NCBI RefSeq assembly: GCF_009834535.1
Contig: NC_045704.1
Location: 18,724,001 to 18,788,000 of the forward strand
Direction: 5' to 3'
Source: Camelus ferus
Lineage: Eukaryota
DNA length: 64,000 nucleotides
Shown: in pieces, positions 1 through 64,000 of the stretch
How positions within the stretch are numbered: the stretch's first letter is position 1
How the letters are laid out: the number at the start of each line of letters is the position of its first letter
Translations under genes and position numbers: made by a program
Notes under the pieces: generated by a model
What the model saw: the letters and a program-made list of their open reading frames with translations, nothing else
Told to the model about the DNA's origin: nothing
The model's database searches: none

Positions 1-24
1 GAATTAAAGAATTTTTTAAATTTA

Positions 25-139
25 TTTTTTGAGTGGGGAGGTAATTAGGTTTATTCATTTATTTGTTTTTAGAGGAGGTACTGGGGATTGAACCCAGGAC
101 CTCATGCATGCAATCTACCACTTGAGCGATGCCCTCCCC
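25..139 (-). mobile_element. Camelid tRNA-derived SINE (Vic-1-like)
   Basis: Reverse complement of the GGGGAGGG...CTCAAGTGGTAGA...GGTCCTGGGTTCAATCCCCAGTACCTCC head plus A-rich tail. Confidence 0.8.
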
Positions 140-3093
140 ACAAGACATTTTTAAATGAAGAAAACTAAGAGAATCTGTTATCAGCAAGCCTGTATTAAAA
201 GTTCTGCTGAAGTTCTATAAATAAAAGAAAATAAAAACCAAAGGAAACTTAGAATATCAGGAATGAAGAAAGGCTGATGAAATGAGCAAATATGCAGGTA
301 AATATAATAGACTATTCTTCTCTCAAGTGTTGTTTTTTTCCTTTTTCTTATTTCCCATTTATCTTTGGCTCTGGGGACAATGTCATCTTTTCAGTATGAA
401 AATAAACAGCAAGTTTGACACAAAATAGAAATCTGAAGTGAATAGGACAAAACCCAGGATAGTGGGGAAAAGGCAAGAGCAAAAGTAAGAGATGAGATGT
501 TGCCAAGAGATAGAGGGTGTTCTGTCCCCTCTCGGGGGATTGACAAACATTTAGGTGGCAGGACACACGTATCCATATATGTACAGAAGGGCTGGTGTTC
601 ATTTTTTGTGTGTGTGTACAAAAGGATGGGGTTGAGGAGGGCCTTTCTGGATGCTTAGGGACCAAAGCTAGTCTCTCTCTTGCTCCTCTTCACCCTCTTC
701 TCCACTTAGAGGAAAGGAAGGAAGGAATCCAACATATGAAGAAGGTAAAGTGGGAGAGGGAAGGATCCCCCTTAACAAGGTGGGGTCAGATCCCTGCAGA
801 AGGAGCAGCTCAGGACAGAGTTTGGCTCCTGTCAAGTTTTCAAAATAACATTAGATGTTTGAAAGCAAATTCTACTACTGTCCAGTGTAATTCTAAGTAT
901 ATTTAAAGAGACATTTAAGAGTTTATGTACTTATAAAGCAGAGAGAGTAAAGAGACCTAAATAGTGATAAGGTTCCTCATTTCATTTGAAGTGATAAAAT
1001 GTCAACACTATTATGCTGTGGTAAGTTATATGTATATGAGTGGAAAAAGATATAACAGAGAAATCTGGAGTGCCAATATAAATACTAGATAAAACAGACT
1101 TTAGGAAATTATTAAGAAAATTATCAGAGGCAGAGAAGAACACTACATAATGATAATAGGGTCAATATACCAAGGAAACAAAACAATACTAAATGTGTAT
1201 GCACCAACTAACAGAGCTTCAAAATACAGTAAGCAAAAACCAAAGCATAGAAAGGAGAAATAGAAAAATGCACAATTATAGTGGGGTACTTCAGTATCTC
1301 TCTCAGAATGACTAGATGCAAAAATCAGCAAGGATATAGAAGACTGAACAGTACCATCAACCAACAGGATCTAACTGACATTTGTAGAACATTCCACCCA
1401 ACAACTAGAATATACATTCTTTTCGAGGGCACGTGGAACATTAAACAAGATAGCTGTATCCCAGCTTATAAAATCAATGTCAACAAACTTAAAAGAATTA
1501 AAATAATATAGAATATATTTTCTGACTATGATGGAGTCAAACTAGAAATTAATACAGAAAGACAGCAGGAAAATTTCCAAACACTTGGAAATTAAATAAT
1601 GTATTCCTGAACAATCCATGGGTCAAAGAAGAAATCTCAAGGCACATAAAAAATATGCTGAACTGAATGAAAATGAAAATACACTGTATAAAAATTTATG
1701 AGATACAGCTAAAGCAGTGCTTAGAAATTTATAGCATTAAATACTTATCCTGAAAAATATTGTTTCAAATCAACAATTTAAGCATCCTCAAGAAACTAGA
1801 AGAAGAAAAGCAAAATAAACCCAAAGCAAACACAAGGAAATAAATAAGAAGGATAAGAATAAAGATAAAATAACCAGAAAAACAATAAGGGCAATCAATA
1901 AAGTAAAAAGCTGGTTCTTTAAAAGTATCATAAAATTGATAAAGTTTTAGCAAGACTGAAGAATTAAAAAATGGATAAGACACCAATGACCACAATCATC
2001 AATGAAAGAAGAGATATCACTGCATACCTCACAGGAAATAAGGGACTACTACAAGTAATTCTAAGCATATACGTTCAACAACTTAGGCAAAATCTCAAAA
2101 ACAACACACTACCAAAGTTCACCTAAGATCAAATAGGTAATATAAAAATCTTAACCATTGAAGAAATTTAATCTGTAATTTAAAAAACTTCCAAGAAAGA
2201 AATCAACAGACCTGGACGGTTTAACTGTAGAATTATACCAAATATTAATTCAAGAAAGAATTAACACCAATTCTTCACAATAGCTTCCAGAAAATAAAAG
2301 AGGAGGCAACAGTTTCCAATTCGTTTTATAAAGCCAGGATTGCATTTCATCCCAAAGCAAGATAAAGATAGAACAAAAACAGAGAAAAGAAAAGAAAAGA
2401 AAAAAGAAGAGGAAATCAACTACGCTTCAATTAAAAAAAAAAAAAAAGGAAACTGTAGATCAGTATTCCTCATGAATATAGACCAAAAGAATAAAACCCT
2501 CAAAAATTAGCAAATTGTATCTGGCAATAAAAATACATATAAAAAGGTAGTATAAATCCAGAAAAAATGAAAATAGAAACTCAGAAAGATACTTGTATGC
2601 CTATGTTTATAGCGGCATTATTCCCAGTAGCCAAAGGTGGAAAAAAGCCAGAGGTCTTGTTTCTCACCCTAAAGTGGGAACAGATGAATGGCTAAACAAA
2701 ATGTGGTATATACATATAATGGAATGTTATTCAGCTATAAAATGGAATTACATTCTGATATCTGCTACAACACGGATGAACCTTGAAAACATTATGCTAA
2801 GTGAAATAAGACAGACGTAAAGAACAAATATTGTATCGGTTCCTACTTATAGGAAATATCTAGGACAGGCAAGTTCATAGATACAGAAAGTAGCAGGTAA
2901 CCAGGATTGGGAACATGGGAGAAAGAGGAATTATTGCTTAATGCGTACAGAGTTTCTGTTTGGGGGGTTGAAAAAATTTTGAGAATAGTGGTGATCGTTG
3001 TACAATATAGTGATTTTATTTAATGCCACTGAACTGTATACTTAAAAATATTTATAATAGAAAATTTTACTATATATATATCTATCCATCTCT

Positions 3094-3094
<1 letters not shown>

Positions 3095-3145
<51 letters not shown>
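3095..3145. repeat. (TATC)n tetranucleotide microsatellite
   Basis: About 12 consecutive TATC units are visible. Confidence 0.95.
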
Positions 3146-3835
3146 TTGTATTTATCTTTTTAACCACAGTTAAGGTGGGGGAAAACTGGAAAAACAGAAG
3201 TCCAAAGCAAATAAAGATGTTTTATATTTTTTAAAAAATCATATGCAATGACCAAGTGGAGATTTATTCCATGAATGCAGGTTCAATATTTGAAAATCTA
3301 TCAGTGGAATCTACCATCTTAACAGACAAAAGAAAAAAAAAAGTCGTATGATTGTATCAATCAATGCAGAAAAGGTATTTGACAAAATCTAACATCCATT
3401 CCTGATTGAAAACTCTCAGCAACCAAGGAATAGAGGGAAACTTTTTCGACCTGATAAAGAAAATCAGTGAGAATCCTTCAGGTAATCTCACAACAGTGAA
3501 ATACTGAATGTTCTTCACCTTAAAATCAGGTAAGGATGCCCATTCTCGCCATTCTGTGGTGAAGTACAGATAATATCAAATTTACCATCTTAACCATTAT
3601 TAAGGGTGCAGTTCAGTAGCATTAAGTACATTCTCATTGTTGTGCTGTCATCATCGGCATCTATCCACAGAACTCTTTTTATCTCGCAAAACTGAAACTC
3701 TGTAAGCAGTAACTCCCCATTCCCCCTTACGCCTTGCCTCTGGCAACCACCACTCCACTTTCTATCTCTATGAATCTGACCACTCTGTGGCACCTCACAT
3801 ACAAAGAATCATACAGTATTTGGCCTTCTCTGACC

Positions 3836-3974
3836 NNNNNNNNNNNNNNNNNNNNNNNNNNNNNNNNNNNNNNNNNNNNNNNNNNNNNNNNNNNNNNNNN
3901 NNNNNNNNNNNNNNNNNNNNNNNNNNNNNNNNNNNNNNNNNNNNNNNNNNNNNNNNNNNNNNNNNNNNNNNNNN
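3836..3974. other. N-run (gap or mask). Others at 10954-11138, 11392-11538, 11580-11793, 15429-15602, 30356-30505 and 44521-44652.
   Basis: Read directly from the sequence; all seven lie within or beside interspersed repeats. Confidence 0.99.
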
Positions 3975-4410
3975 AAGAGTGCAGACATTTTGGAAAAGGA
4001 TCGGGGAACGGCCTTGGGCAAAATGGGCTTGGAAGCTTTGATCAGTAGCAGGTGGCTTCGTGGTGGCTGTCAGGAATAGGAAATGCTTCTGTGAGGGGAA
4101 AGGATTTTCTGCCAGAAAGTACAGGAACAGATAAGGTTAAAATTTACAGTTGAGTTTCTGGCAACTCGGTATAATCATTAGTGTAACAGAGATAAAGTTA
4201 ATCTTTTATTCCTGTGAGCCTGCTTTTTGTCTCTGGGACTCAGGCCCCCAGGGCCTTTGTTCTTTAGCTTCCAAGCTGTAACAAAAGTTAAAAATAAGAT
4301 AGAGATAATTCCTTCTTTTCCTTGGTTGCGAGTATTCTCAATCAGGATTGGATGTTAGATTTGGTCAAATGCCTTTTCTGCATTGATTGATATGATCACA
4401 TGACTTTTAT

Positions 4411-4631
4411 CAAATGTTATTCTCTGTTTTGCAACTTTTATTGAATGGAAAAGTGTTACCTCTTTACAGGTCACAGCCTTAGAGAGTGGGTTACCCTCTG
4501 TATTTCAGGCTATAGGTAACTTTTTTTACAAGTTGAAGAGCCAGTGTGACGAAACACAGGAAACAGAGCACAAAGTTTAGCGCTAAAGGAATAGATTCAA
4601 TATGGAGTCAGGTTTGTTCTTCTCTTTTACA
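4411..4631 (-). mobile_element. Partial ERV1-class LTR (5' part), same family as 18249-18748
   Basis: Colinear similarity to 18520-18748, for example GGAAACAGAGCACA and AATATGGAGTCAG.TTTGTTCTT...TTACA. Confidence 0.7.
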
Positions 4632-5316
4632 GAAAGACATCAAAGGAGAAATAAATAAAGGTAAAGATACATGGTGTTAATGAACTGGTATGTTCAGTGT
4701 GGTAAAGATGTCAGTTCTCCCCAAACTGATCTGTGAGTCAATGCAAAGCTTATGTATATACAAGCTTATCTTGAAATTTATATGGAAAAGAAAAGGAATT
4801 AGAACAGCTAAAAGTATTAAAAATTAAAAAAAAAGAGGAATCACACTACCTGATTTGAAGACTTATTAGATAGTGACAGTAATCAAGACAGTGTGGTACT
4901 GAAACACAGATGCAAATCAGTGGAACAGAAAAGAGAACCCCAAATTGGAGCCACGTAAGTATGCCCAAATGAATTTTGACAAAAATTGAAAAACAACTCA
5001 ATAAAGGAAGGGTAGTCTTTTTAACAAATGGTGCTGGAACAACTGGACATTAATAGACGAAAATATGAACCTTGACCTGAACCTCACACCTTATACAAAA
5101 ATTAACTCAAAAAGGGTCATAGATCTTCATGTAAAAGGTAAAACGGTAAACTTTTAGAACAGTGGAGAAAATCCTCACGACATGGGGTTAAGCAGAGTTC
5201 TTAGACTTGACACCAAAAGCACTATCCTTTAAAAAAACAAAAAATATCAATTGGACTTCATCAAAATTAAAAACTTTTACCCTGTGAGAGGCTCTGTTCA
5301 AAGGATGAGAAGATAA

Positions 5317-5446
5317 GGAGGTGGGGAATATAGCTCAGTGGTAGAGCACATGCTTAGCCCGCATGAGGTTCAATCCCCAGTACCTCTACTAAAAACAAAC
5401 AAACAAACCTTATTACCTCTCCCACTGCTGCCCCCTCTCCAAAAAA
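5317..5446 (+). mobile_element. Vic-1-like SINE inserted in L1 with a 13-bp target-site duplication
   Basis: Head ATAGCTCAGTGGTAGAGC...TTCAATCCCCAGTACCTC; TSD GATGAGAAGATAA at 5304-5316 and 5447-5459. Confidence 0.85.
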
Positions 5447-8400
5447 GATGAGAAGATAAAAGCTGGAATGAAGCTACTGGCTGGAAGACAGTATTTGCAA
5501 ACCACATATCCATCATTTATCTAGAATATATTTTGAAACTCAAAACTCATCAGTTAAAAAAAACCCCAAAAATCCAACTGGAAAATGGACAGAGAACATT
5601 GACATTTCATCAAACAGTATATTCAGGTGGCCAGTGAACATAAGAAAAGATGTCAGCATCACTAGCCATTAGAGAAATGCAAATTAAAATCATGATGAAA
5701 TACCACTACACACCCATTAGCCTGACCTAACCATAATAATACTGATAGGATTAAATGCTGGTGAGGATTCGAAGAAACTGGTAACTCTCCGACATTGCTG
5801 GTGGGAATGTAAAGTGGTACAGCCACTCTAGAAAACAGGTAGAGGTTTCTGAAAAAGTAAAGCACACACTTATGTCACATGACTCACCAGTCACACTCCT
5901 GGGCTTTATCCTAGAGATATAAAAATGCATGTTCACACGAAAACCAGATATGAATGTTCATAGCAGCTTTAATAGCCCATATAACTATTCAATACTAGCT
6001 AAACTAGTTAATATTAATAGTTTGTAGTAGCCTCAAACAAGAAACAATCCATATGTCCTTCAACTGGTAGTTAATATTCCATTGTTGGCACTTCCATACA
6101 ATGGAATAATACTCAGCAATAAAAAAGAAGGAATTATTGTAGTGATACAACAATTTGGGTGGATTTTAAGGGTCTTTTGTTGAATGAAAAAAGCCAATCT
6201 CAAAATGTTACATACTGTAGGATTTCATTTATATAATGTTCTTGAAATGACAAATTATAGAGATGGAGAGCAGATTAGTAGTTGTCAAGGGTAACAGAAG
6301 AGGAGGGAAGGTGTGACTATATAAAGGGGTGGCACTTGGGCATTTCTTTGCATTGAGGAGACAATTCTGTATCTTGAGTGTGGTACTTATACATGTGATA
6401 AAATGTCACGGAATTATACACAAAGTCCAGAAAAAAAAAAAAAGAGGACATTGGAAAGATAGTGAAGTCCCAATAAAATCTGTGGTCTCGTTAATTGCAT
6501 TGCAACAATGTCAATTTCCTAGTTTGAGACGGTGCTATAGTTCTGTAATGATGGGTGCAGGGAGCCTCAATGTAGTATTTTTTTTTTTTGCAACTTCTTG
6601 TAAGACTAAGTAGTATTGTAAAACTTTAGAAATTTTTATTTTCTTGTGTACTATGTACTATATGTACTAAAATGTACTGAAAGAAAAATGATTCCATGTG
6701 TATTTTTCCATTCAGCTTATACTCTTTTCCCCTTCTTTCCACACCTTTCCCCTCCCTTTCCACCCCTCCCTTCCCCACTCCAACCCCCTTAGATATCCAT
6801 TGCTAACTCACAGCTTTTTCTGTACGCTTATATCAAATGCAGGTTCACGCACATATTCTCACTAGCTTTTACAAGCGTGGTGTCAATCATATGTTTTCCT
6901 GCAATTTGCTTTTCTCAGTTTTGTAATATTCTTGGAAACAGGCTATCTTGTCCTGGGTGGTCCGGGTAGATCTGGGGAAGGATTAAGGGGAAGGCATAGG
7001 TCCCCAGATGGGGGTGGGAAAAGCTGAGTCCAGGACCCTCATTGGGGTCTCAGCCTCTCTTTTTACTGCCCTTCCCTCCCTCAGTATCTGCCGGGCCCCC
7101 TCAAAATCTCTGGTGTGTCTCTCAGAACCCCGCAATGCAGGAGGGGGAACCCAAGAGACAAACACAGGGCTTATTTTCAAGGGCAGAGGTTGGGTGACAG
7201 GCAGAAAGAGCAAACCTCGGTTCTGTTGGGAGTAGAGGAGGTGGACTGGCTCCAACACCTTGCCCTGCAAAACCTCAGTCCCACCCCCAGATTCCAACCC
7301 CAGGGGACCTCCATCTTCTACACAACCCACTGCTTGCCTATCCCTCCCTCACAGGTCTGAGAGATCCCACTGGCCCCACATCCCTGCCCTGCCCTGAGGT
7401 CCGCAGCCATGCTTTTCCCTGCCCCAGGGTGTCCAGAAGCCCTGAGGAACTTTGAGGGGTCCTGGGTAGGAAACAGGAAGCCCCTGCTGGCAAAAAGGAT
7501 ACAGAAGAGGGGACAAGGGGAGAGTAAGTGAAGGGGAAAAGATGAAAAAGGACAGAGGTGGAGGGTTAAAGGTGAAGGGGGACATGTATGAGGAGTGACT
7601 GAGAGGCGACAGGTGGGCAAGGAAGGTGAGAGGAGCCTGGACTAGGTAAGAATGTGATGAGAGAATTGGTGAAGGGGGCAGGGTGCTGGGATAGTGAGTG
7701 GAAGAGCTGAGGGGAAGTTAGGGGAGGGAGAGAGGTGAGGGGAGACAGGTTAGAGAGGCTGGGGAGGCGGTGAGCTGGGTGAAAGGACCAGGTGAGGCTG
7801 CCAGGTGAGGCAGGAGAGCTGGCATGCCCATTGCACTCTCCTCCCTCTCTCTGAATTGCTCATTGCCTGTGCCCACCCCCTGAGCCACCCAAGTGTGTCT
7901 CCTCACACATCTCTCTTCAACCTGACCCTGTGGGTCTCCTCACTAATCACCTGTCCCCCTGTCCTGCTCAGTCTTGCCCCCACATATACCCATCCTGTAA
8001 ACTCCCCCAACTCCTCACTTGCTAAACAGGTCCCAGCTTTCAGGTGCGGCAGGAGCCATGGCCCACTGAGTCCCTAAGAATTCTCTCTTCTCTTCTCTCA
8101 TCAGATATTAATGAGCCCCTACTGTGTGCCCAGGATGATCAAGTTTACTGCCTTAGTCCCTGGGGGAGAGGGTCTGAGGATAGCAGTGGGGTGAGAGGGG
8201 TTCTCAGCCCACAGCATGAGGGATGGAGGGGAGAGGGTGGGCCTCAGTAGTAAGAGCTACCACTGCTTCCTCCCAACGAGGGAGAGTGTGAGTCCACAGA
8301 GGACCTGGGAGGGGCGTGTTGGCAGTGGGAGCACCGGAGTTGAGGCTTTAGCAGGCAAGTGGGAACTCATAAACCACAGTGCCTACAGTTGAATGCTTAC

Positions 8401-9597
8401 CCTATACTAGGCACTACTCTAAATATGTCACTTGTGTTATTCCCCCTAAATCCTCAGAACAGTCTTAGGAAGTCAGACATATTTATTTATATTTCCCATT
8501 TTCCAGGTAAGGAAACTGAGCCACAGAAAAGTAAAGTAAACTGCCCTAGGCCACACAGCTCACAGGTGGTGGAGTCACATTCAAACTCAGGTCTGCCTGG
8601 CCCCAGAGCTTGCCTTCTTAAGCTTCATGGGGGAGACTTGCAAAGGTGGTGGCCTCTGCTCTCTTGGATGCTTGGCGACTAGAACCTCATGACACAGCAG
8701 TCTTTCCCAGGTGTGCAGGCCCCTGAGGGTGCCACCTGGACCAGGACTGGACCTGTGGTTCTGCCTGTTGGATGGACAGACCGAAGGGATAAAGATATGG
8801 CAGGGAGAGGGGAGTCACGGCTGGGCCATGGATTGGGGCAGATGGATGGATGGATGGATGGACATTGATCAGGGGAGGGAGGTCTGCCTCATCTAGCTTT
8901 GCCTCTAACTCCTGGCTGTGGAAAGGGTTGGCACTTCTCTATGGTTGTATTTCTCCTCAAGTCTGTGTCCCGCTTTGGGTAAGTCTGGGTTCAGCTTTTG
9001 ATTTCTTGGGTCTCAGTCTCTGGTGCTTTGCCGCTGTCTGTTTCCTATCTGACCTCTGTCTGGGTGTCTGCTTCTCCATTTCAGTCTGTTTCCATGCTTT
9101 CATTGATATCTCCATGGCTCCTAGGGTCCCAGGGGGGCAGGTTTTAGCCTTGCTCAGTGTTTTTCAGCCTCAGCTGCATGTTAGAAACACCTTGGGAGTT
9201 GATAATAATCATAACAAAATAGCAAATATTTATTTGGTGTATCTTCTATACTAGACACTGTTAGACTTCTGTTAACTCATTTAATCCTGACTGTGACCTT
9301 ATGAGGTAGATATTAGTATTACCCTCATTTACAAATGAGGAAGCTGAGACCTCAAGAAGACACTTCCCAAGCTCATAGTTAATAATAGGCAGAACTGGGA
9401 TTGAACTCAGTGCTCCTTAAACTTTAACATATGTCTGAATCACCTGGGGCTATTGTTAAAATGCAGATTTCTGATTCAGTAGGTTGCATCTGAGATCCTG
9501 CATTACTAACACCTCCCAAGGTGATGCCAATGGTCCATGGACCACACTTTGAGAAGCAATATTTTAACCATTACATGTTACCACTCTCAGTACAGAG

Positions 9598-9776
9598 CAG
9601 TGGTTCTCAAAGTGTGGTCCTTGGAGCAACAGCAGCAGCTCCATCTGGGAACCTGTTAGAAATGCAAATTCTCTGAGCTACACTGAATCAGAAATTCTGG
9701 CCGTGGGGTCCAGCAATCTATAGTTTAGCAAGACTTCCTGCTGATTCTGCTGCACATTAAAGTTTGAGAACCACTG
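9598..9776. mobile_element. MER5A-like hAT-Charlie MITE (a second MER5-like fragment lies at ~9420-9570)
   Basis: Terminal inverted repeats CAGTGGTTCTCAAA...TTTGAGAACCACTG, ~180 bp long. Confidence 0.8.
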
Positions 9777-10559
9777 ACAGAGTGCAAGAATCAAAACCAA
9801 TCAAATCTCTAGGATTGCAGCCCCAATGTTGGTGCCTCTAGACTTCCCTAGGTGATTGTAAAGCAAGCCAAGGCCGTGACCCACCAGGTTGGCTGGAGGG
9901 AGAATCCTAGTTTGTGTGAATAAAGCAAATACACCAGCTGAATTTGGAATTTGCTGGCAGGGTTTGGGCAGGCCTGGGGAAGCCCAGGTGGGTGGTGGCC
10001 AGGAGATGATAAATGGGAGATGGAATTTGGGAGTTCCAGAAAGGAGGCTAGAACAGGGAGCCTGGGATCCTTCTAAGACATCCTTGGGCTGGCAAATCCT
10101 TAGAACACATGGAATGGTGGCAAGGGAGGAAGTTGCTGTGAGTCACCTCTATTTTCTCTGTGAGGAACATAAAATTAGGGGGTAGATGTTTTGGGAGAAA
10201 TTGAGGCATGGTGGAGGGCTTTCTTGGCATCTCAGGGGACACATGTAGGGATTTTGGGGTGCCAGAACAAAGAGGATGGGTTTAGATGAGTTGTCTCAAC
10301 ACATCCCATAATAAATAATGATAACAGCAGTGTATGAAATGTGCTAAGTGCTCTATTCCCATGATTGTATAGACTCCCCATAACCCTATGCAGTAAGTAT
10401 TGCCCTCCTTTTCCTGTTGATGAAATTGAGGCTTCATTGTAACCCTCAAGTCATCCTTGATCTGTCTTTCTCTCTCTCACTTTCTCTGTCTGTTTCTTTT
10501 TCTTTCACACATAGTCCATGCTATTTTCAATTCATCAACAAATCCTGCTGGCTGTACTT

Positions 10560-11940
10560 TCTTTTTTTAAAAAAATTAATTAATTAGTTAATTAAGTTGA
10601 AGTGTAGTCGATTTACAATGTTGTGTTAATTTCTGGTGTACAGCAGGGTGATTCGCTTATACATACACATACACTCCTTTTCATATTCTTTCTCATTAGA
10701 GATTACTGCAAGATATTAAATATAGTTCCCTGTGCTATACAGTAGGGCCTTGTTGTTTATCTGTTTTATATATAGTAGTTAGTATCTACTAATCTAAAAC
10801 TCCCAATTTATCCCTCCCCATTCCCTTTCCATAAGTTTGTTTTCTATGTCTGTGAGTCTGTTCTGTTTTGTAAATAAATTCATTTGTGTCATATTTTAGA
10901 TTCCACATATAAGTGATACCATATGATATTTGTCTTTCTCTTTCTGACTGACTNNNNNNNNNNNNNNNNNNNNNNNNNNNNNNNNNNNNNNNNNNNNNNN
11001 NNNNNNNNNNNNNNNNNNNNNNNNNNNNNNNNNNNNNNNNNNNNNNNNNNNNNNNNNNNNNNNNNNNNNNNNNNNNNNNNNNNNNNNNNNNNNNNNNNNN
11101 NNNNNNNNNNNNNNNNNNNNNNNNNNNNNNNNNNNNNNCTCTTTTTTAAACAACAAAATCCAACATTTATTGAGCACTTATTATCTTCCAGCTACTATAA
11201 TCTGCTTCATTTAATTCTCATAATCACTACAAGAAGTAGGTGTTATTATTATTCCAACTTTATAGAAGAGGAAACTGAAGATCAGCAAAGTGAAGCAACC
11301 TACTCAAGGAAGGTCAAGTGATTTGTAAGTGGCACCGAGCTTTATATTCAAGACTGTGTTATGTATTTCATACTCTATTTCCCTCTGACCTNNNNNNNNN
11401 NNNNNNNNNNNNNNNNNNNNNNNNNNNNNNNNNNNNNNNNNNNNNNNNNNNNNNNNNNNNNNNNNNNNNNNNNNNNNNNNNNNNNNNNNNNNNNNNNNNN
11501 NNNNNNNNNNNNNNNNNNNNNNNNNNNNNNNNNNNNNNATCCTGTAGTGCTCCAGCAGTCACTCCCCATTTCCTCTCAANNNNNNNNNNNNNNNNNNNNN
11601 NNNNNNNNNNNNNNNNNNNNNNNNNNNNNNNNNNNNNNNNNNNNNNNNNNNNNNNNNNNNNNNNNNNNNNNNNNNNNNNNNNNNNNNNNNNNNNNNNNNN
11701 NNNNNNNNNNNNNNNNNNNNNNNNNNNNNNNNNNNNNNNNNNNNNNNNNNNNNNNNNNNNNNNNNNNNNNNNNNNNNNNNNNNNNNNNNNNNNATGGGTA
11801 GATTTTGTTTATTCATTCATTGATTGGTGGACTCTGGGGTTGTTTTCACTCATTGGCTGTTACGAATAATGCTGCTCTGAACATCGATGTACAACTTTTT
11901 GTGTGGATACATGTTTTCATTTCTATTGGCTATTGTGGCT
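10560..11940 (-). mobile_element. L1 3'-end fragments, partly N-masked, with an intervening MIR-like piece
   Basis: Typical antisense L1 3' UTR text (TTGAAGTGTAGTCGATTTACAATGTTGTG...; TTAGATTCCACATATAAGTGATACCATATG). Confidence 0.75.
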
Positions 11941-11943
11941 GAC

Positions 11944-12070
11944 TTTTTTTTTTTTTTTTGGTGGTAATCAGGTTTATTTATTTATTTATATTTAAGGGAG
12001 GTACTGGGGATTAAACACAGGACTTCGTGCATGCTAAGTATGCACTCTACCACTTGAGCTATACCCTCCC
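11944..12070 (-). mobile_element. Vic-1-like SINE
   Basis: T-tail followed by GGGAGGTACTGGGGATT...CTACCACTTGAGCTATACCCTCCC. Confidence 0.85.
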
Positions 12071-12659
12071 TGCTATGCTGGCTTTTGAACCAAAGCTTTT
12101 GTGGCTTCTGTGGCTTCCGAAGCATCTGATTGGTGGTGTCCAGGTCACATGTATACAGAAATACATTCCAGGAGAAAGGGAATCTGGGAGTGTGAGTTTT
12201 CTGCCTTTTACCTGAGGAAGCCTGAGTCTCACAATGTGGAGTTACCAAAATGTGAGAGGGTATTTTTATAAATTTTAAACGTCTTGCTTCTTGGTTCTGC
12301 ATTTACTGGTTTTGCCTGCTCTTTGATAACAGAGCTAGGCTTCCTACGCATTTCTCTTTGGCCTGTCAGGAAGGTGTCAGCCAGGCCAGTAGAGGGCGCC
12401 AGAGGTTGCTTGTAAGAGAAAGGGGCTTTCTCTCCTGGTTCTGGGGTGGGATTTTTTTTGTTTTTTGTTTTTTTCTCTTTCTTTTTGCCCCTGCTTGGTC
12501 TTGTGTGGTTTCTGCTGGCCGTATTACTGCAGGGTACAGCTTTCTCCACCTTCTCTGTGCTTTCTCTCTTGACTTCAGTGGCAGTAGGGTATCTGGGAGC
12601 CTCAGGCAGCCTGGGCTGTACCCTGACTGGTCACTGCTTTTACACCCTCTCCTCAGCCC

Positions 12660-13055
12660 TGTGAAAATTAATAAAGGGAAACCTCACTAAAATGGAATCA
12701 GGAGGTACATACTTTGAATCTTCCGCAGGAAGTGCTACTACTTTACTGACGCCAGCAGGGGGAAGGAATTTTTCCTCCTTGTCTGGCAATGGCTCAGCCA
12801 ATGAGAGGCTATCACAACTCAGCCAATGAGATGTTACTGTACTTGGAACTCCCAGTTTCCTCCAATGGACTTTTGTTTATAACGGCCCCTCCCCACTTCC
12901 CTTCTCCTCTATAAAAGAGTAACCTCTCCTTTGCTTTATGAGACTTGCATGTGATTCACCAGAGTTGCACATCCTGAATTGCAATTCTTTGCTGCTTCTG
13001 AATAAATCTACTTTACTAGTAAAATAACTGGCTGTTTTATTGTTTTAGGTTAACA
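12660..13055 (+). mobile_element. Solo ERV1-class LTR with a 4-bp TSD
   Basis: TG...CA termini, GCCC on both sides (12656-12659 and 13056-13059), two AGCCAATGAG boxes, CTATAAAAG and AATAAA in LTR order. Confidence 0.8.
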
Positions 13056-15602
13056 GCCCCAAGCACATGCATGCTGGGAAATGGTGTGGCATACTGTTGG
13101 GGACATGAGTCTGGCTGTCTAGTGAGCTGATGATCCAATTCTCAGCCCATATCTGTCCTGCAGCTGCCTTGGCCAAGCCACACACAGAAGTACACTAGAC
13201 CCCTGTAGTGGATGTCTTCCTAGCTCCCAGTTCCATCAGCATCTGGCAGCCCCCTGACTCCCTCTGTGTGCCCACCCACCAGCCTTTGCTTGTCTGTATC
13301 CAGAGCATTGTTTCTACTGACCTGATGACTGTTGATGAACTCTGGCCCTGATGACCCAGAAGACTAGCATTTTTATAACAGGTATTTGTGGATGAATGGA
13401 TAATACACAATGAAGTGAAATAGCTTACTAAGGTTACACAACTAGGAAATGCTGATGCCAAGATCCTAGCTATCCTAGCTGCAAGGGAGGCTGGTAAATA
13501 TCTTTTAGTCTGGTACATTGCCATCTGCAATTAAATCGGGGTTCTGTTACTAAAGAAGTGGAGAATGGATGTAGCCTAGTCCAGTAGCAGTCTTTGCCAC
13601 ACACCTATAGCCAGATGGTGAGCAGTGCTGCTGTGGAGAATAACAGAAATGTCAGGTTGAGAAGCATTTTCCACAAGACTGTCAAAGTTTTATGAGAGCA
13701 AGGATTTTTATGTGTTTTCTTCACCACTGTTTACCCAGTGCCTAGAACAATGCCTGGCACACAGTAGGCACTCAATAAGAATTGAAAATGTGCCTCTAGC
13801 TAACACTCCAAGGAGCAGGAAAAAAAAGTTATGATTGTTTGGAATGTGGTAGAAGTTTAAAAAAAACAACTTGTTGATTTGTCCCCAGTTTTTTATTTGG
13901 AAAACTTTCACTCCTACAGAAAAGTTATAAAAGTAGTACAATGAACACTCATATACCCTTCACCTCAATTCACAAGTGTTAATATTCTACCTTCCTTTTT
14001 TCCACTTGAAAGTAAGTTGCAGACATCACAATACTTCCCAGCTAAATACTTTCTATGAAGCTCCTAGAAACAAGGACATTTCCTATATAAATCACAACAT
14101 TCCACAATTTTAACATTATAGTAACAGGATCAAAGCTATATTATCTAATATACACTCCACATTCAAATTTATCCAGTTATCTTAATAAAAGCTTTGTTCT
14201 TTTTATTTTTCTTCAAATTCATGGTCAATGTCATGTCTCTTTCTGTCCTTTGATCTGGAGCAGCTCCATAGCCTTTTTGTTTTGTTTTATTTTTTCATGA
14301 CATTGACATTTTTGAAGACTTGAAGCTAGTTGTTCTGTAGACTGTTTTGGCTTGGGTTTGTCTGATTCTTTATTCATGATTTAAATTCAGGTTAAACCTC
14401 TTGGCCAAGAATAATTCAGAGATGATGTTGTGTCCTCAGTGACTCACATCCTGAAGAACATGATGTCAGTTTATCTCTCCTTCGGTGATTGGGGTAAGGT
14501 GGAGTCTGCCAGATTTCTCCTTTGTAAAGGTTTCTTTCCTTCCTTCTAATTAATAAGTCATCTGTGGGATGATACTGGAGATTATGTGACTATCCTGTGC
14601 TCTAACAACTTTCATTCAAGGGTTTTAACATACATGGATGATCCTCATCTGTATCAATTATTCTATTGGTGGTTGAAAACTGCCTTGAAGATTTTGAAAT
14701 ACCATTTTTTGTTCTAACATAAACAGTGCAGATTTTTCATCAAGATAGAAAAACTTTTCAGGACTCAAGTATTCTTTGACAACAATGTAGAAACAAGTTT
14801 TTCTTCCTTTCTTCTTGATGTATTTTTGTAGCTAGATTCCCCCACAGCCTGAATCTCTTTGTCTGTCTGTCTCTGTTCCCCTCCTTACTGGTTTTTCCCT
14901 TTCCTTGTTCAAAATTCCTTGGAAAAACTGGCCAGGAGTCCCTATGTTCTAGTGTTTGTAGAGAAATTGTTAAGCTCCAGTGGGTGATGAAGCTTCAGGA
15001 CCACAAACAGATGATGATGACGATGATGATGGTGGTGGTAAAACTAACATTTATTGAGCACAGATGATGTACTGAGAATTATTCTGTGGCTTATATGTAT
15101 TAAATAACTTTAGATTTTCAACAACCTTATGAATTAGGTGTCATTTTAATCCTTATTTCAGAGGAAAGTGAGGTACAGAGAGGTTAGATGATTTGATCAA
15201 AGGCACGTATCTAGTAAGTGGCAGATCTGGGACTTGAACCCAGTAATCTCACCTGAGACTATCTATCTGACTCACTTCAACTTTCACAAAGAGACTTTGT
15301 AAAGAGAAAGACTTTGAAGCAGCTAGCAGATATCTTGCAAAGAGACTGATATTTATATCAGTCAGGGTTCCTTTCTAGAAGAAATAAACCACTCTAGCTA
15401 TTCTAAACAGGAAGGAGTTTAATAGTATNNNNNNNNNNNNNNNNNNNNNNNNNNNNNNNNNNNNNNNNNNNNNNNNNNNNNNNNNNNNNNNNNNNNNNNN
15501 NNNNNNNNNNNNNNNNNNNNNNNNNNNNNNNNNNNNNNNNNNNNNNNNNNNNNNNNNNNNNNNNNNNNNNNNNNNNNNNNNNNNNNNNNNNNNNNNNNNN
15601 NN

Positions 15603-15913
15603 ATGTGGATGGGCATGTGGATGGGCCTCATCCAACCAGTTGAAGGCCTGAATAGAACAAAAGGAGTGACCTTCTCTGAGCAACAGGAAGTTCTGCCAGC
15701 AGACAGCCTTTGGACTTGAACTGCAACATCCTCTCTTTCCAGGATAAACAGCTTTTCAGTGCACCCTGCAGATTTGGGACTTCCATAATCATGTGAGTCA
15801 ACTCCTTCAAATAAATCTCTGTCTCTCTCTTTCTGACTCTATTTATATATCTGTATCTATATCTATATCTATCTCCTATTGGTTCTGTTTCTCAGGAGAA
15901 CCCTGACCAATAT
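15603..15913 (+). mobile_element. MLT2-like (ERVL) LTR, 3' part
   Basis: GGGCCTCATCCAACCAGTTGAAGGCCTGAATAGAACAAAA...CCTATTGGTTCTGTTTCTCAGGAGAACCCTGACCAATACA is recognisable as MLT2. Confidence 0.7.
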
Positions 15914-16846
15914 ACTTATAAAATCACCTAAAGGATCAGAGGAGAAAGCTGTAGGCTTGCCCTCCAGAAATGACTCTCAAACAATGTTGCAGAAGTTGCC
16001 CACAAGAACTTGCTATTTCTGCCACAAACAGCAGATGTGAATTCAACAGGTTATTGTGGGACTGTTGAATTCAGGAGCAAATTGGGAGGACTGATTACTC
16101 ATCTAGTCTCAGCCCTAAGCTCCTTTGTCTCTGCCCTGTGATTATAGGGTGGAAAGCCTACAAACTACATTTTCCTAGGCTACTTTGCCACCTTCTGATA
16201 AGTTCTGCCAATGAGAGAAGAGAGGAGCAGGAACTTTCTTTCTGCCTCTAGCAACCTCTCAGTAGCTGTGTGTCATAGCTGGGATTTCCGGAGAGAAGGG
16301 TAGGGAGGGCTTTTGAGATCAACATCTGTGGGAGAGAGGGGACTGAAGCAGAATTGGGCAGAGAGGAAGTTGAACTGTGATACATTCCCGATCAAGTCCT
16401 CTCTCAACCTTGTGGGAGCTCTGGATCACCCTTCAGAATTGTCTTGAGTTGGGATGAAGGATCTGGGTTTTTATACTCCCATGTTCATCAGTCATTGATG
16501 CAGGCTGCCATGGAGTGAGGTGTGAATTTAGGCAAAGCAGTTTTCTTCAGCTTTGACTGCAAATAACTGAAAACCCTATCTCACCTGGGCTTAAGCCTTA
16601 AAGAAAAATGTATGTTGCCACAAGTAAGGAGTCTAAACGTAGGTGGCTCTGGAGGGAAGATAGTGCATTTTAGATCAAGGAAGTATGGAGGGCTTAGATT
16701 CCTTCCACCTGTCTGATCTTCTAGTCTTAGAGAATTGGCTTATCCCCAGATCCTCATGATCCCACGATGGCTGCTGAAGTTCCAGGCTTCACATGCAGAC
16801 ATGGCAACATCCAGGGTAAGAAAGGGATGGAATGACCTCCTAGTGT

Positions 16847-17425
16847 TGAGGCGGGAAGCCCCATAAAAAGACCGGCTGGACCCCTAGGCAAGGCCGCTGC
16901 TCTCCTCCCAGCACCGTCCAGTTCCTTGGCCCAGAGCCTCTAGCTCACTTTTTGCCTCTAAAGCAGCTAACTTACACCTAAAATTTTATTGGTTCCCTGA
17001 TCTTATTTCTGATTGGTTATTTCCTTCACTCCTGATTGGTTATTACTCTCATTTCTGATTGGTCCACTTCCCTAACTTCTGATTGGTCCATTTGTAGTAC
17101 TTTATTTGCATGGAGCTCACTCCTGATTGGTTATTTCTCTCACTCCTGATTGGTCCATTCCCCTCACTCCTGATTGGTCTATTTCTACAAAGCTTGTACC
17201 TGATTGGTCAACTTCTGTTATACTTTATTTGCATATGATGTTGCAAAGTGTAAGAATGGCAGCCTATAAAAGGCCTGTGTAACCCTACAGATGGAGTCCA
17301 GAGCTTGAAGTGTTAAGTTTTCTGGGCCCGCTAGTGTAATAAACCTGAGTTCTCCAACTCTCCCAGTGCTGCTTGCTGTCACAACTGAGCTGTAACACCC
17401 AGCTGTAACACATTTTTCTGCAACA
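16847..17425 (+). mobile_element. Solo ERV LTR with a CCAAT-box array
   Basis: TGAGGCGGGA...GCAACA termini, near-TSD GTGT/GTAT, eight CTGATTGG copies, TATAAA at 17265-17270, AATAAA at 17338-17343. Confidence 0.8.
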
Positions 17426-17989
17426 GTATCTCCTATTAACAATCAGGAAACCTATCTTGAATATTGTACATTGGTGTTCTGCATTCACTTCAGCTCTCCT
17501 CTTGTGTGCTGTCCTACTTGCAGGGGCTGAAAGGCTTGAAACTACATTTCTGACTCCTGTGCAGCTGGGAACTGCGTTACATCTGGGTTCCTCTAATCAG
17601 ATGCACTCAGACAAGATTTGAATGACGGTCGTGGGGTGGAGTCCTGCTTCTGCTGGCCCCATCACTGTGGAGGGGTCCACTTTCTGTGGTAGTTTTCTGA
17701 TCATAGCAGTTTCCTGATGGCAGTTGTCCCATAATTGTGACTGACCTCTGTTTGTGCTGCCTTCCTGATCATGGTGGTGGAAGCCAATTCTAATTAAGCA
17801 GTCAGGATCCTGATCCTAGAAATGTAGTGGGCCCTTGAAAAGCCCTGGTACATGGTTTGGCTCTTGAAGTTATACCTGATGGTCAACACAGAATCTGTTT
17901 GTTCAACCTTCCTGACCCTTCTATAAGCCACTTAACACACTCTTACTGCCAGCATTGACTAGAGTAGGTCCATATATCTGTAATGAACT

Positions 17990-18990
17990 GTGTAAGTTTA
18001 CCGTGGCTACTGTAACAAATTACCACCAATTTTGATGCATAAAGCCACAGAAATTTATTCTCTCATGTTTATGAGGCCAGAAGGCCAAAATCAATATCCC
18101 TGGGCCAAAATCAATGTATCAGCAAGGCCATGCTACCTTCAGAGGCTCTAGGGGAGAAACTATTCCTGGCCTCTTCCAGCTTCTGGTGGCTGCTGGCACT
18201 CCTTGGCTTGTGGCTGTACCGCTCTAACCTCTGCTTCCTTGGTCACATCATTACCAAGTCCAAGCTCACTGCACAACAAGCCAGTACATTTAGAGACAAG
18301 TTGTTGGGGCAAGAAACAGTGACCTTATTTGAAAAGCCAGCAGACTGAGAATATGGTGGCCTAGAACCACGTTACCCAAGTCAGAATTCAGGCTCCTCTT
18401 ATAGTAAAAAAGAACGTGGGTGTGGTTCGTTGTTGCAAACTTTTTGGTGTCTGAATCCTTTGTTCTTACAGCTGTCCACTAGGTCAGGTCACCATGTTCC
18501 CGTAAACCTCCAACAAGACAAATGTTATTCTCTGTTCTGCAACTTTTCATCTTTCTATGAGTGGGAAAGTGTTATATCCTTAAAGGTCAGAGCCTTAAGA
18601 ATAGGCTATCCTGTATATTTCAGGCTCTAGGCAACATTTTTCTACAAAAGGTGCAGAACCAGCATGACTAAGCCCAGGAAACAGAGCACAGGGTTAGAGC
18701 TAAAGGAACAGATCTAATATGGAGTCAGATTTGTTCTTCCCTGTTACAACATTACCACCTCCCCTTCTGCATGTGTAATCTCCCTCTGTGCCTCTCATAA
18801 TGACTGCTTGTCACAGCATTCAGGTCTCACCCTGATAATCCCGGGTGAACTCACTCATCTCAAAATACTTAATTTAATCACATTGACAAAGAGGGGTTTT
18901 TTTTCCCTCCCCCAAATAAGGTTGCATTTACAGTTTCCAAGGATTGGCACAGGAGTGTCCTTGGGAAAGCCATTGTTCAGCCTATCACAC
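17990..18990 (-). mobile_element. MLT1-type MaLR LTR interrupted by the LTR at 18249-18748
   Basis: GTAACAAATTACCAC...CTCTTCCAGCTTCTGGTGGCTG MaLR motifs on either side of the insertion. Confidence 0.65.
18249..18748 (-). mobile_element. Solo ERV1-class LTR (MER4/MER41-group-like; exact family not established), 500 bp, 4-bp TSD
   Basis: The minus strand begins TGTAACAGGGAAGAACAAATCTGACTCCATATT; ACAT flanks both ends (18245-18248 and 18749-18752). Confidence 0.75.
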
Positions 18991-21134
18991 GTAACACGAT
19001 AAAACCTTTCTGAGAGCATCTACCTCCCTCCAGGCCAAATTCCCCTCCTCATGGGCCCGAATTGGATCACTGTGACACATGTCCTCTCTTTTCCCTCTAG
19101 GTTCACTCTCCACTCTGCTCTGGGTCCAGGATTACATCAGTGGGGACTCCCCGACCTTCTGTCTTCCAGCTGGTGTCGGCAAGGGGAGGTGTCGGCAGAA
19201 GATTGGAGGTGGGAGAAGAGAGCAGGTGGGTGTTTACTCTGTTGTCTACTTCCCTGCTGGGCTGTGGGCTGGCAGCAGTGTTATTCCAGAATCTCTGTCG
19301 GGGGACTAGTAACCACTCCCTCCCATGTCACTTCTGGTGGCTTAGGAATGGTGACGGCTTCTGGCTATTGGCTGGGCCTGGGGGCTTCCCTCTGTCGGTT
19401 TCCTTTAACCATGCCCCTCATCTGTACTTTGTTGCTTAAATAAATCCCTTACGCCATTGGACCATTTGGTATCCTGCTGGGATCCTGGCGGATGCAGTCA
19501 CATAGTCATGTCTGCACAAACCAATCCCATGATTGGTTTAGGTCAATAAAGATTCACCCCGAAAGGATGTGGGGGAGGGGCTGTGCCAAAAAGAACCTCA
19601 TGAGAAATTTTTGTTGAGCTGACAACTGTGTCTCTTTTATCCATTTTAGAGATAGGGCCTTTGGATAAAGCTTCCTCTCTTATTTGACAGCTCACATGTT
19701 AGAAAAAATTTTTAATGATGATAAATTGATTTAATAATGAGTCCTTATGTTGTGCCAGGGTCTGTGCTTGAGTACTTGACAAGATTTAACACATTTAATT
19801 CCCACAACCACCCGACGAGGAAGGATATTAGAACTATTGTACTGACTGGAAATGAAAAGTTTAGCTGACTCGCCAGGTCATACAGTAATGAAGTGAGCAG
19901 AAGTTGGGATTCTAAGATCTCTCTGACCTCAGGGTTTGCATTTTTAGCCACTAAACTCATACCATCTCCTTTATTGTATTGAGATACTTCTGTCCGTCAG
20001 GTGAGATACTAATTGCTTAATGTATATGGTTTCTAATCTACAGAAGACCCTCTTTACATGAATACATACCACCATCACCTCACACCCAAACTCCCTCACC
20101 CATTCTTAGGCACTCCAGTTAGCTCTCCTCTTCCGAGGCCTGAACTTTTAGAAACATACATGGAGCAGTTGCTTCTTTGCTTAAAACTTTGCAGTGATTC
20201 CCTATGTATCGTCCAGGAATATCCCAGTACTTAAAGAGCTCACAGACCCAAAGGCCCTGGTCTCTGTCTACCTGTCTAACCTCACTCCCAGCCCTTCTGC
20301 GGAGCTCTGGACTCCAGCACATCGACCTCCTTTCTATTCCTCAAACTTTGATGACCAGCTTCCCAGTCTGAAACTCCCTGAGGACCAGAGCCTGTGGCTC
20401 TGTGTCCCCAATAATGGCAACTAACAGGCAACCAGGAAATACTGTCCATGTAGAATGGACAGACCACTGAATGGTTGCATGGATGAATGAATGAACGTTT
20501 CAAAGAGAGGCATCCCTAAGTTATTTTCAGATGAAGAACTCTAGAGGCCAGGAAAGGCAAGTGTATTACTAAAAGTGACTTGGCAGGTCAGTGTTCCATC
20601 TGAGTATCAAATTCAGGTCCGAGTCCACAGTTGGGTTACCCTTCACTCACACTAGTAAGTGTAACACCATTTAATAAATAAAAATGAGTTGACACCAGGA
20701 GAAGAGAATTATACCGCAGGTACCAGGGCTTGCAAACACAAGGCCATATCGATAGCAGAATCCAAAGTATCATAACTGGGACTTGATACCTGTGATCCCC
20801 AAATCCCTCAGGGACTGAGATCTAAGAGTGACAGAGTCACAGAATCCCAAAAAGATACTGAGGGTTCAAATCAGAGGGCCAGCCATGGAATGCTCAGAGG
20901 AACACAAGCAATGACATGAGTAAGACTGACCCAGGGTGTGTGTGGGTCAGAGGCCAAAGCAACCCAGGAATCAAGTCTACTGACCACGCAGGAAGATATT
21001 CCAGCCACTGCTGCTCAAGGCACCTTATCCTGTACTATACTAAATATTCTCATTATTAAGGCATTTTTAGTTACTATTACTTTACTTGTAACAGAATGCA
21101 ACCTAGTGACACCATCACACCATCACACATATAC

Positions 21135-21742
21135 TGTGCTTGGCTGAATAATAATCCCACAAAAATACCCAGACCATCCCTAGAAGCTATAAATATTTCA
21201 TGTTACATGCCAAAGGGACTGTACTGATGTAATTAAGGTTTATTAACTTTAAAATACGGAGATTATCCCGGGGAACCCGAGAGGGCCCAATCTAAACACA
21301 TAAGTTCTTAAAAGCAGAAAATATTCTCAGGCTGGAGGCAGAGGAGAATGTGGCAGAAGGAGAAGTGGGAGGGATTGCCAAGCATGAGGAGGACCTGATC
21401 CACCATCGCGGGCTCTGAGGTAGAGTGTCCATGTGCCAGGACCAGAAAGAGACCAAGAGTTAAGGATGGGCCTTCACAGCCAGCAAGGAAATGGGACATC
21501 AGTCTGCCACCACAAGGAACAGAATTCTGCCAACAACTTAGATGGGTTTTCAAGCAGATGGTTCCCAGAGCCTCCCAAACAACCAGCCAACTGCACTATG
21601 ACTCAGCCTTGTGAGACCCACAGCAGGGGAACCAGGCGAGCTCACCCGATCACTGCCCTGTGGAAACGTGAGAGAAGGAATTCAACTTGTGTTGAGATGC
21701 TCAGTTTGGGACAATTTGTTAGGGCAGCAAAAGTAGACCAAT
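21135..21742 (+). mobile_element. MLT1-type MaLR LTR just downstream of the IFNL2 copy (duplicated counterpart at ~41070-41660)
   Basis: TGTGCTTGGCTGAATAATAATCCC...GATGTAATTAAGG...AATTTGTTAGGGCAGCAA MaLR motifs. Confidence 0.7.
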
Positions 21743-21973
21743 CCTCACACACGCAGTCGCAGACCACAAAGAGCATCTTTTCCTCATTGTTTATTTGCAA
21801 AATTTTTACAAAAAGTAGAAAAATAAACATTTTATTGGGTCTGAGTTTGAGAATTCATACACATAAATACAAAAATAGTGACTTGCAGGCAATAAATTAA
21901 GAAAATGGTTCTGATGCATCAATACACAAATAACATGTAAGATGCTGGAACAGGTTGCAGGTAGATCTCAGGC

Positions 21974-23411
21974 TCAGACACACAGGTGTCCGCTGGCGAC
22001 ACATTTCAGGTCCCGGGTGAGGAGGCGGAAGAGGTTGAACATGACAGAGGCCTCGAGGCAGTCCTGGGACTCCTGTGGGAGGGGAAATGGCTCAGTGGTC
22101 CCCGTGCCTGGGCGCCCAGCTGCTCCCAGACATCAGTTTCCCCACCGCGGTCACTCACCTTCTTCGGGGCCTCCTGGAGCCGGTGCAGCCAGTGGTGGAG
22201 GCGGTCCCGGGGCCTGGGGCCTGCTGTGGGCTGAGCTGGGACCTGTGGGCAGAGGAGGGGGGTGTGAGGGGGTGAGGAAGGGCCTGGGACAGAGAGGGAC
22301 ATTCAGGTGGTCAGAGCCCAGACACGCTGCGGGTGGCCCGAGCACTCACACAAGCCTGGAGCTGGGAGTGGATGTGGCCCAGGGTGTGCAGGGGCTGGTC
22401 CAGGGTGCTGCCCAGGGATGAGTTAGCCATGGTCCCCAGGACGGCCAGGGTCAGGGCCACCTCAGCCTTCAAGGCCACGGGACGCTCCCACACCTGAGGC
22501 GGGGAGACAGGGGCAGGGGAGAGCTGCATGTGAGAGAGGACAAGGGAGGAGGGACAGGTGGGGAGGACACAGGCAGGGACAGTTGAAGGGGAAGGTCAGG
22601 GTCAGGGGAGAGGCACAGCCGATGTGGTCAGCGGAGGGGAAGGGGTCGGGGACAGGTGGGCAGGGCGGAGAGAGGAGGAGGCGGGAGGAGGAGGAGGGGA
22701 GGGGCCGCCTGCAGAGCCAGGTGATCTGGGCCAGGTGAGGGCAGGTGGGCCTGACTCTCCGGACTCACCTGCAGCTGCCTCAGGTCCCGGGTCCTGGGGA
22801 AGATGCGCGAGCTGCAGTTCCAGTCCTTCTGCAAGAGTGACTCTTCCTAGGGAGCAAGAGCAAGGTCAGCCCACAGCACGACCGAGGGGAGACCCCGGTG
22901 AGACTGGAGGGAGGCCGACCTCAGGAGGAGGGGAGGTGAAGGTCCAAAGGACGGCAGAGGCACGACCACCACAGGAGGACAGGGCTCAGCCCTCTGCGGG
23001 GAGGGCGAGGGGCCGGTGAAGGGAGAGCAGGTCCCCCTTGAGCAGAGGAAGCCCGGGCACCCACAGCGCGGGGGTGGAGGGGAGCCCACAGCAGGCGGGG
23101 CTGGGGGACACTCACAAAGGCGTCCTTGGCTCTCTTGAAGGCCTGCAGCTCTTGTGGGGACAGAGACTTGAACTGGGCCAGGTGGCAGCCCCTTGTGCCC
23201 GGGAGGGCCCTGAGGGGTGAGGGGACAGGAACTGCTCCTGTCCTGGTCAGCGCTGCGGTCATCAGCAACAGCCCCAGCAGGCAGCCCGAGGTCATGCCTG
23301 TGTTGTGGAAGGAGAGGAACGTGAGGGGACGTAGGTCACTGGGGACTGAGGGGAGGGCGTTTTGTGGGGCTCAGGTCCCGGGCAATGATGTCGGAGCTCA
23401 CCCAGCTTCAT
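21974..23411 (-). CDS. IFNL2: Interferon lambda 2/3-like, positional IFNL2 copy. Coding exons 23411-23402 (MKLG mini-exon), 23297-23116, 22846-22769, 22493-22350, 22242-22159, 22072-21974. 198 aa, or 194 aa from the ATG at 23295.
   Basis: Translated exons MTSGCLLGLLL...GCHLAQFKSLSPQELQAFKRAKDAF / EESLLQKDWNCSSRIFPRTRDLRQLQ / VWERPVALKAEVALTL...QLQAC / VPAQPTAGPRPRDRLHHWLHRLQEAPKK / ESQDCLEASVMFNLFRLLTRDLKCVASGHLCV* match the IFN-lambda family. All introns are GT-AG and the frame is open. The protein is identical to the + strand copy, so the IFNL2 versus IFNL3 name rests on synteny only. Confidence 0.95.
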
Positions 23412-23637
23412 TCCTGGTCTCAGGTCTCTGGTCTCTGGTCTCTGTCAGCAGGTGGGGGATCAAGTGTCCACTCCGAGGCTGTCGCCTGAGATCTCTCAGT
23501 CTTGTTTGACGTCTCTGACCCCAGTCTTCTCTTCTGGACCTCAGCCCGCTGCTCTGTCCGAGTGTCTGAACTTCCAGCTCCGTCTGAGGTCTAATTCCTG
23601 CCTGAGCTCCATGGTGCCGCTTTTAGCCTGTGCAGCT

Positions 23638-23773
23638 GGGCAATCCCAGCTGATGTAGGAAAAGTGAAAACACAGCTAGAGGGTGACACCGGCCACCAGG
23701 GAGGCCCAGGCAGGAAAGCCCAGAGCAGGGCGGGGCCTGGGAGCCAGGTGAGCAGCTGAGTGAAAGAGAAACT
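23638..23773 (-). promoter_or_regulatory. IFNL2-copy proximal promoter with the same ISRE, IRF and kB-like sites
   Basis: GGGCAATCCC at 23638-23647, GGAAAAGTGAAAAC at 23658-23671, GAAAGAGAAACT at 23762-23773. Confidence 0.75.
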
Positions 23774-26225
23774 GACATCCATTGGGGCTCACCTCCAAGA
23801 AAGTGCGTTCTGAAGACAAAATCCAGGCTGGGGCAGCTGCAGCCCCACATGGGGGTGCCTTGTGCAGTGGCCAGGCTAGATCTAGGACTGGAGTGGGGAG
23901 GGGACAGAGGGATTCCTTTCTGCAGGATGCCCCAGTGCAGGGAGTGGAGGGAAAGAGCACGCCTAGAAGGAGTTGCCGGGAAGAACCTGGACCTTCCAAG
24001 TGGGAGGCTGTTTAGGTGATGGGAGAAGATCTGGGGGTGCTGCTGGGGGTGGGGAGAGAGAGTCAGAAGGCAAAACACACCCATTAAGAGAGAAGACCAG
24101 CTCCTCCCCACCTTTTGCAACCTGGTACAGACAAAGATGGAATGGGGGAGGAGGGGAGCCCGCACTAACATCTCTAATTGTCCAGGCATAGAAGGACCCA
24201 GGAACAGGAGGCTCTGCTCTGGAATTGCGGGCCGACCAAGCCTTCAAGGGAACCAGCTTGGTTTGTGACAAACACCTTCATTCGTTCACCAAATATTTAT
24301 TCAGCCACCACTTTGGGTCAGACCCTGTTCAAGGTGCCAGGGCAAGAGCACTGAAAAAAGAAAAAGACATACCACAATCCTTCATGGAGCTTTTTACTAG
24401 AGAGGAGGAACACACAGTGGAGGTCGGGGAGTTAGGCTTGTGGTGTGTATTGTGTCAGAGAACGTCAGATAACAGAAAATGAAAAAATGAAACAGGGATG
24501 AGAGCAGAGTGCGGGAGGAAGTTTGCATTAAATGAGGTGTCTGAGAAATGACATTTAGGGAAAGACCTAAAGGAAGTGAGGGAGGGAGCTCTGTGAAGAT
24601 CCGAGGGGGAGCATTCTGCGAAAAGGGAACAGTCAGTGCAAAAGGAAAACAGACACCACCGCCACCCCCACTTTTGGTGTATGTCTCACCCTGTCACAGA
24701 GGCTTGGCCACAACGTGGTTAAATACCCACAATAGCACCAAGGACTTACTGTGCTTTGCCTACATGTCAAATACAGATGGAAGTTTAGAGACTCAGAGAG
24801 GTTAAGAGACTTGTTCAAGGTCACACAGCAAATAACTAGTGAGGGCAGGATTTTAACTGAGTTTTGCCTGGCATCAGGCAATAACCACTGCACCCTCCAG
24901 CCTGACTGTAGCGAGACCTCCTGGACCTGGAAGTGATGGATTTCTTGGACAGAAGTTGCTGAGTCCTTTTTGACTGTTACTCCCACCCTCTCTTTCCCTC
25001 ATTTTAATTCCAGGGAGAGGGTAGACTGAAATCCATGTTGGGGAATATCTTTGAGGTCTGATACGCAAAAATGTTTTAAAATCAATAGCAGGGATGTGCA
25101 AGTCACCCCCGGTGTTCTGGTCAGTTTCTGTCACTTGGAGGAGGCCTTACCTCAGGGGAGGAGACAATGAAACAAGAATGAATTTTGAAAATTTACTTAT
25201 TATCTCAAAATCCCTAGACATCATAATGTCTTTCTTAGAAAGAAAGCTCAGGGAGTGGTTAGGAACATGTGATCGAGAGCTGAAGACTTGGGGGCTCCTC
25301 ACTAGCTGTGTGATCTTGGGAAACAGGCTTTGCAGTTGGCCACAAAGATTACCCATCCTGCCCAGATCTTGATGAATGTAAAAAGTACAATTGTTTGCAC
25401 TTTTATGTGTGTGATTATTTCATGGAGACCATTTATTAAGATCATTCTGTGACTTCAGCTGGAAGCTTCACGAGCACTATTTCAATGTGTATTACTCATG
25501 GCAAGGGACGTGTAATAATATCATGGCATAGAAGACTAAACGGAGGCTGGGTACACAATTAAGTGTCAGGGGCAGAACTGAAACTCAGGTCACCTGATTT
25601 CCCTCTCAGCATTTTGTGCTGTACAGTCACCCTCAAAATGATCACAGAGAAACAACCAATGCAAATGCAATAATATTTAATAACTGGCGATAAATTAACC
25701 CAAGAAGACAAAAGAGCAAATATACATAGGAACTTCATAAATACAAAACACGCAAAAGTAACGGAATTCAAAAAACTACTTAACAGAAGGACTCTTGCCC
25801 AGTCCCTCATGGAATGAGGTCTCCCCAGCAGAGAGATCCAACAGTCCCATATTCATGGAATGTCAAAGCGGGCACTGAAGGTTCAAAGCAGGCGTTGGAA
25901 CCTGTCAAGGGACAGGGAGGTTTCTGCAACCACAGAAGTAGAAACTGGTCCATGGTACGTGGTGGTCAACGACCAAGGTCGACACGGAATCCAGTCTTTT
26001 CCTGCCAGCCCGGGGCCCTGGAAGATCTTAGGGCGACACTTCCCACGGAAATAGAGCGGCTTCCAGGGGGAACTGGTTCTGGCCCTGGGAAAAGGGCGCC
26101 TCTGGCACCAGCGCAGGCGGGTGGAGGCTGAGAGACCCGCCGGGTCCAATGGGGCAGCGGAGGAGGGCGGCGCCCGCAGCCAGGCGACCTCGCAGCTTCG
26201 GGTCCCAGGCGGGGCCGCGGCGGGA

Positions 26226-27567
26226 TCACAGACAAGGTCCCGAGTTTGCCACCAGCCGCAGGTCCCACGCGAGCAGGCGCAGGAAGTTGAAGATGACTCT
26301 GGCTTCATGACACCGAGGCGACTCCTGGAACCCGGGAAGGAGGCAGAGCCGGGCTGAGTCAGGCCCTCCCCCCCCCCCCTGCACTCCGTCACCGCTCCAA
26401 GGCGCGCGCCCGGCCCGTCTCAGCCTCACACCGTCCTCTCTGCGGTCTAACCGCTTGACCGCCCGCTCCACTCACAGCTCTGCGAGTTTTGTGACGCCTC
26501 CTGGGCGGCCGCGGGGACTTCCTCCAGGAGCCTGGCCGGACCAGCTGGAGCTGGAGGGGAACCGCACGTAACTTGAAGACGGCGAAGAACGGAGCCTCCC
26601 TCCCAGGTGGCTCCGCCCCTCACCCTCCCAGCCGCAGACCCAAGCCCGGATTAGGGGACACCGAGCGAGCTGGGAGGGGTGCGGGGCCAGGGCGGGACCG
26701 GCACTCACGCAGGCCGCCACGTCCCGCCCCGCGGCCGTCAGCAGCTCCAGGGTCGGGCCGACGCCGGGGAACAGCTCCGGGCTCGGCAGGCTGCTCAGCA
26801 CGGCCTGGGCGTCGGCGAGGCCGCGGGCCACCAGGCGGAGTCGGGCGCAGGACTGCGGGGACCGAGCGGCAGTTAGATGGGGCCGCGCTCGGGGCCCAAG
26901 TCCCCAAGCCCCTGCCGGCCGCGGGCCTCACCGACGGCGGCGGAGGGTTCCTCCTCGGGTGGAACGAGCAGTTGCGCGGCCTCCAGCTCAGCGTCTCTTC
27001 CTCCTGCGGGACAAGGGCCGGGATGATGCTGGGGATCCTCGCGGATTCCTGCACGTGGATCGGAACTGGCCCTCAAGGTTGTGCTCATCGTGTCCTGACC
27101 AGAGAGCTCTCTGAAGGCGCGAGGCAGGCCTGAAATGCACCTGCGCTCCAGGTGCGGATCCTGCGCCGGGACGTGGAGCCGAGTCCACCTGAAGGGGGCG
27201 CCCCTCTGTGACAGCCACTAAGGCCCGGTATGAGCTGACCACCAGGGCGGCTGGAAAGATGTGATCTGAATTCTGGACCCCGAGATCCAGGATGCGCCTG
27301 CTGGACGCTAGGACAAGAGGGCCCCTCGGGACAAAGGTTGTCGTCTCGGGACCCGGGGGCCCAGGGTCCGGGGGACAGAGGCGTGTGGGCATCACTCACA
27401 TAGCGGTTCCTCAGGGCCTTGGCTGCCTCCAGTGCCCGGGGATCCAGGGAGCGGTATTGGGAGAGGAGGCAGCGCCCGGGAGCCTCCACACCGGGGTCCA
27501 CCGCCACGCCCGCTGTCACCAAGACCCACAGCCCCATGGCCACCGCGGCTGCGCCACTCGGCCCCAT
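26226..27567 (-). CDS. IFNL4: Interferon lambda 4, second intact copy at the position of human IFNL4P1. Exons 27567-27400, 27003-26932, 26852-26709, 26550-26476, 26324-26226. 185 aa.
   Basis: Mirror image of the + strand copy. The ORF-track translations covering each exon are identical between the copies, splice sites are GT-AG, and I found no stop or frameshift. Confidence 0.93.
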
Positions 27568-29019
27568 CTCTGCTCCTGCAAGAGGCGACAGACGTCAGGG
27601 AGCCCAAGGAGAAAGCCCCCAAGTCCAAGCCCCTGCCTCTGGTCAGACTCGCAGAGGGATTGACGCTCAGAGGGCGGGCACTGAGCCCTCTCAGGGGGAG
27701 AGACAGGATGGGCCCGGACACCTACTCCTACCTTCAGCCTCTCTCCCCTCACTCCTCACCTACCATGTGTCTTCGGTGCCACTTGCTGCAGCAGGGCCTG
27801 CCTTCCAGTGTCCCCTGGGTGGTGTCCCGGGTGGTGTCCAGATTGTTGTCCACCTGGGACAGTGGTACCTGCACCCTCCATGGTGGCTCTTAAGTGAGGG
27901 GCTGAGAATGATGAGCAGCCGGGCTTCCCCATGCAGATTGTTTCCCAACGTCATTGCTGGCCATTGATCGGCCTGGAGAGTTGCAGGCATGGTGTGAGGA
28001 CTTTACCCGCTCGTGGGACAGTGCCAGCAATGACTCTACCCAAACTCTTCTGCCACCAGTTATTGTTTCTGTCCCTTTCTGTATCCTCTTGCTTTCTTTT
28101 CGTCACCGTCGGTTTCCTTATCTCTGTTGTATAATAATAACCAGCCCTTATACAGTGTTACTGTTACTAGGCCTTGTTCTAAGTAATTGATATGCACATG
28201 TCTCATTTAATGCTCAAAAATAACACTGCCAGAATTTTTCTACCTCCAATTCATGGGTGGGAAAACTGAGCCACAGTAAAGGGAAGGAACTTTTCCAAGA
28301 TACAAAGTAACTGGCAGAGGCAGGATTTGAATATATACTCAGTCCAGCCTCAAAGCTTGGTCTAACCCATTAACTCCCCCTATATATCTAATTCAATGCC
28401 TCCTTCTCTCTCTTCACTGTCTGTCTGTGTTTCATTCCATTTCTCTTTCATCCCTCTCTTTATGCCTCCCTTTTGTCTCTGTTGCTCAGTTCCTGGTTTT
28501 GTCTCTGTCCATGTCTAATTCCATCTTTCTTTTTCTAGCAAGCATTCAGGCCAGGGTCTTTCTGTCTGTCTCTGTCTCAAGCAGTCTCTTTGTTTTGAAT
28601 GAAAAATGAAATCTACCACTTATCTTGATAAAATTAGCAAAGCAGGATCATTGGTTAAAGCTTGAAAAATATAGACATAATATAAGGGAGGAAAAAACCC
28701 ACCTCTCTCCCCTCACCCCAGCTCTGGAACAATTTTTCCCATGTGTAGAAATGTTAAACATATTTATTTGTGCATATGTTTTCTGATTATCAAAGTAACA
28801 CATTCATTATAAAGATACAGTCAATACAAAAACATACAACTTGGAGAGTTAAAGTCTTGAATCCCACTTCCTGGACGTCATCTTTTTAGTCATCAGTTAC
28901 TATTCCTCTTTTTTTTTTTCTCTCTCTCTCTCTCTCTTTCGATGAACAATTTCTCTCAAATTGAAACCAGGCTGTATAAAGTTTAGCAGCTTGCTTTTCG
29001 TGTCTTACCATTATCTCTT

Positions 29020-29404
29020 TTTTTTTCTTTTTCTTTTTTAACATTTTTTATTGATTTATAATCATTTTACAATGTTGTGTCAAAGTCCAGTGTAGAGCAC
29101 AATTTTTCAGTTATACATGGACATATATATATTCATTGTCACATTTTTTTCTCTGTGAGCTACCATAAGATCTTGTGTATATTTCCCTGTGCTATACAGT
29201 ATAATCTTGTTTATCTATTCTACAATTTTGAAATCCCATCTATCCTTTCCCACCCTCCGCCCCCTTGGCAACCACAAGTTTGTATTCTATGTCTGTGAGT
29301 CTATTTCTGTTTTGTATTTATGCTTTGTTTTTTTTGTTTTTGTTTTTGTTTTTGTTTTTTAGATTCCACATATGAGCGATCTCATATGGTATTTTTCTTT
29401 CTCT
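29020..29404 (-). mobile_element. 5'-truncated young L1 with a perfect 15-bp TSD, in the palindrome spacer
   Basis: TTACCATTATCTCTT at 29005-29019 and 29405-29419 around a T-tail and L1 3' UTR sequence. Confidence 0.85.
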
Positions 29405-29999
29405 TTACCATTATCTCTTGTTTGCATTCCCCCACATCTTTAGTTATATTGTATCAGTGAAGGTCCCTTCAGGAAACAGATGGCCCAGTCAGTTTAGGGT
29501 AACTTGAGGTGGGTTTAATACCAGGAGTATTTACAAACGGATTGGATAGTGAAGGAAACAGATGAGGAGTAGTGCAAGGCCTTGGGACCCACATGCATGA
29601 GGGTCTATCATCTGTAGGCCTGAACAAAAGGGAGGGAAGGGAGTGGTTACTTGACCTGGAAGGGAGGGGTCAGGTACACAGGTGGAGGACACAGAGAGGT
29701 AGTGGTTGCCCTGAATGAAGGAAGCCTGGGGAGTAAATACTCTAACACTCTCCTTCTCTTCTCTCTGGCCCTACTCCTAGGCTCCCCATTGGCTGCACCC
29801 AACAGAAGCCAAAGGCCAGCTTCCTGGGGCCCAGAGGTGGGTGGAGAAGTGGGAGGGGCAAAAGGGAGACATCCCACCTATACCACTAGTAAGGCTTCCA
29901 TTCTAACAGGATTATTGAATAACCATCCCCTATTGGTGAACATGAATGTTCTTTTCAGTGTTTTGTTAAAGTCATGGTTCTCAAGGCTAGGGGTGAGAA

Positions 30000-32900
30000 A
30001 GGAAGTAATTTTTCATTCTTTTAACAGTATCTTTCATAGGGCTGAAGTTTTATATTTTTCCATCTCATTGATTTTCTTCTTTTATGGATGATGCTTTCAT
30101 GATTTTAATAAGTCATCACCTTGGTCCCTTACATTTTCTCCTATTTTACATTCTAGGAGTTTTATAGTTCTGCACTTCACGTTTAGGTCTATGATACGTT
30201 TTAAGTTAATTTTTGTGAAATGTGTAAGGTCTGTATCTAGGTTTTTTGTTTTTTCCCCTACGTGAAAGTTCTTTCAATACCATTTGTTGGAAAGACTATC
30301 TTCTCATCATTGAATTGCCTTTGTTCCTTTCTTAAAGACCAGTTGACTTTATTTGNNNNNNNNNNNNNNNNNNNNNNNNNNNNNNNNNNNNNNNNNNNNN
30401 NNNNNNNNNNNNNNNNNNNNNNNNNNNNNNNNNNNNNNNNNNNNNNNNNNNNNNNNNNNNNNNNNNNNNNNNNNNNNNNNNNNNNNNNNNNNNNNNNNNN
30501 NNNNNGTGAAAGCTATTCTGGGCTTTTTGGATCGCTGTATAAACTTTTACTTTGTCAATATTTACAAATTAACTTGCTGGGATTTTGATTGGATTGCAAG
30601 GAATCTACAGATTAAGTTGGGAAGAACTGACATCTTGACAATATTGAGTCTTCCTATCCAAGTTCATAGAGTATTTTCATTTTTAGATGTTCTTTTATTT
30701 CTTTCATCAGTTTTCCTCATATAGATCGTGTTCAGCATTTGTTAGATTTGTACTTAAGCATTTCATTTTTGGGTGGTGCTGATGTAAATGGTCCTTTTTT
30801 TAAATTTCAAACTCAAATTGTTTATTGCTATTATACAAGAAAGAAATGGACCTTTGTATATTAACTTTTATCTGGCAACATTGCTATAATCACTTATGAT
30901 TCAGAAATATGTTTTTAAATGCATAATATTAAATACACAGGACTATGAAGGAAACTGACTATATTGAAACACAGTTACCAAAACATAAAAGCAATTTTGT
31001 GATAAGTAATACATATGCCTTTTTATTAATGTATTAAGTAACAAGATATTGCAATGAGTTTAATAACTACTATACTTTTGTGGTAGTAATGAGAGTAAAT
31101 GATATTTCAAGATGTGTGCCACATCGCTAACATGTTATGAAATATTTATGACTCCTTTTAGTGACAAAGTCACAGATTCTGCTAATACTATTGTGGTTTG
31201 TTACTTACATTCATCATGGAAAGAAATGCTAAATTTCAGTTAAGGTTAGTGAAGATGGAAATGCAGCTTTTTCTCATGTAAGTTCACCCTCCCCTGAATC
31301 CTATCATGGGGTGGTCCACGAACCCCAGGTTAAGCTAGATTTGCAGCAGTTAAACAGAATGAAGTAGATCTATATGCACTGACATGGAAAAACTTTCAAG
31401 GCATATTACAGAGTGAAAAAAGTAAATTGCTGAACAATACACATGGTGTGACACTCCTTGTGTTTATAAGTACTCACACATGCAAAAGCAATTCAGTGGA
31501 GAAAAATCGCCTATTCAACAAATAGTGCTGGAGTAATTGGACACCCATAGGCTAAAAAAATGAACCTTGACCTAAACCTCACATTAAAATAAAAATTAAC
31601 TCAATATGTGACATGGACTTAAACATAAATTATAAAGCTATAAAACTTTGAGAAAGAATTATGAAAAACCTCTTCAGGCAATAGGAGGTGCTGGAAGCAG
31701 ATTGAGGGAGGAAGGAAAGCAAAGTTGGAGTATTTATTCTCCCTTCTGGTTCCTTCCTGGCAGGGATAAGATCTGACAGTGGCTGGGTTCCTCTGTCTCC
31801 AGCCACACATCTCACCTAGGATGGTAACAGCTCTCCGTGTTGCCAGCCTCCAGGTGCATCACCGCCCTTTGTTGATTTCATTAATCCTACCCACTTTTTC
31901 CCAGGTTAAACATTTGAATAGGTCCCCTGCTTCCTGTACATATCGTTTTTTCCGGAGTTTGTTTAATTGAAATTTTTACTGAGATCATTGTAAGGTACCT
32001 CTGGGAAGCACATGGGAACCGAGGAGATGATCATGCATGCTGTTATAAGAAATAATACAAAGAGATCCTGTACACTCTACCCAGCTTCCCCTAGTGGTCA
32101 CATCTTACAAAATTACAATATTACAACCAGGAAATTGAAGGATACAATCCACCCGTCTTATTCAGATAGCCCCTAGATGTTCATCTAAATTGTTGCATGT
32201 ATCAATTGTTCATTCCTGTTTCATACCAGACTTTGCTTAATCGTTCACCCTTTGAAGGACCTCTGGGCTGTTTCTACTTTTCGGCTATTACTAATAATGC
32301 TGCAATGAACATTTGTGTTCAGATGACTGTGTGGACATCAGTTTTCATTTCTCTGGAATAAATACCCAGGAGTTCAATTGCTGGGTTGATGTGCAGTTGC
32401 ATGTTTAGTTTTACAAGAAGCTGCCAAACTGTGTTTTGGAGGGGCTGTACAATTTTTACATTCCTGCAGGTCACTTATGAGGGATCCAGTTTCTAGATTG
32501 TTTTTTAAGTTTTGCTCACAAATAAGTTCCCCAGAGCTTTTTTTGTTGTTGCTATTGTCTCCTAAATTCTTGAAGCAGTTTTCTTTTAATAGAGTAAACA
32601 TCTCAAACAGTGGATCTCAAGAAACTTTTCTGCGAGGATGATATTTGTCTTTGTCCAGTTGGGCTGCTTATAACAAAATACCACAGACTGGGGAGCTTAA
32701 AAACAACAGAAATTTATTTCTTACAGTTCTGGAGCCACGATCAAGGCACCAGCATGGTCAGGTAAGAGCTCTCTTCCAGGTGACAAAATTCTCATTTGGT
32801 CCTCACATGGTGGAAGGGGGCGAGGGAGCTCTGTGAGGTCTCTTTTTAGGAGGACTAATCCCATTTTTGAGGGCTCCATCTCATGACTTAATCACCTCCT

Positions 32901-33000
32901 AAAGACCTCCACCTCCTAATACCATCACCTTTGTTGGTTAGGATTTCAACATAACAATTTTTGAGGGGACATTCAAACCACAGCAGCCTGTATTAAATGT
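30000..33000. mobile_element. Spacer repeat mosaic: antisense L1 fragments, a Charlie-type hAT fragment (~30900-31335) and an MLT1 LTR (~32640-32990)
   Basis: Recognisable L1 antisense text, an hAT-like end (CCACGAACCCCAGGTTAAG) and an MLT1 start (GGGCTGCTTATAACAAAATACCACAGACTGGG). Confidence 0.6.
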
Positions 33001-35247
33001 AATTTGTGATTGCACCTAACTCAAGCAAATAACCTGCATTGCAGTGCCCAGAGTTGAATCACTGATTATTGAGAACTTGCATCTGGTACTTTCCTGTGTC
33101 CAATCCCACTGCATTCCACTCTTCCTGCCGTTATCAATTTTACTTCCAGTTCTTCAGTCTTTGAAGACACGTGGTTTCACTTCAGCCCCATCATGTGTAT
33201 CAGGACACTTTTGGTAGCAAAAATAAAAAACAAACAAACCAAAAGTCCAACTCAAGCTGGCTTGAACAATGGAGAACTTATGGACTTATAAAACTGAGAA
33301 GTCCAAAATTAAGGTGAGGCTGCAGGTAAAGTTTGATCCTGTAAGACATAGTGAAACTCCCAATTTTGTTTTATCTTGTTTTTTATCTTTCAGGTCTCCC
33401 TTCCACTGGTGGGAAGACTGCTTACCCTTATAATTCCAAGATGAGTGCTAGTGATTCCCCTGGCTTCACACTTCATCCTTCTCCAGTAGGAAGAAGATAG
33501 CGTCTTTCTCCCAGAAAGTCCAGGATTGAGATTCATTCTGATTAGATTGGCTTAAGTCAAATCCCCAACCCCAAACCCAATCACCGTGGCCAGAGAGATG
33601 AACTAAAGTAAATGGCTGCAGCCAGGTCACATACCCCAATCCCAGGGATGCGGGGGGGTGGTCAAGTCACCTTCCTAAAACCATTTGGATCTGCAGTCGA
33701 AGTGGGGGATGCTGGGATGGGTGAGGGGAGAGGTAACAGAAGCTTGGAAAGTTTGCTGCATGGACACTTTGGAGGAAACTCTTCTAATGTTTCAGCAGAA
33801 TTTCTCACGTGCTTTTTCAGAGTGCTTATGTTTCAACAACTTTGATGTTTCTTAAAACTTCTATGCCTTGGAATAGGAAAATATACACTGAAAAACAAAA
33901 TAAGTTTCTCATATTAATGCTGAGGAAGACATATACCTGAAAAACAGCCATTACTTTCCTGCAATTATCAATATTTATTAATGAACTTAATTATAATTAA
34001 TTAAAGGTGGTCTCATATAGGAAGCTTGGCTGAACGTGCCCTGAACATACCTAAGCTATTCTGCACATGGATAGATCTGTCTATATAGATGAGAAATGGC
34101 AACACTAACCCAGACAGCCTGGGATCATATCTACAAGCTGTGTGATCTTGGGAAGACTCATAGCCTCTCTGTGCCTCAGTTTCCTCATCTATAAAATGTC
34201 AGCCAGTGAGAGGACCTACCTCACAGTGTTGCTGGGAAGAATAAAGCAGTAAATATGTGAGAAGAGCTTAAAGCAGTGCCAAGCACACAAGAAGTGCTCA
34301 GTATGTATTAGCTATAATTATTATTGACAATGGTTGAGAAAAACATGTCTGCAATTCCAACTTTCAACAGCAAACTAACAATAGTTTTATAATTGGTAAA
34401 GGCATAAATATCACTTAATAACAGACTAAGGAGGCCAGAGAGAGCTTGTCTAAGGTCTTGATGAGGAAAAAACCTGAGAAAACAGAGGAGAGCAATATTC
34501 ATGCAAAGAACAAGATATAAAAAGACAGGGAGAGAAAGACAGGATATAATGACAAGAAAAGAGTGATTGAAGAGAGAGCACAAGAAACCCTAGTATGAAC
34601 TCCTGCAGGGCAGGCACTTGTATGGGGACCTCTGCCATGTTTGCAGCTTCCAACAGGAGGAAATAGTCTGTTTTCAGTTCACTCTTAGAGTGTGAAAGAA
34701 AGAGAAACACACAGAAAAGATAAACAGAATCCTCAAAATGAACAGTAGTAATTGACCCAGGAGAGAGGGTCCGAGCAAAGTCATTGTTGACACTGTCCCA
34801 CAAGCAGGTAAAGTCATCACACACTGGCCAGGATCCCACCCGGCCAGCAGCCAGCAATGGATGACATTGGGAAACAACCGGCATGGGGAAGCCCGGCTGC
34901 TCATCATTCTCAGCCCCTCACTTAAGAGCCACCATGGAGGGTGCAGGTACCACTGTCCCAGGTGGACAACAATCTGGACACCACCCGGGACACCACCCAG
35001 GGGACACTGGAAGGCAGGCCCTGCTGCAGCAAGTGGCACCGAAGACACATGGTAGGTGAGGAGTGAGGGGAGAGAGGCTGAAGGTAGGAGTAGGTGTCCG
35101 GGCCCATCCTGTCTCTCCCCCTGAGAGGGCTCAGTGCCCGCCCTCTGAGCGTCAATCCCTCTGCGAGTCTGACCAGAGGCAGGGGCTTGGACTTGGGGGC
35201 TTTCTCCTTGGGCTCCCTGACGTCTGTCGCCTCTTGCAGGAGCAGAG

Positions 35248-36586
35248 ATGGGGCCGAGTGGCGCAGCCGCGGTGGCCATGGGGCTGTGGGTCTTGGTGAC
35301 AGCGGGCGTGGCGGTGGACCCCGGTGTGGAGGCTCCCGGGCGCTGCCTCCTCTCCCAATACCGCTCCCTGGATCCCCGGGCACTGGAGGCAGCCAAGGCC
35401 CTGAGGAACCGCTATGTGAGTGATGCCCACACGCCTCTGTCCCCCGGACCCTGGGCCCCCGGATCCCGAGACGACAACCTTTGTCCCGAGGGGCCCTCTT
35501 GTCCTAGCGTCCAGCAGGCGCATCCTGGATCTCGGGGTCCAGAATTCAGATCACATCTTTCCAGCCGCCCTGGTGGTCAGCTCATACCGGGCCTTAGTGG
35601 CTGTCACAGAGGGGCGCCCCCTTCAGGTGGACTCGGCTCCACGTCCCGGCGCAGGATCCGCACCTGGAGCGCAGGTGCATTTCAGGCCTGCCTCGCGCCT
35701 TCAGAGAGCTCTCTGGTCAGGACACGATGAGCACAACCTTGAGGGCCAGTTCCGATCCACGTGCAGGAATCCGCGAGGATCCCCAGCATCATCCCGGCCC
35801 TTGTCCCGCAGGAGGAAGAGACGCTGAGCTGGAGGCCGCGCAACTGCTCGTTCCACCCGAGGAGGAACCCTCCGCCGCCGTCGGTGAGGCCCGCGGCCGG
35901 CAGGGGCTTGGGGACTTGGGCCCCGAGCGCGGCCCCATCTAACTGCCGCTCGGTCCCCGCAGTCCTGCGCCCGACTCCGCCTGGTGGCCCGCGGCCTCGC
36001 CGACGCCCAGGCCGTGCTGAGCAGCCTGCCGAGCCCGGAGCTGTTCCCCGGCGTCGGCCCGACCCTGGAGCTGCTGACGGCCGCGGGGCGGGACGTGGCG
36101 GCCTGCGTGAGTGCCGGTCCCGCCCTGGCCCCGCACCCCTCCCAGCTCGCTCGGTGTCCCCTAATCCGGGCTTGGGTCTGCGGCTGGGAGGGTGAGGGGC
36201 GGAGCCACCTGGGAGGGAGGCTCCGTTCTTCGCCGTCTTCAAGTTACGTGCGGTTCCCCTCCAGCTCCAGCTGGTCCGGCCAGGCTCCTGGAGGAAGTCC
36301 CCGCGGCCGCCCAGGAGGCGTCACAAAACTCGCAGAGCTGTGAGTGGAGCGGGCGGTCAAGCGGTTAGACCGCAGAGAGGACGGTGTGAGGCTGAGACGG
36401 GCCGGGCGCGCGCCTTGGAGCGGTGACGGAGTGCGGGGGGGGGGGGGCCCTGACTCAGCCCGGCTCTGCCTCCTTCCCGGGTTCCAGGAGTCGCCTCGGT
36501 GTCATGAAGCCAGAGTCATCTTCAACTTCCTGCGCCTGCTCGCGTGGGACCTGCGGCTGGTGGCAAACTCGGGACCTTGTCTGTGA
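35248..36586 (+). CDS. IFNL4: Interferon lambda 4. Exons 35248-35415, 35812-35883, 35963-36106, 36265-36339, 36488-36586. 185 aa.
   Basis: MGPSGAAAVAMGLWVLV...RCLLSQYRSLDPRALEAAKALRNRY / EEETLSWRPRNCSFHPRRNPPPPS / SCARLRLVARGLADAQAVL...AGRDVAAC / LQLVRPGSWRKSPRPPRRRHKTRRA / ESPRCHEARVIFNFLRLLAWDLRLVANSGPCL* matches human IFNL4 exon by exon (exons 2-5: 24, 48, 25 and 32 aa). All introns are phase-0 GT-AG. AATAAA at 37375-37380. Confidence 0.96.
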
Positions 36587-39038
36587 TCCCGCCGCGGCCC
36601 CGCCTGGGACCCGAAGCTGCGAGGTCGCCTGGCTGCGGGCGCCGCCCTCCTCCGCTGCCCCATTGGACCCGGCGGGTCTCTCAGCCTCCACCCGCCTGCG
36701 CTGGTGCCAGAGGCGCCCTTTTCCCAGGGCCAGAACCAGTTCCCCCTGGAAGCCGCTCTATTTCCGTGGGAAGTGTCGCCCTAAGATCTTCCAGGGCCCC
36801 GGGCTGGCAGGAAAAGACTGGATTCCGTGTCGACCTTGGTCGTTGACCACCACGTACCATGGACCAGTTTCTACTTCTGTGGTTACAGAAACCTCCCTGT
36901 CCCTTGACAGGTTCCAACGCCTGCTTTGAACCTTCAGTGCCCGCTTTGACATTCCATGAATATGGGACTGTTGGATCTCTCTGCTGGGGAGACCTCATTC
37001 CATGAGGGACTGGGCAAGAGTCCTTCTGTTAAGTAGTTTTTTGAATTCCGTTACTTTTGCGTGTTTTGTATTTATGAAGTTCCTATGTATATTTGCTCTT
37101 TTGTCTTCTTGGGTTAATTTATCGCCAGTTATTAAATATTATTGCATTTGCATTGGTTGTTTCTCTGTGATCATTTTGAGGGTGACTGTACAGCACAAAA
37201 TGCTGAGAGGGAAATCAGGTGACCTGAGTTTCAGTTCTGCCCCTGACACTTAATTGTGTACCCAGCCTCCGTTTAGTCTTCTATGCCATGATATTATTAC
37301 ACGTCCCTTGCCATGAGTAATACACATTGAAATAGTGCTCGTGAAGCTTCCAGCTGAAGTCACAGAATGATCTTAATAAATGGTCTCCATGAAATAATCA
37401 CACACATAAAAGTGCAAACAATTGTACTTTTTACATTCATCGAGATCTGGGCAGGATGGGTAATCTTTGTGGCCAACTGCAAAGCCTGTTTCCCAAGATC
37501 ACACAGCTAGTGAGGAGCCCCCAAGTCTTCAGCTCTCGATCACATGTTCCTAACCACTCCCTGAGCTTTCTTTCTAAGAAAGACATTATGATGTCTAGGG
37601 ATTTTGAGATAATAAGTTAATTTTCAAAATTCATTCTTGTTTCATTGTCTCCTCCCCTGAGGTAAGGCCTCCTCCAAGTGACAGAAACTGACCAGAACAC
37701 CGGGGGTGACTTGCACATCCCTGCTATTGATTTTAAAACATTTTTGCGTATCAGACCTCAAAGATATTCCCCAACATGGATTTCAGTCTACCCTCTCCCT
37801 GGAATTAAAATGAGGGAAAGAGAGGGTGGGAGTAACAGTCAAAAAGGACTCAGCAACTTCTGTCCAAGAAATCCATCACTTCCAGGTCCAGGAGGTCTCG
37901 CTACAGTCAGGCTGGAGGGTGCAGTGGTTATTGCCTGATGCCAGGCAAAACTCAGTTAAAATCCTGCCCTCACTAGTTATTTGCTGTGTGACCTTGAACA
38001 AGTCTCTTAACCTCTCTGAGTCTCTAAACTTCCATCTGTATTTGACATGTAGGCAAAGCACAGTAAGTCCTTGGTGCTATTGTGGGTATTTAACCACGTT
38101 GTGGCCAAGCCTCTGTGACAGGGTGAGACATACACCAAAAGTGGGGGTGGCGGTGGTGTCTGTTTTCCTTTTGCACTGACTGTTCCCTTTTCGCAGAATG
38201 CTCCCCCTCGGATCTTCACAGAGCTCCCTCCCTCACTTCCTTTAGGTCTTTCCCTAAATGTCATTTCTCAGACACCTCATTTAATGCAAACTTCCTCCCG
38301 CACTCTGCTCTCATCCCTGTTTCATTTTTTCATTTTCTGTTATCTGACGTTCTCTGACACAATACACACCACAAGCCTAACTCCCCGACCTCCACTGTGT
38401 GTTCCTCCTCTCTAGTAAAAAGCTCCATGAAGGATTGTGGTATGTCTTTTTCTTTCTTCAGTGCTCTTGCCCTGGCACCTTGAACAGGGTCTGACCCAAA
38501 GTGGTGGCTGAATAAATATTTGGTGAACGAATGAAGGTGTTTGTCACAAACCAAGCTGGTTCCCTTGAAGGCTTGGTCGGCCCGCAATTCCAGAGCAGAG
38601 CCTCCTGTTCCTGGGTCCTTCTATGCCTGGACAATTAGAGATGTTAGTGCGGGCTCCCCTCCTCCCCCATTCCATCTTTGTCTGTACCAGGTTGCAAAAG
38701 GTGGGGAGGAGCTGGTCTTCTCTCTTAATGGGTGTGTTTTGCCTTCTGACTCTCTCTCCCCACCCCCAGCAGCACCCCCAGATCTTCTCCCATCACCTAA
38801 ACAGCCTCCCACTTGGAAGGTCCAGGTTCTTCCCGGCAACTCCTTCTAGGCGTGCTCTTTCCCTCCACTCCCTGCACTGGGGCATCCTGCAGAAAGGAAT
38901 CCCTCTGTCCCCTCCCCACTCCAGTCCTAGATCTAGCCTGGCCACTGCACAAGGCACCCCCATGTGGGGCTGCAGCTGCCCCAGCCTGGATTTTGTCTTC
39001 AGAACGCACTTTCTTGGAGGTGAGCCCCAATGGATGTC

Positions 39039-39174
39039 AGTTTCTCTTTCACTCAGCTGCTCACCTGGCTCCCAGGCCCCGCCCTGCTCTGGGCTTTCCT
39101 GCCTGGGCCTCCCTGGTGGCCGGTGTCACCCTCTAGCTGTGTTTTCACTTTTCCTACATCAGCTGGGATTGCCC
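39039..39174 (+). promoter_or_regulatory. IFNL3 proximal promoter: ISRE, IRF element and NF-kB-like site
   Basis: AGTTTCTCTTTC at 39039-39050 fits AGTTTCNNTTTC. GTTTTCACTTTTCC at 39141-39154 is the reverse complement of GGAAAAGTGAAAAC (PRDI-like). GGGATTGCCC at 39165-39174 is kB-like. Confidence 0.75.
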
Positions 39175-39400
39175 AGCTGCACAGGCTAAAAGTGGCACCA
39201 TGGAGCTCAGGCAGGAATTAGACCTCAGACGGAGCTGGAAGTTCAGACACTCGGACAGAGCAGCGGGCTGAGGTCCAGAAGAGAAGACTGGGGTCAGAGA
39301 CGTCAAACAAGACTGAGAGATCTCAGGCGACAGCCTCGGAGTGGACACTTGATCCCCCACCTGCTGACAGAGACCAGAGACCAGAGACCTGAGACCAGGA

Positions 39401-40838
39401 ATGAAGCTGGGTGAGCTCCGACATCATTGCCCGGGACCTGAGCCCCACAAAACGCCCTCCCCTCAGTCCCCAGTGACCTACGTCCCCTCACGTTCCTCTC
39501 CTTCCACAACACAGGCATGACCTCGGGCTGCCTGCTGGGGCTGTTGCTGATGACCGCAGCGCTGACCAGGACAGGAGCAGTTCCTGTCCCCTCACCCCTC
39601 AGGGCCCTCCCGGGCACAAGGGGCTGCCACCTGGCCCAGTTCAAGTCTCTGTCCCCACAAGAGCTGCAGGCCTTCAAGAGAGCCAAGGACGCCTTTGTGA
39701 GTGTCCCCCAGCCCCGCCTGCTGTGGGCTCCCCTCCACCCCCGCGCTGTGGGTGCCCGGGCTTCCTCTGCTCAAGGGGGACCTGCTCTCCCTTCACCGGC
39801 CCCTCGCCCTCCCCGCAGAGGGCTGAGCCCTGTCCTCCTGTGGTGGTCGTGCCTCTGCCGTCCTTTGGACCTTCACCTCCCCTCCTCCTGAGGTCGGCCT
39901 CCCTCCAGTCTCACCGGGGTCTCCCCTCGGTCGTGCTGTGGGCTGACCTTGCTCTTGCTCCCTAGGAAGAGTCACTCTTGCAGAAGGACTGGAACTGCAG
40001 CTCGCGCATCTTCCCCAGGACCCGGGACCTGAGGCAGCTGCAGGTGAGTCCGGAGAGTCAGGCCCACCTGCCCTCACCTGGCCCAGATCACCTGACTCTG
40101 CAGGCGGCCCCTCCCCTCCTCCTCCTCCCGCCTCCTCCTCTCTCCGCCCTGCCCACCTGTCCCCGACCCCTTCCCCTCCGCTGACCACATCGGCTGTGCC
40201 TCTCCCCTGACCCTGACCTTCCCCTTCAACTGTCCCTGCCTGTGTCCTCCCCACCTGTCCCTCCTCCCTTGTCCTCTCTCACATGCAGCTCTCCCCTGCC
40301 CCTGTCTCCCCGCCTCAGGTGTGGGAGCGTCCCGTGGCCTTGAAGGCTGAGGTGGCCCTGACCCTGGCCGTCCTGGGGACCATGGCTAACTCATCCCTGG
40401 GCAGCACCCTGGACCAGCCCCTGCACACCCTGGGCCACATCCACTCCCAGCTCCAGGCTTGTGTGAGTGCTCGGGCCACCCGCAGCGTGTCTGGGCTCTG
40501 ACCACCTGAATGTCCCTCTCTGTCCCAGGCCCTTCCTCACCCCCTCACACCCCCCTCCTCTGCCCACAGGTCCCAGCTCAGCCCACAGCAGGCCCCAGGC
40601 CCCGGGACCGCCTCCACCACTGGCTGCACCGGCTCCAGGAGGCCCCGAAGAAGGTGAGTGACCGCGGTGGGGAAACTGATGTCTGGGAGCAGCTGGGCGC
40701 CCAGGCACGGGGACCACTGAGCCATTTCCCCTCCCACAGGAGTCCCAGGACTGCCTCGAGGCCTCTGTCATGTTCAACCTCTTCCGCCTCCTCACCCGGG
40801 ACCTGAAATGTGTCGCCAGCGGACACCTGTGTGTCTGA
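39401..40838 (+). CDS. IFNL3: Interferon lambda 3. Coding exons 39401-39410 (MKLG mini-exon), 39515-39696, 39966-40043, 40319-40462, 40570-40653, 40740-40838. 198 aa, or 194 aa from the ATG at 39517.
   Basis: Canonical IFN-lambda exon translations with signal peptide and six mature cysteines. GT-AG introns, TGA at 40836-40838, ATTTA pentamers at 40915 and 40944, AATAAA at 40976-40981. Lies next to IFNL4 and on the SYCN side of the cluster, as human IFNL3 does. Confidence 0.96.
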
Positions 40839-41769
40839 GCCTGAGATCTACCTGCAACCTGTTCCAGCATCTTACATGTTATTTGTGTATTGATGCATCA
40901 GAACCATTTTCTTAATTTATTGCCTGCAAGTCACTATTTTTGTATTTATGTGTATGAATTCTCAAACTCAGACCCAATAAAATGTTTATTTTTCTACTTT
41001 TTGTAAAAATTTTGCAAATAAACAATGAGGAAAAGATGCTCTTTGTGGTCTGCGACTGCGTGTGTGAGGATTGGTCTACTTTTGCTGCCCTAACAAATTG
41101 TCCCAAACTGAGCATCTCAACACAAGTTGAATTCCTTCTCTCACGTTTCCACAGGGCAGTGATCGGGTGAGCTCACCTGGTTCCCCTGCTGTGGGTCTCA
41201 CAAGGCTGAGTCATACTGTGGCCAACTGGGTTGTTTTGGAGGCTTTGTAAACCCATCTAAGTTGTTGGCCGAATTCTGCTCCTTGCGGTTGTCAGGCGCC
41301 TTGTCCCATTTCCTTGCTGGCTGTGAAGACCTGTCCTTAGCTCTTGGCTACCTCTTTCTGGTCCCAGTAAGTGGACCTTCTACCTCAGAGCCCGCGATGG
41401 TGGGTCAAGTCCTCTTCATGCCTGGTATCCCTCCCACGTCTTCTTCTGTCACATTTCTGCCCTCAGCTTGAGAAAGTTCTGTACTTTTAAGAACTCATGT
41501 GTTCAGATTGGGCCTTCTCAAGCAACCCAGGTTAATGCCTCTATTTTAAAGTCAATAAACCTTAATTACATCAGCACTGTCTCTTTGGTGTGTACAAGAT
41601 ATTTATAACTTCTAGGGATGGTGTGGGTATCTTTGTTGGGTTATTATTCAGCCAAGCACAGTATGTGTGTGATGGTGTCACTAGAGTGCATTCTGTTACA
41701 AGTAAAGTAATAGTAAGTAAAAATGCCTTAATAATGAGAACATTTATTATTGTACAGAAGTCTTGAGGA

Positions 41770-41903
41770 GGGAGGGTATAGCTCAGTGGTAGAGTGGGTG
41801 CCTAGCATGCATGAGGTCCTGGGTTCAATCTCCCATCACTCTATTAAAATAAACAAGCAAACAAACAAATCTGATTACCTCCCCCCACAAGAAAGTAAAA
41901 AAT
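41770..41903 (+). mobile_element. Vic-1-like SINE at the outer edge of the duplicated region
   Basis: GGGAGGGTATAGCTCAGTGGTAGAG...GGTCCTGGGTTCAATC head plus A-rich tail. Confidence 0.85.
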
Positions 41904-42819
41904 AAGAATTCTGAAACAGCGGGGTCTATTTTAGCTGAACTGTCCAGTAGGGTCCCCAGATCACACGTAGCTATTTTGCAGGTGAAATGTAACTAGTGGG
42001 AGCCAAGCTGTGCTCTAAGTATAAAATATCCTCCAGAATTTAATGCCTTTTAATTTTTCTTATTTTATTTTTTCAGATGGTGCCTGCCAAGTTTCTCCAC
42101 TGTGCAGTTTCTAGTTTTCTCTTTGTAATAAACAAGGATGTGGAGAGTCTTTGTAACCATGTTAATTCCTGTGACTTCTCAAACTCTGACCCAGTCTTTT
42201 TAGCATCTATTGATGGCTTTGCCTTCCTGGAACATTATGACAGCCACCCCGTAGTAAGCCTCTACCTTCATCCATCTTTCTACATTCCTTAGCAGACATT
42301 CTACTCTTAAGAGGAGGTTTCCTCCCCTCCCTCATGTGTACTTACCAATGGATTTATATCAATATGGACTCATGAATTCTTTTTTTTTCAATGGATTGTA
42401 ATTCTTTACTATCATTTACTGTGATGCTCAGTTTGTCCCAGATGAGGCCAGTGAGAACCCTTTCCAGAGAGCTCATGTCCTTTTGATGTATTTCCCTCAT
42501 TTTTGGGTACTTCTTCACCTTCTGGAATCAGATTTCCAGGCTCATTTTGTAATTTTCCTGTCCCTTCTCTATAACCAGCTATTTCTCCATAGAGCTGTGA
42601 TTCTTTTTAGTGGAGAACAGTATTTGGAAACCAAGATTTGGGTGCTAGGTGGGCTGATTGCTGCAAGGATCTCATTGCCTCTACCCTCTCAGTGGACAGA
42701 GCTTGAGAATAGATGTTTGTATGTATAGAATTTTTATTTTCTGTAAAAAAGTAAAATTGCATTAATAATTTGTATATTGATTGTAAGTCAAAATGATATT
42801 TGGATCTATTATGTAAAAT

Positions 42820-43390
42820 AAAGCTTAGAGATACTGGGAGTTTGTTTCCAGACCACCATAATAACTGGAGTATCAACAAATTGAGTCACACAATTTTTTG
42901 GTTTCTCAGTGCATGTCTAAGTTACGTTAACACTCTACCACAGTCTATTAAGTGTGAAATAGCATTATATTTTAAAAAGTACATAACTTAATTAAAAAAT
43001 AGGTTATTATTAAAAATAAAAATAAATCAATTATTGTTTTTTTTTCCCCTTAAGGGAGGCACTGGGGATGGAACCCAGGACGTCGTGCATGCCAAGCATG
43101 CACTCTCCCACTGAGCTATACTCCCAGCCCCCCAAAATAGGTTATTGTTAAAAAATACTAACCATCATCAGAGCCTTCAGCAAGTCATTATCTTTTTGCT
43201 GGTAGACAGTTTGAAATATTGCAAGAATCACCAGATTATGACCCAGAGACATAAGGTGAGTGATTGCCGTTGAAAAAATGACACTGGTGAGACCTACTCA
43301 AGACAGGGTTGACACAACCCTTCAATTTGCATAATAAGTGATATCTGTGATGTGCACTAAGGCACAATAAAATGAAGTGTGCTTGTATTT
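42820..43390 (+). mobile_element. Tigger2-like (TcMar) non-autonomous element containing a Vic-1-like SINE (43021-43133, - strand)
   Basis: TTCCAGACCACC...GAGTCACACAATTTTTTGGTTTC Tigger2-like start; the SINE is flanked by an AAAATAGGTTATT duplication. Confidence 0.7.
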
Positions 43391-46329
43391 AAAATTAATT
43401 TCGTATATTTTTAAAACTTTTAAAAGGTGGCTACCAGAAATGTAAAAACTATATATGTGGTTCACATAATATTTATATTGAATAGTGCTGGTTTAGACAG
43501 CGTGATGTCATAGAGAATCTAGGCTCTTTCCCTCTGGCTGCTCCTCCATTCTCAATGTATCAGTATTCTCTCCTTGTAAGAGCGTAAGATGGCTGCTTCA
43601 GCTCCAGCCATCACACAATCACACAATTTTCAACAAAGCAGGAGTGGCAGAGACTCCAGCTAGTTGTCTCTGTACCTATTCTAAACATGCATCTTGGCCA
43701 TCCTAAGTAACTGTGGGCTGCTTCTGAACCTCCTTTCTGGTGGGAATGGAAATACTGCATTCGCCTGATCGAGGGCTGCATCTCACATATCAAGGCTGTG
43801 TTAATCCTCTCTGGAAGACATACCCTGTCCAGCAGAGCAGCTGCAATTTAGGCTATTACTTGGTTAAGTTCACACATCTACCATCATCTACCAGGATCCA
43901 GATGGTTTTTGAAAGGGTCAGATGGGTGAATTAAATGAGAATATGATACAAACAACCACTCTGGCATCCTTCATGTCTTTGTGAATGGCACTAATCTCTG
44001 CCATCACCCTTGGGATGTGATGATTTAAAAAAAAATTATGATGGCCAGGATGGGAAGGGGCCAGTTCATGGGCCAGAGCTGAGTCAGGACTCCATTCATT
44101 ATCTGCCTCCATAATGTTGTCCCCCTCCCCCCACTCCCCCACTGCCTCTAACCGAAGGGCGAGAATGGCTCTCTGTGTCCTCAGCATCAACATTAATTCA
44201 GATCCTGTGTCCAACAGTTACCAAAGGTCCGAGTTTTCTCCTTTTGCCAGTGTGCTGTTAACCAAGGAAATTGCCACTGGCACCAGTCTGCCCATTAAAT
44301 GTTCTACAACAGGGTCTCTGAGGAGAAAAGCTCTAATTTGTAGCATTTGAAAATTTCTGTGGTGCTAACACAACCACCATGGCTGATATCAAGCTGCCAA
44401 CATGATGTCACTGAGCACGGAGTTTGGAAGAGATGCGTAACAGAACATTACATAGTATTTCTATATAGATGTAATACACAATGTTTTACTTTCATGGGGC
44501 TGTCATAACAAAGTACTTCANNNNNNNNNNNNNNNNNNNNNNNNNNNNNNNNNNNNNNNNNNNNNNNNNNNNNNNNNNNNNNNNNNNNNNNNNNNNNNNN
44601 NNNNNNNNNNNNNNNNNNNNNNNNNNNNNNNNNNNNNNNNNNNNNNNNNNNNCCAGTTTCCCGTGTTTGCCAGGGGTCCTTGGTATTTCATGAATGCATC
44701 ACTCCAGCCTCTCCCTCACTTGTCACTCCACTGGCTTCTCCTTCTGTGTCTCTCCCGCTGTGGGTCTTCTCTCTATACGGACCCCAGTGATACTGGATTA
44801 GGGCCGCCTTAATGACCTCATCTTAAGTAATTCCATCTGCAATGATCCTGTTTCCAAATAAGGTCACATCTTCAGTCCTGGGGGTTAGGACTTCACGATA
44901 TCTTTTTGGGTGGACACAACTCAACTCAGAAATAATCTCCAGAGCATAGATAATATAAAAAGGGGTAAAACGATCAGGAAGTGATTGATGAGTATTTGAC
45001 TTTTGGTTTAATATAATTTTTAATTGTAAGTTTATATAATTTTAAATTGTAATGGCTTTATTTAACAGTCAACTTACAAAATTCCTGCAAATTGAACACT
45101 CAGTTAAGGCAAGTCCGGTGCAAGCCAGCTCCAGCTCGCCCTGGGTCACTGGGAAAGGATGTGGGAAATCGCTAATAACACACTGGCAGCGGCATTACAG
45201 CTCCGTCCTCATAGGGACCTGGCCTCCCCTGAAGTCTGGGATTTGAAAATTGACTCTGATCTGGAAACCGGGTAAGGGACCATGATTTTCTATGAGAGTG
45301 TCTGCCCTTAGCCTCCAGAGCATTCACCCTCAATTTCTTTTGATTACGTAAATGAAGACATGTTCTTCTTGACTGCTATATATCTTGCCTCTTGGAGACT
45401 TGTGTTTTACTAACCATTTCCATCGCTCTGTGGGCGTCGGGTCCACTGGCTGCTGATCCAGCCTTGCCCCTCATTGCAATGACTGTGTCCAGCTTGCTTC
45501 TGAAGTTTGTGTCACCACCTTGCTTCTATGATTTAGGGATCTTACCACCACCATCGTTATCAGGGAGACCAGTTTGTAAAAACTTACCCCGCCCCAACCA
45601 GCCCAGGCCCATGGAGGGAGCCACCTCTGACTTCCCTGAAGATGCTGGTTCACTCTTGCTGGGACGCTAGGGATGCACCTCTTTCATCCCGGAAAACAAT
45701 GTCATTCATGCAGCACCTGCCATGGACCATGCAGCCTGTACGTGACTGTGGCCCTCTGAGTGTGTGTGGATGGTCACGGGGAGAGGGAAGAGAAGGAGAG
45801 GGAAAGAATATGAAAGAAAGAATGAATGAGGAGTGAAAGGCTCATTAAGGATGTTTTCAGCTATAAGCAATGGAATATTTCATTGTAAGTGACTTAAACA
45901 CCACAAGCAATCATTACACCAAGTAATAAGATATCCAAAGGAGGCTTTTTGGCTGGATCAAATCAGTGGGACAATGGCTCTATCATGGACCTAGGGTCTG
46001 TATCTGTGAAGATTCTTAGGGATGTGGGTCAAACTTGTGTTTGTGGTTCATTCACTCAACCCTCCCGTGGTTCTAAACCTGGGATGACTATTGTCAGGGT
46101 AGAGATTGGCTGGGAGAGATTTGTCACCAAAAAGTCATTAAGTTCTACTGTGGGCATTGTTCTATGTAGACAATTATATCATCTGCATATAATTTTATTT
46201 CTTCTCTTCTGATCTCTGTAACCTCTAAAAATCATAATACAATAAAATAAAAAGAAAGGAAATGTTCCTTACAAGCCTCAACACTAGAAGAGGTAACTAG
46301 CTTTTGTGTGTATTGTCTCCACTTCACAC

Positions 46330-46720
46330 AAGAGGACACGGAAGGTCACGGAGGTTGAGCGAGTTCCCGGGTTCGCGAAGCACGTAAGTGGCAGAGTGGG
46401 GATTTGAACCCGGGCCCCAGCACGCCCCAGCCCGCGACAGGAATCTCTGTGCTTTGGCGCCACCTTGCGAGTGCGCCCAGCCTCCCCCGACCCGGCAGGC
46501 GCACGCGAAACCTTCCGCGCCCCGGGGTGAGTAGGCTTTCCACTGCCCACCTGCCGGGGCTCTCGAGCCCAAGCTGCTGCAGCCCTCGGGAATTTCGGAC
46601 TTTGCTTCTGCCACAAGCTTCCTTCCGAAATGTCATTTGGATTTTTCTTCCAGCTTCAACCATCCCGTGTTCCCCGACCTCTTCCCGGCCCCCAGGGCCT
46701 GGCTCACTTCTGAATTCCCG
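46330..46720. other. Orphan CpG-rich segment built partly on a MIR, with a CTCF-like motif
   Basis: Dense CpG in intergenic DNA; MIR core GTAAGTGGCAGAGTGGGGATTTGAACCC; GCGCCACCTTGCGA at 46457-46470. Confidence 0.55.
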
Positions 46721-47421
46721 CCACGCCCTCCTGGTGGCAGGTTGCCAGTTTGGAGCTGTCTTCTTGCTGCATCTGTCTCAGCTGGGTGTGTCACCCTTAC
46801 TCAATGGCCCCCAGCAGCCTGACATCACCTGGGAGCTGGCTGGAAATGGCGGACCCGAAATCCTACTCCAGACCTGCTGAACTGGGATCTGCATCTTAAC
46901 AGGACCCTCCCCGCCCCACCTCACCCTCAAGTAATTTGCAGCCCAGTGAAGGTTGGGTAGCTCTGGCCTAGACCACAAAGGGGTCGTGGGACCCAGGGAG
47001 CCTTACAGATAGGCACCTCACCTGGGGCAGGTGTAGCTAAGAAAATGGTCTTCAGCCACGTCTTGAAGTTAGATGATGACTGACTTTTTGTCTGTTTTGG
47101 GGAAGATTCAAGTTCATTTCCAGCATTTGGGTACCAGGCACTGTCTTACGCCGCTGCATCTGGGATCCCCAGAGATACTCCGTTTTCTATTGCTAATGGA
47201 ATTTTGTTTAATAATTTGTTTGGAAATCTATGTAAAATAAACTTTATAGGAGCTGAGCAAATTGAGGTATCAATATAGAAATTCTAGATGTAATAAACAA
47301 CCAGTGACATATGAAGTGTTAGGAGACCAAAGCCCTAACCCAGTGGTTCTCAAACTCCAGCATCAAGTTACCAAGAGAACGTTTAAAACTCAAGACTGTT
47401 GAGGAGGGGCAGGCAGAGGTT

Positions 47422-47541
47422 GGAAGGGTAGAGCTCAGTGGTAGAGCGCATGAACGTGGTCCTGGGTTCAATCCCCAGTACCTCCATTAAAAAAAAAAAA
47501 ACAAAACCTAATTACTCCCCTCAAAAAACATTAAAAAAAAA
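47422..47541 (+). mobile_element. Vic-1-like SINE
   Basis: AGCTCAGTGGTAGAGCG...GGTCCTGGGTTCAATCCCCAGTACCTCC plus A-tail. Confidence 0.85.
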
Positions 47542-47662
47542 GGATTATATAGAAATGATCCCAGTCAGTGACCTATTCTTACAGAAGTGTAATGCATTCC
47601 CATGATCTAGTGTGAACTTAAGTGCTGATGTGATTTTCCTGTATTTATGCAGCAGATTTAGT

Positions 47663-47764
47663 ATTTTCTTTTTTAAAAAATTTTTGAAAATGGAGGTACT
47701 GGAGATTGAACCCAGGACCTTGTGCATGCTAAGCTTGTGCTCTACCCCTGAGCTATACCCTTCC
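47663..47764 (-). mobile_element. Vic-1-like SINE
   Basis: Reverse-complement head GGAGGTACTGGAGATTGAACCCAGGACC...GAGCTATACCCTTCC; degenerate TSD CAGA[T/C]TTAG[T/C]ATTTT. Confidence 0.85.
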
Positions 47765-48904
47765 ACCAGACTTAGCATTTTCGTTTAACTTATGTGTCAC
47801 CTATCATGTTATTTATGTTTTGGTTCCACCCTTATTGAGACAAAAACTTCCAGTGACAATTTCACATGTATACCAATCTCCTTTTTTATGGTCTAATGAA
47901 AAATGTCAAATCAAGGTGTGACATCTAAAAAGAGGGTTTTTTTCCTATTATATGAATCAAAATATATTGGTGGATTTTTTTTTATAAGCCTGCTGTTCTT
48001 CCCACTGTAGTCCTAGAGTCCTTTATAACTCTTTTCACATTGTGTTCGAATTGTTGGTTTACCTTCTGACTTTCTCAAAGGTTCATGGGTTCCTCAAGGA
48101 CATTCTTCCATTTGAAGAAAAAAAAAGTGTAATAAGGAGATGTTTATTTTTCTACTATTTGTCCAGTTTGTCTTATTAACAGTGAGGAAATTGTTTCTGG
48201 ATGAAGATGCCTGGTGAGTGCTCATGTGGGCATGTTAGATGTGGGCATGGGGGTTTGTGATTTGAAATTTCATGGAGTGTAGGGGGGTAGTGGTTGAGGG
48301 GTGGGAGCTTGTTGGTGGCTGTGGGTGTGTGATTCTACAGGGAGTGGGGCATTGTCTGGGACTGTGTTTCTCTGGGACACAAGCATGTGTCTACATTCAA
48401 TATGTGTAGCCCTCTAGGATCCACCAGTGAGAATCAGTGATCATCAGTGGCTGACTGCGTGAAGGAGTGTCCCTACCCCCCTGCCCATGTGTCTGTCCCA
48501 GGGTTGGGGATGCAGTGCCCATGTCCTGGGTCTCCATGGGTTCTCTCTGACGCTGGCTGTGTGCTCTGGCCCCATGGGTCCTGTGTTCCTGTCCATGGTC
48601 TGCCTCTCTGTCGAGGTCTCCTCACTATCCCATGTCGCTCTCCATGTCAGAAACTCATGGCCTTCCTGGGTGGCTGGGGTTCTAGGTGACTGTGTCCATC
48701 CCTGAGTCCAGATGCCCTTGCACAGCTGGGACAGTGGGAACTCTGTGCCCCTGAGGTTAAGGAGGCCAGCTGGGAAGTTAGCGGCTGGAGATTAGATTTC
48801 AAAAGGTCACGAGAGGAAAGGAGGGAGAAGGATCCAGGTCTGGTCTGAGGCAGGCCCAGGTCAGGGTCTAGGGTCTCGGAGCCATTATAAGAATAGTCTT
48901 AATA

Positions 48905-49000
48905 GGGTGGGGGGGTATAGGTCAGTGGTAGAGCGTGTGCTTGGCACGCACGAGGTTCTGGGTTCAATCCCCAGTCCCTCTGTAAAGGGGGAAAAGAAAG
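48905..49000 (+). mobile_element. Vic-1-like SINE
   Basis: GGGGGTATAGGTCAGTGGTAGAGCG...GGTTCTGGGTTCAATCCCCAGT. Confidence 0.8.
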
Positions 49001-50924
49001 TATTAAGAACAGTCCTAGTAATTCCTGCTTATTGAGCACATACTGGACTTCATGCTTTATATTCATATTGTTTTTATATTATATTTATACTGTTATTTAT
49101 AAATATATTTATACGGTTGCATTTATTCAATATCACACATGCAGTATTTATATTATATTTATAAGTCACAATTATGTGAATGGTTCCTAATATTCTATTA
49201 GTTATAAATGCCTTGATACAGTAATTTTCTATTATCCTTTTCTATTTTGATGATCATTTTCTAGTATTCCCTTGAAGGTAGGAGGAAAAGCTCAGAGAGG
49301 TGAGTTCACTTGCCCAAGGGCATTCAGCAAGGTGACAGAGTCAAAATGTGAACCTAGTTTCAAGTGTTCCCAGCCTTTGGCTCTTAACCTCTTAACCTTA
49401 CCCTGGCCAAGGCGGAAGATGGCATCTGGGGGCCCAGGAGGGATCAGGGTCAGCTGAGTGGCCGTGGTCAAGAGCAGATGTGTTGTTCTGGTTTACGTTT
49501 ATTGAGCCCTTATTGTGTGCCAGGCACTGCACTAAGGGCTCTCGTAATAATAATATGGCAGATGCTTGTATGGCGCTAAGCAAGGGCCCTATTCTCAGCA
49601 CGGTTATGTGGATTAATTCATACTCCTTACACCAGCGTTCTGAGGTGGATACCCTCGTTGTCTCCATGAGGCCCTAAGATGGAATCCTGTGCAAAAGCTT
49701 GTGGAGGAGCTGGGATCTGGCTCCAGACAGCCTGGCTCCACAGGCTATTCCTTTAGCCCCCATACTTTCTACTATCCCTTGTAATCTTCACAACAATCCT
49801 ACAGTGTAGGAAGAAAATTCGCCCATTTTACAGATGAGGAAACTGAGGCCCAGACTTGGACTCACCCAGGGAGCCACAGACTTGAACCACTGTCTGTCTG
49901 ATCAGCTCACCCACACTTTTGACCCTATGCTCATCTGGCAGGAGGCCAGGAACTCCAAAAAGTCTCTAAAGGGCCTTGGTCACACAACCAGATGCCGGGG
50001 GCCCTGTATCTCCCTGGGGTCCCAGCCTCCCTAACATTCCTGTACAGCTGCTTAATTTTGCCTTAGACTTGTGTCACTGCTGCCTGCTGATTAGTAAGCA
50101 CTCATTGTACAAGAATTGTCTGTTTTCACCCAATGAGGATTTTGTTTGTTCTTTGTTGCTATTACAAAAAGTTTAAGTTTTATACAGCTCAATAGGATCT
50201 TTATTTATTTTATAGATTCAAGTTATCCAAACTTAGTTAAGAAAATCTCCTGGCTCCTTGGGATTGGGAATAAGGGGGTGGCAGTTTCCTCTTTCCTCAG
50301 TCTCTCCCTCTTTGGCTTGTCCTTGGAAGAGGGGATCTTGATATCTTGTCAATTTGTAAGCCCTCTTTATATATTATAGCTACTAATTCTACATGGCCCC
50401 AAGTGCTGCAAATTTTTCCCCAAGCTTTTTGTACCTTGCAATGGTTTTTGTTATGCAAATATGTCTATCAACATCTCGACCTTGGTCTGGATCTCCTGCT
50501 TCGGGGGAGGTGGGAACGGGGTCTCCCTCCCCATCTCCTCCCCTCCTCTCCCTTCCCCGCCAGGGTCTCTCTCTCCTTATCTCCAGCTTTTCCTTTCCCA
50601 AGGTCCTGCGTCTGGGTAGGAGACCTGCCCAGCCTGGGAGCCCAGCCCCCCTCCCCCTCTCCCCTCGCTGGGTCTCTCCTCGTTTGGAAGGGGGTTGTTT
50701 CATTCCTTGTCAATTTTCAAGGGCTCTTCCTACCTAGAGCTATTAACCCTATGCTACCCTTTGTATTGCAAGTCACTGGTCCTGCTATTTGCCACATAAA
50801 ATTTAAGCTGCTAATTTTCTACAAATAAGTCTGTCTTGTATTCTTCGGTCTGGGTTTTTGACCTACTTCAGGACGGTCTCCCTGTTCCTGGGAGAGGGGC
50901 GCCCTCCCCTTCCCTCCCCAAGTC

Positions 50925-50968
50925 CTTATCTCGCAGCTTCTCCTTTCCCACGGATCAGATGCATAAAA
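50925..50968 (+). promoter_or_regulatory. SYCN acinar-type proximal promoter (GATA site, PTF1-like TC-box, TATA)
   Basis: CTTATC at 50925-50930; CAGCTT (E-box with one mismatch) at 50934-50939, then 4 nt, then TTTCCCACG at 50944-50952; CAGATG at 50956-50961; CATAAAA at 50962-50968. Confidence 0.55.
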
Positions 50969-50999
50969 GGACATGGGGGCGTCGCTTCGCAGTGTCACC

Positions 51000-52324
51000 A
51001 TGTCCCCGCTGTGCCCACTGCTGCTGGCCCTGGCCCTGGCCCTGGCGGCCGTCCCCGGTGTCCGAGGCGCCTGCCCGGTGCCCGCCGACCTCAAGAGCGC
51101 CAACGGGACGCGCACGTGCGCCAAGCTCTACGACAAGAGCGACCCCTACTACGAGAACTGCTGCGGCGGCGCCGAGCTGGCGTTGCAGCCGGGCGCCGAC
51201 CTGCCCTACCTGCCCTCTGACTGGACGAACGTCATCTCTTCGCTCGTGGTGGGCCAGCGCTGCGAGCTCACCGTGTGGTCCATTCGCGGCAAGGCCGGCA
51301 AGAAGCGCAAGTTCTCGGCCGGCACCTACCCGCGCCTGGAAGAGTACCGCCGCGGCATCTTCGGGGACTGGTCCAACGCCATCTCCGCGCTCTACTGCAG
51401 GTGCGCGCCCGCGCCCGTCCAGACCCCGCCCCGCCAGTGTCTCCTAGTCCGCACATCTGCTTCCCCAGCTCCCAACCCAGCACCGGGGCTCCAGACCGCC
51501 CCCCCTCGCCCCGCCCCCTGAAACTTTGACCCAAATTGGGCATCCTTAGAACCAGTCCTGGAGATCCCCCTTCTCCTCACCCCAACCCCCACCTCCCCCC
51601 AAGCCCATGCCCCTTGGATCTCCCAGACCCAACTCTGAGATTCCCAGACTCAGAAGCTGACCCAACCTTCCTGCCTCCATTGCCCCCTCCAACCTTCCTG
51701 AATCCCCCACCTGCCTACCGCCTACTGGCAGCTGCACTTTCCAGGGAGTGCAGACTAACTCCGGAGTCCCCAAGTCTAGCTCACCCTGAAGCCCCCAGAA
51801 CCAAAACCAGTTCTTCCCCACCCTCTAAGTCATCAGATCCCAGAGCTCTCAGACCTGACTCTGAAACTCCCAGATTCTACATTTGACCCAGAACTCAAGA
51901 CCCCAGACCTAAGTCTAGGAATATCCTATCTAGCCTTCATGCTCCACCCACCTAGGCCTTCTAGTGCAACCATGGCTGTGGCCGGGAAACCAGTTCCAGA
52001 GCCCCTGTGAAGGTTCTGAAGCCCCCAGACCCAACTTTGGAGGCCCCTGAACCCACCCTGGACTCACATATCCACGCTCACAGACTTCGCGGCCCTAGAT
52101 CTAGCCAGAATGCCCTCTAAAACCACCCCCAGCTGCCCCTCTATCCCCAAGAGCTCCAGGAGCCCCCAGCCCCAAACTCCCAGGCCAGGATGCCTAGGTC
52201 CTGAACTTCGAGCCCAGCTCCAGCTCCCCACCTCTTCTCAGGCTTAGAACTCTCCACACTTTAAGGCTCTGAGCCCTTGGCATCCCGTAGTAATCATTTT
52301 TGATTCTGTTGCAGATGCAACTGA
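51000..52324 (+). CDS. SYCN: Syncollin (zymogen granule protein). Exons 51000-51400 and 52315-52324. 136 aa.
   Basis: [60 protein letters not shown]...[13 protein letters not shown]|CN* is closely similar to human syncollin. Donor AG|GTGCGC at 51400/51401, acceptor TTGCAG| at 52314, TGA at 52322-52324, TATA-like CATAAAA at 50962-50968. Confidence 0.96.
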
Positions 52325-53781
52325 TACCTTAGAGGTCTGTCACCTCCATCCTCCACAAATTGCTGAGGCCCTCACTTGGCCTTGTCTGTGGGATCTGCTG
52401 AAGTCCCCAAGATCCAAGAGAAGAGAGCTTTCTGCTTGCCCCCACCCTGCCTTCCTTGTAATACAGCCCTTGTAAGTCATCCGGTCTGCTGTCTACTGTG
52501 CTCGGGACCCGAGTCCACATGAACACGGGGTGGGATGGTGAGGAGAACATGGTGGTGAGGCCTGGGTCAGCTCATGCCAGGGACATGGGTCCTGACATGG
52601 ATTTAGGTGCGTGCACACCCCCCCACCACAGGACACGTGTGACATGCAGATTGTTAAACGTCAAAATGCTTCCCACACTTTTGGTGGACGGCCCTTCTCT
52701 GAAAGCTTCCCGGTTTTTCAGGCCTGCCCGGGACCTCTGGACTCCCTCCGAATTCATGCATGGGACAGAAGGAGGCCTTCAAGGACCCTACCCTAGGCTA
52801 GGGCCAGGGTCTGTTTTGTGATTTTGCCACTGCCCAGGACTTATGGGTTGTTAAATACTTTCAATGCCCCCCTCCCCAACACCTGGAGACCACTTTAGTT
52901 CAAATTTGCATCTTTCTGCAAATTTGACTTTTCAACCTATTTTCCCCTACTTCTCCCAAGGGTAATAAGGGCCCTTGATGGATATCTGGGTTTGGGAGGA
53001 GGTAGAGAAGGAACTAGAGAAAAGAAATGAGGGGTCTTGGAGATAAGAGAGGTAGGGGCACAACTCTAGGGGGCTGACAGCTGGGGTTGGAAGGAGGAAG
53101 GGAATTGGGGGAGATTCTGAGAGTTAAGAGATATGGCAGAAGAGGTAAGCAGAGATGCTTGGAGGCTGTATATTGGGGATAAGTGAAGAAATCAGAGGTC
53201 AAGGGAGGTGTAAAAGGTTCAGGGGTTGTGAGAGGCTGGAGGATCAAGGATTAGAGGATATACAAGTGGGAAATGAACTCAGTCAAGTTCTAAGGAGCAA
53301 ACAGCAAGGAAATAGTCAGCATCCTTGGGCACGTGTATTTATTCATTTCAGCCAACAAAGATTTATTGAACCCCTACCATCCATCAAGCACTGGAAGAAG
53401 TGCCACTGCCCTTGTGGCACTCAGGGAGGGCAGAGAAAATGCCAGAGAGTCAGACATTCAAAGATGTGTGGAGATGTCAAATGAGAAACCAAGGGCCAGG
53501 CAGGATTAAGGGGTGTAGGAGGTAGTAAGTGATCCTGGAGCAGCTGACGGGTCATGAGGGTATCAAGGGAGCAGGGAGGTGCTAAGGGAACATGGTGGTG
53601 CTTCAGGGACAAGGAGGTGCTAAGGGTTAGGGACTTCTAAGGGCCATGGAGCTGCTGTGGGGTCAGGGAGATGCTAAGAGGCCAGAAGTGATAAGGGGAC
53701 AGAGAGATGCTAACGGCTCAGGGAGGTGTCAAGGGGTGTATGGGTGAGACAAGGGGTCAGCACGGGCCCGGAGTTAGCCCG

Positions 53782-56598
53782 TCACTCCCTGAACTGTACA
53801 GACACGGAGGAGTCGGTCACCCTTGTCCGCCGCAGCCCACCATGCTCCAGCCGGTTCTTGGACTTGTGCAGGAAATGGACAAAGCGCACGCCGGGGCCAT
53901 ACTGGCGGAACACGTGGGACACCTGTGGCAGCCCCGGGGTCAGGAAGAAGTCCTTATTAGGGACCCAGAAATCCTGCTCTCCTCCCTCCTCCCTCTGCGA
54001 GGTCTTGGGACACGACCACTTGGGTACGGGTGGTGGCCGCAGTAGGGAGCCTCACCTGGACCCAGCGGCCGGGGGGGCCTCTTCCAGATGTCCGGGGGGC
54101 CACATGGTGCTGTGCAATGACTGTGCGGCGGTCAGCTGCCAGCAGCCAGACGTGCAGCTCATACACACACACGTCCAGCCGGCTGTCCTCATACCTGGGG
54201 GTGGGGGCCAGGCCTTCAGCTGCCACCACTGCCCCAAGCTCCCAGCTTCAACCCCTGGCTCTGTCACCATTCAACACACACTCACTGGCATCCACTCTGT
54301 GCACTGGGGATGGGTGGTGCTGGCCACACAGCAGTGACCACGACAGCCCCCTGCCCTGCCTTCATGGGATTCATGGTCCAGTGGGGGAGGCAGACATGTC
54401 ACCAGGCAGTGACAACCAGGAATGGACAGGGCTGGGATGGGGGACATCCGGGGCACTGGAACATAATGCATCTGACCCAGTTTGGCAGTGGTCAGGGAAG
54501 GCTTCCTGGTGGAGCCATGTGCACCGACTCCTAAAGGAGAGGGAGGAATTTGTTTCTAGAAAAGAGGGTGGCCAGGATCCAGGGAAGAAGGAACAGCCTC
54601 TGGGCTGGCATGTTTGAACAACTGAGAATCAGAGAGAAGGGGCCAGAGAGGTGGGCAGGGCTGGATCCTGCAGCGGCAGGACAGGGAGAGGCTTGCCCTT
54701 TGAGGAGACCCCGTGTGCCACCTGGCTGGTCAGGCTGGCTGGGAGAGGCACGTACCAGTCCATGACCGTGATGTGTGGCTGTTCATCATCTAACAGCTCC
54801 TCCCACAAGCCCTCGGCCAGAAGGTCCACACACTGCTGCTTCACAGTCCAGCTGTGAGAGAGGGCATGAAGGAGGTGAGGTCTGTCACTTGCTGGGATTC
54901 TCAGGCATCCCCCAGGTTGGCCTGGCCCCCAGAATCAGGACACCCTGATCATGGCAGGCATCCTGACATCGAAGTGATGTCAAGGGCACCCACATAGAGG
55001 CCCTGAGCCCTCACTCAGCACCTCGCAGACTCAGTTCCCACAAGCTCCTCTGAGGGTGATGCATTCTGAACCCCGGGCTGCAGATGGGGAAACTGGAAAC
55101 CGAGGCTCACTAAGGGAAGTAATTTGCCAAGATTAAGAAGAAAAGAAATGGCAGAGCTGGGAACCCAACCCTGGGATGCATAACTCTGAGCCCCTGAGTC
55201 ACTCCATCTCACCCCCTGTGCAGAAGCAGGGCCTGGTTTAATCGAGAACAGCTGGTGGCCTGGCTGAGCCTCCACCTCCCACAGAAAGGCTGAGCGCAGA
55301 AACAGTATTAGCTGCTATTTATTGACCACCTACTATGTGCAAGCTAGTCCTGGTCAGATCCTTTGCCATATGTTCTCTCTTATGACGAACTCTGTTTACA
55401 GAGCAGGAGACTGGGGCCCAGAGAGTCAAAGAGGGTTACTCCAGGTCCCACAGCAAGGAAGGCGAGAGCAGGGAGTCACACTCAGACCACATGGGTCCTG
55501 GCCACTCACCTGAGGTTCTGCTGGAGATTCTCAGTCCTAATGTGCCACCCACGGAAATTGCCTGGCGGGTGGAGAAGTGGAGGATTAGAATGCACCTGTT
55601 CTCCAGGACCACCCCCTCCCCACCTGGCCAGCCACCAATAGCTTACCCAGGGCCTCCAGGGGCTTCTGGGTGGGACCAGTAGGGGGCGCTGGCTCGTAGA
55701 TGTTGATGCCTGAAATGTACAGGGAAGTGGAGCCTCAGGCGAGCTGAGGCTGCCCACCTTCCTCATGCTCCCCACTCCCTGCCCCCAGGGCTCCGCTGGA
55801 AGGACGGGAATCAGTGCCACGCCTGCCAGGCCAGACCAGCCTGGCAGGGATGAGTGAGTCAGGGCCCTGAGAGAGCCCTGGGAAGGTCCTGGGGACAGAG
55901 GGACAATGCTGGGAACGGGAGGGCTTTGCCATGAGACAGAGAAAGGCACCAAGAGAAAGAGGCAGAATATGAGCGGAGGGAGGGGGAGAGAGATACAGGG
56001 TGGGACAAAGAGACACCGGGAGAGACAGACAGACATGACACACAAAGAGATAGAGATGGAGATGCAGGTGGGACAGAGAGACGCAAGGAGACAACTGCAC
56101 AATGAGAGAAAAGAGACAGAGAATGATGTAGAGGAATAAAGAGTTGCAGACAGACGCAGAGACAGACGGAGAGACAGAAGAGAGCGGCGGAAAGCAGAGA
56201 CACAGGGTCAGAGTGAGCGAGTCTAGGGGAAGAAGACGGGGACGCGGCGGCCTTCGGGCGGCTCCAGCCCGGCCGGGCCGCCATCCCGCACCTTCGGGGT
56301 TGGGCGAGCGCAGCAGGTTGCGGTAGAGCGGCCGCCGCAGGAAGAGCAGCTTCCAGGTGAGGCGAGGGGGCAGTTCCAGGCTCCCGCCCGGCGGCGCCCA
56401 CTCCTGCAGCAGCAGCTGCCGCGCGGAGGCCTCGGTCGGCGGCTCTGGCGCGAGGAGCTCGGGGGCCTCGGGGGCCGCGGGCGACCGCGGCGACGGGGGC
56501 GAGGGCGGCGAGGGCGGCGACGGCGGCTCCTGGGGGCTTGCGGGCTGGTCGGCCTCCATCCCGCCACCGAGCGCCTGTCCGTCCTGCACCTTCTCCAT
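53782..56598 (-). CDS. NCCRP1: NCCRP1/FBXO50, FBA-domain protein. Exons 56598-56292, 55709-55647, 55561-55510, 54851-54756, 54194-54056, 53922-53782. 265 aa.
   Basis: MEKVQDGQALGGGMEAD...RRPLYRNLLRSPNPEG / INIYEPAPPTGPTQKPLEALG / NFRGWHIRTENLQQNLS / WTVKQQCVDLLAEGLWEELLDDEQPHITVMDW / YEDSRLDVCVYELHVWLL...GRWVQ / VSHVFRQYGPGVRFVHFL...SVSVQFRE*. Exon lengths 307+63+52+96+139+141 = 798 nt, phases consistent, all introns GT-AG. Confidence 0.95.
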
Positions 56599-58039
56599 CT
56601 GTCGGGTCTGGGCGACTGTCCCGGCTCCTCTGCAGGGGCAGAGCGCGGGGTTACCCGGGGCGGGAGAGGGCGGGGTACCTCGGCTGACATTTAAGTGAGG
56701 GGTGTGTTGAGGGGAGGATCTGAGCCCCTGGCCCTCCTCCATCAGACCCAGGAGTCCGGGTCCCAGCCCCTCCTCCCAAAATGCAGAAGTCCAGGTCCCA
56801 GCCCGGTTCCGTATCCCAGGCCTCCTGCCCCCATTTCCCCAGGGCCAGCTGAGGACCCAGCCCTGGGAGAGGGGTGTGACAAAGGCGCTAATGCCAGGGC
56901 TCCGGCTCACTAATGAGGCCCATCCACCTCGTTAAGATCCCGCATGGCAGGATTAGAGGCTAATTAATGAAACCCCCTCTTCCTCCCCATCCTGCCGGCA
57001 CTCAGCTAGGCGGTGAGGGGTGGGGGTGGGGAGGGAGGGGAGGTCCTGCTTCTGCTACTTCCTCCTCTGCCCTGCCCTAGGACACAACCTTGGGTCCCTG
57101 ATATTTCCTTTTCTGGAAACGTAATGGGGGTGGGGGGCGGAGGACTCAAAGAGACCCAGAGCCAGCGATGAGGAGTCACAGAGATGGGAGACCCCAGGGA
57201 GACACTGAGGGAGAAGCAGCAACCCCACCTGGGTATCAGGGTGCGTTGCTCCCCTCCCTGGGGCTGGAGCAGGCGGCACAGGCTGCCAAAGCCTCCGCCC
57301 TCAGAGGTCACAGGGAATTGGGAGTGAGGGCTGGAGCGATGTTGGGGGCAGGAGGTCAGGGTGCGGAGGAAGTGGGATGGCGGAGGAACCTGCAGGGCCA
57401 GATGCCCACGGCCACATCCTGCCCAATCCTCATCCCACACCTGGGCCAGGTAAGCACAGGCGCAGAGTTCCATACGGACGACCAGTAACATGCACCACAG
57501 TGAGCGCTTTCTGCTTGCTAGGTGCTGTTCTAAGTATTAGAAGTTCATTTCATCCTCTCATAAGGGTAAGGTCGTACGTGCTACTATTATGGACATTTTA
57601 TGGGTAAAGGAAAGGTAATAGAGAAGTATGTGTGGAGCTACACGCCGGCCCGATATGCTCCAGCACCCTTCTTGCCTGCACACCAACCCTGAGTGGGGAG
57701 CTATTGCTATGCCCATTTCACAGATGAGGAAATAGAGTTCCCTCTCACAGGCCCATACCACCCCAGATAACCCCATTTACTTCCAAGGGCCCTTCATGCC
57801 CCAGATTCCCACAAGATGCTGAGAAACACGTGTTACAGACACTCAGAGTTGAGCTCACACCCGAATGACAATTCTCATGTAATTAAGGGCTGCCTGTGTG
57901 CCAGGCATTGTTCTAAGTTCTTTACGTGGAGTCATTAATTCAATTTCCACATCCTCCCTAGGAAACAGATACTCTTGTTAAACCCATTTGGCAGGTAGGA
58001 AACTGAGGCCCAGAGAGGTCTAGTAACTCACTCAACAAA

Positions 58040-58450
58040 TCGGTGTACCCTTGGTAGCTTAAACAACAGAAATGTATTCTCTCACGGTTCTGGAGATCAA
58101 GAGTCTGAAATCAAGTTGGCAGGCACCCTCCAGAGTTAAGAGAGAATCCTTCCCTGCCTCTCTCAGCTCCTGGTGGTGGCCAGTGTTCTTTGGCTTGTGG
58201 TCACATCCCTCCAATCTCAGCCTTCCTGTTCAAATGCCTCCTTCTCTCTCAGATTTCCCTCTGTCTCACTCTTTTAAGGACACTTGTCCTTGAATTTAGG
58301 GCCCATCAGGGTTACCTAGGATAATCATTTCATCTCAAGGTCCCCAACCTAAATATAACTACAAAGACCCTTTTTCCTAATACAATAGCATGCACAGGTT
58401 CTGGGGATTAGGATGTGGCCGTATCTTTTGAGGGGGACCACCTACCAACC
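58040..58450 (-). mobile_element. MLT1-type MaLR LTR (similar copies at ~44490-44930 and ~61100-61560)
   Basis: CTTAAACAACAGAAATGTATTCTCTCACGGTTCTGGAG...AAAGACCCTTTTTCCTAA...GGGGATTAGGATGTGG. Confidence 0.7.
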
Positions 58451-61400
58451 CATAGTGGGCAAGGGTGCCTCAAACGGTAGGACCAAAACTTGTAGAGGCA
58501 GGAGCGTCTGGCTCAGTGGTTCTCATATTTGTGTGTTGGAATCCTCTGGAGGGCTTATTGAATGCAGGCTGCTGGGCACACACCCCAGTGCCCACCCCAA
58601 GCTTCTGATTTGGTAGTTCTGCGGGGGAGGGGGGGGACCGAGAGGTGATGCTGATGCTGCTGGAATGGGACCCCACACTAAGAATCACTGTCCTAGTGAC
58701 GGGGAGCACAAGGCTGCCTGAGCTCAACAGTCCTCACCCTCTCCCTTTGTGTCCTCAGGCAAAGGACTTTCCTTCTCTCCAAGCCTTAGTGTCCCATCTA
58801 TAAGATGGGATATCTCTTCCCCACCATACTACTTGAGATGGCCCATGCCTTCCTCCTCACCCACTGTGAGTCCCATATTTTTGCTGGTCCTTGACCCTCC
58901 AACTGCCTACCTCAGGACCTTTGCACATGCTGTCTCTTCTGCCTAAAAGGCCTTCCACTCCATGCCTCCATAGATACCTTCATCTCCATTCAAATGTCAC
59001 CTCTTCAGAAGGCACACCCCTTCTTGCTTTATTCTACCTGATTCTTCCCTACTGGTTCATAGAAGGCAGCTGGGCCCTCCCTTGCCAAGGTCAATTCCTG
59101 CCCCCCCACCCCCATCCCCCGTCTTCTTTATCACCACACCCAGTTCTTTCTTTCTTGAACTTAGTGTGATTTGTGAATACCTCTAAGTATGTGAGTATGT
59201 TCACTTGGTCATGACCTATGTCACCCGGTGAGAATGTCAGCTTCACCAGGGCAGGGCCTTGGGTGGGTTTGTTTATTGTTTGTCCCCAGCTCAGGGCTGA
59301 CACAGACTGGTCGCTCTGTTTGTTGAGCAAGGAGGGCAAGAAGGCCGGGCCCTGAACAGGAGGATGAGGCTCTGTCCAGCCCAGGAACCACATCCAACCT
59401 GCCCAAGTCTAGCTCCCACAGCTCCTGTTGCAAAACTAGATCACCCCCAGGAGCATCTGTGCATCCCAGGGCCCAATCCTGCTGGTACAGAGAGAGAAAG
59501 GCAGGGGTCCAGGAGGGCAGGCACCGGGGCCTGGAGGGGAAGATGGTGGTTTCTCCGCCAGGGCTGCAGGGGATGGAAATCCTAGCCAGGTCAGGAGAGG
59601 GTTGAGGGTGGGAAAAATTTGTGCTAGGTTGGGTACCGCATCCCCCAGATAGAAACCACTGGGCTGAGGCAGGGATGTGTGTTGAGCCAGATTCATCCTG
59701 TAGGGGGCAACAGAGAGGCAGGGATGAACTAGGGTAGAACCAGGGAAATGAAGACAGGACAAAGGGAGAAGAGGAGGAGGTGGGAAGGTGTAGAGATGAA
59801 GACAGCTATCTAGGCAGAGAATTGAAGATAAAGACAGACAGAAGGAAAGAGAGGCAGAGAGATCTGGAGAGGCTGAAGCATAGAGACAGACAAAAAGAGA
59901 GACGCTTATGGAGACTGGGGTGGAGTTGACTAGTTCCAGGGAGGGAGGGTCAGGGGCCAGAAGGCATTACCTGCGGCAGAGGCAAGGTGACAGTCCAGGG
60001 GCAGGTGGGGGAGGACGCAAGGCATATGCACACCAAATAAATTTGCCCAGCACCAAATGGAAAGTGCATGAAGATCTCTCTTGGGGCATTGTTTAGAACA
60101 GCAAGTAACCACGGGGTTCCTGAACATCCATCATTTCAGGCTGTTTCAATAAATCATGGCTCATGTGCACCGTAGAATACCACCCAGTCATTAGCAGAAG
60201 TGAGGTTGCTTTTATGTACCAGCTGGGACCCACCTCCTCTACCAGAATGCACTATTAGATAGCAAAAGGCGAGGTGTAGAAGGATGTGTCCATTATGTTA
60301 ACATTTGCACAAAGTAGAACATATATGAATATATGCACGTAGGTAGTTCCTGGTCTGTGCATACATTTCTGGAAGGAGACACAAGAAACTTGTATCAGTG
60401 GCTGCCCCTGGGGAGGGGACTGGGAGTCTGGGAGTGGGGAGGGAGGGAGGTTGACTTTGCAATTTATTCCTTTTGGGAGCCTTTACAGTTGGTACCATGG
60501 GCTTTGGTTACCTGTTCAAATATTAAATAAGATTAAATGATTGAAAGAGAGAGAGAAAGTTGGGAATAAAGGTGGACGGAAGAGATGGGGCAGGAAGAAA
60601 GTGAGAGAGAGTTTAACTCTGTTTAACCCAGTGGTCCCCAAACTTCTGCTGATGCCTTTGATCATCTGGGGAAAGGCTCTGAGCTGTCCCCACCTCCGCA
60701 AACCACAGGCCAGGACACTATTTGCTGCCCCATCTTGTCCCCCAACCTCAATACAGCTCAGTCTTCTCTAGGAGTGACTGTCTTTCTTCTGGAGTCCCTT
60801 TTTGGGGGTCTGGCCTAGTTGCTGTGACTGGTAGCCCCAAAAGACAGGGTTGACACTTTCCTGCTCAGACCAGGGGTCCCTCAGGTGTGGTATTGAGGGG
60901 AGCCCTGCCCAGTCTTCAGGAGGCTGTGGCGTGATGACGAAGAGGAAAGACTTCCAGGCCAAGTGCCTGGCTTCAAACCCTGCCTCTTTCTTCCTGTGTG
61001 ACCTCAGGCTGGTGACTTCATGTCTCTGGTCCTTAATCTCCCAGCTGTAAATTGGGACAAGGAAGGTACAGCCCTCAGAGGGCTGCTAGGAGGGTAGCGT
61101 TGGTTTCCTGGGCTGCCATATTGAATTGCCACAAATGTGGTGGCTTAAAACAGCAAGAATGTCTTCTCTTGTCGTTCTGGAAGCTGGAGCCTGAAATCAA
61201 GGTGTCAACAGGGACTTGCTCCCTCGGGAGCTTTAGGGGGAGAAGACTTCCTGGCCTCTTCCAGCTTTTGGTGGCTGCCCATGTGGCTTAGCTCATGGCC
61301 ACGGCGCTGTAATCTCTGCATGTCTTCACCTGGCCTTCTCTGGGTGTCTCAAATCTCCCTCTGCTTTTCTCTTCTAAGGACACTTGTCACTGGATTTAGG

Positions 61401-62702
61401 TCCCACCCAGATAAGCCAGGATGGTCTCATCTCAAGATCCTTGATCACATCTGCAAATACTCCTTTTCCAAATAAGGTCACATCCATAGGTTCCACAGGG
61501 ACATATCTGATTTTTTGGTGGGGGGGAAGGGGACACTCTTCAATCCACTACAGGGTTAAATGAGGTAATACCAGGAGCTCAGCAAAGCACCAGAGGCGGT
61601 AAGGCTTTGATAAATGTTAACTACTACCTTGATTTTCCTTGGCCCACGTGATACTATGTTTGAATTAGTTGCCTGCCTTTAAGATTCAAGAGCTCTCACA
61701 TGAAAATGGGGATTTCTTGAGGAAAGTCAGAACATTTGGCATCATTGGACCAAACTCCCACAAGGCCACAGAGCCCTGAGAAGTGACTGACCCTGAGAGG
61801 GGCGTGTGTGCGACCACCTCCCACCCCCCTACCCCCACCGATGTCACCTGCCTGGCCCTCCTGGACCGGGTCTGTCCTGCTCGCTGTTGCAGTCCCACCA
61901 TCCAGCCCAAAGCCTGGCTCTAAAAGCCAGTGAGGGACCTGAGATTTCAAGCCTGGCCCTCGTAAGCCGTGAGACCCTGAGCGAGGCCCTTTCCCTCCGT
62001 GGACTTCAGTCTCCACATCTGTGAAATGAGGGAAGATGTGAGATGATTCCCTGGGCCCTTCTCATGGGACATTGGCTGGAGGCAGGCATGAGGTTTGATG
62101 CTAACAATGACTTACTGAGGCAAACTGCCATTCTCCCATTCCCCATCCTGGCTGCGGGTTAGAATCACCTGGATAATTCTCATTTTAGATACCTGTGGCC
62201 AGGCCCCAGTCCACACCAAAGGGGGTTGCGATTTGCTTATATAACAGACCTTCAGCATGGCCTTCAGGCCTTTATTTCTCCCAAGACCACTCTTTCATTC
62301 ATCCTTCCCTATGAGCACACTCGGTCCCTGGCTCCCAACGGCTGCACAGGAGCCCCTTGCTGGTGCTCTCAGCTCTGGCAGAAACACTGCTGTGGTGAAT
62401 ATCCTTGTGCTCGCCCTGTCTTGGTCCAGAGGGAGAGTTTCTTTGGGAAGTCACCCAAGAGCGGAATTATCGGGAGATACGCATGCGCAGTACTTCGGTT
62501 GACGAAGGCCGACTTTCTAATTTTTACTAGGTTCGCCGTGTTAAAAATGACAGCTCATTGTTGAATTTGCTTTTCTCTGATCACTGATGAGCTTAAGCAC
62601 CTGAGCATATTCCTATTGGCCTTTTGGATTTTTTTTCTTTCTGTAAATTGCCTGTTTATATCCTCTGCCCATTTTTCTGTTAGGGTTGCTCTTTTACCCG
62701 TT

Positions 62703-62705
<3 letters not shown>

Positions 62706-62740
<35 letters not shown>

Positions 62741-63620
62741 CAAAAAGCTTTATTGTTACTATGTGGTCCAAGGGTTGGGAGAGGGCTCCAGGATGGTTAA
62801 AAAGCTGCCTGGTGACCGCAGAGAGAGGCTTCAGGCAGAAGCGCTGACACCAGAGGGGCTCCACAAAGGCCGCGGGGTTGCAGAGGCTCCTAGTCGTGCT
62901 TGAGGTGAGCCTTTGGGAGAGATACTCGCCCAGCTCAGCCTGGGGACCAGCCAGCCTGTGGAGGTGAGTCAGGTGGTCGCCCATCTTCTTGATGAGTTTC
63001 ACCTCTTCATCCAGGAAGTGGCTCTCCCAGAAGTCACAGAGGTGTGGGTCTGGGTGGGTGGAACCCAGGGCATGCAGATCCAAAAGGGCCTGGTTCAGGT
63101 TCTTCTCCAGGACAATAGCAGCTTCCATAGCGTCCTGGTTTTTACCCCACTCATCTTGAGATGGCTTCTGCACGTTCTGAAAGAGGCTGCGGCCACCACA
63201 CTGGTTTTGCATTTTCAAGAGATGCTCAGCACCCTCGCGCTTCTCCTAGCCAATTCACGGAAAAAGTGGCCCACGCCGTCCAGAGCCACATCATCGCAGC
63301 AGAAATAGAAACCCAGAGAGAGGCAGGTGTAGGAGGCCCACAGATGCATGTTGACCAGGTGGTTGACGGCAGCCTCCAACTCGGTGGAATAATTCTGATG
63401 AATCTGGGAGCTCATGGTTGATTGGTAATGAGTTAAGCTCACAAAATGGTGTTGGCTGGTCCCCGAGGCTGAGGATAGCAGAGTGGCTGCTTCTGAAGGT
63501 TTCAACTAGAAAAAAGGTTGAAGGGTGGTCGGAGGCTGGAGCAAGGGGCGTCCCTGAGTCTGTTCTGTCCAAACACTGTTGAAGCAAGAGACGATCCGCA
63601 GGATCACCGAGCACACTGCC
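62706..63620 (-). pseudogene. FTL: Processed (retrotransposed) ferritin light chain pseudogene with 5' UTR, intronless CDS remnant 63415-62890, 3' UTR and poly(A) tail
   Basis: Starts [25 protein letters not shown]..., has no introns, and has 1-bp deletions near 63247 (GCT-AG-GAG) and near 62905 (ACC-TC-AAG). The remnant is 526 nt against 528 nt for an intact 175-aa FTL. AATAAA at 62749-62754 and an A-tail at 62706-62733. Inserted into an old L1 fragment. Confidence 0.95.
63564..63589 (-). promoter_or_regulatory. Iron-responsive element in the retrocopied FTL 5' UTR
   Basis: The minus strand reads TCTTGC-TTCAA-CAGTGT-TTGGA-CAGA: CAGUGN loop, 5-bp upper stem and UGC/C bulge typical of ferritin IREs. 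Confidence 0.9.
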
Positions 63621-64000
63621 TAAAGAAATATCTTGAAGGTGTTAGGCTTTGTAAACATCTTCTCCCATTCTGAAACCTATTCCATTTCCCGCAATGTCCT
63701 TCCTTGAACAAAAACTTAAATTTTTGATAAAATCAAATTGATTATTTTTCTTTAATGTGTTCCTTTGGGGCTTTAAGAAGACCTTCTCTGCCCCTAGGTC
63801 ATCGAGTATTTTCCTCTATCAACTTTATAATTTACCTTTCATGGTGATGTTTAATCTGGCTAGAGAAGCACTGTCCAACAGAACTGAGATAATAGAAATT
63901 TTTCATATCTCTACTGCCCTGAACTGGGTTCCCTTTTGTTGTATTCAGTAGGGAGTCAGTTTTTACTTCAAAGAATGAACCAATTTCCTCAACACTATTA

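What the first reader, a model, noticed from the sequence alone, without database searches (positions are those of the whole stretch)
21030..21742. Sharp identity step at the arm ends: signature of ongoing arm-to-arm gene conversion
Seen: near-identity stops at 21597/41215, inside a shared MLT1 LTR, but homology continues at lower identity out to ~21030/~41757. One 71-nt sample (about 21381-21451 against 41352-41422) has 11 mismatches (~85%), and the flanks also contain indels. The same step occurs on the inner side (27934/34881, with diverged homology for another ~120-180 bp). Within 6.3 kb of arm I found only about 9 differences, all non-coding (21637/41175, 22717/40095, 23619/39193, ~24354, ~25194, ~25370, ~25926, the poly-G tract, 27352/35463). 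Inference: an old duplication whose gene-bearing core is repeatedly homogenised, like X/Y palindromes. The diverged flanks also argue against a false duplication in the assembly. Conversion would explain why IFNL4 stays intact in both arms and means a mutation in one copy can spread to both.
Basis: partly seen in the sequence, partly recalled or inferred. Interest (0 to 1): 0.75.

Follow-up and report, generated by a model that had tools for sequence, protein, structure and literature searches.

The report
Camel interferon-lambda palindrome kept identical
In the wild Bactrian camel, two mirror-image 6.3-kb copies of the antiviral genes IFNL3 and IFNL4 are almost letter-identical, yet their edges are about 20% diverged. 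Comparison with other species shows an old duplication whose core keeps being copied from one arm to the other, a well-known process.

Summary
Arms 21597-27934 and 34881-41215 differ at 10 substitutions plus one poly-C length change (99.84%). Identity falls to 84.5% of aligned bases (79% with gaps) in the outer 567 bp and about 75% in the inner 100 bp. The maximum-likelihood step lies at 21597.

- The window is Camelus ferus.
- In dromedary and alpaca the outer step is at the same nucleotide.
- The diverged flank groups by side (100/100 support), while the core groups by species (AU test p = 1e-101).
- 138 substitutions, and every indel separating the genera, are fixed in both arms of one genus. 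No side-specific site is shared across genera.
- Homogenisation went on after the ferus/dromedary split.

A clouded leopard has the same inner duplication breakpoint, spacer and outer DNA. The palindrome therefore predates the carnivore/cetartiodactyl split.

Both IFNL4 copies have identical coding sequence (185 aa). All arm differences are non-coding.

Three things could not be checked:
- the MLT1 label, because no repeat library is available;
- GC bias, which is only weakly suggested.

This is a clean new example of a known process. This scan already noted the same process at two other loci of this genome (SPRR2, PRSS21/41).

The parts
21030..21596 (.). Outer diverged flank of the left arm (F_L). 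It is old arm DNA that no longer takes part in conversion.
   Evidence: 84.5% identical to 41216-41757 with indels. Groups by side across camelids. Orthologous to DNA 3' of IFNL3 in narwhal and hippo.
21597..27934 (.). Homogenised core of the left arm.
   Evidence: 99.84% identical to the right core. Pairs with the right arm of the same species in the tree.
21977..23295 (-). IFNL3-like gene, left copy. Five coding exons; poly-A signals at 21790 and 21831.
   Evidence: tblastn of camel IFNL3 proteins P0093/P0094. Poly-A signal scan. No arm difference lies in an exon.
26226..27567 (-). IFNL4, left copy. Exons 27567-27400, 27003-26932, 26852-26709, 26550-26476, 26324-26226.
   Evidence: GT-AG gene model giving 185 aa, 100% identical to dromedary P0002:43-227.
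27935..28040 (.). Inner diverged flank of the left arm.
   Evidence: 75.5% identical to 34775-34880. The same stretch is still identical between the two arms of the clouded leopard.
28041..34774 (.). Spacer, with an assembly gap at 30356-30505.
   Evidence: No arm-to-arm homology. Its two ends are orthologous by type in cat, narwhal and camelids. Its orientation is flipped in alpaca and in a second dromedary assembly.
34775..34880 (.). Inner diverged flank of the right arm. Contains a densely changed segment.
   Evidence: The left version resembles narwhal and warthog; the right version is the derived one.
34881..41215 (.). Homogenised core of the right arm.
35248..36586 (+). IFNL4, right copy.
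   Evidence: Mirror of the left gene model. Coding sequence and protein are identical to the left copy, with GT-AG at all four introns.
39517..40835 (+). IFNL3-like gene, right copy.
   Evidence: tblastn.
41216..41757 (.). Outer diverged flank of the right arm (F_R). Carries a derived 15-bp deletion opposite 21554-21568.
   Evidence: the outgroups keep the 15 bp.
41758..41901 (.). Dispersed-repeat (SINE-like) insert just outside the right flank. It interrupts DNA that is contiguous in narwhal and hippo.
   Evidence: Other copies in the window at 8-163, 11944-12074 and 47422-47546. Narwhal L012 runs 12406 to 12408 across this point.

Best explanation
This is an old inverted duplication (a palindrome) of the IFNL4-IFNL3 gene pair whose core is repeatedly overwritten from one arm onto the other.

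Mechanism (inferred). A break in one arm is repaired using the other arm of the same chromosome as template (non-crossover gene conversion). When the repair is resolved as a crossover, the spacer flips.

History, from the comparisons.
- The duplication arose before carnivores and cetartiodactyls split. Its inner breakpoint is at about 28040/34775, and its arms reached outward at least through 21030/41757.
- On the camelid stem the outermost 570 bp and the innermost 100 bp dropped out of the exchange and have drifted to 15-25% divergence.
- The 6.3 kb between them has stayed at or above 99.84% identity in every camelid examined.

Why the step is sharp (inferred). Once the edge DNA is diverged it cannot pair, so conversion tracts cannot cross it. 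On the outer side there is a 15-bp deletion and 9 differences within 21 bp at 21576-21596. On the inner side there is a densely changed 40 bp. The outer step has stayed at the same nucleotide since before camels and alpacas split.

Rate (rough inference). Arm differences of 0.02-0.16%, set against 2.4% camel-alpaca divergence, imply that each site is overwritten about once per one to three million years.
For: - Step confirmed. The core is 99.84% identical, against 84.5% (outer flank) and 75.5% (inner flank). The change point is at 21597.
- Species identity. The window is Camelus ferus, a 100% match to GCA_009834535.1.
- Flank tree. ((alpaca L,(ferus L, dromedary L)),(alpaca R,(ferus R, dromedary R))) with 100/100 support, rooted by narwhal and hippo.
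- Core tree. Arms pair by species: alpaca 100/100, ferus 95/89, dromedary 99/96. Holding the left arms together costs 757 lnL units, AU p = 1e-101.
- Site patterns in the core. 138 substitutions, and every indel separating the genera, are fixed in both arms of one genus. No side-specific site is shared across genera. After the ferus/dromedary split, 3 substitutions and a 7-bp insertion (23416-23422) sit in both ferus arms, and 4 substitutions sit in all dromedary copies. All 10 ferus arm differences are single-arm novelties.
- Boundaries. The last outer flank difference is at 21596 in ferus, dromedary and alpaca. The inner step differs by lineage: first difference at 27931 in alpaca, 27935 in ferus, 27951 in dromedary.
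- The flank is ancestral arm DNA. It lies directly 3' of IFNL3 in narwhal and hippo and partly in clouded leopard.
- Age. In the clouded leopard, arm homology ends at the same nucleotide as in the camel. The spacer ends are orthologous by type, and the same outer DNA lies on each side.
- Other lineages homogenise other segments. Warthog arms are 99.97% identical over 5.7 kb and hold IFNL3 only. Clouded leopard arms are 98.5-99% identical over 1.9 kb and hold IFNL4 only.
- Crossovers. The spacer is flipped in alpaca and in a second dromedary assembly, as arm-to-arm crossovers would produce.
- Short-read support. At least ten short-read data sets from at least six studies hold most sampled words of both junction stretches.
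Against:
- The C. ferus arm pairing within Camelus rests on few sites (3 substitutions and 1 indel; support 95/89).
- GC-biased fixation, a usual companion of conversion, is only weakly indicated. Equilibrium GC is 0.59 in the core against 0.445 in unique DNA, z about 2, and gene content confounds the comparison.
- Differences in spacer orientation between assemblies could be assembly errors.
- Whole-arm replacement by another recombination route cannot be told apart from long conversion tracts with these data.
Confidence: 0.85

Rival explanations
1. Each lineage re-duplicated the segment recently. One arm was wholly replaced by a fresh copy of the other through break-induced replication or template switching that reused the same edges, instead of by many conversion events.
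For: The outer step is at exactly the same nucleotide in all camelids, as a structural breakpoint would be. Arm-to-arm identity is very uniform along the core.
Against: It would require independent events with identical breakpoints in alpaca, C. ferus and dromedary. The inner step differs by 4-20 bp between lineages. In C. ferus, sites fixed in both arms interleave with single-arm differences, which fits patchy tracts better than one sweep. In outcome this reading is just a very long conversion tract.
Confidence: 0.07
2. The near-identity is an assembly artefact. Either one copy was placed twice (false duplication), or short-read polishing copied one arm's letters onto the other.
For: The window has assembly gaps, one of them in the spacer. 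The CamDro3 dromedary assembly shows an evidently artefactual doubling of the unit, with junction pieces 88-96% identical and full of gaps. No read depth could be obtained.
Against: The two arms have different, diverged flanks on both sides. The same structure, with arm identity of at least 99.84%, appears in four independent assemblies of three species, each with its own private arm differences. Many independent short-read sets hold both junction stretches. Polishing cross-talk happens only where arms are already nearly identical.
Confidence: 0.03
3. The core is one young duplication. The diverged 'flanks' are two unrelated copies of a dispersed repeat (for example MLT1) in which the duplication breakpoints happened to fall.
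For: A breakpoint inside a shared repeat would give a sharp step at a fixed place.
Against: The flank has no other copy in the 64-kb window. It is contiguous, orthologous DNA 3' of IFNL3 in narwhal and hippo. The left and right flanks are nearer to each other than to those outgroups. The inner flank is still identical between the arms of the clouded leopard. A single young duplication cannot give arms that group by species in lineages that already shared the structure.
Confidence: 0.02

Closest known systems
Human and mouse IFNL2/IFNL3 inverted duplication, and the great-ape IFNL4-like copy upstream of IFNL2
   Same: It is the same locus and layout. Fox et al. 2009 (PMC2654155) describe about 6 kb around IFNL2 and IFNL3 that is more than 97% identical, inverted, with about 10 kb between, in both human and mouse. 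Prokunina-Olsson 2019 (PMC6767866) describes an IFNL4-like copy upstream of IFNL2 that is about 92% identical to IFNL4.
   Different: Those papers leave open, or favour, recent lineage-specific duplication. [quoted passage not shown] The 2019 review suggests a segmental duplication in the Hominidae. Here the diverged flanks and the cross-species trees decide for conversion in camelids, and a shared breakpoint with a felid shows one old duplication. In camelids both IFNL4 copies are intact and identical, whereas in great apes the second copy carries a stop.
Sex-chromosome palindromes of primates (Y palindromes P1-P8, X palindromes)
   Same: Inverted arms with a unique spacer, arm identity above 99%, maintenance by arm-to-arm gene conversion, occasional spacer inversions, and persistence across species (PMC3723533, PMC8981503; abstracts).
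   Different: This palindrome is autosomal and small. Its arms are 6.3 kb, against 9 kb to 1.45 Mb for the Y palindromes (sizes from my own knowledge). It carries innate-immunity genes, not testis genes. The inferred conversion rate is much lower, roughly once per site per 1-3 Myr. GC bias is weak here. The structure appears older than the 25 Myr or more documented for X palindromes (my own knowledge), since it predates the carnivore/cetartiodactyl split.
Other homogenised inverted gene pairs noted by this scan in the same genome (SPRR2 pair; PRSS21/PRSS41)
   Same: An old inverted duplication in which a core is kept nearly identical (AI notes, not checked here).
   Different: Different loci and genes. 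Here both whole transcription units and the DNA between them are homogenised, and the step was traced to the same nucleotide in three species.

Membership tests
Palindrome maintained by arm-to-arm gene conversion (concerted evolution) | Two inverted arms separated by a unique spacer | tested here: met
   Arms 21597-27934 and 34881-41215, with a spacer of about 6.7 kb.
Palindrome maintained by arm-to-arm gene conversion (concerted evolution) | Arm identity far higher than the age of the duplication allows | tested here: met
   The core is 99.84% identical, against 84.5% and 75.5% in the flanks of the same duplication. The structure is shared with alpaca and clouded leopard.
Palindrome maintained by arm-to-arm gene conversion (concerted evolution) | Arms group by species while the structure itself is orthologous between species | tested here: met
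   Core tree and AU test p = 1e-101. Flank tree groups by side, 100/100. 138 concerted substitutions and none side-specific.
Palindrome maintained by arm-to-arm gene conversion (concerted evolution) | GC-biased fixation in the arms | tested here: inconclusive
   Weak-to-strong and strong-to-weak changes are 45:45 in the core (equilibrium GC 0.59) and 53:53 in unique DNA (0.445). z is about 2, and gene content confounds the comparison.
Palindrome maintained by arm-to-arm gene conversion (concerted evolution) | Spacer inversions from crossovers between the arms | tested here: inconclusive
   The spacer ends are swapped in alpaca and in GCA_048773025.1 relative to C. ferus, CamDro3 and clouded leopard. 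Assembly error is not excluded.
Palindrome maintained by arm-to-arm gene conversion (concerted evolution) | Conversion events seen directly (pedigree, sperm or population typing) | not testable with these tools
Type III interferon (IFNL3 / IFNL4) genes | Encoded proteins belong to the IL28A/IFN-lambda family and are intact | tested here: met
   The nearest proteins are camelid IFNL4 and IFNL3 with precomputed Pfam PF15177. The IFNL4 model has 185 aa, GT-AG introns and identical coding sequence in both arms. The IFNL3 exons are 94.5-100% identical to P0093, except exon 4, whose local match is 76%; I built no spliced IFNL3 model, so its intactness rests on the exon matches.
MLT1 (MaLR) LTR at the step | Match to the MLT1 consensus spanning 21597 | not testable with these tools
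   No repeat library is available. There is no second copy in the window. DNA on both sides of the step is orthologous in narwhal, hippo and warthog.

The most novel reading that the evidence does not exclude
The IFNL4-IFNL3 palindrome may be one autosomal structure more than 70 million years old, shared by carnivores and cetartiodactyls and probably by primates and rodents, and homogenised continuously ever since. Each lineage would convert a different sub-segment: both genes in camelids, IFNL3 only in pigs, IFNL4 only in cats. If so, 'IFNL2' and 'IFNL3' have no one-to-one orthologs across mammals. A loss or gain in IFNL4 could be copied to, or rescued from, the other arm. The camelid step would be a fixed homology cliff that has held its position since before camels and alpacas split (roughly 16-25 Myr).
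Probability: 0.6. Interest if true: 0.6.

Novelty: new member of a known kind. Interest (0 to 1): 0.45.

Why it matters
- It answers, for camelids and by extension carnivores and cetartiodactyls, a question left open since 2009. Near-identical inverted IFNL2/IFNL3 copies in different mammals come from an old duplication plus gene conversion, not from repeated recent duplications.
- That affects how interferon-lambda genes are named and compared between species.
- It explains how camelids keep two identical, intact IFNL4 genes, whereas in humans the IFNL4 gene is often inactivated and the IFNL4-like copy on the other arm carries a stop.
- Any variant in one copy can spread to, or be erased from, the other.
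- It gives a small, well-bounded autosomal palindrome for studying how conversion domains end.
- The process itself is textbook.

Tried and rejected
No depth or allele check was possible. The second run search used 40700-42400, which lies beside them.
- Micro-inversion at the step. The pattern GCCAACTG against CAGTTGGC suggested one, but I rejected it. The outgroups show clustered substitutions in both arms, plus a 15-bp deletion in the right flank.
- GC-biased conversion. Only a weak signal.
- Runs of derived alleles along the arm (R R R R L L L L R R). One-sided p = 0.048, too weak to claim tract structure.
- Alpaca protein P0001 was not on record. The second alpaca arm was reached through P0097 instead.
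- Elephant loci. Two IFNL3-like genes lie 514 kb apart, with no IFNL4 and no palindrome, so they say nothing about a deeper age.
- Hippo locus. The arm abuts NCCRP1-like DNA at the inner breakpoint. This is unexplained and was not used.
- Narwhal. I first read it as having a flipped spacer. I then re-read L012 as the ortholog of the left arm that still holds about 4.4 kb lost from the camel left arm.
- Dating of the flank. The left-right distance is 4.3 times the camel-alpaca distance, yet the flanks are nearer to each other than to narwhal. The clock estimates disagree (about 35 to 90 Myr), so I give only 'camelid stem'.
- Literature. I found no paper on a camelid IFNL palindrome or on a conversion step at this locus.
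Full report
**1. The observation**

The repeat finder reports inverted arms 21594-26377/36435-41218 and 26368-27954/34861-36447, both listed as 100% complementary (rounded). It also reports an 80% pair at 21204-21342/41456-41594. blastn joins these into one alignment, 21030-28035 against 41757-34779, 97.8% over 7017 columns.

In the MAFFT pair alignment the core 21597-27934 (6338 bp) differs from 41215-34881 at 10 substitutions. There is also a 3-base length difference in a poly-C tract.

- The outer flank 21030-21596 has 83 mismatches and 37 gap columns in 573 columns.
- The inner flank 27935-28035 has 24 mismatches and 7 gap columns in 105 columns.
- A two-rate change-point scan puts the step at 21597 (support 21597-21605; likelihood ratio 298).
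- Identity does not decline gradually towards the step.

**2. What the arms carry**

On the minus strand of the left arm lie two genes.

- An IFNL3-like gene at 21977-23295, with poly-A signals at 21790 and 21831.
- IFNL4 at 26226-27567.

The IFNL4 model has five exons and GT-AG introns. It encodes 185 aa, identical to residues 43-227 of the dromedary protein P0002. The mirror copy has identical coding sequence.

All ten arm differences are non-coding:
- 3' of IFNL3;
- IFNL3 intron 2;
- 324 bp upstream of IFNL3;
- four between the two genes;
- two in IFNL4 intron 4, at the poly-C tract;
- one in IFNL4 intron 1.

The homogenised core therefore holds both complete transcription units. It ends roughly 200 bp past the IFNL3 poly-A signals and 370 bp upstream of the IFNL4 start codon.

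**3. Where the window comes from, and what was compared**

Protein searches led to camelid IFNL4 and IFNL3. The encoding loci were then fetched.

- The window is 100% identical to Camelus ferus GCA_009834535.1, CM020776.1.
- It is 99.3-99.5% identical to dromedary CamDro3.
- It is 95.4-97.3% identical to alpaca GCA_048564905.1.
- A further assembly, GCA_048773025.1, is identical to dromedary in the flank and in the core.

**4.

I aligned nine camelid arm sequences.

In the outer flank, sequences group by side:
- ferus L to alpaca L, 95.9%;
- ferus R to alpaca R, 95.8%;
- any L to any R, 83-85%.

In the core, sequences group by species:
- ferus L to R, 99.84%;
- alpaca L to R, 99.89%;
- dromedary copies, 99.97-100%;
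- Camelus to alpaca, 97.6%.

The maximum-likelihood trees agree.
- The flank tree is ((alpaca L,(ferus L, dromedary L)),(alpaca R,(ferus R, dromedary R))), with 100/100 support on both side clades, rooted by narwhal and hippo.
- The core tree pairs the arms of alpaca (100/100), of C. ferus (95/89) and of dromedary (99/96).
- Forcing the left arms into one clade costs 757 log-likelihood units (AU p = 1e-101).

Site patterns in the core:
- 138 substitutions, and every indel separating the genera, are fixed in both arms of one genus.
- No site has a side-specific state shared across genera.
- Since the ferus/dromedary split, three substitutions and a 7-bp insertion (23416-23422) sit in both ferus arms.
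- Four substitutions sit in every dromedary copy.
- Each of the ten ferus arm differences is a novelty of one ferus arm. Six are derived in the right arm and four in the left.

Homogenisation has therefore gone on after the camel/alpaca split and after the ferus/dromedary split.

**5. The boundaries**

The last outer flank difference is at 21596 in C. ferus, dromedary and alpaca alike. The outer step is thus a fixed boundary older than the split of camels and alpacas. It is not a chance tract end.

Just outside it, 9 of 21 positions differ (21576-21596). The right flank has also lost 15 bp that the left flank and the outgroups keep.

The inner step moves a little between lineages. The first difference is at 27931 in alpaca, 27935 in ferus and 27951 in dromedary. 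This shows separate tract ends in each lineage. Just inside the spacer side of that step, the right arm has a densely changed 40-bp segment. The left arm there resembles narwhal and warthog.

I infer that these heterologies stop pairing and so keep the steps sharp. That part is inference.

**6. The flanks are old arm DNA, not independent repeats**

- The outer flank has no other copy in the window.
- It lies directly 3' of IFNL3 in narwhal and hippo. The left flank matches narwhal at 78% and the right flank at 75%.
- In the tree the two camelid flanks are sisters, set apart from those outgroups. They therefore stopped exchanging on the camelid stem. Clock estimates disagree (about 35-90 Myr), so I give no figure.
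- Narwhal L012 continues from the flank into DNA that in the camel lies outside the right arm (41902-43680). About 3 kb further on it reaches DNA that in the camel lies outside the left arm. Its spacer junction is of the left type.

The simplest reading is that the ancestral arms reached further out. The camel left arm then lost about 4.4 kb, which set the outer limit of homology at 21030/41757.

**7. Age**

The clouded leopard has the following:
- the same left outer DNA;
- a left arm reduced to IFNL4;
- a homologous spacer in the same orientation as C. ferus;
- a right arm with IFNL4 and IFNL3;
- the same right outer DNA.

Its two arms are 98.5-99% identical. Arm homology ends at the same nucleotide as in the camel (about 28040). 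Beyond that point the left and right spacer ends of cat and camel match each other by side, with local alignment scores of 138 and 64 against 11-18 for the cross pairs. One duplication therefore predates the carnivore/cetartiodactyl split, roughly 75-80 Myr ago by common timetrees (my own knowledge).

The 100 bp that is 75% identical between the camel arms is still identical between the cat arms. This shows that the camelid conversion domain has shrunk.

The warthog has 5.7-kb arms, 99.97% identical, that hold IFNL3 only. Its single IFNL4 lies in the spacer.

**8. Crossovers**

The two spacer-end types are swapped relative to the outer flanks in alpaca and in GCA_048773025.1. The comparison is with C. 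ferus, CamDro3 and clouded leopard. That is what crossovers between the arms would produce. A 6.3-kb near-perfect inverted repeat is also easy to misassemble, so I rate this as consistent but not proven.

**9. Artefact?**

A false duplication is unlikely.
- The arms have different flanks on both sides.
- Four independent assemblies of three species show the structure, each with private arm differences.
- At least ten short-read data sets from at least six studies hold 80-99% of the sampled words of both junction stretches.

I worked beside those places afterwards.

**10. Rate and bias (inference)**

The core diverges between Camelus and alpaca about as fast as nearby unique DNA: 2.2% of polarisable sites, against 2.4% and 3.2%. 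That is what neutral conversion predicts.

I used the steady-state relation, conversion rate = mutation rate / arm divergence (recalled from the Y-palindrome literature). With a camel/alpaca split of 16-25 Myr (my own knowledge), arm divergences of 0.11-0.16% give about 3-7 x 10^-7 per site per year. That is one overwrite per site every 1.5-3 Myr.

GC bias is only weakly indicated.

**11. What is known**

- Fox et al. 2009 (PMC2654155) described about 6 kb of more than 97% identity around inverted IFNL2 and IFNL3 in human and mouse. They left 'gene duplication or gene conversion' open and favoured independent duplications.
- The 2019 review of the human region (PMC6767866) ascribes the IFNL4-like copy upstream of IFNL2 to a duplication in the Hominidae.
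- Arm-to-arm conversion in palindromes is well documented for primate sex chromosomes (PMC3723533, PMC8981503).
- I found no paper on the camelid locus or on a conversion step at the IFNL locus.
- This scan has noted the same process at two other loci of this genome.

**12. Verdict**

This is a clean and apparently undescribed example of a known process. It has some value for interferon-lambda evolution and for the study of conversion-domain boundaries.

Noticed in passing
L001-L003 (dromedary CamDro3, CM016635.2:63908579-63954043): This assembly shows two tandem 6.27-kb IFNL4-IFNL3 units per arm. The 1.3-kb junction pieces are only 88-96% identical to window 24172-25457 and carry 40-93 gap openings, which looks like uncorrected long-read gap fill. 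The second dromedary-like assembly (L010) has one unit on the arm fetched. The doubling is probably an assembly artefact, and possibly a copy-number variant.
   Followed up: partly
window 28041-34774; alpaca L004+L007; L010: The spacer is inverted relative to the outer flanks in alpaca and in GCA_048773025.1, compared with C. ferus, CamDro3 and clouded leopard. This means either recurrent inversions by crossovers between the arms or assembly errors.
   Followed up: partly
L005+L006 (warthog, CM029259.1:47965279-47998557): The warthog palindrome has 5.7-kb arms, 99.97% identical, that hold IFNL3 only. The single IFNL4 sits in the spacer. Pigs seem to have lost the second IFNL4 together with most of the camel-type spacer.
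   Followed up: partly
L014+L015 (clouded leopard, CM051615.1:15143726-15174144): There are two inverted IFNL4 genes, 98.5-99% identical over 1.9 kb. The left arm has lost its IFNL3 copy: the equivalent of camel 20928-26126 is missing.
   Followed up: partly
L013 (hippo, CM057499.1:50084755-50106062): The arm's inner breakpoint (camel 34878) abuts DNA homologous to camel 52526-56380, which holds an FBA-domain, NCCRP1-like gene, instead of the spacer. This is either a rearrangement or an assembly issue.
   Followed up: no
L012 12408-20902 (narwhal): About 4.4 kb lies between the flank homolog and the homolog of the camel's left outer DNA. It consists of the homolog of camel 41902-43680 plus 3.1 kb with a homeodomain ORF of 141 aa. 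This stretch is absent from the camel left arm.
   Followed up: partly
window 21637-27352: The derived alleles of the ten arm differences come in runs along the arm: four in the right arm, four in the left, then two in the right. The exact runs test gives one-sided p = 0.048. It may be a trace of kilobase-scale directional tracts.
   Followed up: partly
window 26364-26380 and 36435-36449: A poly-C/poly-G tract in IFNL4 intron 4 differs in length between the two arms and between all the species compared.
   Followed up: no
window 23416-23422 and mirror 39390-39396: A 7-bp insertion is present in both C. ferus arms and absent from all dromedary and alpaca arms. It is a species-specific change that has reached both arms.
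   Followed up: yes
L016, L017 (Asian elephant, CM044030.1): Two IFNL3-like genes lie 514 kb apart. Neither has IFNL4 or an inverted partner within 10 kb.
   Followed up: no

What the first reader, a model, noticed from the sequence alone, without database searches (positions are those of the whole stretch)
21974..40838. Two intact, protein-identical IFNL4 genes in an IFNL2/3-IFNL4 | IFNL4-IFNL3 palindrome
Seen: both arms carry a complete five-exon IFNL4 with GT-AG introns, no stop or frameshift and the same 185-aa product, plus identical IFNL2/3 proteins. Established: the human locus has the same inverted layout, but the second copy (IFNL4P1) is a pseudogene, human IFNL4 is often inactivated by rs368234815-TT, and mouse lacks IFNL4. 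Inference: this lineage keeps double IFNL4 dosage. That matters because camelids are MERS-CoV reservoir hosts in which nasal type III IFN responses are studied. Short-read mapping and qPCR cannot separate the copies and would collapse them.
Basis: partly seen in the sequence, partly recalled or inferred. Interest (0 to 1): 0.85.

Follow-up and report, generated by a model that had tools for sequence, protein, structure and literature searches.

The report
Twin intact interferon-lambda-4 genes in camels
This camel DNA holds two mirror-image blocks, each with an intact copy of the antiviral genes IFNL3 and IFNL4, likely kept identical by copying between the blocks; many other mammals appear to have two intact IFNL4 as well, so the broken second copy of humans and great apes is likely the exception rather than the camel.

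Summary
Observation confirmed. Two inverted arms (21030-28035, 34779-41757) flank a unique 6.7-kb spacer. Each carries a five-exon IFNL4 (185 aa) and IFNL3 (194 aa) with base-identical coding sequence. The 6.3-kb core differs at 11 sites (0.17%), but its outer and inner shoulders are 14-18% diverged: an old duplication whose transcribed part is likely homogenised by arm-to-arm gene conversion, not a fresh duplication or a haplotig. Alpaca and dromedary annotations also list two loci. The read-depth test could not be run, and expression of both copies is untested. The lineage-specific reading fails: two or more full-length, non-identical IFNL4 records occur in 18 of 30 non-hominid species groups tested (whales, deer, bats, rhino, elephant, pika, shrew), and the copies group by species, while the hominid second copies form their own clade. 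The left-arm copy is likely the living counterpart of the hominid IFNL4-like pseudogene (the 'IFN-lambda5 slot'), which argues against a 2019 review's suggestion of a hominid-specific duplication. Real, useful for camelid immunology and IFNL evolution, but a variant of a known locus that public annotation already partly shows.

The parts
21030..28035 (-). Left arm (arm A) of the inverted duplication; weak homology continues inward to about 28101
34779..41757 (+). Right arm (arm B), SYCN-proximal; weak homology starts at about 34714; ends at an interspersed repeat at 41760
21594..27934 (-). Homogenised core of arm A (pairs with 34881-41218): 11 substitutions in 6338 columns, one 3-base indel; runs from the IFNL4 promoter to about 200 bp past the last IFNL3 AATAAA
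34881..41218 (+). Homogenised core of arm B
21030..21593 (.). Outer diverged shoulder of arm A (vs 41219-41757): 77 substitutions in 533 columns, K2P 0.16, 10 gap blocks
41219..41757 (.). Outer diverged shoulder of arm B
27935..28035 (.). Inner diverged shoulder of arm A (vs 34779-34880): 17 substitutions in 97 columns, K2P 0.20
34779..34880 (.). Inner diverged shoulder of arm B
28036..34778 (.). Unique AT-rich spacer (GC 0.38) between the two head-to-head IFNL4 promoters
21974..23295 (-). IFNL3 copy A, CDS exons 23295-23116, 22846-22769, 22493-22350, 22242-22159, 22072-21974; optional upstream ATG mini-exon at 23411
   Evidence: identical to annotated Camelus IFN-lambda3 P0242, mini-exon form P0243
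26226..27567 (-). IFNL4 copy A, CDS exons 27567-27400, 27003-26932, 26852-26709, 26550-26476, 26324-26226; likely the positional counterpart of the hominid IFNL4-like pseudogene
   Evidence: identical to P0094; position inferred from SYCN, IFNL1 remnant and recalled human gene order
35248..36586 (+). IFNL4 copy B, CDS exons 35248-35415, 35812-35883, 35963-36106, 36265-36339, 36488-36586
39517..40838 (+). IFNL3 copy B, CDS exons 39517-39696, 39966-40043, 40319-40462, 40570-40653, 40740-40838; optional mini-exon at 39401
25927..25927 (.). Only arm-distinguishing base in the predicted IFNL4 mRNA (3' UTR, about 300 nt past the stop; partner 36885); ATTAAA at +544
27921..27930 (-). NF-kB-like motif in the IFNL4 promoter, 4 bases inside the inner edge of the homogenised core (partner 34885-34894); a consensus match only
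51000..51402 (+). SYCN first coding exon, orienting landmark on the arm-B side
   Evidence: Pfam Syncollin 1.5e-54

Best explanation
The window holds an inverted duplication with an intact IFNL4 and an intact IFNL3 in each arm, and the arms are likely an old duplication whose transcribed core is kept near-identical by repeated arm-to-arm gene conversion, so that camelids, like probably many other placental mammals, would carry two working IFNL4 genes. Shown: the inverted arms, identical coding sequences, a 0.17% diverged core with sharp edges inside 14-18% diverged shoulders, a unique spacer. Inferred: the two arms pair intrachromosomally and one overwrites the other during repair; a disabling change in one copy is either overwritten or removed by selection; in great apes the converted tract stopped covering IFNL4, and the second copy then took a stop codon at the tyrosine (human Y50) that both camel copies keep (Y56). 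Untested: that both copies are transcribed and give secreted protein, and hence any dosage effect.
For: Anatomy: core K2P 0.0017 against shoulders 0.16-0.20 on both sides, a hundredfold step. Two loci in relatives: alpaca has one 185-aa IFNL4 under two RefSeq accessions (XP_072823202.1, XP_072824888.1), and dromedary has XP_031313354.1 plus a second group XP_031315068-70; the alpaca protein differs from the camel one at 6 of 185 sites, so copies match within species and differ between species. Breadth: of 30 non-hominid species groups with two or more records that I compared, 18 have two records that both cover the mature protein and differ by substitutions, which splice isoforms cannot (14 of 23, 4 of 7); 3 more have two records with identical mature parts. 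Tree of 60 rows: copies group by species or close kin, whereas human, chimpanzee and orangutan second copies form their own clade, 100/99. Protein intactness: six cysteines, N67-C-S site, E at the position of human K154, best solved match human IFN-lambda4 9bpu_C at 2.4e-71 against 8.5e-8 for IFN-lambda3. Human and mouse share the inverted IFNL2/IFNL3 layout at over 97% and conversion was raised as one reading (PMC2654155, passages).
Against: No read-depth or long-read evidence was obtained. Two alpaca loci are inferred from accession numbers and names, not from DNA. For non-camelid species I saw protein records only, not orientation or position, and the groups were picked because they had two records, so 18 of 30 is no prevalence; 8 of the 30 had an incomplete member and 1 a record flagged low quality. 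Pig and warthog show one RefSeq IFNL4 each (PMC13511426 passages list one porcine IFNL4), and Myotis, elephant, pika and shrew show three or four, so layouts vary and repeated independent duplication is possible. The absence of coding differences is not significant on its own (chance 0.14 for 10 sites with 18% coding). C. ferus records may derive from the window's own genome and are not counted as independent.
Confidence: 0.78

Rival explanations
1. Assembly artefact: one real arm was duplicated in the assembly (two haplotypes laid side by side), or polishing overwrote a disabled copy with the intact one.
For: Core divergence of 0.17% is of the size expected between haplotypes (recalled order of magnitude); one dromedary GenBank annotation lists up to four IFNL3/IFNL4 pairs, so the locus is hard to assemble. 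No depth test was possible.
Against: Haplotype duplication cannot give inverted arms with 14-18% diverged shoulders at both ends and a unique spacer; 11 differences survive inside the core; alpaca and dromedary annotations list two loci; the own genome holds no third or unplaced copy.
Confidence: 0.07
2. Repeated independent duplication (birth and death): the camelid arms and the pairs in other mammals arose separately and recently, with no long-term conversion.
For: Species-wise clustering in the tree is also what recent duplications give; copy number varies from one to four among species; PMC2654155 preferred independent duplications (passages); PMC6767866 section 9 suggests a hominid-specific duplication.
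Against: A recent duplication would not leave old diverged shoulders in register on both sides of the core; it needs the same inverted IFNL3/IFNL4 layout to arise in camel, alpaca and hominids separately, and a separate recent event in camel and in alpaca.
Confidence: 0.1
3. Both frames are intact but only one copy (or neither) is usefully expressed; conversion keeps a passenger copy intact, so there is no double dosage.
For: Conversion preserves frames without selection on each copy; identity stops 367 bp upstream of the IFNL4 ATG, so distal control regions differ, and an IRF-like motif at 34698 lies only on the arm-B side; human and gorilla IFNL4 give mostly intron-retaining, poorly translated RNA (PMC5110018 passages), and RefSeq models of one camelid copy are intron-retaining (P0097, P0003).
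Against: Proximal promoter, splice sites, CpG island (o/e 0.74) and ATTAAA signal are the same in both arms; E154-type residue is the high-activity form in primates (PMC6181419 passages). This rival is compatible with the best explanation's evolutionary part.
Confidence: 0.3

Closest known systems
Human IFNL locus (IFNL3-IFNL4 | IFNL4-like/IFNL4P1-IFNL2, then IFNL1)
   Same: Inverted duplicated blocks with an IFNL2/3 gene downstream of an IFNL4-type gene in each; IFNL1-type locus beyond one arm (PMC2654155 passages, PMC6767866 section 9). SYCN beside the IFNL3 arm is recalled.
   Different: Human second copy is 92.2% identical and stops at codon 50; here both copies are base-identical in the CDS and keep the tyrosine. 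Camel has E where human has K154. The syntenic multi-exon IFNL1 is broken in camel and an intronless copy lies on another chromosome.
Mouse Ifnl2/Ifnl3 inverted pair
   Same: About 6 kb of inverted, over 97% identical DNA with about 10 kb between (PMC2654155 passages).
   Different: Mouse and rat lack IFNL4 (PMC4199494, PMC4722605 passages).
Paired 'interferon lambda-4-like' gene models in public annotation of whales, deer, bats, rhino, elephants, pika
   Same: Two or more full-length IFNL4 records per assembly, near-identical within species.
   Different: Orientation and position not seen here; some species have one, three or four; many pairs differ by 1-10 residues whereas the camel pair is identical.
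Palindrome arm-to-arm gene conversion as on primate Y and X chromosomes (recalled, not read here)
   Same: Inverted arms at about 99.8% or more, unique spacer, duplicated intact genes.
   Different: Arms are 7 kb rather than tens to hundreds of kb, autosomal, and hold immune genes.

Membership tests
IFN-lambda4 (IFNL4) | IL28A domain, far closer to human IFN-lambda4 than to IFN-lambda1-3 (about 30% to the latter) | tested here: met
   PF15177 1.5e-32; 9bpu_C 2.4e-71 vs IFN-lambda3 8.5e-8; 73% to human IFNL4, 28-30% to the window's IFNL3
IFN-lambda4 (IFNL4) | Five coding exons, GT-AG introns, open frame | tested here: met
   both arms
IFN-lambda4 (IFNL4) | Conserved cysteines, single N-glycosylation site, ancestral E154 | tested here: met
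   C33, 68, 82, 128, 158, 184; N67-C-S; E160 aligns to human K154
IFN-lambda4 (IFNL4) | Lies upstream of, and on the same strand as, an IFNL2/3 gene | tested here: met
IFN-lambda4 (IFNL4) | Induced by viral RNA, secreted, signals through IFNLR1/IL10R2 | not testable with these tools
IFNL2/3-type IFN-lambda | Five-exon gene whose product matches annotated IFN-lambda3 | tested here: met
   identical to P0242, Camelus IFN-lambda3
Palindrome under concerted evolution | Inverted arms with a unique spacer | tested here: met
Palindrome under concerted evolution | Near-identical core with abrupt edges inside old, diverged homology | tested here: met
   K2P 0.0017 vs 0.16-0.20
Palindrome under concerted evolution | Paralogues closer within a species than orthologues between species | tested here: met
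   protein level only: camel pair 0 differences, alpaca one sequence under two accessions, camel-alpaca 6 of 185; tree
Palindrome under concerted evolution | Conversion tracts or variants shared between arms in a population | not testable with these tools
   needs arm-resolved haplotypes
Assembly false duplication | Copies alike throughout, including flanks | tested here: not met
   diverged shoulders and different flanks
Assembly false duplication | Half the expected read depth over each copy | not tested

The most novel reading that the evidence does not exclude
The IFNL3-IFNL4 palindrome is an ancestral placental arrangement kept up by gene conversion for most of mammalian history; two working IFNL4 genes are the mammalian norm, the human 'IFN-lambda5 slot' is a live gene in camels and many other mammals, and the hominid line lost IFN-lambda4 activity in three steps (second copy stopped, E154K, TT frameshift) rather than gaining a dead duplicate.
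Probability: 0.55. Interest if true: 0.62.

Novelty: new variant of a known kind. Interest (0 to 1): 0.42.

Why it matters
For IFNL evolution it turns the reading of the human locus round: PMC6767866 (section 9) suggests that the IFNL4-like region arose by a hominid duplication and was silenced; an intact twin in the same slot in camel, and paired copies in many orders, make loss from a two-copy ancestor more likely, adding an early step to the known decline of IFN-lambda4 in humans. Comparative studies that treat IFNL4 as single-copy (no mention of copies, duplicates or paralogues in term searches of PMC4722605 and PMC4199494) may mix paralogues. For camelid immunology it is practical: published alpaca IFN-lambda3 primers fit both arms, the 'IFN-lambda1' primer fits the intronless gene on another chromosome, IFN-lambda4 was not on that panel, and one copy is hidden in annotation as an 'uncharacterized protein'.

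Tried and rejected
Read depth and junction test on public runs: 24 runs were listed, 14 holding at least half of the core's words, 10 of them not marked as a possible source, in 4 studies and 2 coded organisms; none could be laid, so presence is shown but not copy number, and the five RNA runs with 0.32-0.40 of the words are no evidence of expression (could be DNA). First exon-4 acceptor for IFNL3 gave a frameshifted product and was rejected for the acceptor 41 bases on. Six-frame ORF listing showed no further gene in the arms or spacer that I could recognise. Search for arm homology beyond the shoulders found only interspersed repeats. Selection against coding differences between arms: not significant. 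The search term IFNL4P1 mostly hit isoform names. Ten paper searches returned no paper on two IFNL4 in camelids or on concerted evolution of IFNL4 in mammals; the library lacks most subscription journals, one likely relevant paper (Krause and Pestka 2015, recalled as the source of the 'interferon 1IC1/1IC2' names seen) was not held, and I recall, unread here, a conference abstract on partial gene conversion in placental IFN-lambda genes. Earlier scan findings: none returned. Rows dropped before the tree: 8 of 68 (six incomplete models, two from a different assembly than their partner).
Full report
OBSERVATION. Self-comparison of the window gives one large match, an inverted repeat 21030-28035 / 41757-34779 at 97.8% (arms also). 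A base-level alignment splits it into a core, 21594-27934 / 34881-41218, with 11 substitutions in 6338 columns and one 3-base slip in a poly-C run (K2P 0.0017), and shoulders on both sides: outer 21030-21593 / 41219-41757 with 77 substitutions in 533 columns (K2P 0.16), inner 27935-28035 / 34779-34880 with 17 in 97 (K2P 0.20). The 6.7-kb spacer is unique apart from repeats. Each arm holds a five-exon IFNL4 (168/72/144/75/99 nt, GT-AG, 185 aa) and, downstream on the same strand, a five-exon IFNL3 (180/78/144/84/99 nt, 194 aa); both coding sequences are base-identical between arms. The two IFNL4 genes face away from each other across the spacer. The own genome has exactly two matches to the IFNL4 gene.

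IDENTITY. The IFNL4 product equals P0094, annotated in Camelus species, and the IFNL3 product equals P0242, so this is a Camelus genome. The IFNL4 protein matches solved human IFN-lambda4 at 2.4e-71 and IFN-lambda3 at 8.5e-8, keeps six cysteines and an N-C-S site, and has glutamate where human has K154, the form reported as more active in primates (PMC6181419, passages). SYCN lies right of arm B. About 5 kb left of the window lies a multi-exon IFNL1-type locus with no start codon at the expected place, a TGA in exon 1 and an apparent frameshift in exon 4; an intronless 191-aa IFNL1-type gene lies on contig C19. With the recalled human order SYCN-IFNL3-IFNL4-IFNL4P1-IFNL2-IFNL1, arm A's IFNL4 sits in the slot of the hominid pseudogene. 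PMC6767866 (section 9 read whole) describes that slot: 92.2% identical to IFNL4, a stop at codon Y50 in human, chimpanzee, gorilla, bonobo and orangutan, and possibly a hominid duplication. Both camel copies keep the tyrosine (Y56).

IS IT REAL. The anatomy argues against an artefact: a duplicated haplotype would not give inverted arms with old diverged shoulders at both ends and a unique spacer. Alpaca has one 185-aa IFNL4 under two RefSeq accessions from separate number groups, and dromedary has two groups as well. I do not count C. ferus records, which may come from this genome. Overwriting of a disabled copy by polishing cannot be excluded but would have to recur in several assemblies.

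MECHANISM. A hundredfold step in divergence at both edges of the core means the duplication is far older than the identity of the core. With a recalled neutral rate near 2e-9 per site per year the shoulders give some tens of millions of years and the core under one million; these are rough. The alpaca protein differs from the camel one at 6 of 185 sites, yet each species' copies agree. The likely mechanism is repeated arm-to-arm gene conversion. The core covers just the two transcription units: it begins 4 bases outside an NF-kB-like motif 354-363 bp upstream of the IFNL4 ATG and ends about 200 bp past the last IFNL3 AATAAA. No coding difference between arms is seen, but that is not significant alone (chance 0.14). 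Whether both copies are expressed is unknown; distal upstream DNA differs, and human IFNL4 is held down by intron retention and a weak poly(A) signal (PMC5110018, passages).

NOT A CAMELID SPECIALITY. A search with exon 3 returned 93 proteins among 365 candidates; cluster look-ups of 30 proteins (three large clusters listed in part or not at all beyond 15 members) showed many species with two or more IFNL4-like records. Of 30 non-hominid species groups compared, 18 have two records that cover the mature protein and differ by substitutions: red deer, white-tailed deer, pilot whale, common dolphin, Rice's whale, blue whale, two Myotis, two Rhinolophus, Pteropus medius, black rhino, Asian elephant, pika (14 of 23), Hipposideros larvatus, Rousettus, Suncus, Rhynchocyon (4 of 7). 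Three have identical mature parts (oryx, raccoon dog, Loxodonta), eight have an incomplete member and one a low-quality flag. Narwhal, humpback, Sousa (distinct locus tags), arctic fox and H. armiger show one protein under two accessions. The groups were chosen for having two records, so this is breadth and not prevalence; pig and warthog show one, some species three or four; orientation was not seen. In a tree of 60 rows (8 of 68 dropped) copies group by species or near kin, while the human, chimpanzee and orangutan second copies form a clade of their own at 100/99: conversion likely stopped covering IFNL4 before the great apes split. Independent duplications remain a rival for the distant orders.

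COMPARISON WITH PRINT. The inverted IFNL2/IFNL3 layout in human and mouse, with gene conversion as one reading, is in PMC2654155 (passages). IFNL4 is described as conserved in mammals and absent in mouse and rat (PMC4199494, PMC4722605, passages), with no hit for copies, duplicates or paralogues in those texts. PMC13511426 lists one porcine IFNL4 (passages). PMC6640115 (passages) dates the IFNL4 versus IL-28/29 split to amniotes; PMC4126180 gave one table note on IFNL4P1. The alpaca study PMC8195365 (passages and supplement rows; two scanned supplement files unread) measured IFN-lambda1 and lambda3 only; its lambda3 forward primer fits both arms with one mismatch, and its lambda1 forward primer fits the intronless gene exactly. 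Ten searches (listings seen) found no paper on twin IFNL4 in camelids or concerted evolution of IFNL4, but subscription journals are mostly missing, one likely source was not held, and I recall related unpublished or unread work, so specialists may know it.

VERDICT. Real, well formed, and best read as a gene-conversion palindrome that keeps two intact IFNL4 genes. The surprise is not that camels doubled IFNL4 but that great apes likely lost the twin. New variant of a known kind; interest 0.42.

Noticed in passing
L001:3391-4910 (minus), about 5 kb left of the window: Multi-exon IFNL1-type locus in the syntenic place looks broken: no ATG at the expected start, TGA in exon 1, apparent frameshift in exon 4.
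   Followed up: partly
L002:1437-2012 (G000 contig C19): Intronless IFNL1-type gene with an open 191-aa frame; the published alpaca IFN-lambda1 forward primer matches it exactly, so it is likely the gene measured as camelid IFN-lambda1.
   Followed up: partly
proteins P0002, P0096, P0242, P0243: One dromedary GenBank annotation lists alternating IFNL3/IFNL4 accessions (KAB1274816-19, 23, 24, and KAB1273510-11), up to four pairs: copy-number variation, isoforms or assembly duplication.
   Followed up: no
proteins P0097, P0003; window 36885: RefSeq models one camelid IFNL4 copy as an intron-retaining 'uncharacterized protein' (463 aa, 324 aa); both read the arm-B base at the 3' UTR marker.
   Followed up: partly
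13 of 13 cetacean IFNL4 rows: All have arginine in place of the cysteines at camel positions 33 and 82, so cetacean IFN-lambda4 may have a changed disulfide pattern.
   Followed up: no
window 23411/39401 and about 27767/35048: Both genes have an optional upstream ATG mini-exon in frame with the main ATG (MKLG for IFNL3, seen in P0243; MVGAE for IFNL4, seen in P0096).
   Followed up: partly
window 26364-26380 / 36435-36448: Three of the twelve core differences cluster in a G/C homopolymer in IFNL4 intron 4 and may be sequencing error or slippage.
   Followed up: no
window 62697-63505 (minus): Ferritin light-chain-like processed sequence in two frames (Pfam Ferritin 1.6e-13), probably a pseudogene.
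   Followed up: partly
proteins P0083, P0039: A third elephant copy and one Phyllostomus copy are about 17% diverged from their partners, as if they had left the converted block.
   Followed up: no
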